A stretch of 62,342 nucleotides of DNA, filler included, from Platydemus manokwari (taxonomy: Eukaryota): assembly GCA_037951405.1 (NCBI GenBank). It is 6 parts of 6 records of this genome, joined end to end, with 100 filler letters (N's around TTAATTAATTAA, not from the genome) between each part and the next. Parts side by side here need not be neighbours in the genome. Positions count along the whole stretch, not along the records: positions 11,643 to 21,479 come from JBBMOY011198432.1; 5 more parts are not named here. One strand, given 5' to 3'. Position numbers and translations under genes: made by a program. Positions 1 to 62,342 of the stretch are shown here, piece by piece (within the stretch, counting starts at the first letter, position 1; each line of letters begins with the position of its first letter). The notes below the pieces were generated by a model, which saw only the letters and a list, made by a program, of their open reading frames with translations, made no database searches and was not told where the DNA came from.

Positions 1-72
<72 letters not shown>
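1..72. repeat. (ATT)n microsatellite
   Basis: Perfect ATT trinucleotide run at the window start. Confidence 0.98.
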
Positions 73-3000
73 TCACATAAGATAATGTTTTGATTATTTT
101 TTCGGTTTTTAATTTATATTTTTGGACATTTTTTCTCTCGAAATAAAATCTATTGCTTTGAAACATCAAAAGAGATCAGATTTCATCATTTCTTCAAGAG
201 CTCATAAAATGTCATTTGTCATTTTATATTTCAGTCATTTAACCAATAAATCTCGAGAAATCCACTTGAAAATTTAATTTCCACAAAACATTATTATAAA
301 ATTAATAAAATGAAATCTGAAAACAATTTATTCAATTGGGAAAAAACAAGTGTTTCGTTTGTTTTTGTCTTGAAGAAGTCAAAAATAAAATTTTTCTCAC
401 TTTTTGAAGACAAAATAATGCCGTAAGTGATTTCTAACAATTTTCCTGATGGAAATATAATTTAATTGAAGATAAATAAGAAAACATTTGTTTACTGACG
501 AAACGACCGATTAAATCGCTATTGTTAATTAATTTTAAAAGGGCTTTGTTTACCTGCCTCGTATTCCAGTCAGACAAATCTTGTGGGCAACTCTCAATGA
601 GACATTTGATTTAATTCAATTTCCTGAAATCATCTTCCAGAATTAATTTCATGATCACCACCATTAGTTTAAATTTTGATTATTCGATATTTGGTTATGC
701 TTTAAAATTAAAATGAAACGAGTTTTTCGGTTGTTATCTTCAGTAGTTTTTTATCCATCGAATTTCCATTTAGATTTTGAAAGCTATTTTGGAAAATAAA
801 TTAAAAATTCTTCATATGAATACTTCTAATTGAACTGAAATAATTTATTAAAACAAATCTATTGAATCGTTAATAACGCTTTATCTCAATCATTGGGATT
901 GCAATGATGAGATTAGTAAATATGTTGTCATGATTTGAAATCAATGTGAGAGAAATAGATAATTATTTTTTCCCCTATATTTTCTTCATTCGCTTTAATG
1001 GATTTAAAAAAACGTCAACTTTCCACATATGAAGTAAAATGTTTTCATTTGAGATGAAAGACATCAACACCAGAAGAAGTTGATAGAATCTTAAATTAAT
1101 TGGTCATGTGTTTGTTGCATTGCCGTATGTTAATTTGTTTGTGCTTGCTGACATTATACAAATAGAGAGAAACACGGAGATTTTTGGTGTTTGATATCGT
1201 GCCGAGTCATTTTACCGGTTTGTGTTTTTTTTATTTCTTTATTTTCCTTCAAAGAGAAGTTCAAGTGGTGAAAATTTTATTGATTTCTGATGAGATATTT
1301 TTAATCCTTTTTCAACAAATGGTATCATGTCATTCAAATTAGAGAGACATGTAATGTGATCTATTTGATCTTCGTCGTTACAAACATTCTTGTCATCAAG
1401 ATATTAATCAGTGAATACTGAATTTTAAAATAAAAACATCATTATCGTTAATAGAATTCAGACATTAAAACGTGTCCATTAGGATCTTCGATTATTCAAT
1501 CAACTGATCCTCACTGCCTACGTTTGCCATCGCTGGGTAGAGCAGAGGAAAATGAAGATGATCAAGAAAATTAAGCCATAGAGATAGTCAATATGTTTAC
1601 AACAATGATCAATTATAATTTTATCATTTTTCTAACTCTTTATCCTTCATCTTTCATACTCAGTAGCATGAAGGCATTTAGCAAGAATTCATATAAAGTA
1701 AAAAAGTTTAGCAAAATCAACTAAAACATATGAATATAATATATATTAATAAATATACAAATTAAATATAAATTCATAATAAATAAAATAATTTTATTAA
1801 ATTTCGTGACTTTATCATATTTGCGATGGTGAATTATAGTCATAGACTTACCTGCATTTAATTCGAAAAGAAAAATAAATTTATTTATTTTAAAGATCAG
1901 GAAAATAAAACTAATAAAAATTATTACTGATAATTTATAATTTAAGTATACAAATGGATTAAAATAAGTCAAATTAGACCATTTTCGCAGAAAGAAAGCA
2001 CAGAAAATAAACTAATAAATTGAAATAAGAAGACTATAACTACAATTAGAAATAAAGTTTCAAGAAAGTCTGTGATTCTTGGAAATACCAGACAAAGTTA
2101 ATAAAGTCAAAATCATCTATTCATTCGTGAATTTTATCGAGAAAGAATTAATTATATTTAATTATAAAACAACCGTACACCAGTGATCATATCGTTTTCA
2201 AATATTATAAAATTTATATTCGAAGGATAATTTACAATGACCACCAGGCACTGTTGCATTCTAGGAGTTTACAATTAAATTACTTTCAAATTCTCTAAAA
2301 GTTTCAGTTAATCTACAATTTTTGGTACATAATATTACATTTTTATCCCAATTTGAGTTTTGATTTACAGTATTGTTGATTCTTTTATGGATTAAAATCA
2401 ACAGGTTTCGTAAATAGTTTTGAAGTTTTTGATCTTTGTTCACTCAATGAGATTGGTCTTTCATTTTTAAGATAAGAGTTCAAATGCAACGAAATTATAA
2501 TCAATTTAAAATTTCAAACTGCCTGAGTGCACTGAAAAATATCCATTGACATTAATAATGACACATTCATAGACATATAAAAACCAAATATAATTTATCA
2601 CAGCGCTCGTTAGATTTGTAGGCGAGTGATTGACTGACACTTAGAAATCGTGTAATACTTTTAATAAGCTAAATAAACATTTTATCCTACATTTTTGGTA
2701 TTGCCCATTAACTTCTGGCCTACCCTGTATATTTGATAGTTTATTCCAAAAATTGTTTATATATAGTTAATATATCTTGCACGTTTATTTAAGCTATATA
2801 AACTCTAATTGAATATTTCCAATATTTAAATTTGGCATTCTTATTATTCAACTAATTACTTTCCCAGCTGTTTAATTCTCGCTTGGTTTTTGTCTTTCTT
2901 TTTATTTATCTTGAATTGACTTTTTAAATCAAATTACGTTTCCTAATTTACCATATTAATCTTTGGATTAATTTACTTAAAATTGATTTTCGGGAGTTTG

Positions 3001-4399
3001 CAGCTTGTTGATATTAATTAATTTAAACAATCAAGGCCTAATTAAAACTTTTAAATTTGTTATTAAATTTAAATTTAAAGTTATACTGGAATAATTTTCA
3101 AAACACTAACAGGAGTATGTCAATAAATGGTGTAACTTTGGTTTTAATAAAAGTTTTTGCACCTTTTCATTAACTATGACTTTCAATAGATTTAAACCAA
3201 ATTATACAAATATTTCATATGCTTTCAGTGTAAGGTTGAAGGGTAAATAATTCAAGTAATATAATTGATAAGTTCATCATTGAATTCATTTTCTATTTTT
3301 ATTCATTAACAAAAAAATATATAAAAAAATAACAAAATGAAAATATTTTTAGAGTTTTGAAAGAACCTTAATAATTATCAAATATATGCCATGTTTATTA
3401 ATGCACAGCAAATGAAGTAGAAATAATAATTAATTGATTGTTCTACCAGTTTATTCAGACTGAAAATATATGATGAACATATTAAAATAATGAAACAACA
3501 AATCTTCTTATTTTCATCTACACTTGGTTTTGATTCATCGGGAATTTCTAATAAGGTAATCTAATTATCTTATTAACAACAACAACAACATATAGCGAAC
3601 AAGAATAAACAGATTTCCTAATTTTCCCCAGAAGATTCTCATAATCAAATGAATTTATTCGAAAAGTGAGCAATTTTATTCATTGAGGATATAACAGATA
3701 TTTTATCAATTATTCAATAAATTCTGTCAATAAACTATTTCATTGTTGTCATCTGAAAAATGGTTTTCCGTAGATAATTTAAAGAAAAAAATTATAATCG
3801 AATAAGATTGAAATAATTATAGTATTGTCAATCATTGATTTGAATTCCTTTTCTACAGCAATTTCCTTGGATGCTGAAAGAGCTCATTTCAATTCAGCAC
3901 CTGATAAAGTATGATAGTTTTATTTATCCTCTGGAGTTGGAATGAAATGCAATTTGATTCTAATGTGATGATAATTATTTTCAAAAATGTCTAAGCATCC
4001 TGTGAAATATAAGTGATTTCCTATTGACGATTACTATCGATATGCAAACTGCTTCTCTGAAGTGATTTTGAGTTGATTATACTCTGAACGAACGCGATTA
4101 ATTTCAATAATTACGCTGATTAAGCAAACTTAGCTGCATGATTGTTGTCGACAGTTACATTGACAGCTTATATTTATCCTTATTTGGTTTTTATTGTTAT
4201 ATATTTTTGACTTTCCACTCATTTTCAATAATTTGATGTGCCTATATTGTCTTTTATTAATCATAATTTTATTTTTCGTCACTTTCATTCATTAGTTTTG
4301 TCTGATTTAAATGTAAGATCAAATTATTATTTCGTGATACGAAGAGAAAATTTTTGTGAGAGTGGGTAAAATTTGAAAGTCTACTAATCGAGATGAAAC

Positions 4400-7300
4400 C
4401 GAATAAAATTATAGTTGACCAATAGTAAGGTAGATTTGATATTAAGTTGAGGAGAATTTGAGGTTGAGAGTGTTAAATAAGATCAAAAGTCACAAAAAGC
4501 ACTGGTTTGACACATTGTAACCATTGTTTCGAAATTCTACATAAGCATAGGGTTACACAGCTATACAATATTTAATAGTGTGTTAATAGGATGAGCAATA
4601 TCTGAGCAAATTTGTATAATTTTCTATAGTAATTTGCAAGTTCGAGAAAAGATCTAACTTCATCAACAATGGCTGTAATCAGAAATTTTAGAATTATTTC
4701 TACTCACGCTGGGTTTGGTTTCAAATCTTTTCTAGAAATGTTATGACCAATGTGTGTGACTCCTGACTTGTCCCAATCGCATTTTGAATCTCTAGAGTTC
4801 AAGTTTGCTAATTTGAATATTTTAAATACTTTTTCTATATCAACTAAATGTTCTTTAAAATCTTTAGAAAAATATTGATATCATCAATATGCACCATTGC
4901 AAATGTGACATCCTTGAGTATAAAGTCAATAGCTGTTTGAAAGATTGTAGAAGCTTTTGTTAAACCAAATGATATGACATTGAATTAAAATAAGCCATCA
5001 TCATCGATAAACGATGTTTACAATTTAGCCTACTCAATTGCAAATTGACAATATACTTTGTTTAAGTCAATTGTAGAAAATATTTGGGAATTTTCTGTTT
5101 TATCATAAATAATTAGTGAAAGAGATAATGGGTGACTGCACTTAACTTTCGATAGTTCACATACCATTTGATGCTACAATATTTCTTTTTTACCAATACC
5201 ATTGGAAATCCCCATGCAGTAAACTAGGTCATAAGATATTATTCTCAAATATTTATTGTTTTTGTTTTCCGCTGTCTTCCAAGTGAGCATATGGTATACA
5301 GTATGGTCTGAATCTCATGTCTTCTTGTCTACTAACAATGGCATTACATGTTCTACTACATGAGTACTACCTACATAAAATTATTGTCTAGCTATTATTT
5401 CCCCAGCAATTTCAATTTCACTTTTTGATTTTCATTTATAATGTGGATATCAATTTTTTATATTATCATATTTTTTATTTTGATTTTATCAACAGACTGA
5501 TCAACATTAGATATGGTTGATGATGAGAACTGGAATTTAGCGTTATAGTTGTATTTTCAAAATTAGTTAAACGAGCAGATATCCTTTGATTCTCTATTAG
5601 TACTAATTCACAAATGATTCATTTCATATTTTTGTATGAACTGTTGATTTGGTTCAAATAATAAGCATCCTTTGTCAGATTCGCGTGTGCTAGCATAGTA
5701 TACAACCACTGAACGTATGGGTTTAGTCAACATACTATCTAAATACACTTCATTCGATTTATACATTGACTTGTCCGAGAAGGCTTCGACAAAATTTCAT
5801 GTTCGTAAATCCAATGCTATATTTCTTCGTTGTTATAGTATATCCATTCCTAAAAAGTATTTGAATGCACAGCCTTTCATTATAACTAAAATGTTCTGCA
5901 TTATTTCCCCTGTCATTTTAATATTAACCACAATGATTTCTACAATTTGTGGTGTCGATCCTATTATTGTTTTCATACTTTCTTCTATCCGAACTATATT
6001 TCTTCTTTTTGTGTTAGAAATCCCTTTATATTATTTTAATACTTAATCCTGACTCAATCATTGTATCAACTTGTTTGTAATTTAACTTAATTCGTGTGGA
6101 AAATGTTAGACACTTATGCGCTAGTGTCATATACGTGTGAGCCAGGTTAATACCAATTGATTTCTTTTTCTCTACACTCCAATTTACTTCTGGTATTTCC
6201 TATAAGAGAGGTTTCATTTCTTTCAGTTCTCTCAAAGAATAAAATGATGCTGGTGATTTAAATTTTACTGATATAAATAAATCATTTAAACGTGATTCAT
6301 TTTTGTTCTCTAATCGTTCTAATCTTAATAGGGTTCCTGATTCTTCCCAATTGGGTACTGATATATCTGAATTCGTCATTATTTTTTTCATCATCACCTG
6401 AGTTAAAGTCATTCTTTTCCTCATTCGGTTGGTAATTGTCCGTAATCAAACATGAGCTGAATTTCACTTTTCTTTTATTTCTTATTTCAGATTTAATTAT
6501 ATTCATTTCTTCTTACTGATGATTAATTATAAAGAATTTATTTAACTAAAAACGGAACATATCCTAAAATTATTTTCCACGAAACACCTATATATATACA
6601 ATAAGTAGACAATATCTGTTTAAATAGAACTTTTGTAAATGTAAAAAAAAACATACACTCCAATCAATACGATGGAGGCTAACAAATGAATAAGAACTTT
6701 TCCAAAATTTTCTCATGGCATATAGAGTTGCTTTTTATTAATGATAAGAGCTTAGCAAGTACTTTAAATTGGCTTGTCAACTTCCCTTTGATAGCAATAC
6801 GTTCTCTTTTTGATTGAAACAGTAGGTTAAATCTGACCCCGATCAGATCTCTTGGTAAATGCATTCCAGTAGCTGCTGAATAATTTAAAGATGTTAAATT
6901 TATTAAGCATCTCAATTTAGTTCTTACTTCTCCGAAAGGTTAATTATATTTCTATTTGACAGTGAAATCCAATCATTAGAGGTTATTCTATATAACGGAC
7001 TTAAGATGGAGTTAAACTCTCAGCTTATGGGTTTCTTCCTTTTATCCAAGATGATTCGAGTTATAGATTCCATAAAAGGCACTTTTCTTTCGAGATTGAT
7101 TGTAAGTTTATTTGTACACGTGTCGTAGTTCATTATTTGTACAGAAATATTTTTGAATCTGTAACTATATAGTACCTAGACTAGAACACAACCAAATTTC
7201 CCATTATAAGCAAATCACAGTTTCTACTGTGTTTGGGTTTGTCAACAACATTGTCATTCTTTTTCAAAGAATTTATTGATTGAGCATGCAGTCATTTAGT

Positions 7301-9103
7301 ATGATTTCTTTATATATACATTAGTTACTGTATTTTGATCAAAATGAAGAGTGTTGTTCAGTTTATCTCTGAGATACTGTGCAAATTTTATGTCAACTTT
7401 GTAGACTTTTTCTTCGACCCTTTCCAGCTTTATTTTTTATACATATAGTCTTTTGTAGCTAATCTGATATATTAATTCTGATTACGCAAGTTCCATCTTT
7501 GGTCAAGGTTGGCATCAGAAAAGTTGAAATTTGTTTCGCACTACATGAAATTGCTTTTATCTTACCATTAGGTGTTCTATCGTGAGGTCAACTATTAATA
7601 ACTTCATTTACACGTTCGTCTTTAACTTCCATTTAATTGGTTTCTTTCAGGAACGACAAATTATACTTCTTTGATTTTACATTGTGAATTAAGACCGACT
7701 CACCGGTTTGACAGCTTTGTGTTTTGAGTTGTAAAATAGATGAGTTTGCAGCTGCCCAGTCAATTAATCAAACACATCTTCCCATTGTCGTATTCTTCCA
7801 TTACTACAGATTTATCAACGATTTATCCGGAAAATTTATATGGCTCTCCTTCAGATTCTTCGTCGGCTTCTCCAGATCATCTAATCGCAGTGGATTCTCT
7901 CATTATATAATCTCTTTTCGCAGACAGTCTAATTTCGGTGCATATTTTTAATTTTCCGGTTTGAAAGGCTGCTTTATGATTTTCTGCATCTATCTCCAAT
8001 GGTCTGGAAATTGCCTACATCATAATTAACGATGTATGACTCCACTTGTGAAGATGAAATATGAAACTTATTTCCTACCAATGTTCTCTTTAATCTAAAC
8101 TTTAATTTAATTCGATTCCTGATATAAAATTAGTTCTCGTAATCTCCATTTGATATTTTCATCGGACATGTTTTGGGACATCCTATTATATCTATGAATA
8201 TATTCTTCCCATCTCTATTTTAGAGCAATTATACGCAATTAAGATTCTAACCTCATCTCCAACACCAAATATCATTATCATTGCCATGAAAAATTATTGC
8301 TCTATTCCAAAAGTTTCAGAATAAAATTTCAAATTTCAATGCTATACTATTTTTGTTCTTTGATTTCGTCAAATATATTCGATTTTTATCATTTATTAAT
8401 TCAATTTCATTAGATTCTCTGTTCTCCCCTTTTAAGAATTTTATTATTGTTAAAAATTTCATTGAAATGGCAAATTAAATGCTTCTTCTTGAATTCCATG
8501 TATAGCATCACTTTTTGTAAATTAAATTGGTCATGTTATTTATTTTATCGATAATTCTTTCCTCATAATAAACCTCAACATTATTTTATTTGTTTTTCCA
8601 GCAATATATCCGTAATTTAACAATTTTTAATCACTATCTAAATTTTTATTACGAGTTTTAACACAAATTGGTGAATGCGTGCAATTCGACTTAGTGCCGT
8701 CCATAAATTTTATGATTGATGAAATTTCGATTTTATCCGTTTCTGTAGCATATGTGTTAGGTTGGGGAAATATGGATGTGGAATTCATTTCATATTTTGG
8801 TCGAATGATGCTGACAGCGTTTCAATTTCTCCTATATAACGTCTTTCATGACCTTCAAATGGATTTTATTTCTTCTATTAATCTGATTATATGCTTCTCT
8901 CGCTGCAACTTGACGTAAAGAGAAGGTTCTCTCACTGGGTCTCTTCCCTATTTATCGACTGTTAACTTCTAAGAACTACCAAAATCTGCTTTGGGAATCA
9001 CTTTGATCTGAGGTTAAACTTTTTGAAAATGATGGATTTTGTTGCCCTGATATTGATAATCTAATGTCACAAGATAAGTTTCTTTTCGATATCGGGCTCA
9101 CCA
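4400..9103 (-). mobile_element. Decayed Ty3/Gypsy LTR retrotransposon (gag-like region, protease and RT relics; many stops and frameshifts)
   Basis: Minus-strand translation gives RT motifs: QIFSTIDLNKVYCQ (~5050-5090), GLF*FNVISFGLTKASTIFQ (~4935-5000) and AMVHIDD (~4879-4900, decayed YxDD). Aspartic protease relics: VDTMIESG (~6048-6072) and YFLGMDIL (~5840-5862). A PBS lies at the upstream end. Boundaries are approximate. Confidence 0.85.
9092..9103 (-). promoter_or_regulatory. Primer-binding site of the first Gypsy element, probably tRNA-Trp
   Basis: Minus strand TGGTGAGCCCGA matches the canonical Trp PBS TGGTGACCCCGA at 11/12 positions and lies upstream of the gag/pol relic. Confidence 0.55.
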
Positions 9104-11542
9104 ATTATCGGATCTATAAGAATTTAAGGTTGCAAAAGTTTTATTTTTACCAATAACTCCAAAATTCATCAAAATACTCCACAAATCAAATACAACAATA
9201 TCATGATATTCGGCATCCACCTAGCAGTTGGTCATCATTAGTTCAGTATTTAACGTGAGGTTTGTGTGTAGTTTGTGTATCAAATTTTGATTTGTTATTT
9301 AGTTCTCAAGTTTCAATTGAATTTATCGATTTTATTTGATCGGAATAGGCCAATGCCTATGTGTGGGTTATTATGTCTATTTTTCAAAGTAGAATCCTCT
9401 ATTTAAGTCCTCTCTGACTGGCTGTACGGTTATGAAAGCATGTATGTGTTTAAAGTGCCGAAACAAGGGTTCCAAGGTGCAAAGTGATTTTTCAATCATG
9501 TAGATTTATCTTAACATATAAATTAAACTCTTAATCTAGTATGAAAGTTAAGAGTTATTTTAGTGTTTGCTGATACCAAGGGCCAACGTCGTGATAAACT
9601 CACTTGCTGAACGATCACAAATATATAAAAACAAAAGCATAGAAACTCAAAACATTAACATTTTTGAAAATATTTTGAATTATTTATTATAAATATTTTG
9701 AAATCATCAAATATAAATATGATGATGGAAAACTAAATACAACAACAATTTTCTAAGCTTAGTAAAATCACAAAGAATATGCCGATATGAATAAGAACCG
9801 GGCAGATTCATTAGCACCAGATATTTTGAAATAGTAAATAAATAATTTATAATGATGAATGTAATTTTAAGTTATGGTTGAGATCTCAAAGCACTGGTTT
9901 TTCGGAAAGGCTTTTTGTGAATATTCAGAGATTCTTTTAGTTATTTAGTTACATCCATTAGATAAAATTAGTTCATTAATTTTCAATTATGGAGGAGAGC
10001 AATTGTCAAAAACTTTTTCTATATTTTCCCAATTGGATACACTTAGATAAATATTTCTGCTCAATTTGTTTACAACCGCTTTTACATAAGTAAGATATTA
10101 ATTTTAGAAAAGAGATGAACTGGGTAAAGAAATATGTGTGGCCTCCAGTTGGAGATTCATTAGATCAAGATAGGACTAAACTGATAGGAAATTTACCCGA
10201 ATAATTTAATATTTTTTTTATATTAAAGTTAAAAAAGGGTCGGCTTAAGTTAGGAAAAAGGGTCCTATGACCCAATTTTAAAGTAATGACTTTTCGTGAG
10301 TTATTTGATGTTAAAATTTATGTGTAGTAATATTTTATTAAAATTTTTACATAAAATTCAATTTTAGATAAAAAACCAAAATTCAACTCTAAGAATCAAA
10401 AACCATGTATTCCATGCCCGCTACTATATTTGGTACTTTCAAAACATTCCTCGACAATTTCTATAACTATACTTAGGCCTGGAATTATATTTCTGTGGCA
10501 TGATATTTCTTCAATGGCGAGGAATCTACAAATTTTATTGTATCTCAATTAATAATTTTTGAATTATTGGTTTTTTTTTTAATAAAAATTGTCAATATTT
10601 GTTGCCTATTAGTTTACTAATGGATATAATTTTTTAAATATAATTTTTTGTGTGAGCCCCGTGCACCAAAAGTACTTTATTAAGAAAGTTGAAAAGAGAC
10701 AAAGCTGAATTGTTGAACCTAGTCCCTATTTGAACTCCGAAACTTATGTATTTGTGGCATTTTCTCCTGTGCGATATATTTGATTTGGATCAAATTATCA
10801 TTTAATTACAACATCGACAGGTTTGGGATCTATGTATCCAATCTATTAAATAGATTAATTAATGCACTTATTTTGAGAGAGAACATAAGTACCTTGTTCC
10901 TGGCACTTCTCAATAATTTCAAAGTCACTTTTTTATAAAATAACTCTGAAAATCTTAGATATCATTCGGATTTCTTCTAATGTTAAAAGAAGGGGTCATC
11001 GTTAATTTTCAATTAATTGCAATTTGACCTACTTTGGCCCGTTTTTCAAATAATTAATTTTTAGGAGATTTTAAAAATCCTGTGCATGTATTATTTGATT
11101 CTAAATAACTAAACTTTTACTCAAGCACTTAAATAAAAAATTCAAAAAGTTATTAAAGAATTTAATTAAATAATCTATATAGATTTTTGCAATAGCCTCC
11201 ACAATTTTAAAATTTTACTTTAGGACCCTATTTTTTAACATTAGCCCAAATATTTATAACTGGAAAGTCAATTCGAATAAAGTTAAATATGCTGATAAAA
11301 ATGAAAATATTCAACGAATAAAATCACCGATATATTTTAAATGCCCAGCAAATCATCACAATTGGAAATGGATTTTTCATGAAATCTTTACCATCATTAT
11401 TTTTAGTTTTTTGGCGAAATTTGCTGATTATTAAAAAATTTCGAATTAATAATGAAATAGTTGTAGAAATCGTTCTCATTAATTCAGTGATTGGTGTAGT
11501 TGGTTTAATCGGAATAATTGTATTCTCGATATAATATTTTAT

Positions 11543-11642
11543 NNNNNNNNNNNNNNNNNNNNNNNNNNNNNNNNNNNNNNNNNNNNTTAATTAATTAANN
11601 NNNNNNNNNNNNNNNNNNNNNNNNNNNNNNNNNNNNNNNNNN
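11543..11642. other. Artificial assembly linker (N-TTAATTAATTAA-N, 100 bp)
   Basis: Identical 100-bp spacer recurs five times; its core carries stop codons in all frames. Confidence 0.97.
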
Positions 11643-11713
11643 ATATCCTATTGATTGATAATATATCAATCAAAATTTGAAATTGTCAAAACGGACATTA
11701 CTTTTCGGATGAC

Positions 11714-12375
11714 CTAATACATTACCATTATGGTGGTCGAGCTAGAAATTACTGTTCCAATTAGCATTATGTTTACGGTGATTTCATTTTGGAGTTTCTT
11801 ATTACTCAAAAAGGTCGTTTTAGTATTGTCTGATGTTCTCGTAACCTTTGTTGTTGTTTTAATAATGGGTTTTGTTGTTGTCTTCTTTACAGAGGGTTCT
11901 AGGACTACTTTTTCTTGATGAATTATGAACATAGGGTTACTTTTTTCATAATACCAGAAATATATATTTTTGGGGTTCTTAATATTAACATTCCGGGTGA
12001 TGATTTTTTCTGTGGAGTTTATTTTATACTGATGTTCGTTTAAATGCACTCTTACTTCAAAGCATTTTAAATCTTCCGAAATGATTTTAACTTGATTTAG
12101 CAACTTTTCGATGAATATTTTTCGGGGTAACCCGGGTATGCCTCTGGGCATTTATCGATGTCTAATAATGAATATTTTTGTTCCCAATCTGGTTTTCCAC
12201 AGTCGTAACCATCTATTCCTGCATCTGCTCCTCCTATTAATCCTACTAGGTACATTGTTAATAATGCTTGGACTATGGTGGTAAATTTAGATTTTTGTTT
12301 AGGCTGTTGTTTTCTAATTGCTTTTCTTCCTTTTGAACTAAGACCTTTCTTTTTTTCAGGTAATTGTTCTATCAT
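11714..12375 (-). pseudogene. Env-like membrane glycoprotein (frameshifted near 12100-12150), N-terminus resembling chuvirus-type/BEL-Pao env glycoproteins
   Basis: Hydrophobic signal TIVQALLTMYLVGLIGGADA is followed by GIDGYDCGKPDWEQKYSLLDIDKC. After a frameshift come KLLNQVKIISEDLKCFEVRV, a Thr/Lys-rich stalk and a hydrophobic C-terminal segment (ITVNIMLIGTVISSSTTIMVMY). Confidence 0.6.
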
Positions 12376-12405
12376 TAATTTAGTCCATCCATTATTTTAG
12401 TTTAT

Positions 12406-15400
12406 TTAATTCTCATATTCATTTGCTATTAATTGCACTCCCCCGACTTTATCAATTATTTGATTATCTATTAGGTTTATAGTTGTTTGCAACGTCGTTA
12501 TCATTTTTCCAGGTGTTTTCTTTTCATTCATTATTTTTATAACTTCCTTAGCTGTTTCCTTATCTGATATTTTATTGCTTATTCGATTTATCTCATCCTT
12601 ATATTTACTCGTGCAATGGTCTAATGTCTTTATATGCAATTTCTCATTGTTATCTAAGGCGCTGGTTTGGCCACTAAGGGCTTGTAAATATTGTTTAATT
12701 TTCTCCTTAACTTCCTCTTTCTGATTAAATTCTTTTATTGCCTGTTCATGTGTTTCATTTTTTTCTAATGCGAGGATTTCGTCACTGAGTGTTTGTGTTT
12801 TATATTTGATTCTTTAGATGGTATATCCTTTTCGTTTAAATTTGTGGGATCATCAAAATTTGTGATTTTATTATTAATTTTATTCTTAACTCCTGGGGGC
12901 CTTCCTTTAGTTTTTCTAGTCGTTGTTTCTTGATCTCTTAATTCCTTATTATTCTTTATTTCTTTTTCTGTTTCAGTTTCCTTTTCTATCTTATCTTCTT
13001 CTCCTTTTCCTTACTCATTTTCTTAACCTATCTTCTTCTATATGTTTTCTTTGAACTTCTTGTTCTATTATTTCTCCATTGTCACCATAATTATATGTTA
13101 TCAATTGATTTATTGGCTCATTTATTACTTGAAACATTCTTGATGTTGATGGCATACATTCTTTTCTTATCATGTTCTGGTAATAATCATATACAACTTG
13201 TGGTATATAACCATAATTATTTTGTGGTTGAAATTGAGGTGGGAATATTGGTTGTTGCTGGATATGATATTCTTTATATATTATTTCTTCTTCTAATTTA
13301 TCTTCTTCATTATTCATTTCCGGTGTTGTTAAATTTATTTCTTCTCGGTATGGGTAAATTATTTTCTTGATTTCCAAAATATTTTGATTTCCAAAGCATG
13401 GATTATGATATTGTCATTCTAAACATCCCATAAAATTTCCTAATTCATCTTGTTGTTTTCTTATTTGCTTATTCACCTTATATATTTCTGGTGATTCTAT
13501 TAATTTCATGAAATCCTTTCCTGATGATTCAGTATCTTCTACATTTTTGACTTCCTTTTTCTTCTTTTTCTTCTTTAATGCTTCTCTTTTTTCATCAATG
13601 CTTTTATCATCCCCACTTACTACTTTATCTATTATTTCATCCAAGTCTACTGACCATTGTTTATTAACTTTTCTTTCTCTTTTTTCTACATTTCTTCATT
13701 TCTATTTTTCCTGATTCATCGATTTTATCATTCATTGTCTCTTCCTTTTCTTCGCATCTTGTATTGGTGCTATTATGTTTACTATTATTACGTTGACCTC
13801 ATCTTCTGATAATACCTTTTTTAGTTCTTCTTCCTCTATTAAAATTCGTTGTTTGTATTTCATTATTATCTTATTTAATCCCCATTCTCTTCTATTTAAA
13901 TGTTGTTCTTCTATTTTTCTCTTCAAATGTTTTACTTCTTTCTTTTTCTTAATTAACTTATAATCCCCTAAATCGTCCCTGTAACTTTTCAACACTTCTA
14001 TTTTTATTATATATATATTTATCTTCTTCACTTATCAACCCTATTTCTATACTATTCCATTCTGTTGGTTCTAAACTATAGTGCCAAAATTGATAATCGT
14101 CATCCAATATCCTCCAGACATCCTCTTTCTTTCCCTTATGCTCATATTTTAATTCTATCCTTCTTGGTATGCTTTTCCATCTTATATATATTTTTCTTGC
14201 GGTAATCCTGTTTGTTTAGATTTCCAGTTTTTGAACCATTTGATGCATTTCCACTTATTCTAAATTCTTCTATTTTTTCTTTCCCCTTATATTTAGTCTT
14301 AATTGGTATACAGGGGCGGACAATAACCATATTGGTAATTTAATATTATCTTCATCGCGAGTAATTCTTTAGTCCCAAGTTCTCATTACTGCTATTATTT
14401 TATTTTTCTAATTTCCTCTTATTCGATAGTATCCTATTTGTTTTTCATTATTCATGAATACTCCTTTTGTCATTAATTCCAATGTTATTCCTAATAAAGG
14501 CTCACCTTTTCTCATTAACATTCATACATCAACCTTATATGTCATTTTGCTGATTCCCTCTCTTTTAAATGGCCAGATTCGATCTATCTCAAATTTTAGG
14601 TAGTCTACGGTTGCTGTATCTTTTACTATTATTGTCTATATTGTTTCATTGCCTGTGTTGTCTATCATTTTAACTTCTATCTCAATTTTGTTCTCCTGCC
14701 TGATTTCTTCTTCACAGATTTTTATATTTATCTTCTACTGTCTCCATGGAACTGCTGTTGTTGTATTTTGTTTTTCCATCATGACTTTTATTTCTATTAC
14801 ATTTATTTCATCTTTCTTAAATATATTTTTTATTTTAATCTTATTATCCACTTGTTCTTGATTATGGTATATAATTATTTTTTCATCATTCTTTTTATAA
14901 AAATATAGTTCCTGTATTGCTTCTTGCACTTCCCTTATAGTTCGAATTTCTAATATTGATTTATATTCCTTAATTCTATCAGTGTAATAATTGGGTTCTA
15001 TAATTATTTTAACTCTGTAATGTGCCCATTCGTCTTCTATTAATGTGATCGATATCTCATTCTTATAATATACATTCAACGGATAATACCAAAATTGGAG
15101 GTCTTCGTCTAAAATTCCCAATTTTCCTAACTCTAATTCTCTTTCTAATGTGTATTTCCTTTCTTCTTGCCTATATCGTTCTTTTCTCCATCTTATTACA
15201 TATTTATCTGGTGGTTTTTCTTTTTGTTTACCCATCCATTTTCTAAACCATTGTATTGATGTACTTTTATTAACTTTAAACCTTATTTTCTTCCTTTCGT
15301 CGTATGTATCTTTTCATATTGTTATTTCTAACTCATATACTAAATTCCCTGTATTTTCGTTGATCCTCTTATCCACTTACTACCATATTTTCCTTCATTT

Positions 15401-17352
15401 ATTTTCTTGTCGTAAAAGTCCATGGTCTCATCATGGCCGTAACCTTTATCCTTATCTATTAGGAAGAAACTTAAGTGTTCTCTATACATGATCAACTCCT
15501 TCAGCCATTAATTCTAATATTTTTCCTATTGTTTCTATTTCTATGTTTGTACAAGTTTGTCCTGATACTGTTCCAACTCTATTCTCTCCAAATTTCCTTT
15601 CGTCTCTCTCAATTGGCCAAATTTGTGCTTATCCTAACTTGTTTATTAGTTTCCTCATCATTTTTACCTATCATTTTAACTTCAACATCAGCTTTTCCTT
15701 TAGCTGCTATTCTTCTTCTACTCCATGCTAAACCTATTGCTGATTGTGTTACTAACGATTGACTTATTCCATATTCTTCTCTATTCATCATATTTATTTG
15801 CTTATTTCCCTTATCTCTTTCTTTTATTTTACTAATTCCATCTTCTGGTATGTATGGTATTTGTATCATTCCGTCCTTAACTACTGCTTGTGGATGTAAT
15901 GCTTTAATAAATTGTTCCTCTGTTTAAACCATGTTTGATCTATTCCTTATTGTTAACAGTTCATTATTTTCATCAGCATAGTATTCTCCTAAACACTTCC
16001 ATCCTAACATTCTTTTACTTCCTTGCATCATTTTAACTTTTCCCCTTATCTTATTAAATTCCTCAGGCCAATCCAAAATTAATAATTTTTTAAATAATTG
16101 TACTGATGTTTTCAACAGTAATGTTTCTCCTTTTATTACCTTTTCCCTGTATTGTCATAGATTATTAATTCAAATTTTCCCATTTTTTCTTCAAATGTAT
16201 TTGTTATTATTTCAGGTTTAATGATATCTCTTCCTTTAAGTCTTTCCCGTTTTTTTTGTTTCCATAATTAAATATATTTTCCTTGCTCACTCCACCTAAT
16301 TAATTTATGTAATTGATATAATATTATTTTAGTCATATGCATTTCCCTTAATTTATTCCTTATCCTAAATTTTTGTCCCACTAAACAATATCTATTATCT
16401 CATTATACAGTATATCCTTGATATAAATTAATAAATTTCCATGTTAGAACTTCAGCTGCTCATCTATAGGCGTTCATTTTTATCATCCCCACATTTATTA
16501 ATTTGTTTTCCATTTTTAACCTAACACATAACCAGATGAATTTTTTTGCCATTGCATGATTTTCCTTGCGTCGTCGTTTTTTCCATTTGCCTTTTACTCT
16601 TATATCCCTATGTTGTAATGTTATTTCTATTATCGTTGCCGTGTTTGGCCTTATATATTCAGATTGTAATATTTGAATTATGATTTTAATTCTTTCCCCT
16701 TCACTTGTATCATCTTGATTTTTAAACCAGTTTAATCTTATAATTTCTATTACTATATCGTTTTTATTTTCATTTAATGCCATACCGTACATGTGTCTTA
16801 ATGTATTTACATTATGCCTATTTTTCTGCCTTATAACACATTCATTCCATAATATATCATTATCCTCATGATTTTTTATTTCTCCAAATTCCTTATGAAA
16901 TTTTTCTAATTCATTCTAAAACTCATTCATATACTCATTTTCATACTCGTAGACATGTGTGTGTTGCTTATATTTTACATGCATCCTGATTTTACGTTCT
17001 TTTATTTCATTATCTTTTATTTCATCTTTTAAATTTTCAAATTCCTTTTTTGGCAATAGCTTTTTTAATTTGTTAATTTTATAACTTCAGATATTGATAA
17101 TATTCTTCCTTCTTTCATTCCTTTTAATGGTAATAAATTTTCTATTAACTCATTCTCTATGTCAATTCTTGATTTTATTTCTTCAATTTCATTGTTTGTT
17201 AATTCACTGTTATTCTCATTTAACTCATAATTTATTATTTCGTTACTATCTTCATTATTAACTATTTCAATATTTTCCTCAACTATCTCGTCATTATTCT
17301 CTATTTCACTAACATATGCAGAACTAGTTTCAGGAAATTCAAAATTATCCAA
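12406..17352 (-). pseudogene. Decayed accessory coding region of the LTR element (unknown function; putative ubiquitin/SUMO-like modules, AT-hook-like motif, charged low-complexity tracts)
   Basis: Near-continuous chain of minus-strand ORFs (17065-17352, 16460-16792, 15924-16115, 15609-15869, 14735-15235, 13732-14031, 13414-13644, 13015-13377, 12406-12639) separated by stops and frameshifts. Confidence 0.55.
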
Positions 17353-17534
17353 TAATTTAAGTGAGATGTTTAATCAGAATTAAATATCAATTTAATTCAA
17401 AACAATTTGAATTCACATTTTATTCAGACTTAATTTTAATTTTATAAAAAATTTAATTAATGTAAAATTAGAATTGTTTATTTAAATATTAGGATTTAAA
17501 ATAGATTGTTTGTGTCTTGACTTTTAGTTCAATT

Positions 17535-18917
17535 TTAATGTGTGGTTTTTAAAATAGTAGCGGCTAACAATTTATTTTCATTAACATCACTATTACAACC
17601 ATTACTATCATCGAATTCGCATAAATCACTTATTTCACTATTACAACTGCTATGATCAACATTATCTTCATTATTATTATCAATTTCAACTTCCTCATTA
17701 TCAATTAACTGCGGGCCACCGGAATTTGCATCAGACTTACTAACCTTAATATCATTATCAACTTCAATTTCTTCATTAGTGACTTTAAATCCCCCAATAT
17801 CAACTTTAAATTTCTCATCAACTTTGAACTGTAATTCAGGTGCAACATTAATGAAATGACTTTCCGTCATCACATTCTCTATTATCTTCTTACTCCTATA
17901 TTGCTCAATTACTTCCTTATTAGCTAACATACAAATTTCCCTATTATTTTCCCTATTTGACCCATAAATCACTGCAACTCTTTTAGCTTTTTGTATTAAC
18001 TCATCAAAGTTTTTATATTCCGATAATGCTTTTAGCCTTCTTAATAGGGGTATTATTCCCCTTTTAAATTGATCTATAATCATTTGCTCGCGACCCTCAA
18101 CAGATACATATTTTCCATAAGCCTTAACTACGAATTCTTTTAGTGCCATTGAATATTCTCCAACACTCTCTCCAACATTTGATATCTATCATTAAATTGC
18201 TTAACATAAAATTCATGTACATCATCCTCCATAACTAATTTGCTTTTTAATTCCTTAACTAAATCCTTATAATTTTTGATTTCACTAAAATTCAATCCTT
18301 GAAATGTTTGTAACGCGTATGATTTTAAATACAATGACAGCCTTTGAAACTGCTCTGCCTGTGCCCAGCTATATGCTTCAGTCAATCTATCATATTCATT
18401 GAAGAAATCATCAAACCCTTCTTGTTTTCCATCATAGGGATTAATTGGTATATATACATTTTTGTTATTCATTATTACTTCATTCATTTTATCTAATGGT
18501 GCTTTACAATTTATAATTATCTCACTATCTATATCAACTTGGATGCCTGTTTCAATTATTTCACTATCAATTTGGGTGCTCATATCTTTACAATTATCTT
18601 TATCAATTATTATTATTATCTTTATTAATGGTGCTTATTTCTTCAAAATTATCCTCTAATACTACTGTAGAATTTGAACTACTTGTTTCAGGTAAATTAC
18701 TACTACTGGGTTCTATCGATTCAATATTATTACTATAATTTTCTTTACTGCTATTTTCTAATTCACTTTCACTACTAGAATAATTTCCAATTTCACTATT
18801 AATTCTTCTTTTTCCTAATTTCTTATTCACTATATCCAAATTTTCTAATAAATTGCTTTTGCATGCGTAACGTAATTGTCTATTGGATTTGTCTAATATC
18901 AAATTTCTTTTATTCAT
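17535..18917 (-). pseudogene. Gag (Ty3/Gypsy retrotransposon capsid), frameshifted near 18600 and 18150
   Basis: PYDGKQEGFDDFFNEYDRLTEAYSW...LSLYLKSYALQTF...YKDLVKELKSK...FNDRYQ, then ESVGEYSMALKEFVVKAY...IIDQFKRGI...NFDELIQKAKR. This is the typical CA N- and C-terminal domain pattern. Confidence 0.85.
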
Positions 18918-19359
18918 ATGCGCTCAATGCGGATTTCAAATTATCAGTTTTATCGCTCAATGCGTCAATTTATCAATTTAATAGCGCTTAAAAATCCTAT
19001 TGAACAGACAAAATTTTGCTTTATGATCACGTCAACCGCCAAATTTTTGAGCCCCTTCAATGTGAAATCAAATTTCAATTAAAATTAAACTACCCAAGTC
19101 TATTAACACTTTTTGCAGATTTTAATCAACACTTTTCGGGGAACAATCAATGCTTATTACGAACAGACTTATTAAGTTATCACTCTCTTTACTAAATAAT
19201 AACACTTAGAGCCGGGTGTAGACCTCTCAAATTGTTAACTTTGTTACTATAAAGTTGAAAACCTTAATCTGTATTTATTCTTTTTATATACCGAAGTTAC
19301 TTATTATGCGTCGCTAAACTAGCTCTCCGGTTCACGCAATAAAAACGCGCTTTAATTAT

Positions 19360-19500
19360 CAAATTTATCAAAAGCTTTATCGCTTAACTTTAATTTCAAT
19401 TTGTCAATATTAGCTCCTCGGCTTAATTTCAATTTATCAAATTTGTCAATAGCTCTTTGGCTCAAATTAACTTTTTCAATAGCTCTTTATCTCAATTCTA
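19360..19500. repeat. Degenerate short tandem repeats in the retroelement 5' leader
   Basis: Recurrent ~30-40 nt unit of the form tcaat(a/t)agctc....gct(c/t)aa(t)ttcaattt. Confidence 0.6.
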
Positions 19501-19922
19501 TTTCTTTTACTTTATCTATTAGGATTCTAATAATTTCCAATTTCACAAATTTACCTATCTGTAACTTTAACTTATCAATTTTTAAATTCACAATTATATC
19601 GATTTAAAAACTTCACAATTCAGCACCAGTTATCCAATTATCGGTCTTGTTCAAATTTAATACTTAATGTTTAAACCTTAAGAATTCACTCAGATTCTCA
19701 AAATTTCACTAATTATTTTCACTTTTACACTAAATTTCTCCTTTCTCAAACACCAGTTGATGTTAACTATTTATGGTTTCAAACTTTTAATAATTCTTTA
19801 ACAAAGATTTCTCCTTACTCGGGCTTACCAATTGATGTTAAATTTTAAAACTTTTAATAACTTTTAGCAAATTTGTCCTCACTCAAAGGTTTATAATTTT
19901 ATTAACTTTTTAAAAGGAATTC

Positions 19923-19940
19923 TCCTCACTCGGGGCACCA
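19923..19940 (-). promoter_or_regulatory. Primer-binding site complementary to elongator tRNA-Met 3' end
   Basis: Minus strand TGGTGCCCCGAGTGAGGA versus the animal tRNA-Met(e) PBS TGGTGCCCCGTGTGAGGA (one mismatch, recalled sequence). It lies 2 nt after an ...ACATCA LTR end. Confidence 0.8.
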
Positions 19941-19942
19941 GT

Positions 19943-21025
19943 TGATGTATTTCAAGCTTGTTAATTTAATTTTTGTTTTAATCAGTCTCAATAAATTACT
20001 ATGATTTTGCTCACGGATCACTGTTGTCTTGATCAATCTCAAATGAGTCTTAATCAAGCCCGAGGTACACTCTATTAAACCTCATTTCTATAACTATATT
20101 TATCTCGCAATCAAAACTATATGAAAATAGAAATGATTGGGAACAATGATCCAAAGTGTGTAATTTAAACCTTTGAGTCTCAATTATGTTATAAATATTT
20201 TGCCTCAATTTATCGATCAACAATGCAACTCCTTCTACAACTAAACGTTTATTATATAAAACCAAATTACAGTTTGCAATACAATATACGCCAAATATAA
20301 AAATGTTGGATCAACGGCTACGCTTACAATTCCAGATGATAGCGATTTATACCTCCTTATCTTGGATTAAAACCGGTTACCAAAGATGTTTTTGAGCACG
20401 GCTCTATATTAAAATGATGAACGAGACGTACTATAGATACAAATCAGTTGTTTACAAAATGATTTAACTTACTAATTGGAAAATGGCAAATGGTATTGAT
20501 ACATTCTATTGACGATCAAATTTTCTAATGAACTTCACGCACAGTGGTTTCAAAATTTAAAATGGGCTAAATGAAATAAAGGGCGAGTTCTGATGTTTCG
20601 AAGTCCTATTTATAGGGAATTTTATTCGTTAGGTTTTAAATGCTTTATCTCGCTACATTATATTTTATTCCCCATGGATTTCCCGATATTTCTAATGATT
20701 TTCCCTTAATTATAAAATTTTATTGTTGAAGATATCATAAATTTGTGTCAATAAAATTTAAATATTTCCCTTTGAATATTATTCTTATTTTATTACTTCC
20801 TTTTAATGTCATTCCAAATGATACATCGTTGATAATTTAAATTAAATATAAATTATTGATATTATTATTATTATTATTATTTACACTTTTAATTTACCGC
20901 TTATCATGAATTAACCAAAAATAATACATTTAAATATATGTAAAAATGTATCAAAAAACAAACAATAAATCGCCTAAATATTCAGACGTTGTTACCAAAA
21001 ATACATCGTTACTTTTAATGTAACA
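19943..21025 (-). repeat. Putative 5' LTR (~1.1 kb; outer boundary tentative)
   Basis: Ends in CA next to the PBS. Contains CCTATAAATAGG at ~20605-20616. Candidate TGTTAC start at 21025. No partner LTR was seen in the window. Confidence 0.55.
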
Positions 21026-21479
21026 AACTTTATTCCTCAGGTGTGTCCAAGAAAATGTTAATTTGTTTGACTACATAGTTAATTAAAACTATTATTATTA
21101 TCTATTTTAAAACTACATTTATAAATAAATGCTTTGTTTAGCTTATAAGTTAGTTTTACAATTTACCCTAGGGGGATTTCAATAAAACATTACAAATAAC
21201 TACGAACAAAAGTATTATTAAACATAAAATATTATTAGAGTGTTCAATGTTATTTTCAGCTTGATTGGCCCAATCACCAACAAAACATTGATAATAATTA
21301 GACATTATTGGAAATATTTTGTCTTTATCTACCTATTCTAACCACTATCTCGTCATAAATCCTTTCATTATATTGAATTATTAATATAAAATATTTCAAT
21401 ATATACAACTTTTCAAATATAATTATACAAAATTTAGCTTCTTAATAAAACGTTATAGAAAACTGAACACCAAAACACG

Positions 21480-21579
21480 NNNNNNNNNNNNNNNNNNNNN
21501 NNNNNNNNNNNNNNNNNNNNNNNTTAATTAATTAANNNNNNNNNNNNNNNNNNNNNNNNNNNNNNNNNNNNNNNNNNNN
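21480..21579. other. Artificial assembly linker
   Basis: Same 100-bp N/TTAATTAATTAA/N spacer. Confidence 0.97.
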
Positions 21580-23053
21580 ATAGGTGTGTGTGTTATGAAT
21601 ATTATGCTTAATGATAATACTCTGCTTCACTATGTGGTTCAAACAAATTCGAGAATAAATAAATCACAACTTTTTGTCAAATCGCATTAAAATTCATGGA
21701 TCATAAATGAAGAGACCTTTTCAGATCAATATATTACTAACTATTGCACGACTTAAGTTGTCATGAAATGTTTAGTGACGGTACAAATGAATATCTGTTT
21801 CTATGAACAAGCTATTCCTTCCAACCAGCCTGGTTAAATTGAGAATGTTTATAAAGCTTTTTCAGAATATATTATTTCCTTCTGTCGTTAAAGTTCGGTG
21901 AAGAGTGAGTGTGGATCCTTAAACCAACCACGAAAGATAAACCTTTTAAGAGAACCAACACTTATTTGTAAGCGTTATTTATTTATAAATATTTTTCATC
22001 GTTGTTTTCACTGGATTATCAAATGATATTTTAATGATCAAAACTTATATTTCACATTAGATTTTAAGAATGGCCAAGCAGTCAGTCTTAAACTGTAATG
22101 AAAGAATCTCTCTCATTACATCACTGTGATAGAAATTTGTATGCTACTGACAATTTATTGAGCATAATCCTGTATATTGCTGGGAGAAATAGCCGTATCA
22201 TTTTCCAAATATTATTCTCTTAGACTAAAATAAAACATTTTCTCGACAATAAACAATTCAAAATTTTATGATCGACACTTGGCCAGAGCTGCTGTATCCA
22301 CACGACAAATAAATTCTCATTTCATTATGACCACACTTACTTGAACATAAAAATTTGCAGCTTTCGAAAATTAACAGATGGCCCATTAAAATTTCTTTCC
22401 ACACACAACAAATGCGATTTCATTTCATCTGTTCATATTACTATAGTTGAAGAATTTGTACCGGTTTTCTCTAAGTTATATTTTCTTATTTTGCTCAATT
22501 GATTTCGTCAGACTCATACAGATCCTAATTTTCACTTAAAAACCTAGCAATAAAGAGTTAGCGGCACTCGCTGATAGCTTTTCTAATGCTTTTAACGATT
22601 AATATAAACAAAATTATCGATTTCATGTAAAAAATTTACCGAATCATAGAATTAACATCAAAACTTATTCCGTTAATTATCATCATTTCCATTTTATTTC
22701 AAATTATATTTATCGATCCCTGGTGTGAAATTCAGAGTTTTCTAATTAGTCGATATCGATATGGGACATCGAAGTTGTGATAATCAACAACTGATATGGG
22801 AGTAAATTTATTTAAAATTTTCCCCCAAAAAGTATTTTGTCTGCACTGCAAATATTTTATTTTATCTTATTGACAGACCACGTAAGAATTTATGATTATT
22901 ATCAAGCTTCTCTGAAGTTATTTTAAATTGATTTTTAAAATAATTTTGATCATAAAAATGAGGATAATAATAACGATTATGTATATATCATTGGTGATGA
23001 GATTTGGTATGGCCAAATTTTGTGTAACTACATTTTGTTCTTCCGTATTTCAG

Positions 23054-26000
23054 CGGTTACGGATGGGTGCCCTATCTTGACATATCTCTACACGAGCCTT
23101 TGTCATCAACCGATTTGGCAGTCTATTCGATTTTGGAACGCAGCTTTTTTCGAATCTCTTGGTCAAGAAAGGGCTAAAAAACCGGAGCCAACGACGTAAG
23201 TTGAAAGTTGTTCTGGAATTTTTCTTAGAGAAAACTAACATAAGTAATGGCATTTTGTGAAACGATTCTTTGTTTAAGAGCAGATTTTAATGATGTTTTC
23301 TTGTTTTTGTCGGATTCCGTGAATTGTTTTCAAATGTGACATCAATATTAACTGCATCCAATTATAAAAGTAATCAATACATCAACTTATCAATGGGAGA
23401 TTATTATTGGAACATATTTCGCACATCATATTATCGTTAAACATTTCGACAAATACATAAAAATTTATGTTTAACAGTGTAGATATTTTTTTATTGAGAT
23501 TTTCTTTTTCGAAGAGTTAACGAATAAATATTAAGATATAAAACCTTGAACGATCAAGCCACCAATCGATATTCAAATGCTTTCATAATCGTATATGAAT
23601 TATTAATGTTTCCACAACACATTGGATTAATGATATATTCTTCACAAGAAACTGAAAACCGAATGACAATCGCTATGTTTCGATATATATTGGATCCATT
23701 AAATAATTTACTAATCCCTGATTCCAAAAAGAAGGCTAACATTGTATTTCGATCGTGTCCTGTCCAGTACAACTTACACGTAACAAGACTCGACACACTT
23801 AACAAAATATCAACCAACACTTGGCTTCTTACTGGCAGATTTGCCAAGAATGGACGCTTTTATGATGTCATCGCACACAATATTAAATAGATTCATTTAA
23901 ACAAATTAATCTGGAACATTCTATTAATTTGTATTTTTTGATTTAACTAAATTACTAACGATTTTCTTTGATAATTTTTCATCGATTATTTATTCGAAAT
24001 CTTTATTATTTTCAAAAAGTTTATTTCTCTACATACTCGACAATATCTATCAAATTAGTTTTTCGTTGATAGTTTAGGAAAAAAAATACGACATTATTAA
24101 AGTATTTATTTGTGAAAATTGATATTGCTTGGTGATATCATTTCAGTCGATCAGGGACGGGAAATCCGTACCAGGAAATAACAATTAACATTCGAAAAGA
24201 ATGAAACATCGTACAAGAACATGCTTTGTTGGTGCCGAGAATGAAATATTGTCAATAGAAAATGAACTGCTGTTGTAGGATTTATTCGTTGACAAATCGA
24301 GACAATTAATATAATCTCTAGATTTTGTTGCTAACATTTCCTTTTATTTATCTATAAAATATTAATCAATGGTGGATTGTGGAAATGCGTTGTGAATTGT
24401 TTCAGTGAATTTGATGTACTTTAATAATTATTGATGCCTAAATAGCAATTTCAATATCTATTTATTTTTAGATAATATTTATTGATATATTGATTTGTGA
24501 TTATTGATTTTTTTGAAATAATATTTGAAATATTGATTTTATTTTTATTTATTGGATTTTAAATATTTTTCCATCATAGTGATGATCCGGAAAAGGCATT
24601 GATTCAAGATAAAGAATTCCAGATAAACGTCGCTTTCGGTCAGTTGAGGTAATCATTGTTTGATTGTGCTCTCGAATTGTTTATCGATTTTGTGAGAATT
24701 TTAAAATGAATCAGGTGAAAAAGATTTGTAATCGGAATTTATATTGAAACAAATATATTATCAGTCCTATTTGGTCAAATATATTTTTCTGTTTTGATTT
24801 TTCAATACTTTTTCAAGGAGTGCTTAGGAAAATATCACCCCGTAAAAATTTAACGAGAAATAATAAAATGATTAACAATATGAATGACCAGGAAACCATA
24901 TTCAACTCTGTAAAATCAATTGCACAGAAAGCTCTGCATTTTCAACTCCAAAATCGCACATTCATTGAGTTCGAAAACATCTCTTTCGTGGTTTTTAATT
25001 CCGAGAAAATTTATCTTTCCATAAAATATTGATTTTATTTATTAATTAAAAATATTTTTAATTTGTCTGCGAAATTATATAAAATCGATATTTTTCTTTC
25101 AGCACTTTCACATGGAACATGGTTGCTCTTGGACTGAGTAGAGAAATCGTTCTTGATTTTTTGAGGAAACAATCCACTGTTGCAAATCTACCAAAAGGTA
25201 TTATCGATTATGTTTGAGAAATATTTCATTATTTTTCAAAAATATTTTTGTCAAGGTTGACAATATCATCATCGTTCATGCCTTGCAATCGGCAATGAAA
25301 TTACTATAAGGATTTAAAATTTTGAGTGAAATTTATCACGGTATCTAGTAAATCATATATTCTTTTGGCTCATTAGTTACTGTTAGAATTGACTGAAGAT
25401 TTTATTGATTTAGTCTGTTCAGTTTTAAGTTTACGGCTTATTCATAAAAGTATATTAATAATAATCGATAAAAACTGTTACCGCCAATTATTTAAAATCT
25501 CCATATCATAGAATATGTGCATTACATTTGAATCGATATTTTTATCGAGAGGGTTTCGTCTGTAACATAAATACACTAAAATTCCTTGAAATCATCAAGA
25601 CATCAAGATTATTATTTTTTGTGCTATATTTTGAAAATTTCTGTAACATCTTCAATTCTCTCATTGTCCACAGTGCCATTCCAAGGGTGCATAGACTGTT
25701 AATTTACGGCGAACTTCCTGAATTTTATGATAATTTTATCTATCAGTGCAAGAAAAATTAACACGACATCAAATAAATAATTTGAAATAAATAATTTAAT
25801 TTTTCGGTATTAAAAATCGATCAAAAGAAGCTTTTAACGATTTCATTTGAACAAGAAACGGTAGCTAGGTGCAAAAACCATCAATTGGTTATTTATATCC
25901 ACTGTTCAGTTGTTGGTCCAGAAAAAGTAAATTTTCTTCTCTTTTCACAGTGGTTGGTGGTCATTTTCATTTACTCATTTTTCATTATTTCAAAATTAGC

Positions 26001-27985
26001 TAATGAAAAAATCAATATTTTCTGCTCTGTTTTTCATAGAAATTAATTATGTTTCTCTTGGAAACAGCATTTGCAATCAATAATGAGTCTGTGTCTTCCT
26101 TTGAATATTTATCATTAATGATATATACCCACATAGGAAGCGTTAATTTTAGTACAAAAATAACTTTAACTGTTTTATTTACTTAATCGATTTCAAACAC
26201 TGTTATTCGACTGGATAAATATCATCTTTTGATGAATGTTTTTACTTTTTATAAGCTCATTTATAATATTTTGAAAAATCCCGGGTAAATCCATAAAATT
26301 TCTTTGTTGAATTAAATTCGAGATTCTATGGAAACCAAGCAGTGTTAATAATATTGATTAATGTGTGTCTGCAATAATAATATCGATTCATTATTGGAAT
26401 GATCAATTTCAGAATAATTAATTAATCAGTATTTGCTGAAGATCTTCTTTTCCCTAATATATTGATAGTGTCGTGAGAACATCTTAGGTTCATATTGTTA
26501 CGAATAATCTTCGAGGAAAACACTAAGTTTAAAATGTCGAACAACTAATATTGAGTGAACAGGGTTTGTCTGTTGATCATCAAAATTTAGAAATTTTAGA
26601 TCGCTCCAATGTCTTTGTTATAAACTCACTCTTTATATTAAAAGGAATCATTATAAAATTTTAACCTCATAAATAATGGTACCAGTCACAACATTTATTT
26701 CAGTATTATTCCATTATTCCAGAAAGGTCAATAAAATCTGAAAATTTTCTGTAACTGGTGTGACAAATACCACAGAAAAGTGCAGAAAATGGCAAGTGTT
26801 AATGAATATGGTTTTGATATGGGTAATGATGCACTTTATCGTCCCTTGTCTCATGCCTAGCATCATGCATCAGTTTAATTACTCGATATTGCATTAACAA
26901 GATAAACTATGACAAATCCAAAATAAAAGAAGCACACTACTCTATCAGTTCCATGCCAACCGTTATTCATTATTATCTCTAATTCTAATACTCGCAATGT
27001 ACCAGTCTCCATTTTCTTTATGAGCCACACTGACTACAAAAGGTGATGATCTGATAATTATAGCACAAATAAATATGGTTCTTATTATTCGATCAATGAC
27101 CGAACATGGCTTAAATGTTTATATTGTTCTATCTATCACACGAATACAACGAGTTTAAAAATACACCAATCTACAATACGAAAACCAATCAAAATACAAA
27201 AACAGAAAGAGTTTCAATCTATTCAAAATCATTTTCAAAGATAACCCGATATCGATAAATGTGATGTATACGACGGTTGTCACAAATATTTATATGGGTT
27301 CTTAACGATGCTGCACTTACTGAGTTCAAGCTTTAAACTTGCATATTAATGTGAATTAGGTATCTTGAAATGGAGGGCTTTAAACGAAACGCAATGGCTT
27401 ATCGAGTAATTATTTTTAATAGCATAGCTTCTTAAACACTTCACTGGTGCTTTCAAATCGGACAAAGCCATTGTGTTTTTGCGCCTATTTATATTGATTT
27501 TTTACCGAGGTTTATTTTTTATCAATGCCTCTTCATTATCTGAATTATTGGAGTCATTCTCTATTATTTTCATGAGCTATTAATAATTGCCAGGTTAAAA
27601 TATATGGGTATTAACTCGGGAATTGTACAGATGTTATCCATTATCGATTGAATCTATGGGTTATTAATGATGATGGAATTTTCGTTGCTACGACGGAGAT
27701 TTTTATCAAGAGATTTTTACAATAATAAAACCAAAAAATCAAAAAATATAAAAGCATATCAGTATTATGACTCCATAAAAATATTACAGTTTATTTAGTT
27801 ATTATTTTCCTTTTCTTACTAAAATAAAGGATATTTCAACGCTTGATTAAAATTTTTAACACAAAAATAAATATTTTACTCTGAAACCCAAACATTTTAT
27901 AACATTTCATAATATTGATTGATTTATTGTTCTAATAGAGAAATGCAGACTTATTCGAGCAAACGTCCAGAAGTGGACCTCCTAA
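23054..27985 (+). CDS. KIAA0513: KIAA0513-like (SBF1/SBF2-domain) protein, last four coding exons: 23054-23195, 24580-24648, 25103-25197, 27939-27985; 5' exons not found
   Basis: Phase-compatible GT-AG exons give ...[108 protein letters not shown]. This matches the KIAA0513 motifs [23 protein letters not shown] and FGQLGTYTHNM...DFLKKQ. Confidence 0.88.
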
Positions 27986-29229
27986 TGACTTGACAACTAA
28001 TCCAACTACAACACTAACCTATATTAACATTGGATATACTTATTCAAAGTTTTACTCCTGGTGTCTGTTTATTGAATGAGAATGAGATTCGATATTTATT
28101 CATTTTATAGCAATTAAATCATTGGCTAGTAGAAGTGATGACAAGTTCTGGTATCGTTAATAAGCAGAAATCAGTTAGAATGACTGCATTTCATTTGAAA
28201 GGCTTCAACAATTTGCAAACAAATATTTTAAATTTTTCAATAATTTAGTGTATTCATCTTTTATCTCTGAAGAAAGGTATTTCAATTATTTTATTTATTT
28301 GCTATGTTATTGGTGGAATATTGGTGGGTTTGTTTTGAATTGTCAAAGTCATGTTGTGATGTATTTTATTTTGTGTTGTAATTACCTTAGATTTAATTTC
28401 AATACAATACGTAGACTTCTTTATTTTGTGATTTTTCGATAAATTTCTCTTTGTCTGAAAGTTTGGATGTCCTTGTTTTCTATTCGTCATACTTACTGAT
28501 TAGGCCTTCAAAATAAAACCCCCTCTTTGTCCAACATATTCCATGAAAATTTTATTTAATTAATCCAAATTTATACCGAAGCTTTATTAAATTCATTCAC
28601 ATTTGTTTCCGATTGTTTCGTTTTAATCCTTCCGAAAGACACAGTTGGAAGAAGCATTTTTCAAGGAACACGAACAACAAATTTTGTAATTTATCTGAAG
28701 CCTTGACTGTTTGGATATCCATGTAGTTATAGAAGCACTCGAATCCTGTTCCATTGGGTTTATTTTTAGACATCTTGAATGTGCTAAAATCGAATTTCAT
28801 TGAATACATTCTTATTGTCGGTGTTAATAAAATTATTATTTATATCATTTTCCAGATAATCATATTTTTTAACAAGGAACCATATTTATTATCACAATAT
28901 AAACAGTAATGCTGAAAAAAGCTGTATTATATCGGTGGAAATAATTTTAGGATTCCTTTTCAAATTGCCGTCTTCACTATTTAAAAAATCTCAACAATAA
29001 CACAAATAATATTGCTTATTATAATCTGCAAAAACGAGTTCATCTTGTAATAAAATTCTTCATCATAATTTATGTCTCGATACATTCTTGATGTAATATT
29101 TCACAGAAATGCGTTGATGTTAATTTACGATATTCTTGTGTTAACTTTGAATTTAGGTTTGAAAATATTAGAATTCATACATTGATAATTGCCTTCATTC
29201 TAAGATACTAACTTAAGTTATTTTTATAA

Positions 29230-29655
29230 CAGTGGTTTTCAGTCTGGTTGCGTGGAAGCCAGAGGCTCACAATGGTAGACTAAGGAGACTGAGAGCCACT
29301 TGTGCTCAGCTGGTTTCCAATTTAACAAAAGAACAAACAAGTACTGCGTTTTCTATAGATTTTCTAATCTATTACATCTTTTATCTTTTTCTTTAAATAA
29401 ACAATATCGGGCCTGACATAAAACTCGCAATACCGCTTTTCCAGAGTGTTCTTTTTACTTAAACATTCTTAAATTTCTTACGGTTAAATGCACCAGTACT
29501 ACCAATTAGCTAAAGTTAAGAATTTTAATATTTTTCGAAATAAAAAAGAGTATTATTCACATTTGATTTTAGGAATAAGAAGATGGCATATAGTTCCTCT
29601 ACGAATTGGTTAATTGTAAAATGTTCCGTAACCACAAAAATGTTGGTAAACACTG
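29230..29655. mobile_element. Non-autonomous hAT (Charlie/Buster-like) MITE
   Basis: Imperfect TIRs CAGTGGTTTTCAG... and ...GTTGGTAAACACTG. Flanks have a central TA (ttttataa / ctctatgt), but the TSD is degenerate. Confidence 0.55.
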
Positions 29656-31679
29656 CTCTATGTATTCCAAATATTTCTTCACTGATTTTAGTATATCGTT
29701 CTTATACGGTTTAGTATTTTTAGGCTTATGTTGTGTCTTATATTCAAACTGTTATGTTTTATAATAAATTGCAGAGTCAGCTCAAAAGTTAAATTTAATT
29801 TCAATCTGACTCCATGGATTGATAACAAATTATGATAAGTATTAATAATTGTAAATGAATATTAATAGATAATTCAATAATGTAATAAAATATAATTGAT
29901 TATTAAAAATATTGAACCATCACATAATAAGTAAAATTACATTTCAAATTACAAGGACAATCAAATGATAGAAAAAGACAAATAAATAATAAACAAATAA
30001 CTACGATTGGCTTTCATTATTGATCTAATTTTACTTACGTGGATTCTAGTTTGACTAAGATAAAATAAATTTTATAGGGTGTAAAGTATCTTCATGAAAA
30101 TATCCACGAAACCATTAAATTCTCTTTATGCTTTTATGATAACTTGATATAAAGCTTTCGTAGACGTGAACTGTCTCTCAGTTAATGAATGTTTGGTTTA
30201 TTCAACTTTCCGAACCTTTAATTGGATTGAATCAAAATTAAAGAATTAATCCAATTAAGATGAATTCAATTTGTTGATAAATTTGCGATAATAATTTTCA
30301 ATCGGTTGAAAAACCAGGTTAAAGAATTGGGTAATGAAATTTAAATGATTAATTGCAGAATATCGCAACTGAAACAGTTTCAAAACTTTCATCTTTTCTG
30401 GTTTTCTATTGGAATTGCTTGTGATAAATTTTCTGAATAATATAGCGTTCAAATTAATGTGCATAATATAATTAACGTAATATAATATAAGTAATTGTAG
30501 CTTTTTCTGTTGATTTGTATTTTATTTTTTCTTACTTGGTACTTTAAACACTATTTTTAGGTTTGATAATTATTATTTTCTATTTTGAATCTCATTATTT
30601 ATTTATTATATTTCAAGATTTTATTCAATATATTTTTTAGATTTTTACATCAATTTTGGTTTCTGACTATTTTATGGTTTTTCTGCATTTAACAGGCTTA
30701 TTTATGATCTATTTGACCTTTATATGCACTGAGTCTTGTACACTGCTGATCGCAACAAGGTAGCTTTTTTTTATTTTTAACATCCCCTTCATTGGCATTC
30801 AATTAATCGATAATTAAATGTTATTCTAAAATTTTCCTTGAGAATGCAATTTCATAAAAAGATATTGATTGAAGTTTGAATACTAACATTGACATACTGA
30901 TGAGAGGAAATAAATTGCCAATATTTAGAACTAATCCTCTTACATGAGCACTATCATAGCATCAAATGGTATGAAACAAAAATTACTAATTGTTGAAATG
31001 CAAATAGTTGTAAATAGAATGAGTAAGGTAAGCTTGTATAGGTGCCACTTTTTGTGCCATTTATGATGATTTGGTGATTGCTTTTCCAATATTGATGTTT
31101 GTCTATATTATATGTGATTGGTTGATTTTTTAGGTATTGTTTATTTAATATTTATTATTTATTTATTCCTTTTTGCCTTGGAAACGTTAAGGTTGCCCTG
31201 GTATCCCGCTAGTTGCTATGGTATTTTAAATTATCTATTTTTTGAATTTATATAAATATTTATGTTTATTTAAATTTATCTTATCGAATTTCAGATTATT
31301 CTTGTCCCATTATTTTTTACTTAATTGATAAAAAATTATTAAAAACATGTATTTCATTATAAATGCTGAATTTTAAATATATTTGAGTTCAATTGTGAAA
31401 GTTTCTGTCAATTTATTTCCCTTCATTGAAAATACTTCTTTAATTTAATCTTCTTATAGTACTAATTTCCTCTTAAGTCAATTAAATTTTCGAAATATTT
31501 TGATTTGCTGTCCTTTAGTCATGTAATCTATTACTACTAATTTCATGAAAAATTAAATATATAATTCTTGATTAGAATTTTGTATTTTAGTCAACATATA
31601 ATTAATTTTAATTTTAATTTTCGGTGATTTGTTTTTATAATTCTTTCTTTTTAATATTTTATATGTTTTGTTTGCTGAC

Positions 31680-31779
31680 NNNNNNNNNNNNNNNNNNNNN
31701 NNNNNNNNNNNNNNNNNNNNNNNTTAATTAATTAANNNNNNNNNNNNNNNNNNNNNNNNNNNNNNNNNNNNNNNNNNNN
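31680..31779. other. Artificial assembly linker
   Basis: Same 100-bp spacer. Confidence 0.97.
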
Positions 31780-31879
31780 AGTAAGAATAAACTAAATGTA
31801 TTGAGTTACTTTAATGCACAACAAAACACAATAACAGTAAGAACAGATAATAAGCAATTTTATAGCATCTTGCTCCAAA

Positions 31880-32090
31880 AATAAATTGCATCATTTCCTG
31901 AAGCTGGAATAACATTTACGGACGATTTCTTGATTGATGTTTATTAATTCAAATGAACTTGCTTTGAGCGTTTAGCGTTGTATAATTGTTATGAATTGCA
32001 TAAACTCGATCTTTGATATAGCTTCATTGCCAAAGGTTCAATTTAATGAGGTCTAGAGATGTTGGTGGCCATTCCTTTGCTTCTGCCACA
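31880..32090 (-). mobile_element. Tc1/mariner-superfamily transposase C-terminal relic
   Basis: Minus strand reads WPPTSLDL...YIKDRVYA, a decayed form of WPPRSPDLNPLD..LWGYLKDRVY. Confidence 0.65.
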
Positions 32091-34403
32091 TTGTAATAAT
32101 GCAACTGATTAATAAAAAATAAGAAATAAAGTACATTAATCAGTGAATAATAATTAATATCAATCAATATAAATATGTGAGTATAAATTATATTGTGTTT
32201 TGTTGTTTTGTTTTAGTTTTAGTGATGTAGGTATATATGTATATAAATCATCATATATTCAAATTGAATTATTTTACTTAAAACCAAAAGATATTTCATT
32301 TTTTTATTTTAAAGCAATGACAGATACGGTGGCCCAAAATCAGCGATCCATCATATGGATGAGTGGAGCTTGCGCACTCCTCCTATGATTTTTATATCAA
32401 TTTTGTTGAAATATTTCATTTCAACATTTTATACTTTCACAAATACTTGATTTTTGAATTTCGGTTTTGAAAATGCTGAATTTTTAGTTCGAAAAAGAAA
32501 ATAAAAATGACTAACTGTTGTGCAAGAGAGAAATCTCTCAATTTGTTTTTGGTCATATTTATTTTTCCTATAATGCACTCAATTATTTTTGTCTAAATAT
32601 TCAACCATTTGTCTTTCGATTAGTTTTCGATGGAATTCCTATTTCGATGGAATAACAACTATTTGCATGGAGCTTCAAAATGCACTCATAATTTATTGGG
32701 GATTTTAAGACAACTAAATCTGAATATAATCCTATTGCTAGAGTTAATATAATGAATTTCTTGAGCTTTAAACAACTCTAAACAATAGATTTCAGTATAT
32801 TATCTGATTCTAATAAGATTAATATGTATGTCAGCGAGAATTTACATTTTAACTGATTATATGGCTTATTTCTGTTTCCCCAATTTCGATTTGCCTGTTT
32901 GAAGGCATTATTTATTGTTGAGCAGAGCAGAGCAGTTTGAATAGATTATCGTGCTTATGAAATAGATTAAAAACATTTCTATTTGAAATTACATTTTTAC
33001 AATTTACTTGTGGTATATTTTTAATAGATCTCATTTATATTTTGTAATTTGAAATTAATTATTCTTATTGATTATAATTTAATAATTGATTTCTTTTTAA
33101 CTAATATATGGGATAATTATAAAATTGTTGGTTTTAAATATAAGAACATTTTATTTTTTTTTAAATATTAGTGTAGGCATTCATTCAGAACCACACAATA
33201 ATATAAAGAATACCGTATTTTCCGGGTTATAAGCTGAACCCTAACTATGAGTTGACTGATTAATATATTCAATTAAATTTAAAATGAATAGCAAGATTTA
33301 ATGCTCTTCATCATTTAAAATGTCACATTTGCTTATATTAATGTCATCACCAGATTTTTTAAATATTCCAGTCTTAATAAATCCTAAAAATCTATTTTAA
33401 GGTGAATTATGCACAATTTGATCAGGTGACCATCATTTGGTTAATCCCATTAGATTACTGTGTGTGAAAAGATAAAAATCGCAAAAAAATCATAAAGTTA
33501 AATTATAATCAAACTTATAACAGTAATACATAATTTATATGCAAGATAAATTTATTCTTTTGTGGTTTATGGTATCGGCAAGACATCGCATAAAAGCTAC
33601 AATATCTACAAATACATTTAAAAAAACTGTTATTGACAACATTAATTAAAATTTATTTATTAAAAGGCAACAACTTTGTTTAAAAATACTCAATATGATA
33701 TTTTAGATATTAAATATAAATATATAATCCATTGAAATTATAAGTTCTGAAATCAAGTTTCTTGAAAATGAATAAGTTTCACGACATTTAGGGGATATTT
33801 TCATTCAAACAATGATTTTTCGTTCTGTGTTTATTAAAATAGCACAATTACAATGGGGTTACATTATTTAAAAATTGTGTGGAAAAATTTGTATTTATTA
33901 TTAAAGAAAAATAAATATTGTTCCAAAATATTATCTATTATCATCCTTTCAATTTAATGATCTTGTATTTTGAAAACAACATGCTTTGAATCGCTAATGA
34001 TATCCTTATTGACTTGTTACAATATTTCCCCAACATAATCATTCCGATTTGAACTTATAAAGTATATCATTAAGAATCTTTCATTCCAGCTTTGAAAGAG
34101 TAATTTTAATTTCATATATTTAAAAGCTTTGAGAAATGATATCCTTTCAATTATCTATCCGTAATAGTACAATCCAGTTTTTCTTTTTCTCATTTAATAA
34201 CAATTAATTGTTTTTACCAGTTCGTACCAAATTAATACTTGTTTCGAGATTAAATTATGATTCTCATGTTATACGCTTGATTGAGTTGTAAATTATTAGT
34301 AAGATTTGATAATAAGATTTTGGAAATTGTTTAGATTCCAGATAATAAACATGTTAATAGATTATTTCATTACGATTAAATTTTCAATAAATTTATTCAA
34401 ATT

Positions 34404-35297
34404 TTGGGTTGGTGCATAAATTCGTGCGATTTTATTTGTTTCGAAGAAAACACACCAAATTCTTGTTTTAACTGATTTCAGTTATATTCATTCAACTGAA
34501 TTATCTATTTAAATCATTTTAGATTAACTTTCACTTTCATTACCCTCATTAAAATGGAGTGTCAGGTAGATAAAAATCAACATCTACGTAATCTTCTCCT
34601 TTTCTATCAACATTTAAACGATCCAGAAGACACCAGAATGATTTGTTGCTTTTCTGTAGAAAAGGCAGTCAGTAAACGAACAGCACAAAAGTGGTTTTAG
34701 AAATTTAACAGTGGGAATTTTTTTATTTAAACGATGCACTTCGGTCAACTCGACCTAGTCACTTTGATGAATACTGTTTGAACCACCTGATTCATGATGA
34801 TCCGCATCAATCGACACGAGCGCTTGGACTGGATTGTGATCACACCACTATATCTCGACATCTCTAGAAAATGGGAAAAGTTCAAAAGTTTGGATCATGG
34901 ATATCTCGCATACTCAAAGAAAGTCACACAGATCAGCGTGTTTTGATTTCTGCATCGGCAATATCAATCTTTCCTTTCCAGGATCGTAACAGGGGATGAG
35001 AAATTGTGTTTGTATGTAAATTTGAAACACAAAAAACACTCAAAAGCAACCACAACCATGTGCGGTTCGATCAAAAATCACCAAGCTTCTTCATACGTGG
35101 GATTGACAAACTGTCAGACGATAGAAGGAAGTGATCGATTGTGGCGGAGAATATCCCACCAATTGAGACTGATTTTTTTTTCTAATGATTTCATAAATTC
35201 ATTTTGTTATCTGGAATTTTTTGCATGATTTTCATTCTTGATCAGTATGCATTTTTCAGAATTGTAAAAAACCGTACGAACTTATGCACTAACTCAA
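34404..35297 (+). mobile_element. Internally deleted, decayed mariner transposon
   Basis: TIRs TTGGGTTGGTGCATAAATTCGTGCG and CGTACGAACTTATGCACTAACTCAA, followed by TA. Transposase relics: MECQVDKNQHLRNLLLF (from 34554), RTAQKWF, GSWISR (decayed WVPHEL) and RIVTGDEKLCLYVN (~34980-35020). At ~0.9 kb it is shorter than a full ~1.3 kb mariner. Confidence 0.9.
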
Positions 35298-38200
35298 TAT
35301 GTTGTTTTAAATATTAATTTTCGAAAAGTTGTATTGAGATTGTGATTTTATTTAATGAAATCTTCATAAAGAGCTTTAATATCTTTTATAGAGATTGTTT
35401 TATTATAGAACTAAATATGAGGTAATATATTTTATAATTAAATCTTTGAAAAAACAAATCAGCAAACCTATAGTAGAGAAGTATTGTAAAATTATTTAAT
35501 ATTATTACACTAACTCAAATCTAGGTGAAGATTAAGAAAACTCTAACTCATAAATAGTTTTGAGTAGGTAATACAGTTTGTTAAGCTTTCTAATGTATTA
35601 ACGAGTGTAACAAAACTGAAAATATTTCTCTTGTTTGTATTATCTAATGGAATTATTATGATGAACTTGTAGAGAATGAGTGTATACAGTGAGTACAGTA
35701 CAAAGATAAAAGTACAGAATGAAAGTTTGAAGAAGTTTCATTTTGAGGAATTTTTTTTATTAATTTCTTAATCCATCGAAAATGAGAGCATATTCTTACC
35801 AGTTGATTATATCGAATCTGAACATTAGTTGAATTAGGTCTTTGGAGGTTATTTTGTGAATGAAAATAATATTATAATGATCAAACATTTATGTATAAAA
35901 ACTTTATTTTCATGTATAAGATGGAATATTAGACAAAAGGTTTCACCATTTTTGCGTTATTATTATTACATGCATTGAATTTGATGATAGAAGTTACGTT
36001 CATTGGTTAAAGAATTAGTTTCAGAAATTATACCTTTGTTAAAAAAAATAAATAATGAGACTTTTAAGGCATAAAATAACTTTGCGTAAATAAACTTTTG
36101 ACTTTTTACGCACATTAGTCTGTATTTCGGTTATATTTGTCATATTGATGGAAATTTGTAACGTATTTATAGCTTTTCAAATTATGAGTATACAAATGAA
36201 ACTTGACGTTGTGTTGGTTTTTATAATCATGTGTGCGATGCTTTGAAGATTTTTGGATTGCGTTTCGATGGTTAAGATTACACTGATATAAAGGATACAT
36301 ATGAGACAATTTTCATAAAATTTTCTTTTTAACATTGATACTTGTCAAATATTGGAAATAAAATCATGAAATTCATGTGTGTTGGACCATTATCGGGTTT
36401 TATAGTATTATTGCTGATAGATAAATGATAGATAATTTTTCATCGATTTCGTTGAGTAGAATAGGTGCTTATCATGGATCATCAGAAAATTTGTCAAAAA
36501 TATTTCAATTGAAGAATAGATATTTATTTTAATTTTTAAATCAATTTTTGGAATTTTTGATAACAACTGGTTTATCATAATATCGTATAATCAAAATATG
36601 AAGTTTTTATGTTTTTATTCTTTACTCAAATGATTGTATTTCTCACATAATTTTGACTAAAAGTTTGTCCCTATTGTGTATTACTGTAATCTTCAACAGA
36701 GAATTATGATTTTACTGAATCGTAAATAATACGTAATAAGTATGGTTTTTCAATGAAATATTTTTCTATACAATATTGTTTTCAAAAGGATGAACTGTTT
36801 TTTCGATCGAGTTGTCTGTAGTTTTAATATGTTTAGCATTATATCTAACTAGATTCGTTACATTTTTTTTCAGTGAATTTTAAAATTATTATTTCCCAGT
36901 ATTTGTTTAAATCCCGAATTCATTTATTATCAACACTAATGTCATATGTATTTGAGGTATGTCCTTTTTAATTTATTATTTAACGATTCTGGAGACAAGA
37001 ATTCATCTGATCTTGAAGTTTTATGCGATCAACCCTTAAAATATCTTTGCTTATGATTATCAGCTAGTCGCCTCACCTGGCCTAGTAATTTATAAAATTA
37101 AATATATAAAATTACCTGGCTTCCTATTGATTTTGTTAATTATGATGTTTATATTTGAATAAATATCGAAGATTTGATTGAATTTGTCATTCACCTGGTT
37201 TGGTGAAAATACAAGAATAGTATTATATTAATTATTAAATTTGATATTACACTTTATCTGATCATTGTGAATTTTGTTTTGAGGTTATGATTTTAAGCTT
37301 ATAAAATTTCATTGGTGTCATATTTTGAATTTTTTTGTGGATTCTCAATGAAGTTAGACCATGACTACCAGAAATATCATATGAAGAAAATATCATTTTA
37401 AATATCCATACATTGGTTACCATTTGGATGTGATAATTATATATTTTGTAACATGACAACTGAAATGTTTTATTCTTTTTATATGACATTTATATGTTTC
37501 GATTTTAATGTCCAATGATATTCAATTTATCTTGAGTAAGTTCTGAAATTTAATTTTTCAATCTTCTTATATTAACGAAAATTAAAAATATATATCAATA
37601 TGAGATTGATTCTGTAATGGTTTCGAGTTATTATCATCCATATTTTGACTAATCTATTTATGATAATTGATTAGCGTATCGATTGATTTCACTTTTTGAC
37701 ATTTTTAGACGGTTGTCAGATTTCCTAGAACGAACTATCTCATCCCAGCGAATCGCGCTTATCTCAACTGTGTGATTTACAATTTAAAAAATATATATTG
37801 CAATTAATAAAAGTGACCTTTACGTATTATTTATTGAAAATTCAATAGATATGATTTACGATTTGATTTTGTTTTAATTGTTACCTTAATTAATCATTAT
37901 TGTTCATTATGTGATCATGCTGGCATGAAAAGATTAGAATGTTTTTATTAGATTATTTTTTTTCAATTCAATATTTATTTTTCTAATGTTTGTCTTATTT
38001 GATTTTCGTTGTTGAATTTTTTTTTATTTTCAATGTAGCGGAAAATAGTTGATTCGTGCGTTTCTTTGAAACATTTGATGTGATTTTTAAATTTGTGACG
38101 GAATATCAGTCTGAAATAAGTATTTGTAAATATTCGGGATTTTTATCTTTGTAACGAAAAGAGGATTTTACTTGTTTTCGATATTCATTTAACCATTAAA

Positions 38201-39161
38201 ATATTTCCATAATTCTTTATCGCATAGAATTTTTCAATGATATGCTCTACAATAATGTTTATTCTTCAATTGCGATTTCACTGAAATTATCAATGATCAT
38301 AAAATATAATATTTGGCATCAACTAATATTACACCAATATATATCATGTTTAATCTTACTGATAATGAAAATAAATCCTCAACTTCTGGCTCAGTGTATT
38401 GATAATTTCATATACATTACATCAAAAAGTAATTTGATAATGGGTTCGATTTAAAATGTTGTATTATCAATGAATTTAGTTTAAGCTTTTCAAATATTGC
38501 CGCATTGGTGAGTATATGTTGTGAATTTGGTGTCGAATTTTAATCCTATCCTATTAATGCATTATCTCGGAAAATAGGATTTAAATGGAATTGAAAACAG
38601 CTTTGATATTTGAAAAAACATTGCTGATAAAATCAAGGTTGAATTGGTTACGCCATTACTATTTTTTAGAATAAAATGTTAATGATTATGATAAATGTGG
38701 TATGAACTAATAATTATCTGGCAATATCAATGTATTTCCAACAAACAAAACTGCAATGAGTTTTGTTAACGATAGCCTTGTTAAAATATTGATATAATCA
38801 GTTGAAAGAACATTATGATATCTTATATTGAAACAGTTTAATATTGAAAAATTTGTCAATATTCACACCAATTATGCAAGAGATTTGATTCTATGTAGTT
38901 CTTTAATCTTCACTAATTCTTGTAAAACATTGCATTATTTTCAATAATATTGGATTTTTATATTTAATTTATTGATGGTTTTAGATGCTATTATTTTCGA
39001 ATTATAACTCCTAAACTTTTCCCGTTTGCAATGGAAAGTATATCAATACAGAAAACTAAACAATGCTTTTTAAAACATGTATTTATCGTAAAAGTAAATA
39101 ATGACCACTCAGTTTAAATCAATCGAACAAATGAGTTTTCTGGAGATCAGGATCATCATCA

Positions 39162-39371
39162 TCATTTTCCATAACGCATACTGTTACCAATTGATGAATC
39201 CATGTTTTCTGCTGGTTTAAATTCATATGGATTGATATATTGATATGCCGAAGACGCTAGAAAATTTCGTCGTGGGCTTCTGTATCCTCTTTGGTAATAA
39301 CCACTAGGAGAAGCACATATCATCATAATCCCCACAAAAAACAACAGCACAATGAATTGATTTTTCGTCAT
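39162..39371 (-). CDS. Secreted neuropeptide precursor (69 aa) predicted to yield a C-terminally amidated ...SMRY-amide peptide
   Basis: True ATG at 39371. Signal peptide MTKNQFIVLLFFVGIMMICA, dibasic RR site and terminal RY-G-K-stop amidation/cleavage signal. Confidence 0.75.
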   Translation of the reverse strand: MTKNQFIVLLFFVGIMMICASPSGYYQRGYRSPRRNFLASSAYQYINPYEFKPAENMDSSIGNSMRYGK

Positions 39372-42300
39372 AGGTAATGAATTGATAAAAGAAGCTGTCC
39401 GGATTTTATAGGTGATAGATTTGGATAGCACCAATCAGAGTAGATATTCGAATAGCTAATCAAATCTTACTATTTCCTGGTATTCTAAGTTACATATATT
39501 TTACTGGATGATAAAATCAACTGTTGGGTTCTGCAAATTAATCATTTTTGTTGACAAATGATTTCGCAACTTCAAAACCAATAGGTTTGTATTTAAATCT
39601 ATCACAAACTCTTCAAATAATTATCCAGCCGGTACTGCGTTAAAGAGAGGCAATCTTTACTACTTATTAGGAAATTTACCAGAATTATGATAGAAATAAA
39701 TTGTATTTTGTTCAAATTATTATTCATATTATGTGAACCTCCAAAGCATTTCGTTTAATAAATACAAATATCATAATCTTACATCTTCATGTCGATATTT
39801 TTCTCTATAGTCATAACATGTGATTAAACTATCGCTCCGTAATATTTGATTTTATCTTTGAAACAATGTAATTATATATGCATAACATATATTAAATGTC
39901 AGTATTCATTATTCTGAAAATTAACTTGATTCCAAATTTTTCCAAAAACGATGATGTTTACGTGTTGTGATTTGAAAAGTTCGATATTGATGTAATGATT
40001 TTGTCATTAAAAATTTTAAATGAAAAATTCTAAGTAAAGCAAAAACATTAATGATCATTATCTGAAAATGTGAGTTCTTTCGTTAAATTATTTGCTACAA
40101 AACTTGAATTTCTAGCAGTGTGCTTCTACTAATCTTCCATATAGATTGACAAACCTTGAAAGTGGGATTACTTATACAGATAAAATCTCCTCTCATATTC
40201 TCGCCATTGCTTAATCATTAGGATTAATCGAATACTTTCTTTTTCTTTATCTCTACACACCTACTATTATTTTTGAAACTATTAATCATTAAATCATTGG
40301 AATCATGGTAGAGTGATTTTCTCAGTTTACAGTGATGATTTATCAATTCATTTATCTTGACATGAATATGAAATTATTTGTTTCATAAACCGAACTTCGG
40401 TTAAATTTTTGTTTTAAAATCAACGAAAATATGAGAAACCTAAAATTTGATATGTAAATAAAATTCAAAATTTTGCATAATGGCATACATAAGGGGTGGA
40501 ATTTTCTCAAAAATATAACTAAATATATTTTAATTTTTCAATTCGAATTCCATTTATTAGAACCATTGAATACAAAAAGTTGTTTTTTTGTATTTCGTGG
40601 TCAAATTCATAACGATCAGAATTAAATTATAACTACCCGAAATGGAGATTAACTTTGTATATGTATCATGAAATTGCAAATAATATTTTATCCATCACGT
40701 AATAAAAAATAAAAATTAGAAAAAAATAGGAATCTTAATCTAGCATGCTTATATAGATTAATATTCTTGATTAAATTATTTATTAGGATACATAACATTA
40801 TAGTTCATGCAACTCATGTTCACGAATGTAATGATTAATATTATTGACCAGGATTACTAATAGATTATTATTAATATCAATGTAGTTTGTTTTAATTATT
40901 TAAAAATAGATTTGTGATTCGTATTGAAATTAAAAGAAATCTCAGCCAAACGTTTTTTTTTAATAATTAACTTCCTTTTTTCATTTTACAAAACGACTGA
41001 CAAGAAACTGGGATTGATAACAAATGTAGTTCAAAATTCGAAATATTCTCTTGAAAAAAAGTTAATTCAAGGATATGCTCGAAGCTATCAGTAAATTAGA
41101 ATGGAACAATTTGGTAGCTTTAAACGTTTTTAGATAATATTATTGAATTGGTGAAAGAATATTTCGGTTAATTCTCTTGTTTTTGAACATAAAGTGATTC
41201 CCGATTCGAGAAACAAATCAATTCAATAATTGATATGGTTTTTACAAAATATTTCTTGAGACTGGATAAATCAAAATTGTCTTGTAGTGATTGGAACATG
41301 GTATTAATAAAAAAACAATTCTGCTTATAATTTTAATTATAAAGTAATTCATTAAAATCTTACGACATTTCAGTAGGAAATTGTAAATAAAGAAACAGAT
41401 ATATCCAATGAAAAAATTCAATGATTTATGTGTTATGTTCTTGATTTTGTGAGATCTCGCCTTCAAATTTTTGATTAAAAATGAAAAACTGTGATTATTA
41501 ATCTTGATAAAATCAATTTTTCGATAAGTAATTAAGTGAAATTGTTTTGTTTATAAATTTAAATTTTCTAATTTTGCTTATCCATGTTTAATTTTTACAA
41601 TTTTTCTTATAAAACATGTTTGGGGAAAGAAATGGGACATGACTACCTATTAACATGAAAATTGAATAAGAATCGACCATACGTTCTGATATTATGAAAT
41701 TTCGATTAGAATGGAATAGAATAAATTTATTAAATACATGTTGTGGTGAAATGTTGTATTTTAGTTAGCAACTGGTTCTAGAGGACTTCAGTGACTATGT
41801 GGTTGATTGTTGCAACAAGGATTGCAGCAATTTGGGTTATTGCTGAACTTACACAATAATTAATCGAGATATTAATATTATCTGATGTGTATAGATATTA
41901 ATAACAACGATGACTTGCATTAATAATTTTTATAAGAAACAAGACAAATTAACAAGATATAAAAGAACAATATAGTATGGAAGAATACTTAACGCACAAC
42001 TCAAGTAGTTGGCTGTTCAATATTCACAAGATAGATATTGGAGAACCAAATGCAGGCGACCAATGTTATGAATTGATAAGAGATTAATTAAATTAGTTAT
42101 TTATTAATAGTGAAAATCTGATTATGATAGTGCTTATTAAAAGGTCAATCACTCACAAAAAATCAGTAAACCTCCTTTTTTATTAGATTATATACTATTC
42201 TTAAGTAAGTCATAGGTCCTGTTCTCTTAGATTAAAAAATGTTTTAACAGGTGAATGTTATAAACTGCACTATCCTTATATACACTTTTTAACAGATGTT

Positions 42301-42454
42301 ATCACTGGTAATGTCTCGGTTTATTTTTTTCAAATTTCCATTTTAAGGACTCAGCATATTTTTGTTTTACCATTTTAATGTAGGGGATACTATTTTTATT
42401 TGTTTATATCGGATCAAGTTGGTTTTATTCGCTTCTTTTGTTATCTTATAATTA

Positions 42455-42455
<1 letters not shown>

Positions 42456-42524
<69 letters not shown>
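42456..42524. repeat. (ATT)n microsatellite at contig end
   Basis: Perfect trinucleotide run abutting the linker. Confidence 0.97.
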
Positions 42525-42624
42525 NNNNNNNNNNNNNNNNNNNNNNNNNNNNNNNNNNNNNNNNNNNNTTAATTAATTAANNNNNNNNNNNNNNNNNNNN
42601 NNNNNNNNNNNNNNNNNNNNNNNN
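42525..42624. other. Artificial assembly linker
   Basis: Same 100-bp spacer. Confidence 0.97.
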
Positions 42625-45600
42625 AGTTATATAATTAAGTCAATAATTTTGGTTCATTAAAACACCAATTAAAATGATTTTCTTACTTCATTCTGAACAA
42701 ATTTAAACGAGGATAAGCTATTTCTAGAAAGAATTATTGACTGAAACATTCAAGAATAATTTATCTACCTTCCACCAATATAAACAATGCCATTGATTTC
42801 TTTCATCATTGAGTAACCCTTACGATATTCTTGGACTGTTAGTTGTATATAAACAAAACATAAATAAAACAGAATAACTTAATAATGATATACTTGATGA
42901 AGAGCAAAATAATAGAAAAACAATTGTTGAAACATACATCATTATAAAATTAATTCTGAAATTCGTTTAGAATAATAATCAGGAATTTCGATAGTTATAA
43001 TCAAATAGTATCGAATTAATTCTGCATAGCTAATTAGGATTTCGATCCAATCAGGTATCTCGTGTTTATATTATTCAGCATAATCTGAGTTAAATATGCA
43101 AGGACCGAGATTTCAATTTCTGTGATTCGATTTCACTTGACAACTTGAATATAAATATTCGATCAATTATTGTGAATGTTATTTACATGGTCTTTAAATT
43201 AACAATTCCACTTCGATTGTTTTTATAATTTATTTACTTTCATACAAATAATTATCATAAATATTAATTATTGTTTAAAAAGGAAAATTTAAAAAAATAT
43301 TCATAGTAGACCAATTAAAATTAACTAGACAGAATAAATTTAAAGAATAAATAAATCATAATATTAGATAAAAAATGGCAGTTTATTATATTTATTTGGC
43401 TAGTAATAAATAATTCCAAAAAGCATAATGATACTGTATCTTATCCATGTTAGAAAATCATTATGTATATAATATATATGTTCGATTTTGGGGTCAGTCT
43501 CTTTTTGTTTTACTATTTTCTATGATATTTGAATTTGTTTGGGCAATAACATAGTCTTATCAGTCTCACGGAGTTCTTATAACCCCAGGTATCAACTAAA
43601 CCTATTGTCTTATGATCTTTCTTCGCCTTGACCGTATCAATCCTCGTATGAAGACGGGTTGAACGACTCAATGATATTGGATTATATTTTATCAGTCTCA
43701 AATTATTGTTATTATTATTTGCCTCTTTACCCCTTCTAAAAAGGTGGTGAATTGACAATGTAATGATTCTTTACAGATAATGAGATGATACTTAGGGCAC
43801 TCGCCAAAATTCAAAAAGAATTCGCTTATGTGTATGCACTTTTATTATTATAAAATTACAAAATAAAATGGGTACTTTTATAAGACTAGTTATGGTTATA
43901 AATTACTACTTTTATACAATTACCTATGGTTAAATATGAACGATACTTGTATACACTTAAACGAACAGAGTTTTGCTACAATTCTGGACAAAAGTTCCGG
44001 TTAACAATGTTCCCGATAGAAGTAGAACCGATTACTCAAGATGGTTGGGATTAACCCGATAAATAGGAAGAATATACGTTTTGGGTATAAATTAACGATG
44101 ATTTTACAGGTATTGTATCTTATTCGCTCTTTGGTATCGTATCAATCAAGTCGAATATCAATATTTAAATTGATCTTCCAGATGAACTGACATATAATTG
44201 ATACAAGGGAAAATTGGCTTTGGCTTGGCTTTCTTCGGCAACGAATTCGAATAATTGATTACGGGCACACTATGCTAGTGGTTTCTAATAATAGGGTAAG
44301 GCTATTAATGTTGAGAGTATATTTATATGGGTTTTTATTGGAACTGAATTTTGATTAAAATGTGGGTTCTTTTCATTTTTTCGAATGAACTTTCTTTTGA
44401 TGTGGGTTGATATTGTAATATGCGGGTGGAAAATGATGTTTATTATATTTTAATAAAGGAAATTTATTTCTATTGATGCTCATTTTTGTTGCCTGCCAAA
44501 TTTTATTTATATTTATGATTCTATATATACAAATGGCCATTGATCGTTGCTCCGAAACTATAATCATTATTATTAATAAATGAAGTATAATTATAATTAA
44601 GTAATTAAATCAAAAATTAAAACAACATGATAATGACAATAAAATATATTGGCGAGGTCGAACACATAGAATACTTTTAAATATATTAAGAAGACAAATC
44701 TTAAAATATTTTCACTGGTATAGTGTGACATCTATTACTAATATTTACTGATGCGAAATATCAAAAATATTATTAGAAATAACATTATGATACAGAAAAC
44801 TAAATAGTCAAACAATTACGATTAGGAATAGTCAAATAAATAATCAATACGCAGCACCCGAAAGTTACACAGTGATTATGATAACAACCATAAAGACTAG
44901 TTGCTAGAAAATCACATTAGTTACGAGAAATAACATTTGCCTACCAAAAAAGATCCAATTCCTTTTATATTTTTTATGTTAAATAGGCGAAAAAAAACAA
45001 ATAAAACATTCAAGGAAACCATGGAAATAATCCTCAAAAGGTTGAAATGCACAAAGACTCTGATTGTTCAAGATAACGACTTTTTGATTTTCTCTGACTG
45101 TCATAATCTCTGATTTTATGTTGGCTGACTTGTCTAGCACAAAGACAAATTTAGTTGGATAATTAATCGGGATGAAATAATAATTAAGGAAATTCAAACA
45201 TTTCCGAACGCTGGAAAAAGGTTTTTGAAATTTCATGATTTTTATATTAAATATGCTTATCCTTTCAGAGAAGGATTCCATAAATAAATTTGCATATTTA
45301 ACATACAGTGTATCTAAAAGTATGAAATTTTTCGCATCAAAAATAATTTTAATCAAGGATGCTTATTTCAAAATGTATCAAATTGAATTTACTACTTTCA
45401 GTAATTTGTTTGATTTGCACAATGTTTATTCATGCAATATTTAAAATAAATAAAATGAAAAAATGGAGAAAATGTTTTCAATTATTTTAAAATAATAAAA
45501 ATTAAATAAATAGTTGAAAGTATTAATAAAAGGTAAAAGGAAACAGTAGAAACTAATTAAATTTTATTTCATTGACTAAATAAATAAATTAGAATGCGTT

Positions 45601-45704
45601 TTAATAATGCAAAATCTGGCATAATTTAAACTTTTTTATTTAATAATAATTTGTTTAACATAAATTATAATAATATTTTACTATTATTTTAAGCAATACT
45701 AATT

Positions 45705-48700
45705 ATGACTTTAACTCTTGATAAAACTAATCGATATGATAGACAAATTCGGTATATTTTTTATTTCAATAACTTTGGAATTTCATGTATTAGATTGTGG
45801 GGCGAAAATGGGCAAATTGCTTTGGAAAATGCTAAAGTTTGTCTCATTGGATCGGGATGTATAGGAAGTGAAATTCTTAAAAATTTGATATTACCAGGTT
45901 AATGCTCTTCATGGTTGTTCTTCATTGTTTTGTCGGTTATCAGGTATTGGAAGTTTCACTATAATTGATGATGCTGTTGTAACAGAGGAAGATTTGTCGA
46001 ATAAGTAACTTTGAAAAATTATTTAAATGATTTAAGATGAAATAATACGCATTATTGTAAATTTAATTCTAGATTTTATAAATTTGTATAAACAATTTAA
46101 TGTTTAATAATTTTCAAAGGATTTTTAATTTTCTTTGTTAAATATTTTTAAAGTTTTATTAATTCTTTCAGCTTTTTCATTCAAGAATCCGATCTCAATC
46201 AGGTTTATACTTATTTAAATAAATTAACTGAAAATTAATTTAGTCGAGAGCCGAATCGACAGCGAGATTGTTGAGAGAACTGAACGAAGATGTTATCGTA
46301 AATCATATCGATGATGTGAGTTTGTATATTTTGGATTGTTGTTGTGATGTTGATTGCAGTCTGTCGAATCACTCATGAGTCGGAAGCCGGAATTTTTCCT
46401 GGAATTCTCTGTCATTATAGCGTGCGGATTGAATAATAAGTAATAGTTTTTCGTTGAGTTGTTGTTAACATCCAACAATGAACTTTCAGGGATCTTGTCG
46501 ATCTCGATCGATTGTTATATCCAGAAAATATCGGTTTGATCGTTTGTTATTCTGTCGGAATGGTGGCCAATTTAAGGGTCATCATCAAAGAACATCCAGT
46601 TCTCGAAGCCAAGCCTGACAATGTGAGAACTGATCTCCGTTTAGATCGACCGTTGATAGAATTCATGGAATTATGTGAAAGGGAAAATCTCGACGAAATG
46701 AATCACAAGGTTGATTGGTTTGTTATTACGCTTCATTGAACATTGTTAACGACGATTTGCCATCTCTCATACAGGATATTGCCCATTGTCCATGGATTGT
46801 TATTCTGTACAAATATCTGCAACAATTCCAAGCCGAGGTAGACATTGTGTTGGTTGATTGGATGGTGTTTAAGATCACGTTTTGTAGGTTGGTCGATGGC
46901 CGGATTCATATAAGGACAAACAATTGTTGCGAACAATGATCATTGAAGGTAGGTTGGAGAGTGTCCTTGTTGGTGTTTATTTGTCTTGTCAATTCTCGTT
47001 TTTAATTGATCTGGGAAATAATTTTTCAACCCGATATGATCCATTGATTCCTCCTTATTTAATCAACTAGATTTCCACATTAATGACTTTAGCGGACCCC
47101 ATTGTCGATCCTCCATTTTCCTTCATGTATAATGATTATTTTATTATTGTAATTGTTTTCGTTTTTAATTATTACCATGGCTATTGCTATCATTATTGGT
47201 TTGTGGTGCCATATTGTAAGAAATGTGATAATAAGCCTTTGACGTCACTGTGCTAAATTATCAATAATCGCACTTAATCAATTATTAACCTCACTGTTGC
47301 TCTGATCAGCTTTCCTTGTTAAATTCAGAGATAATATTGATTCCGTGTGTGATTTATAAAGTGGGTAAACGTTGAACACACAATTTGTCTCAATCAACTC
47401 GTCTATCAATTGATATCAGCCAATGAAATACCGGTACAGCAAATGTGTATGACAAATCGCTGATAACAAATGATGAGTGATGTACGTTTCGAATTGGAGT
47501 CTGTGTGTATGTTTTGAGGGCACAAAACTATCGATCATCAACATAATTTGTTTCATTGAAATTATTGAATTGTCACCATGGTAATATCCAAGCTTGACTA
47601 TTTAATCACAGTTTATACAAGGCCTGAGACAAAGTGTTGTTTTGTGGCTAATATAGTAATGAGATTCGTAAAATTGTATCATGTAACAATGGTCCCATAT
47701 TCGGTAATTCTTGCAATAAATCGAACACATGTTACGGCACATTGATCAAATCCGGTTCTCTATCTTTTATGTAAACAATTTATTCTCTATTTTTATTGGC
47801 TACAGAAGCTTGACATTCTCAATTTTTTCACCTAGGCTTGTCTTGATCGAATTATTGATTATTTCAGGAGGAGAACATTATCAAAAACTGACTGCATCCA
47901 AAGAAGATGTTTCTCACACGGAATATTTCGATAGTTTCGATGAGGCATTGAAGGCTCTGTCTACAGCTGTGATTCGCAGTGAAGTATTTATGGAAAATGG
48001 TAACCCAGAGGTAATAGCAAATTTTTAGATTCCGTCCGGTGTTCGAGCTTTGTTGGAGGACTCACGATGTATCAATATCAATAGAGAGGTATTGATTGGT
48101 TTTATAAAATTACAGGAATAACATCAATCAATATCGATCAGTCACGCTCCTTCTGGGTGTTGGTAGCAGCTCTGAGAGATTTCGTCAAGCATGAAGGGGG
48201 AGGTCTTCTTCCATTGAGAGGAGACATACCAGATATGACTGCAGATACCGAGCGATATGTTAAGATTCAGAAGATTTATCGTGCTGCAGCCGAGAAAGAT
48301 GTTATCAACTTGGAGAAACACGTTCATCGCCTGTGCCAGACATTCGAAATTCCGGTTTGATGATTTTGATTTGATTGTGCTTGTATGATATATTTTCAGG
48401 TGACAGAAGCATTGACCAGAATCAATATTCAACGATTCGGTAAAAACTTTATTAAATTCTTTCTGCCTTATATTTAACCGAATATCTTGGAGATGAGGGG
48501 AGGGGGGTTCAAGCAGCTAGATGCGCTTTGTTTTCATTGACTGCCTAACTACTGACAAATAATAAGTAACTCGTTTTGCGCTTCTGAAATAGCGGAAATC
48601 ATGCCATTTATTTAACATTAATGTCTCTCATAGCTCGAAACTGCCAAAACATCCAAGTCGTCTCCTCGTATTCACTGGAGCGTGAACTGAAAACGTCACC

Positions 48701-49135
48701 GACACACACCGATGAATTGGGTAAATTATCCGTGTCCGTTTCCAATATTTTTCATATCAACCTCATCTAGTCTGTCCCGAAACAAATGAGCTTTCATGGT
48801 ATTTGACGCTGCGGGCGGCAGTGTCGTTTTTAACTGTGGAACGACGTTGGCCCGGCCAGTTGCAGACTCATGGAGAAATCGATGTTCCTCATCTGCGTAA
48901 ACTCCTCCAACAGGACCTCAATGCTTGTGCTAAGTTGAAAGATGCTTCTGTGAAAGATGATTTTCTTCTGGAGATGTGTCGATTTGCAGGCATCCAATTG
49001 CATTCCGTTTGCTCATTCATTGGCGGGGTGGCGGCACAAGAAGTCATTAAGCTGATAACCAGCCAATATGTGCCTGTCATGCAACCGTTAATGTACAACG
49101 CTATCAATCAAACCACAAATCTCATCGATATTTAG
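45705..49135 (+). CDS. NAE1: NEDD8-activating enzyme E1 regulatory subunit (APPBP1/Ula1). 15 exons, approx: 45705-45751, 45794-45897, 45944-46004, 46172-46202, 46244-46315, 46360-46439, 46490-46709, 46775-46837, 46888-46948, 47868-47983, 48029-48088, 48142-48354, 48400-48439, 48634-48720, ~48771-49135
   Basis: Hallmark motifs [82 protein letters not shown] and [26 protein letters not shown], joined through GT-AG introns. Confidence 0.96.
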
Positions 49136-49920
49136 CTATTCTGATGCAATTTAATCGATATTTATATCATGCATTGTTTCTATTGGTTGATAATATTAAA
49201 TAATATATTTTCATCACCATCTCATTTTATTGATTTATGATATTTATGATGACAATTTGTGTCGAGATTGAGTTGTTAAGAATGTTTGCTTATCGAATTG
49301 ATTTCTCAGCCATATGAAAATTCATCTATTGGAACACTTTGATTGCGTGTTTATTTCTGTTGGGTGTGCTTGTATCGATTTTAATATAAAATTGATGTAA
49401 TTTTAAATTCCTATAAAATAGCTGATGTATTGAGATGACCACTCAAAACCAAGATCATTGCAAATGGTGATTTGTTAAAATAATAGCTGAACTTTGTTAT
49501 GAAGTCCTTGTGTACAAAAATGCGGACTGTTGCTATGTGTGGCTTATATTTTCAATTTCTAAAACAGCCTTACCACTGATTCACGAAAGGAAAATGAAAC
49601 TGAACACTGTAATTCATGAAGTCAATAAATATTGATATTGATAGTTCAGTAAGAATCTGTTGAAATTTGGCTAAATCAAAAGTTTATTATTTTATTGATC
49701 ACTTGCGAATAAGTAAAAATCAAAAAACATAAGTAACGAAAACTCAAAAGAAAAACGATTATTTTAAGACTAAGCATTTGCAACACCACACAACATTAGA
49801 CTCAGCAACCAACCAATCACAGATAACTTAAATGAAAATTTTTAATTCGAAAATTGGACATATCCACACAGTAATACACACAAGGATTCACCGATTTCGA
49901 GTACACAAAATCGATAAATC

Positions 49921-50101
49921 CAATTGGAACTTGAGAAATAAAAGATCAAATCAAAATGTGATATCAAAAATGACATATTAATCTTACGTACAAATATCAT
50001 GTAAAGATCCCCAACTACCAGTTGGAAGCCAAGTCTTATGTTGCTGTTTTATTTTGATTGAGTTTTAGAGTCATTTGTGTACGTACTGATTAGTACGTTT
50101 T
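49921..50101 (+). repeat. Dispersed repeat, second copy at ~59870-60052
   Basis: Shared blocks TTGAGAAATAAAAGA, GTAAAGAT.CCCAACT.CC.GTTGGAA.CCAAGT.TTATG and TTGAGTTTTAGAGTCATTT. Confidence 0.85.
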
Positions 50102-51893
50102 CGTGCAAAACAGAGTCAAAAAAAGGACAGCATTCTCGACGAAATATGGTCAAAATTGTTTTACAAGAATGTCATTATGGTCACAGCAGTACCATGTACC
50201 CTCTAAGAACTAATAAAAGTATTGGAATATATGAGAGAAAGGGGGAAATTAAGTACTTATGTCTAGTTTTAGGGGTTTTAGTTTGTTGATTTATTATTAT
50301 TGATTATTTTAATTATCACTATCTAAGTCTTCATCTGTCTATTATGTCGTTTTGATCACCAAATGGTAATTAGACCTTTATTTAATGTTTTTTTCGGCTA
50401 TACGTTCTCGACATATATGGAGATCAGTAGGACGATGTAGATAAAAATTTTATTAATTTATTCTATCAATGCCTCTTTAATTGTCTCACCTGTAATGTTA
50501 TCGATTCTTTATCAGTCCCTTTTATTTCAAATTTAATCCAAAGTACTTCGAAAAGATAATGAATGACAGTGAGGTATTAATTAAATAATTTATGAATTCT
50601 AATGTCCAACTGCCAAATGATCCACAGGACTCGTTCTAATGATACAACTTTTATTATGATTAAAAATACAAACCCAATGCTTTTGTATAACTAATATTTT
50701 TTGTACCACACTAAGTGATTAAATTTATGTGCAATTTAGGGTAACAAGTCGTCGACCAATAAGCCCCTTCGTCGTGCAAGTGTTTTTTCAAGATATTTGA
50801 GCTTCTCTCGATAAATAGGAAGAATATAGCATATACATATTTAAATATTTGATTTTACACGAATTATCTTACGTATTTGTTCAATGACTGCAAATTAGAA
50901 TATTAATATCCTCTGCATGTGGAATTACATGACTTGACCTGTTAGGAGAATTGACTCTGCTTTTACAAATTGCACGAATGATTTTCTTGAATAAATCAAT
51001 GGGCGATTTAGTCGTTGTTTCTAATAAGGGCAAAGGCACTGGTTATTAGTGGTCTTATGTACTGATTCCGAGCCAAGGAAAATAATGGATGATCATTAAA
51101 AATGGAGGCTGCATTTCCGGTTTAATTTTTATCCTTATATTAATGCTATGGGTTGAATAGAAATACGATTCTCATTGGATTTTATTCTTCCTATTATCGG
51201 GTTAATAGGTTGATTCTAAAATTCACTGTCAACATTTTTCTGTTAGTGACTATAATACGAGGTTAACTATTATTTTCCAAAGTTAAACCTATTTATTCTA
51301 TCTACCGAATTTATAGTTAATCTTAAATTACCATTAAGCTGATTGACAATTAAATTTATTGAAATTATTACTACTATTATTAACTAAAGTTGTTATTATT
51401 TCCGTTTAAACTATCATTAATCCTATTTTAATAATTATTATTATGATTATTATTTTAAGTTTAGTTTTCAAAATTGTTGCATCCGAAAAGAAATATACCC
51501 AATATAACTATTAATTTACTACTGACACTTAAAATCACTTAAAATGCAGGTAGTAGTTTTTCAAAGAGTCAGCTTTTTGGAAACTAACATTTCACTTGTT
51601 CTTTTCGATTGATTTTGAGTTTCTGGAAAAGTTATTCTTGTATACTGCATAGTACTCATTTCTTGGAATTAATTCAGGTGCGTTCATATTCAATCCTGAG
51701 TTTCTATTATTTGTCTCTGTCTTTCTTCTCTTTCAATTACATACTCTAGATAATCCTCAGCCGGCTAATTATCTTATAGGGTTTTTTAAGTTTTAAAATA
51801 AATTTTGCACAATTTTAGATAATTATTTACATGAATAAGAGAATTGTTTAAATAATATTTTCAAATTATTTTCAATTTTTAGTATGTTTGTTG

Positions 51894-51993
51894 NNNNNNN
51901 NNNNNNNNNNNNNNNNNNNNNNNNNNNNNNNNNNNNNTTAATTAATTAANNNNNNNNNNNNNNNNNNNNNNNNNNNNNNNNNNNNNNNNNNNN
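51894..51993. other. Artificial assembly linker
   Basis: Same 100-bp spacer. Confidence 0.97.
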
Positions 51994-53244
51994 ATTAATT
52001 CGTTGGAATTTCTAAAAGTCTAAAAATAATAGAATTTATTAAATAGAATTATTAAAATAGTTGGAATTAATTTGTTGGAAAAATAAAATAATTTTAATGT
52101 CGAAGTGGAAAAATGAAAATGTTTTAAATTTCTAAAGCGAATTTTCCACTTCTAAAATAGTATAAATAGGCACCAAAAATCATTAATTTTCGCTCACAAA
52201 ATCATAACGATAAAACTAGAGAAGTTAAAATCTTGAAGAGAAATCTACGAAAAGCTGCCTACGATATTATTTTCTAGAAGAAGAGTTAATCGACTGAGGA
52301 AACTTCATAGAAAGAAACTTGAACATCTGTGGCAATTTTGGATATGACATAAACAAGGCGTGAAAAGCAAGGTGCGAAGAATAAAGAAACCTAATTGAAA
52401 TTTATATTTTAAAATTTATATTCTTTAAAATCATTATCTATTAGTTTGTTTCGTTAAATTTGAATCAGCCACTCCCAAACCATAAATTGATTGAGTCAAA
52501 TTTGAGTTTTTTGTAGATTAAATAATTTTGATTGTTGATCCGGTTTACAAATTGAATAAATTATGTACTTGTTAATTGTAATTTACAGAAACCTTTGTAT
52601 TTGTAATAGTTTTTGAATTCAAATAATAAATAGTATTTTTGTAATAGACTGATAGTCGAGAGGGTTAGTTTGAATTTACGTCAAACTAACCTGAACGAAC
52701 TCATTTGTGTTGCGAATACTAACTAATAAGACCCAAAACCCAACACATGGAAAATAACACAAATTAACCTAAGAATAAAATAAAATTTTATATAACAAAT
52801 AATGACCAAACAGAACCCTATTTAGCTTGTGTCAATTTATGTAAAGAATTTCAAAACAAATCACAATGGAATATGCTAGATTTTGTTTTGATATTTATGC
52901 TCAAGTTGATACATTAATAATACATGAATTTAATGTTAATATAGAAATTAAAAAAGATCCTGATTTATAATGTAAGGCTTATTGTTGTATGTTAGAAGAA
53001 AAAGCTGTTGAAATATTAATTAAAGAAGGAAAATGTATAGTATTCATTCTAAATTTGATATATTTTATTTCAAACCTATTAAATATTTTTATTGAAAAAA
53101 TAACTAACGATGGAAAACTTTTAAAGTAAATAATTAGAACAAAAAATAAAAATCCTTGAATTAAAACAAAGAAAAGAAAATAAGGAAGGAAATTATTAAT
53201 GAACAAAAAAGAATCATTGCTAATAAAAAAGATTTTAAAAAACA

Positions 53245-53375
53245 AAAATATGGTAGTGTTTTTATTTTACCAGCAATAATAGCAGGTTTTGGTGGTGCAG
53301 TAGAAATTACTGGAGGAGTTGCAATCGTAGTAAATCAAGCAAAACAAGCTAAGAAAGCCGATGCAGAGCTGGTGA
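53245..53375 (+). pseudogene. Maverick/Polinton small Gly/Ala-rich (GGFLPL-type) protein fragment
   Basis: Reads KYGSVFILPAIIAGFGGAVEITGGVAIVVNQAKQAKKADAEL and abuts the ATPase fragment. Confidence 0.5.
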
Positions 53376-53404
53376 AAATCACCTTAGAAATTTGTAGAAT
53401 AAAA

Positions 53405-53640
53405 CAAGTAAACATTGGAGGTAAATATATTAAATCTTTATCCCTTTTATTTAATTTAAACAAAATAATGAAGTTCGAATTATTTCTGATTGCTTTCTTT
53501 GGTAAATAATTACAACTTTGTGATAAATAAATTGAATTATAATTATTATGTCTTCCTCTTGTATAACAAGAGAACATTATTTCTTGATTTTTTTTCTTTT
53601 ACACAAATATCAAATATAATTACATTTTTTAAGTCAGAAG
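53405..53640 (-). mobile_element. Maverick/Polinton packaging ATPase (A32/FtsK-like) C-terminal fragment
   Basis: NVIIFDICVKEKNQEIMFSCYTRGRHNNYNSIYLSQSCNYLPKKAIRNNSNFIILFK contains a decayed Walker B, the arginine-finger GRH, LSQ and IRxN motifs. Confidence 0.85.
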
Positions 53641-55245
53641 ACATCTTAATTTATTAAATTTAGAAATCATGGTTATAGAAAGAACTTCGTTCTCTATATT
53701 AGATTTTTTTGGGAAATACCAAAGGCTTAATAGAATCTATAATTTCATCATAAGTTTCACATATTTGTCTAATAGTTAAGTCTTTTTCAAATTTTTCTTG
53801 TTCTTCAAATATCTTTATTATTTATATTATACCTACAAACTCTACAGAAATTACCACCAGTTTCAGAATCAACTTTATGTTGGGAACCAAAATATAATAA
53901 AATAAAATATAAACAAAATATACTAATAATAAATGAAATTAGTTAATAGCCCACGTACTACCCACATTACCGTAAAAATATACTAATAATAAAAATAATA
54001 ATAAAATTTATTACACATCAACACGGTGGTAACAATTATAATAATAATATTTATTAAATACATCATCATGGTGATTTAATGTATCACCATGATAACAGCA
54101 AATAAAAGTCTAAAAATCGGGAAATTTTTCAAAAAATTAATAATCAACTCCAACGTACGTCCACAAAGAAAAGTACTATATTATTATTGGGTATTACTGT
54201 TGGGTATATCACAAATCAATCAAATGGGTCCCGAGAACCAAGGGAAAACCCTTAAAAGGGTCAATACACACTCTTTTTTGGTCGGTAACTTTAGTGCTTA
54301 GCTTATGTGTTATTTCAGTAATCAATTTTCTGTTTTTCACTTTCGTTTGCTTATACCATCTTAAATGATTTTCTTTGTGAATTGCGTAAAGATTTGTTAT
54401 TGTTATTATTGAGACTTTGGGTTAATACAGATTTGTAGATTCAAATTGTTGTTTGTTAACCCAACACTACATACTCTACATGTTTGGAAAGCCTCCAATT
54501 CTTGGAGGAATACCTTGACAGATGATGCCAATAATTTAGTTTGTCTTATTTAATAATAATATATACTATCTATTATTTAATTTATATAATACATTATAAT
54601 TAATTATATCTTATAATAAATCAAAATCATTTCAACCACAACGCAACTCGTTTCTATTAAATAAGTGTGACAATATAATTATCAAATAGATATATAAAAG
54701 TATGAAGGTTAATAAATTGGTGTTTGCTAAAATATTTGTACGTATTATAATATTTTGTGTTATAAAATAAATACTCTAAACTACTTATTAAGCGATTTCA
54801 TGGATTAAAATTTGATTAAAACATGGCTTAAATTAAAGATAAACAAAATTAATAATTTAAATTGTTATTGGAGTTTTCGTTATATTTTTTTAATTACAAT
54901 GTTTGCAGTTTATAAGAAAAATTTTAAAAGAAACGTACTATAATCCAAATTGTACAACTCGAAAAATAAAACTTAATTCAACATAGATAAGAAGATTTTA
55001 CTTTTTTCGGCGCATTACGTTTATTTTCAATGACGCTATGGCTGTCGAGAGTACTGAACTGGTGAAACTAAATCAACATTTTGATAACAACTATCAAATA
55101 TACTGCAGAAAAATGATCAGCGAGAAAAGCAATATTTACTTATTTATATGTAAAAACAAAAACCCTTTACATCTTAGTGTTTTATAAACGATAAACAAAT
55201 GAAAAACATTTATTTTGATTTAAAAATTATTTCAATAAATCGATT

Positions 55246-56796
55246 TCAGCAACCTTGTAAATGAATCAAACGACTCGGATGACATTTCGTCCGACAAAGA
55301 GGACATTCACTCTAGAATATAACGTCATATTTTTGTAATGATGAAATTATATCATTGAAAAGCGAACAATTTATTCATCATTTACTTGAAACAAAATAAT
55401 AAATAAACTCACGGTGCTTCTAGTGGCATCAATAATACACTCCCAACAGAACACGTGGCCACATGTGACAGCAGTTGGATCACGACAAGGATTCTCCAGA
55501 CAAAGGCTACATTTGGCAAATGCAAAATAATTATCAATATTAGTTTGGGTTTTATATGGAAAGCTGAAAATAATTAGAAATTAAAAATAAGTGTAAGTAT
55601 ATTTCTATATCAATACACCAATTTCTTATATATATATATGTACACACACATATTTCTCATTTAATGACGTTACCTAGTAATTTGGTCACTTCCAGAACTC
55701 AGCTGCCGCAAAATTGTGTGCAAATCAGAAATAGACCTAGCAACATTAATCAAGCCAATAACCTTGAATAATGAAGTGCTAAAGTGATCCACATCAACAG
55801 GTGAAAGTGTTACCTAGAAAGAATATTATAACGAAATAATGATAAATATAGTAAGTGGTATTTGTATTGAAGCATGTCATTAATAGTTTATTTCAAATTA
55901 AATAATGTATTAGGAACAGAAACAAATAATAAATATTAGACAACATTGATAAAGAAGACTACAATATCACAAGATAGATATAAAATTACATATTTAATTC
56001 CCAGAAGACGTTGAGCTAATAGATATCCATCACCAAGTAAATAGAACAACTGCTTGTTGAGATTCTGAAAAATTTTCATGAAAACATTTAATGTTGATCT
56101 AATTTGCTGAATTGTATTGTTTGTGCAACCATAATACAGTTGGAAATATGAATGTAATATCCGAATCACAATTCTACCAAATAAAATTGACAATGATTGC
56201 GAAGCAGCATAACATTTTAGGATCTTATCAATGAGCAATAAATGAGAATAATTAAATGATTAATCTTATTACCATCGGGCTTGGAACATTTAACTTTCTA
56301 ATACCAGTACTTCTGACAGCTATCAAACCAGCATATTCCTCTCCTAATGTTTGTAGGCCTTCAAGATCAATAAATGAATATGTTTATATTTTGTTACTCA
56401 ATTACATAATGAAAAATTAATTATATAATCATTTTCTTAATATTTGGAAAAAGTAAAAACTATAAGATTATAATAAACTCGATTTTATGAAATTAAATAT
56501 GTTTATAGATATAAACTTCATAATACATATGATGAGGAAATAAGTTAGAATTATAAACTTACATCGTGATGTGGTTCCAAAGTAATAAATAGCTTTGCTA
56601 ATTGATTCTAAAATTTCTAGGGCTGTATGCCGATGTTTTGTATCTGTATAAAGTTAGAGCCCGGATAATTTATAACGTATATCAATTTACTTAAGAACGG
56701 ATCTATGACATTTAATAAGATATTTTTTAATTTTTGAATATAAATATAATCTTTTTGATGTGATCGTATTATCAGAGCTCTAGAGGGCTTATTCAT
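55246..56796 (-). CDS. PEX10: Peroxisome biogenesis factor 10 (RING E3 ligase). 7 exons: 56796-56691, 56643-56563, 56358-56273, 56223-55990, 55813-55674, 55563-55413, 55311-55246
   Basis: Spliced product contains IIRSHQKD, IYYFGTT..LQTLGEEY, LFYLLGDGYLLAQRLLGIKY and a C3HC4 RING CSLCLENPCRDPTAVTCGHVFCWECI...ECPLCR. All exon phases are compatible. Confidence 0.95.
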
Positions 56797-57000
56797 TGAC
56801 TAATTAAAGAATAAAGTAACTCAAAAGAAATAAATTAAATTAAGTAATTTAGGAATCCGACAACAATTAACAAAATAATTTGACCTACAAATCTAATATT
56901 TAAACGATCTCAACAAAATGATTATGAGAAATTAAGATTTTATTGTATATTATTAAAATATATCTAGAAATTCGTAATTAAGGGTAACACAATATTAAAG

Positions 57001-57820
57001 TCTAATTTTTGAATATATTAATTAATTAAAAATATATTCTAATTATTCTTATTAAATTTGATAAATTTTTTTAACAATAGAAGTACATTTAAACTGATTA
57101 AATTATTAATACTGTATAGAAAGTTAGCACATTCTCTTTCCTAAAATGTGTGAAACACTACTTCTTTAAAGACATTTTAAGTATGTCAACTATATAGGAA
57201 ATTTTACTTAATTCACCATCTTACAATAAAATTACTATGCTAAAATGTTTTATACAAACTAAACAAAAATAACTTATTGTTCCTTAAATGTTCATGTTTC
57301 ATTTTTCAAAAATACAATTATACTTAGTTGAATATCCAATATAAATAATCACTATAAACAAATTTAATTTCAAATCTAAAATAAAAATTCGAAATATTGT
57401 CATAATACAAACATTTAATTTTTGTTTAATAAATATCATCAATTTCAAAGACAGAGTGCTGTTAATAGACATACTTGATATTGTTTTATTTTTTAAATAG
57501 GATTTAAATAATTTTATTAAACTTTTGTGAATTTTTGAAATGTAAATTGTTTGTTGAAATTATTAGATCAATATAACTCCGTAACTTGCTTACTATTCGT
57601 ACAAAAACAATCAAATCAAAAGTCAAAGATCAAATATTGTGTCAATGAATAATTTTTATATAAATTTTTATATAAAAATCAAGTATTAATTTAGAAATTA
57701 TTCAGAATTGGAAGCGTTGCTAATTCAAACAGAATTGAAATTATTTTTCCTTTGAAAAAATTCCATCAAAAATATGTTTGTAATTTCATAAAAATAAAAT
57801 AATTTTGTACCTTGGACCTA
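57001..57820 (+). repeat. Diverged tandem duplicate of the two flanks of the bHLH gene (A 57001-57377 ~ 57912-58270; B 57378-57820 ~ 59386-59857)
   Basis: Long shared blocks such as GTATAGAAAGTTAGCAC, AATATAAATAATCACTATAAACAAATTTAA and TGAATTTTTGAAATGTAAATTGTTTGTTGAAATTATTAGATCAATATAACTCCGTAACTTGCT. Confidence 0.92.
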
Positions 57821-58408
57821 TCATTTTAACATTTAACTACCTACACAACTATACATACATAGCAACCGAGCAATCACAACTGACTAAAATTCGAAATTGG
57901 CACAAGATTAGTCTAATTTTTGAATATTTCGAATATTTTTAATACTTATTTAAAAATTCTACTTGAATTTGATAAATTCCTTCAACAATGGAAGTACATT
58001 TAAAACTTATTAATATTATGTATAGAAAGTTAGCACTTTCTCTTTCATAAAATGTGACAAACACTACTTCTTTAAAGACATTTTCAACCTCTCTACCACA
58101 TAAAAAAGTTTACTTAATGCACTATCTAAAAATAAAACTACTACACTTGAATGTTTTATACAAACTAAACAAACTTATCGATCCTTAAACGTCCTTTTAC
58201 AAAAATACAATTAAACTTAATTGAATATCGAATATAAATAATCACTATAAACAAATTTAAATTCAAATCTTTAACAATGATGTCAATAATAAAAAACATC
58301 ATATTGCGTAAACTAAATAAAGTTGTTATTAACAAAAGATGTTTATTCAATTATATCAATATCATTATTAACAATTAAGTGAACCTTAATTATAATAAAA
58401 TCAGTCGT

Positions 58409-59355
58409 TTATTTACTACACATCAAATTATTTGCTTTTTGGATGAAATTGGCAATGTGTGTTTTGAAATTATCATCTAACATATGGCTTTTATTTTTAA
58501 ATTGCTTTTTAATTTCATCAGCTAATAACTTAAGCTGTTTCCTTGTATCATCAAGATCAGTTTTTTTATTATCATCATCGTTCAAGTAAGAACATAGAGC
58601 ATGTAGCAACACTTGATATGATACTTTTTTCATATTTTTCCGACCAAGGTTATCTCTAGCTCGTTTGATATAATGAGGTGGCAAAACATCTTGTACTTTC
58701 TTTAAGCTTTCTGAATATTGCTTGCGTCTCTGACGTTCCATTTCGTTGGAAAAATGTCGTTTGTCAAAAATCATATCCGGACGTTGATAATTATCGGATT
58801 CATCTACGCCTTCAAAAACAGAAAATAAAAATTACCAAATTAATAACACAAAATTCAGTGAACTACAACTAAAAAATTTCTGCACGTGAACAACAAATAT
58901 TACTTAAATGTCCAGATGAAGAACTCTTATTAAATTCAAAGAGATCTTCATTTGAAAACTGGCTCATGTCGTTTTTAAGACATTCTTCATTTTCGTTCAA
59001 TAATTTCATTTCGTCGCTTAAAAATGCTTGATTGTTTATGGAATTATAACTTATTTGGGGTTGACTTAAAAGAAGATTTGTACAAATATCTATAACTCAA
59101 TTAACTATATGTGAGGTTAAAAAGTAAAACCATTATCTTCATTTACGTCGCTCATATCATCAAATTCATTCTGGTAATAATCTTTAATTATAAAATGATT
59201 TATAAGAACTTTATTGCAAAAATTAACCTGACTTTCCTATAGTAAATTCTTTATCAAAATTATTATAATCTATATCATCTTCTAAGAATTCATCAAAGAA
59301 ATCTATCAGAATAATTCAAATATTCAATATGATAATCACTCAATTTACTGTTCAT
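58409..59355 (-). CDS. bHLH(-zipper) transcription factor with acidic N-terminus. 5 predicted exons: 59355-59349, 59302-59228, 59181-59131, 59089-58904, 58809-58409
   Basis: Basic region RHFSNEMERQRRKQYSESLKKVQDVLP, loop, and helix 2 KVSYQVLLHALCSYL, followed by a heptad-like segment. Upstream exons splice in frame (MNNFFDEFLEDDIDY...). AATAAA on the minus strand at ~58342-58347. Confidence 0.78.
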
Positions 59356-59869
59356 AATGGATGATTTTAACAAATTATAGTTTTTTAAACAAAAATTCGA
59401 AATATTGTCATATTCAACAAATTTAATTTTAGTTTTAATTTCTGTTTAATAAATAACATCAATTTCCAAGACAGAGTGCTGTTAACATGCATACTTAACA
59501 TTATTTTATTTGTAAATAGAATTTAAAGAATTTTATTAAACTTTAGTGAATTTTTGAAATGTAAATTGTTTGTTGAAATTATTAGATCAATATAACTCCG
59601 TAACTTGCTAACTATTCTTACAAAAATAATCTAACACTAAAAGTCAAAGATCAAATATTATGTCAATGAATAAATTTTTATATAGATTTCTAAAAATCAA
59701 GTATTAATTTAGAAATTATTCAGAATTGGAGGCGTTACAAATTCACACAGGATTGAAATCGATGAAATTATTTTTCCTTTAAAAAAATTTCACCAAAGAA
59801 ATGTTGAGTAGGGACGAAATCTCACAAAAGTAAAACAATTTTGTACTTTGGAACCATAATCAATAAATA

Positions 59870-60052
59870 CAATTGAAAATTGAGAAATAAAAGAACAAAA
59901 AAAAGATCAAAATTACACACAAATCTCAGGCACTGATGTAAAGATGCCCAACTGCCGGTTGGAAACCAAGTTTTATGTGTTGCTAATTGTGGCGTATGAA
60001 GTTTTCGTTGAGTTTTAGAGTCATTTTAGGTAAGTGCTAATTAGTATGTTTT
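59870..60052 (+). repeat. Dispersed repeat, copy of 49921-50101
   Basis: Same shared blocks, including the CCAACT-GCC-GGTTGG hairpin. Confidence 0.85.
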
Positions 60053-62342
60053 TGTTAAATACAGGTTGTAACTTTCGATTTTTTTGAGTCCCAACAGAAA
60101 TATATCAAAAATTTTATCATTTCGCAAATGTCTATGCATTGTCTTAAGTTTTTAAATTTGTACATACATATTGATTAGTTATAGAAATCATATTTATCAT
60201 TCCAATTGAAATTTACAGACTTTAAGCTATGTCTCCATATCATCTAGGAATATTTGGTAACAACAAAGTGTTTTTAAGTTACAAAAATAACAGTATTAGG
60301 GGGGTTTTATTAATAACTCATGGTATAATATCTTTCAATCTTTTTAACTCAAAATCTGAATTCATGTTTACTTGAGTTTTCTATGGCTTTATATATTGAT
60401 GGAATTTGATGATAGTGACAATTGTTAAAGATTATTGGGGTTGTATTATAATAATGATAAGCTCAAATTACAAAAGTGGAATTTGTAAAAATATATAAAT
60501 TAATATTGTAGTTATATAAGAAGGATTATGAATAAAGTCGAATAAATTTACCCCAGATCTTCAACATATCTTCATCTCCAAACATATAAGAGGCTGTTGT
60601 TGCTTTATCTCTCGGATGATGTAGTAACAATAATATTTAAAATATAAATGATAATAAATTAAATATAGTGAACAAATGCAAAAGTAGAAAAAAATACCAT
60701 ATATTAATGGACAATTAATAATCTGAATACGATCAATTTAAAAATACTCAAGGTGGTGTTCACTATTGTGGGAGCAAAGAGTGTTAGTCAAGTAAACAGT
60801 AAAGGGCGTAACACTTAGGTGCTCGGGTAAGCTTCTCGTGACAAAAATGACGACGAAGAACTTTAAGTAGTGCTAAAACTAGCCGTGGGTAGAGAATTAA
60901 TTAAACATTGAACAAATTTACTTGTGAGTTGCATCATAAAATAAAATTCTTCTGCGGATCAAAATTGGCATACAGTTGAAAAATAAATAGCTTCGGAATT
61001 GAGCTCGCGAAAATTCGTACAATTTTATAACTGTGATTAGTTGAAGTGCGAAGTGCGTCGTTATTGTGTGATGATTGTCTGTTACTGCAAGTATTTATAC
61101 AATTTTGTGTATTACTGTGAGTCATGCATCTTGTTGCTATTTTTGGCATCACTCCATGCTCAGTATCATATGTTACTAATTTTAGTTTTAGGATCTATTT
61201 TTAGCAACTAGTGTTGATATTTCCGTTTTACGTACATTATCGGTTTTATTTTTGGATTCCAATGCAATTTTTCCTAATGACCTTAGTGTCAATTAGTTTT
61301 GATTTAGTAAAACAAATTTAAAAATTTTATGAATATTTAGTAATTTTTTGAAAAAAATGTATATTATTATTTCTATTTATTTTATACTTTGGTTGGGTCA
61401 AAATACCCTGGTTGGTTCCCCATAATACTGTGACCCATACAAACAGCCAAATGAGTATCATTCTAAAATTTTAAAAGATTTTCAAAATAAGTAAGATTTT
61501 CAATAAGTAAAAGGCTTAAAGTCTTCGGTTTATACAATTACGTTTTTCTGTCAATATCGAAATTAAGTTAGAACAAGGTTAGTAAAAAATTAGTTTACTT
61601 TAATTAATTCAAAATACATACTCTTGCTTTATTATATTTAGGAATTGTATAATCTGTAGAAAGTATTAGCCTATGTATGAAAGGACTGTTAAAATTTTTA
61701 TGAAAAGGAATTTAATTTTCAAGTCAACAGAATTAAACAAATTGTTAATAAACTAATACTGCAGCGAATGAAAAGTAAAAAGTTCAAAACTGAAAATTTC
61801 TTATGGTTAAATACTTTTATTCACAAGAACTGTTGTCACATAGCCTGTCATACGTAGATGCAATTCTATAACCAAGCAAGGAGATTGAAAAAAACAAAAC
61901 TTTTTTTAGTTACCAATCCTTACTTACTTCTACTTCGAAGAGATTTGTTTTAAAATTTAATTGGATACGTCATCAAAGAATTTTTACAACTTGGATCTTG
62001 ATGAAGATTTGTGCGAATCAATTCTGAACTAACCCATATTATTGACAATCTCTAATACAAACTAATCATAAATATTAATAAATTTGAAAGTAAGAATTAA
62101 AAAGAATATCTATATATTACAAACTGCAGCTGTAAATTTAAATAAATTTAATGATATAATTTTGGAATTCAGAAAACTAATTAAATATTGATTAATCAGT
62201 TCTAGGAAATTATTAAAAATAGGTTACCAAATATAATCGATATTCCCGATAGATCAACTTAAGCTTTGCAAATCGGATTTTAAAATTTTAACTAAAATAA
62301 ATGAAGATGGGATTTAAAGATAATCATATTTAAAAAAATTAT

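Follow-up and report, generated by a model that had tools for sequence, protein, structure and literature searches.

Organization of the locus

The window, by which we mean the whole stretch of DNA that was analysed, comprises 62,342 nucleotides from Platydemus manokwari. It consists of contigs of about 10 kb joined by five 100-nt spacers, each made of N44, 12 letters and N44, and its GC content of 23–36% is that of AT-rich animal DNA. The candidate env is found on the minus strand, at the extreme end of the contig that occupies positions 11643–21479. The features of this contig, of the spacers and of the adjoining contig are as follows.

19923–19940, minus strand: PBS-like 18-mer, starting with TGG two bases after CA (read from the sequence; repeat family D8)
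17535–18634, minus strand: Gypsy-type gag-like frames, frameshifted (motif pattern seen by eye in translations)
13958–15340, minus strand: accessory domains in tandem, their ILDxDxQFWxY motif being duplicated (internal duplication, E 6e-7)
12385–12813, minus strand: putative Bcl-2-like region, in frame with the env head and crossed by two stops (12408 and 12399), placed by position and by its BH2-like GW stretch, which can be aligned to protein P0001
12229–12285, minus strand: hydrophobic segment (hydropathy), a putative internal signal-anchor
12133–12219, minus strand: predicted head, GYDC..YSLLD..CPEAYP, at the N-terminus of an env of HSV/gB type (chuvirus-like, family PF24664; phmmer, shuffles)
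12097–12151, minus strand: overlap of the two env frames (55 nt, from the sequence), with the frame break somewhere inside
11714–12151, minus strand: second open frame, 145 codons, beta-rich, then Thr-rich, then with a marginally hydrophobic end
11543–11642, no strand: artificial contig spacer N44-TTAATTAATTAA-N44, core letters as read here, which cuts the element
11543–11642, 21480–21579, 31680–31779, 42525–42624 and 51894–51993: the five 100-nt spacers, with equal N-run lengths
6700–8281, minus strand: second gB-type env, more decayed and of full-length type (tblastn with P0002 residues 4–32, 99–168 and 198–224)
about 6120–5800, minus strand: protease-like remnant after the neighbouring env (by eye only)
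5107–4823, minus strand: reverse transcriptase (RT) remnant of the neighbouring copy (RVT_1, E 3.1e-5)

The final stop of the second frame occupies 11714–11716, and what had been implied to be a natural protein end is a stop 71 nt from an artificial spacer. Only 567 nt separate the GYDC of the env head from the gap. Nothing resembling an LTR-type repeat of the element's 5' region was found before the gap, so the element presumably runs on past it. The spacer, as read at 11543–11642, has stops in every frame, and adjacency across the spacers is unreliable.

Elsewhere in the window, a plus-strand stretch at 48725–49135 (weak ThiF match, E 0.021) is presumably a host exon resembling the C-terminus of the NEDD8-activating enzyme regulatory subunit. 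A host ORF on the minus strand at 58409–58831 has a weak HLH match (E 0.0016), and duplicated non-coding blocks are found around it, at spacings of about 0.9 and 2.0 kb, within 56999–59805.

The element upstream of the env head

At the far end of the contig the PBS-like 18-mer may resemble the 3' end of tRNA-Met. The junction motif formed by an LTR end and this PBS-like sequence occurs three times on the minus strand (19936–19948, 19826–19838 and 19751–19763), at spacings of 75 and 110 nt. A 39-nt tandem array is present at 19350–19462.

The gag-like frames are followed on the same strand by charged helical frames and then by the duplicated domain. The tandem accessory frames, which by eye we take to be ubiquitin/SUMO-like, have a weak ThiS (beta-grasp) Pfam match (E 0.055) and no ubiquitin match in PDB. 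By appearance there are three to four such ubiquitin-like domains in tandem, two of them with ILDxDxQFWxY; the Burro elements of planarians are described with a single Ubi2/SUMO-like motif. In the frames scanned, Pfam gave no gag, CCHC, BIR, ankyrin or MATH match, which decay may hide, and the upstream frames scanned gave no Pao-family match.

The 13 upstream frames of at least 80 codons are 82–217 codons long, and the element copy is broken every 80–220 codons or so over its whole length. With stops and frameshifts throughout, the copy appears to be dead. Its sequence is abundant: in one public run, possibly the window's own source, 6728 contigs align to the 9.8-kb contig at 85% likeness, which indicates repeated DNA and gives no copy number. 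In two bins that span both env frames the summed depth in one run is 7617 and 3032, as against about 15 for contigs that match exactly. None of the eight matches listed, out of 6998, is a contig that bridges the junction between the head and the second frame.

Behind gag, an AT-rich stretch at 17353–17569 interrupts the element. Two contigs skip 215 nt there, loose ends accumulate and the depth reaches its maximum of 33,934, which suggests a secondary insertion of another repeat.

The env head

The GYDC motif lies at 12210–12199 and YSLLD at 12174–12160, both on the minus strand. The first frame, 12396–12097, holds the hydrophobic segment and GYDC..YSLLDIDKCPEAYP. Genuine env homology extends over about 43 residues (12264–12133), made up of the hydrophobic segment and GYDC..YSLLD..CPEAYP. 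An exhaustive phmmer search against 1.84 billion representatives returned two matches, P0001 (E 5.7e-4) and P0002 (E 9.2e-4), with which the window head shares 22 of 43 and 21 of 41 residues, respectively. P0002 is a fragment of the PF24664 Monjiviricetes fusion glycoprotein (Pfam E 4e-21; model length 653), and the head of P0001 matches PF24664 at E 6.8e-5, below the cut-off. None of 2000 shuffles reached the score of the window head against P0002.

Other searches with the head were negative within their scope. The head piece alone has no Pfam match, the PF24664 model included; a word-based protein search among longer proteins gave 0 of 55 candidates, a word-based search with the three-sequence alignment gave 1 of 5234, which is P0002 itself, and the ESM Atlas gave no usable match to the head piece. 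Contig scans for relatives confirmed none, either among viral pattern matches (0/17, 0/10 and 0/104) or in metagenomes (0/150 and 0/266).

These results support the head being the start of a chuvirus-glycoprotein-like (HSV/gB-type) env; the chuvirus-type GYDC..YSL..C opening recognised in the earlier note is upheld by the two phmmer matches, the family model and the shuffles. A chance occurrence of GYDC..YSLLD..C in AT-rich repeat DNA, for which one could cite the modest E-values (only 6e-4 to 9e-4), the missing Pfam match of the window piece and the empty word-based searches, is scarcely credible in view of the identities, the shuffles, the hydrophobic segment before the head and the expected element context.

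The hydrophobic segment and the Bcl-2-like stretch

The earlier note had started the protein at a Met and placed a signal peptide at its N-terminus. Upstream of that Met the frame reads on to 12813, through the stops at 12408 and 12399. Because the frame is continuous into the BH2-like stretch, the supposed signal peptide is internal.

P0001 and the upstream frame of the window form a colinear alignment of 114 columns (E 2e-13), in the order BH2-like GW stretch, basic linker, hydrophobic segment and head. P0001 is an unnamed protein of 248 residues whose single frame, which ends early, holds a Bcl-2-like domain together with one hydrophobic segment and the head of a gB-type env. Its upstream domain has a weak Pfam Bcl-2 match (E 0.012), all 52 of its 52 PDB matches are Bcl-xL (best E 0.056), and in one weak PDB match its hydrophobic segment lies opposite the C-terminal tail of Bcl-xL. 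Judged by sequence likeness, P0001 is an independent example of a fusion between a Bcl-2-like domain and an env head. The direct succession of the two parts in P0001 suggests that one segment serves both as the Bcl-2 tail anchor and as the env signal.

The Bcl-2 assignment of the stretch in the window itself is a putative one, made by position and motif only. The score of this part alone was reached by 138 of 2000 shuffles and is not significant; sequence searches with it, including PDB and a two-sequence profile, gave no Bcl-2 match, and a word-based search with the upstream frame plus head gave 0 of 2636. AlphaFold, given two sequences, predicts a helical hairpin (pTM 0.43), for which Foldseek found no match at E 0.001. 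Just upstream of the Bcl-2-like stretch, at 12765–13010 on the minus strand, there is a GRPPG motif that we take to be AT-hook-like.

The second frame

All the motifs that had been listed for a miniature env are present on the minus strand, split over two frames. What had been taken for one protein of about 200 residues therefore consists of parts in two frames that overlap at 12151–12097. A programmed frameshift joining the two was considered and rejected, the overlap holding no canonical slippery heptamer.

In the second frame, LLNQ is found at 12103–12092 and CFEVRV at 12064–12047. The Thr-rich stretch (11887–11804) has 14 Ser/Thr in 30 residues and the hydrophobic end (11782–11717) is Ser/Thr-rich with one Leu, all on the minus strand. 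The frame contains one Cys after the head and one N-glycosylation sequon. Its length is beyond local chance (Markov simulations of two orders, with 1 of 2000 reaching it in each); over the whole window about 0.1 frames this long would be expected by our estimate, so that one such frame is not rare. Its codon pattern is unlike that of the upstream frames (GC3 0.37 vs 0.22), and on two held-out pieces the codon score is +9.4 for the head frame and -12.5 for the second frame, values that are confounded by amino-acid content.

No relative of the second frame was found in Pfam, PDB, ESM Atlas or metagenome searches; the best ESM Atlas value, 0.80 to unnamed Apicomplexa clusters, is within chance, and AlphaFold of the frame alone gives a pLDDT of 33. 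The stretch LLNQ...C.V.V had been offered as env homology, a reading that does not hold: the Q-to-C spacing is 9 residues, as against 11 in P0001 and P0002, and no frame matches P0002 residues 45–304. For the three frames downstream of 12133, the scores against these residues were reached by 225, 97 and 240 of 1000 shuffles. The membrane anchor of the earlier note is also in doubt given its composition and its insertion score of +2.4; on the same approximate scale the neighbouring env has an anchor that scores -1.1.

The neighbouring env copy, which served as the control, gave a different result, with 0, 56 and 0 of 1000 shuffles reaching the scores of its three frames against P0002. It has a clear TM near 6720, about 1525 nt from its head, and by a count made by eye 46 of 92 ungapped positions are equal to Smed_errantivirus_1, a likeness that suggests a planarian host. 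On its sequence, the copy at 8281–4823 (minus strand) is a decayed Gypsy element with the order env, TM, protease-like remnant and RT. A tblastx comparison of the element with the neighbouring contig, minus against minus, found no similarity at E 0.05.

A conserved Y/F-x-V/I-YQE strand, with a Cys after it, is found within about 15 residues of the head in P0001, in P0002 and in 6/6 Schmidtea envs. Cys-rich domains I–II with fusion loops were not matched in any of the three frames directly after the window head and were detected in the neighbouring control, in agreement with the earlier claim that the env body is missing where it should start. The fusogen body has apparently been lost or replaced after about 12130; the absence of similarity is observed, and either cause would be conjectural.

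A probable gap-truncated element and its alternatives

The most satisfactory explanation, and in our judgement a likely one, is that the locus forms the 3' edge of a Burro-like Gypsy LTR retrotransposon, decayed, gap-truncated and probably from a planarian, and does not encode a working miniature protein. Intact elements, as published, encode a long frame in the order gag, accessory domains (ubiquitin-like and Bcl-2-like), env, protease, RT, RNase H and integrase. In such a product the hydrophobic segment would act as an internal signal-anchor, the Bcl-2-like domain staying in the cytosol while the gB-type env ectodomain is threaded into the ER lumen, and cleavage would then free the GYDC start. 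In the present copy the first 30 or so residues of the mature env are recognisable, and it would yield no working product. The apparent miniature env would arise from a start at the Met left by the stops, from the joining of two frames and from the stop beside the gap.

The fusion of Bcl-2-like domain and env in P0001, colinear with the window frame, supports the Burro-like reading. An env of gB type has an ectodomain of about 500–650 residues and a C-terminal TM, and the distance from head to TM in the neighbouring copy far exceeds the 567 nt available here. The proposal that a miniature fusogen was repurposed and is functional, or that it blocks receptors, is not borne out: the frame is broken throughout, the env start is internal to a polyprotein, no env ancestry could be shown for the stalk and anchor, and the contig stops short of a full env. 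Against the Burro-like reading stand the absence of pol from the contig, which leaves the backbone inferred, the Bcl-2-like stretch, which alone is not significant, the gag and ubiquitin-like calls, which were made by eye, and the lack of any BIR, ankyrin, MATH or CCHC match; moreover, 145 stop-free codons and many related contigs are poorly explained by a one-off dead junction.

The last two observations would fit a family-wide replacement. A subfamily may have exchanged the fusogen body for a short lumenal module that bears a stalk rich in Thr (O-glycosylated) and an anchor that holds weakly to the membrane, the present copy being a decayed member. The open codons follow directly after the head, and the order head, beta-rich part, Thr-rich part, hydrophobic part and basic residues would suit such a protein; coverage by repeated DNA spans the segment, the sequon would fit a lumenal module, and the hydropathy of the anchor equals that of signal segments. 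That anchor nevertheless falls well short of the TM in the genuine env close by, a single Cys follows the head, the GC3 of the frame departs from that upstream, and protein, Atlas and metagenome searches returned no relative. No contig that bridges the junction is among the few matches listed. We regard this replacement as unlikely. Its product would be, with equally little expectation on our part, a small surface or particle protein that keeps the signal and the first disulfide head and acts in adhesion or in interference with trimers of full-length env.

An internal deletion could instead have joined a degenerate protease or linker of pol to the head. The element would then be a non-autonomous derivative, and the anchor would represent beta-strands of a retropepsin fold. 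The hydrophobic end does give an ungapped 40-residue alignment to the neighbouring protease-like frame (10 of 1000 shuffles), and a second piece is colinear with the protease N-terminal frame, non-significantly (418 of 1000 shuffles). PR follows env in elements of this type (PMC6431247). The alignment was, however, chosen post hoc from a whole-contig tblastx and lacks the catalytic D-S/T-G motif; the second frame has no Pfam or PDB protease match, and the two pieces are by our estimate, from the retropepsin pattern, some 40 residues too far apart. Such a deletion seems to us quite improbable.

About as doubtful is a very divergent env of full length that carries an insertion behind the head and has its remainder past the gap. 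The short distance to the gap would allow this, and FIIHQE at 11929 resembles the Y/F-x-V/I-YQE strand of planarian envs. FIIHQE is not significant, ranking 34th of 124,554 window positions, which gives an expectation of about 0.12 for the region's 435 positions; the Cys that follows the strand in 6/6 Schmidtea envs is absent, as are the later motifs, and the neighbouring copy, which is more decayed, was still detected by the same shuffle test.

Implications

Under the preferred reading, a gap-truncated Burro-like element, the copy is one more decayed member of a described kind of element, and it carries a caution: contig spacers and the joining of frames can yield 'miniature' proteins. The dual role of the signal-anchor suggested by P0001 is testable on intact published elements.

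If the second frame were family-wide, we would be dealing with a retroelement that trades its fusogen for another surface module. There is a small chance that planarians carry a high-copy Gypsy subfamily in which the Bcl-2-like domain and the internal signal-anchor are retained along with the gB-type env's first disulfide head, the body having been swapped for a module of about 130 residues bearing a mucin-like stalk and an anchor. A class III fusogen would then have been turned, throughout a family, into a small non-fusing surface protein travelling with an apoptosis regulator, and in stem cells this protein might ride on, or interfere with, full-length envs made by sister elements.

Comparison with known systems

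The closest described counterpart is Burro (GYPSM1), a group of giant Gypsy-like LTR retrotransposons of dugesiid planarians. Planarian Burro is described as having a single ORF that codes for gag, Ubi2/SUMO-like and BCL2 domains, then env and PR-dUTPase-RT-RH-IN, so that env lies in frame between gag and pol; the elements exceed 30 kb with their LTRs and have a very high copy number (PMC6431247). The window element resembles it in its gag-like frames, in its accessory domains, in its putative ubiquitin/SUMO-like and Bcl-2-like regions and in the in-frame start of env ahead of the expected place of pol; the likeness of env to mononegavirus-type fusion glycoproteins is also common to both (PMC6431247). 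The window element is likewise repeated DNA, and fragments decayed by stops and frameshifts have been reported in a related species (PMC6431247). Unlike Burro as described there, the window element has no detected BIR, ankyrin, MATH or CCHC, its env body is unrecognisable and its pol lies outside the contig; its candidate 5' LTR is by eye shorter than 1 kb, far below what is described for Burro (PMC6431247). With pol, size and several accessory motifs unseen, we call the element Burro-like and do not claim membership of Burro in the strict sense. In the literature searched, most subscription papers being outside its scope, no paper on a shortened Burro env was found.

Other captured envs offer further points of comparison. 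The ectodomain of Smed_errantivirus_1-6 may be flanked by two hydrophobic segments (PMC13524379), and 6/6 listed envs have a domain I–II of 246–261 residues that starts with the YQE..C strand, none of which is detectable in the window env. Anakin, a BEL/Pao element with a chuvirus glycoprotein, carries the same env family as the window head (PMC7642597); it belongs to another retroelement superfamily and host, and the env start of the window is broken and lies behind a Bcl-2-like region in a gag-led frame. The same paper proposes solo or defective glycoproteins of mosquitoes as receptor blockers and calls for tests.

The combination of a gB-type env with a Gypsy element in a flatworm has already been described: Gypsy elements of Platyhelminthes, Nematoda and Bryozoa have a gB-type, Chuviridae-like env and the order GAG-ENV-POL (PMC13524379). 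The Gypsy-type backbone and non-arthropod host proposed in the earlier note are accordingly likely, given these two descriptions (PMC6431247, PMC13524379) and the neighbouring env-RT copy, the element's own pol lying beyond its contig.

Follow-up and report, generated by a model that had tools for sequence, protein, structure and literature searches.

The window analysed here, a stretch of 62,342 nucleotides, consists of six contigs of the Platydemus manokwari assembly with N-spacers between them. On the minus strand of one contig (JBBMOY011198432.1, positions 11643-21479), a decayed retroelement reading path carries a tandem array of six protein modules of three types, A, B and C, each of which occurs twice through an old ~1.01-kb tandem duplication (15700-14770 and 14690-13762). 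A ubiquitin-like (Ubl) fold is likely for types C and A, and less sure for type B and for a possible seventh module. We give about an even chance to the explanation that the element encoded a polyprotein with 6-7 divergent Ubl modules between Gag and a BCL2-like/Env part, expanded by the ABC duplication, and that these modules were integral, non-conjugatable and directed at the host.

The array begins with A1 (15430-15700), a paralog of A2 whose broken sequence runs through several frames, followed by B1 (15080-15340), the paralog of B2, with one stop, and by C1 (14770-15025), the stop-free paralog of C2. The second unit contains A2 (14415-14690), with two stops and a terminal single glycine, B2 (14070-14310), broken over several frames and matching B1, and C2 (13762-14020), again stop-free; all lie on the minus strand. 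A candidate seventh module, module 0 (~15935-16180, same strand, frame change near 16150), was recognised as a pattern by eye and has no significant match in Pfam, PDB or hhalign. An earlier note had described up to four ubiquitin/SUMO-like modules at 14500-15700. All four peptides quoted there are present on the minus strand about where they were placed, module 1 at 15689-15630 and modules 2, 3 and 4 from 15337, 15019 and 14686, and they belong to A1, B1, C1 and A2, respectively. However, the array runs past 14500: A2 is longer than had been stated, and B2 and C2 had been missed. A single frame accommodates modules 2-4 and has 4 stops over its 313 codons; 2000 base shuffles gave 30.7 on average and never fewer than 13. 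Module 1 lies in a different frame, and its peptide is the N-terminal piece of the broken module-4 paralog.

The duplication is recorded at both the DNA and the protein level. Co-linear matches at offsets of 1005-1015 nt join 15298-14767 with 14283-13758, and a DNA repeat with a spacing of 1006 (D15) links A1 and A2. Protein alignments connect C1 with C2 (z 5.6, 0/1000 shuffles), B1 with a piece of B2, B2c (z 6.3, 1/1000), and A2 with two pieces of A1 (A1a: score 41, z 4.7, 2/1000; A1b: z 2.2). B2 is also the top non-self match of a profile built from A2 and B1 (iE 0.003, among 3108 window tiles). Identity between the two ABC units at codon positions 1, 2 and 3 is 114/199, 131/199 and 92/199, a contrast that is inflated by choosing the alignments on amino-acid similarity and that stands in for dN/dS, the window holding one copy of the element; 27 of the 69 identical residues are encoded by differing codons. 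Judged from their sequences, the three types are barely detectable as relatives of one another (A2/C2 p 0.024, weak leave-one-out profiles), and hhalign between module types gave probabilities of 0.12 and 0.30.

The reading path that holds the array comprises ~2,400 codons, with a gag-like part, the array, a BCL2-like part and an env-like part in this order before the contig end at 11643. Over 7.3 kb of the minus strand it crosses 36 stops and 11 frame changes, at a cost of 63.5 compared with 175 ± 8 (minimum 161.5) in 30 block shuffles. This copy of the array is a decayed pseudogene, without present activity. A Pfam search with 21 long pieces from the six-frame translation of the contig gave no family, and for a 1038-residue frame a search of 1.84 billion representatives had no match at E<=0.001. 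A feature of LTR retroelements, a tRNA primer-binding site upstream of gag, is found at 19940-19923 (minus strand), where the 5' end of the internal region would lie: the site agrees with the tRNA-Met reference (PMC1084362, Table 2) at 16 of 18 positions, is unique in the window when up to 3 mismatches are allowed, and has no counterpart in 100 shuffles. The placing of the array inside a retroelement, as the earlier note had it, is supported by this site on the array's own contig but not by a reverse transcriptase, of which there is none at 11643-21479; the RT-like match (RVT_1, E 2.5e-5, Pfam) is on another contig. We rejected linking the array to this RT, at 4500-5500, since the two sit on separate contigs. 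What the array's contig preserves is probably the 5' portion of a giant LTR retroelement in decay, Gypsy-type and Burro-like.

The 5' leader contains short tandem repeats (19350-19495, minus strand; TRF period 39, 2.9 copies; families D1/D2). The region at 17880-18634 (minus strand, frame change near 18190) we take to be Gag capsid-like from its resemblance by eye and its place after the primer-binding site. It is blank in Pfam, NCBIfam, PDB and homolog searches (0 of 218 candidates for its ORF), and a regex search of the three minus frames, with X allowed at one terminal cysteine, found no CCHC knuckle, which decay could hide. On the other side of the array, a helical region at 12370-12720 (minus strand) carries at ~12393 an NNGW motif that we assume to be BH2-like, making the region possibly BCL2-like; Pfam, PDB and ESM Atlas gave no Bcl-2 match, and the Atlas assigned its ORF to no family (recognition 1537). 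The env-like start at 11700-12290 (minus strand, frame change near 12150) was recognised by eye as a hydrophobic segment with a cysteine-containing part, has hydrophobic windows at 12285 and 11764, and is cut by the contig end; it is blank in Pfam, with no Env profile match. The Gag, BCL2 and Env labels, which rest on eye and position, are possible assignments.

Dugesiid planarians harbour the Burro/GYPSM1 elements, which are Gypsy-like LTR elements of giant size. In the parts of a review available to us (PMC6431247), their ORF1 has the order Gag, Ubi2/SUMO-like, BCL2-like, Env, PR, with retrotrans_gag at the N-terminus of one giant ORF, then two or three CCHC knuckles; the accessory domains are MATH, BIR, BCL2 and ankyrin, the first three of them host-regulatory. 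The same text gives PF11976 as the reported family of the Ubi2/SUMO-like motif, describes decayed Burro copies with stops and frameshifts in Dugesia japonica, and suggests interference with apoptosis and ubiquitination. The array's element resembles Burro, as described there, in its long single reading path, its tandem repeats and its decay by stops and frameshifts; with a putative Gag first, then probable Ubl modules and possible BCL2-like and Env-like parts, it would also follow the Burro layout, in which Env is in frame and PR comes after it. Its order would match that of Burro Gypsy polyproteins, and it possibly belongs to Burro; the likeness is one of published domain order, the order here being read from position, NNGW and hydrophobic segments. 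A host gene search gave only a tunicate protein, at 41% identity, which fits a host of animal type. Whereas one Ubl motif is named in the text of PMC6431247, 6-7 modules in an ABC-ABC array are present here; the CCHC knuckle, MATH, BIR and ankyrin were not detected, the last three by Pfam on the array's contig, where Pfam misses the Gag-like part of the same copy too. A Ubl motif in such elements is therefore already in print, and what we describe is an expanded array, a larger version of the single Burro module. Its significance is limited because the concept is published, the fold is unproven and the copy is dead. Within the literature searched, in the parts available, the Burro motif is noted in that one review and we found no study of it; no comparable Ubl array in LTR retroelements appeared among the literature matches listed, and the available parts of PMC8532177 and PMC13238120 contain nothing on Ubl content.

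The beta-grasp fold proposed in the earlier note is supported at the level of leads for C2, C1 and A2, but by no match at a curated cut-off and by no confident model. ESM Atlas, queried with C2 as one of the 6-7 modules, gave a top score of 0.89 to PF00240 (ubiquitin) with recognition 2556; at <0.9 and 133/256 shared features, this match counts as a lead under the rule of the tool itself. The 10 best family-bearing matches all fell in one clan, that of ubiquitin, although one third of shuffled proteins likewise place 10 of 10 in a single clan. The only Pfam match of C1 is ThiS (E 0.018, 16.0 bits against a cut-off of 22.5) and that of A2 is Rad60-SLD_2 (PF13881; E 0.11, 13.0 bits against 23); no module match in Pfam or NCBIfam reaches the curated cut-off. 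B1, C2 and module 0 have no Pfam match, B1 has no Ubl profile match, and neither B1 nor module 0 has support from any tool. Homologs of the B1-C1 ORF were not found (0 of 81 candidates), and none of 10 PDB sequence and profile queries, six module queries and one with C2 among them, returned an entry for Ubl, Gag or Bcl-2. AlphaFold2 reached a pLDDT of 30.4 for the 313 residues as a single sequence, a low-confidence model in which B1 appears as strand-strand-helix-strand, and of 38.2 for C1 with a 4-row alignment. With these models Foldseek found nothing at E<=0.001, and VIA-align gave best Z of 4.7 and 3.9 and listed no Ubl; these blanks are uninformative because the models are too poor.

Instead of beta-grasp domains, the array could represent alpha/beta sequence of some unknown fold that was duplicated, its A-rich codons (I, K, E, N) giving a false impression of the Ubl pattern. 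The low pLDDT values, the four fold searches and PDB queries without a Ubl, and the sub-threshold standing of every profile match are consistent with this. However, for each of three modules the best match, or the only one, was to a beta-grasp family, whereas equally A-rich tiles outside the array gave no such family (among the 32 rows listed of 35 Pfam match rows from 35 tiles), and fold searches on models of such poor quality carry no weight; we consider this explanation quite unlikely. Accepting the beta-grasp fold, the modules might serve the element's own life cycle, as Gag-, RNA- or particle-binding domains or folding spacers. The missing di-glycine and a divergence from host Ubls too great for any curated match agree with such a role, for which coronavirus nsp3 Ubl1, which binds nucleocapsid, offers a precedent in the parts of PMC9938351 and PMC8769549 available. 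We nevertheless hold it unlikely: MATH, BIR and BCL2, the neighbours in Burro as reviewed, are host-regulatory, and expansion to 6-7 diversified copies would better suit a host conflict.

The earlier note had suggested mimics acting as decoys against SUMO-dependent transposon silencing; that the modules are SUMO mimics opposing silencing of the piRNA/SIM-reader kind is possible but, in our view, improbable. The weak Rad60-SLD_2 match of A2 points that way, as does PF11976, which turns up as a lesser family in several of the Atlas clusters for C2 and is also the family reported for Burro; SUMO connects piRNA silencing with chromatin in Drosophila, in the source text available. Yet no module matches PF11976 directly in Pfam, the best Atlas family is ubiquitin and not SUMO, the supposedly SUMO-like B1 lacks profile support, and transposon-encoded SUMO decoys are absent among the literature matches listed, as far as their available text goes. 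A SUMO-specific identity is no more than possible. The other proposal, that the modules are host-protease cleavage tags in place of a missing viral protease, here taken as tags for DUB/SENP enzymes, is very improbable. It would fit the tandem Ubl layout within a polyprotein, the lack of a protease motif on the array's contig, and the end of A2, an arginine-rich strand with one glycine. But no module ends in GG, and none occurs in the array's coding frames; the one GG that the three minus frames contain between 13700 and 16250, at 14115, is out of frame. The absence of a protease is to be expected from truncation, because the contig stops within the env-like part and PR follows Env in Burro, as described in the review; the protease of the array's element is expected beyond the contig end, downstream of env. 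The cleavage-tag idea is therefore unsupported. Pestivirus ubiquitin insertions and polyubiquitin precursors also place Ubl units in a polyprotein, but these hardly differ from host ubiquitin and retain the site of cleavage at GG, whereas neither holds for the array modules.

We thus favour host-directed, integral Ubl modules. A long polyprotein would have carried 6-7 tandem beta-grasp domains between Gag and the BCL2-like/Env part, the array having grown by old duplication of a three-domain ABC unit that presumably stayed under protein-level constraint. As integral, non-conjugatable domains, the modules may have been cut out by the protease of the element as part of an accessory protein, and may have presented a multivalent surface to ubiquitin/SUMO-binding proteins of the host (proteasome or p97 adaptors, DUBs, E2/E3 or SIM proteins); such binding could help the element to evade degradation, silencing or cell death. 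That a family of env-bearing giant LTR retroelements encodes, in these 6-7 domains expanded by duplication, a polyubiquitin/poly-SUMO mimic, a non-cleavable chain-like decoy titrating ubiquitin-chain or SUMO/SIM readers as a counter-defence against silencing or proteolysis, seems to us rather unlikely. Integral (type II) Ubl domains are known from Rad60/Esc2/NIP45, with tandem SUMO-like domains, and from the Ubl array of USP7. The array resembles these in its tandem, non-conjugatable, probably beta-grasp modules without a terminal GG, which would serve for binding; Rad60/Esc2/NIP45 and USP7 are host proteins, whereas the array is encoded by an element, diverges further and stays under curated cut-offs. 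Coronavirus nsp3 Ubl1 and Ubl2 are likewise, in the partial sources cited above, interaction modules inside a viral polyprotein, but they are two separate domains of an RNA virus, and no homology to the array was detected.

If the expanded array was indeed constrained at the protein level, this would suggest an arms race between the element and the ubiquitin/SUMO system of its host. To our knowledge, animal retrotransposons with counter-defence proteins of their own are rarely documented. C1 and C2, as two natural stop-free modules, are directly expressible and testable.

The contig carrying the candidate ubiquitin-like (Ubl) modules (11643-21479) holds all four peptides on which the earlier note based its array, and the frame of modules 2-4 of that array contains 4 stops in 313 codons, compared with a shuffled mean of 30.7. 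The extent it proposed does not stand: its module 1 is a broken A1, and modules B2 and C2 had been overlooked. Self-comparison reveals matches in co-linear order, offset by 1005-1015 nt, with similarity between C1 and C2 (z 5.6; 0/1000 shuffles), B1 and a piece of B2, B2c (z 6.3; 1/1000), and a piece of A1, A1a, and A2 (z 4.7; 2/1000). These offsets and shuffle tests indicate that a three-module unit was duplicated, giving A1-B1-C1 (15700-14770) and A2-B2-C2 (14690-13762) on the minus strand. Identity between the units at the three codon positions is 0.57, 0.66 and 0.46 (199 codons; composition predicts about 0.31, 0.37 and 0.37), a contrast inflated by the amino-acid-based alignment but consistent with protein-level constraint following an old duplication. 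A further candidate, module 0 (16180-15935, minus strand), was recognised by eye only. The regions flanking the array share a 49-nt DNA similarity (15794-15841 and 13461-13509, minus strand; 80%, E 9e-6). A strand-strand-helix pattern seen by eye at 16780-17002 (minus strand) is possibly one more divergent module; profile searches gave no Ubl match there.

The surrounding retroelement has a tRNA-Met primer-binding site (PBS; 18 nt, 19940-19923, minus strand) that agrees at 16/18 positions with the PBS printed in PMC1084362, is unique within the window and arose in 0/100 shuffles. Degenerate recurrences of the PBS and its flank (repeat families D4 and D5, partly identified by eye) occur downstream at 19750-19840 and ~19630 (minus strand). 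A leader with short tandem repeats separates the PBS from a single reading path that begins near 18990, continues as far as the contig end and is interrupted by 36 stops and 11 frame changes (cost 63.5 vs 175 ± 8 in 30 block-shuffled controls). The path represents a decayed ORF roughly 2,400 codons long. Along it, a region that by eye and position we take to be Gag capsid-like (18634-17880) is followed first by uncharacterised stretches and then by the array; beyond the array come a charged region, a helical stretch carrying an NNGW motif (~12393) presumably resembling BH2 of BCL2-like proteins, a hydrophobic segment (12285), and a start that by eye and position we assume to be env-like, cut off by the contig end. 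Searches of Pfam, NCBIfam, PDB, Atlas and homologs did not confirm the Gag, BCL2 and env labels, and neither a CCHC knuckle nor a protease motif was found on this contig.

According to PMC6431247, ORF1 of the giant planarian Burro/GYPSM1 elements (4,873 aa) encodes Gag, MATH, a Ubi2/SUMO-like motif (PF11976), BCL2-like and Env domains in frame, then PR-RT-RH-IN; these elements are termed possible proviruses, have decayed copies in Dugesia japonica, and are suggested to meddle with apoptosis and ubiquitination. Compared by description only, the putative domain order of the P. manokwari element matches that portrayal; no knuckles were found in it, and it is at most a candidate member of the Burro group. 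The array is an expanded, duplicated version of a Ubl feature already known but unstudied, in a dead copy; no description of such an array came up in literature searches on Burro and on retrotransposon polyproteins with Ubl/SUMO-like domains.

When 60 pieces were scanned against Pfam, the sole matches of C1 (ThiS, E 0.018) and A2 (Rad60-SLD_2, E 0.11) belonged to what we take, by clan membership, to be beta-grasp families; no Ubl match was obtained for the other near-complete modules among the five (B1, C2 and module 0). Tiles lying entirely outside the array (35, one of them out of frame) produced 35 family rows, and none of the 32 rows listed named a beta-grasp family. An ESM Atlas search of C2, restricted by the named-cluster filter, placed a ubiquitin-domain cluster first at 0.89 (PF00240 assigned to 100% of its members). 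Recognition was 2556, and 10/10 best family-bearing matches fell in the ubiquitin clan; with a score under 0.9 and 133 shared features, the Atlas itself counts this as a lead. The control region 12409-12813, for which that filter was off, matched no family. Since the family was named beforehand and three different modules indicate it, a Ubl fold is predicted with good confidence for types C and A, and with less for B and module 0. That the modules are not beta-grasp at all would fit the ThiS and Rad60-SLD_2 matches both lying below cut-off, PDB searches without a Ubl entry, and types A, B and C being scarcely related in sequence; convergence of three modules on the family named beforehand argues against this, and we consider it unlikely. 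AlphaFold models reached pLDDT of 30.4 and 38.2, so blank fold searches carry no information; the protein sets searched held no relatives.

The observation of an array is confirmed and extended, and its interpretation partly supported. The idea that the modules are cleavage tags replacing a missing viral protease is not supported: no module ends in GG, the di-glycine cleavage site, so they cannot be conjugated and would be poor DUB/SENP sites, and the protease is expected after env, as described for Burro (PMC6431247), past the contig end, so nothing needs replacing. We regard such tags as highly improbable. A SUMO-specific decoy against silencing seems improbable, though less so, and a role in the element's own assembly, by analogy with nsp3 Ubl1, is unlikely but the least so of these alternatives. 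We give about an even chance to the modules forming an integral and multivalent scaffold or decoy of Ubl type, in which they would bind host ubiquitin/SUMO-binding proteins and might act together with the BCL2-like domain in protecting the element or host cell. Chain-mimic counter-defence by the array, if true, would be a finding of considerably greater interest.

The window is made up of six unrelated contigs, each about 10 kb long, joined through artificial N44-spacer-N44 links (11543-11642, 21480-21579, 31680-31779, 42525-42624 and 51894-51993), so features cannot be linked across them. Only one reverse-transcriptase match was seen (RVT_1 at 4500-5500; E 2.5e-5, which is below cut-off). It lies on a different contig and cannot be tied to the array; it sits in a separate, heavily decayed LTR-type pol fragment on the first contig (4500-6200, minus strand). 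Equally, a host gene encoding the regulatory subunit of the NEDD8-activating enzyme (45693-49132, plus strand; ThiF match, 41% identity to a tunicate protein) is on another contig, and its proximity to a Ubl array is coincidence. The genome is AT-rich (about 27% GC) and animal-type, with intron-split host genes on contigs other than that of the array. Probable host exons at 22939-23196 (+), 25465-25758 (+), 55374-55580 (-) and 58412-58831 (-) comprise myotubularin/SBF2, p300-like PHD, RING finger and HLH-like matches. A small ORF (39165-39434, minus strand) whose start resembles a signal peptide and whose C-terminus resembles an amidation site is probably a neuropeptide precursor; a literature search on it gave no match. 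A decayed mariner-type transposase fragment occupies 34500-35225 (plus strand; HTH_48, E 0.0018), and dispersed direct repeats, 77-95% identical and spaced by about 900 and 2020 nt, occur at 56999-59805.
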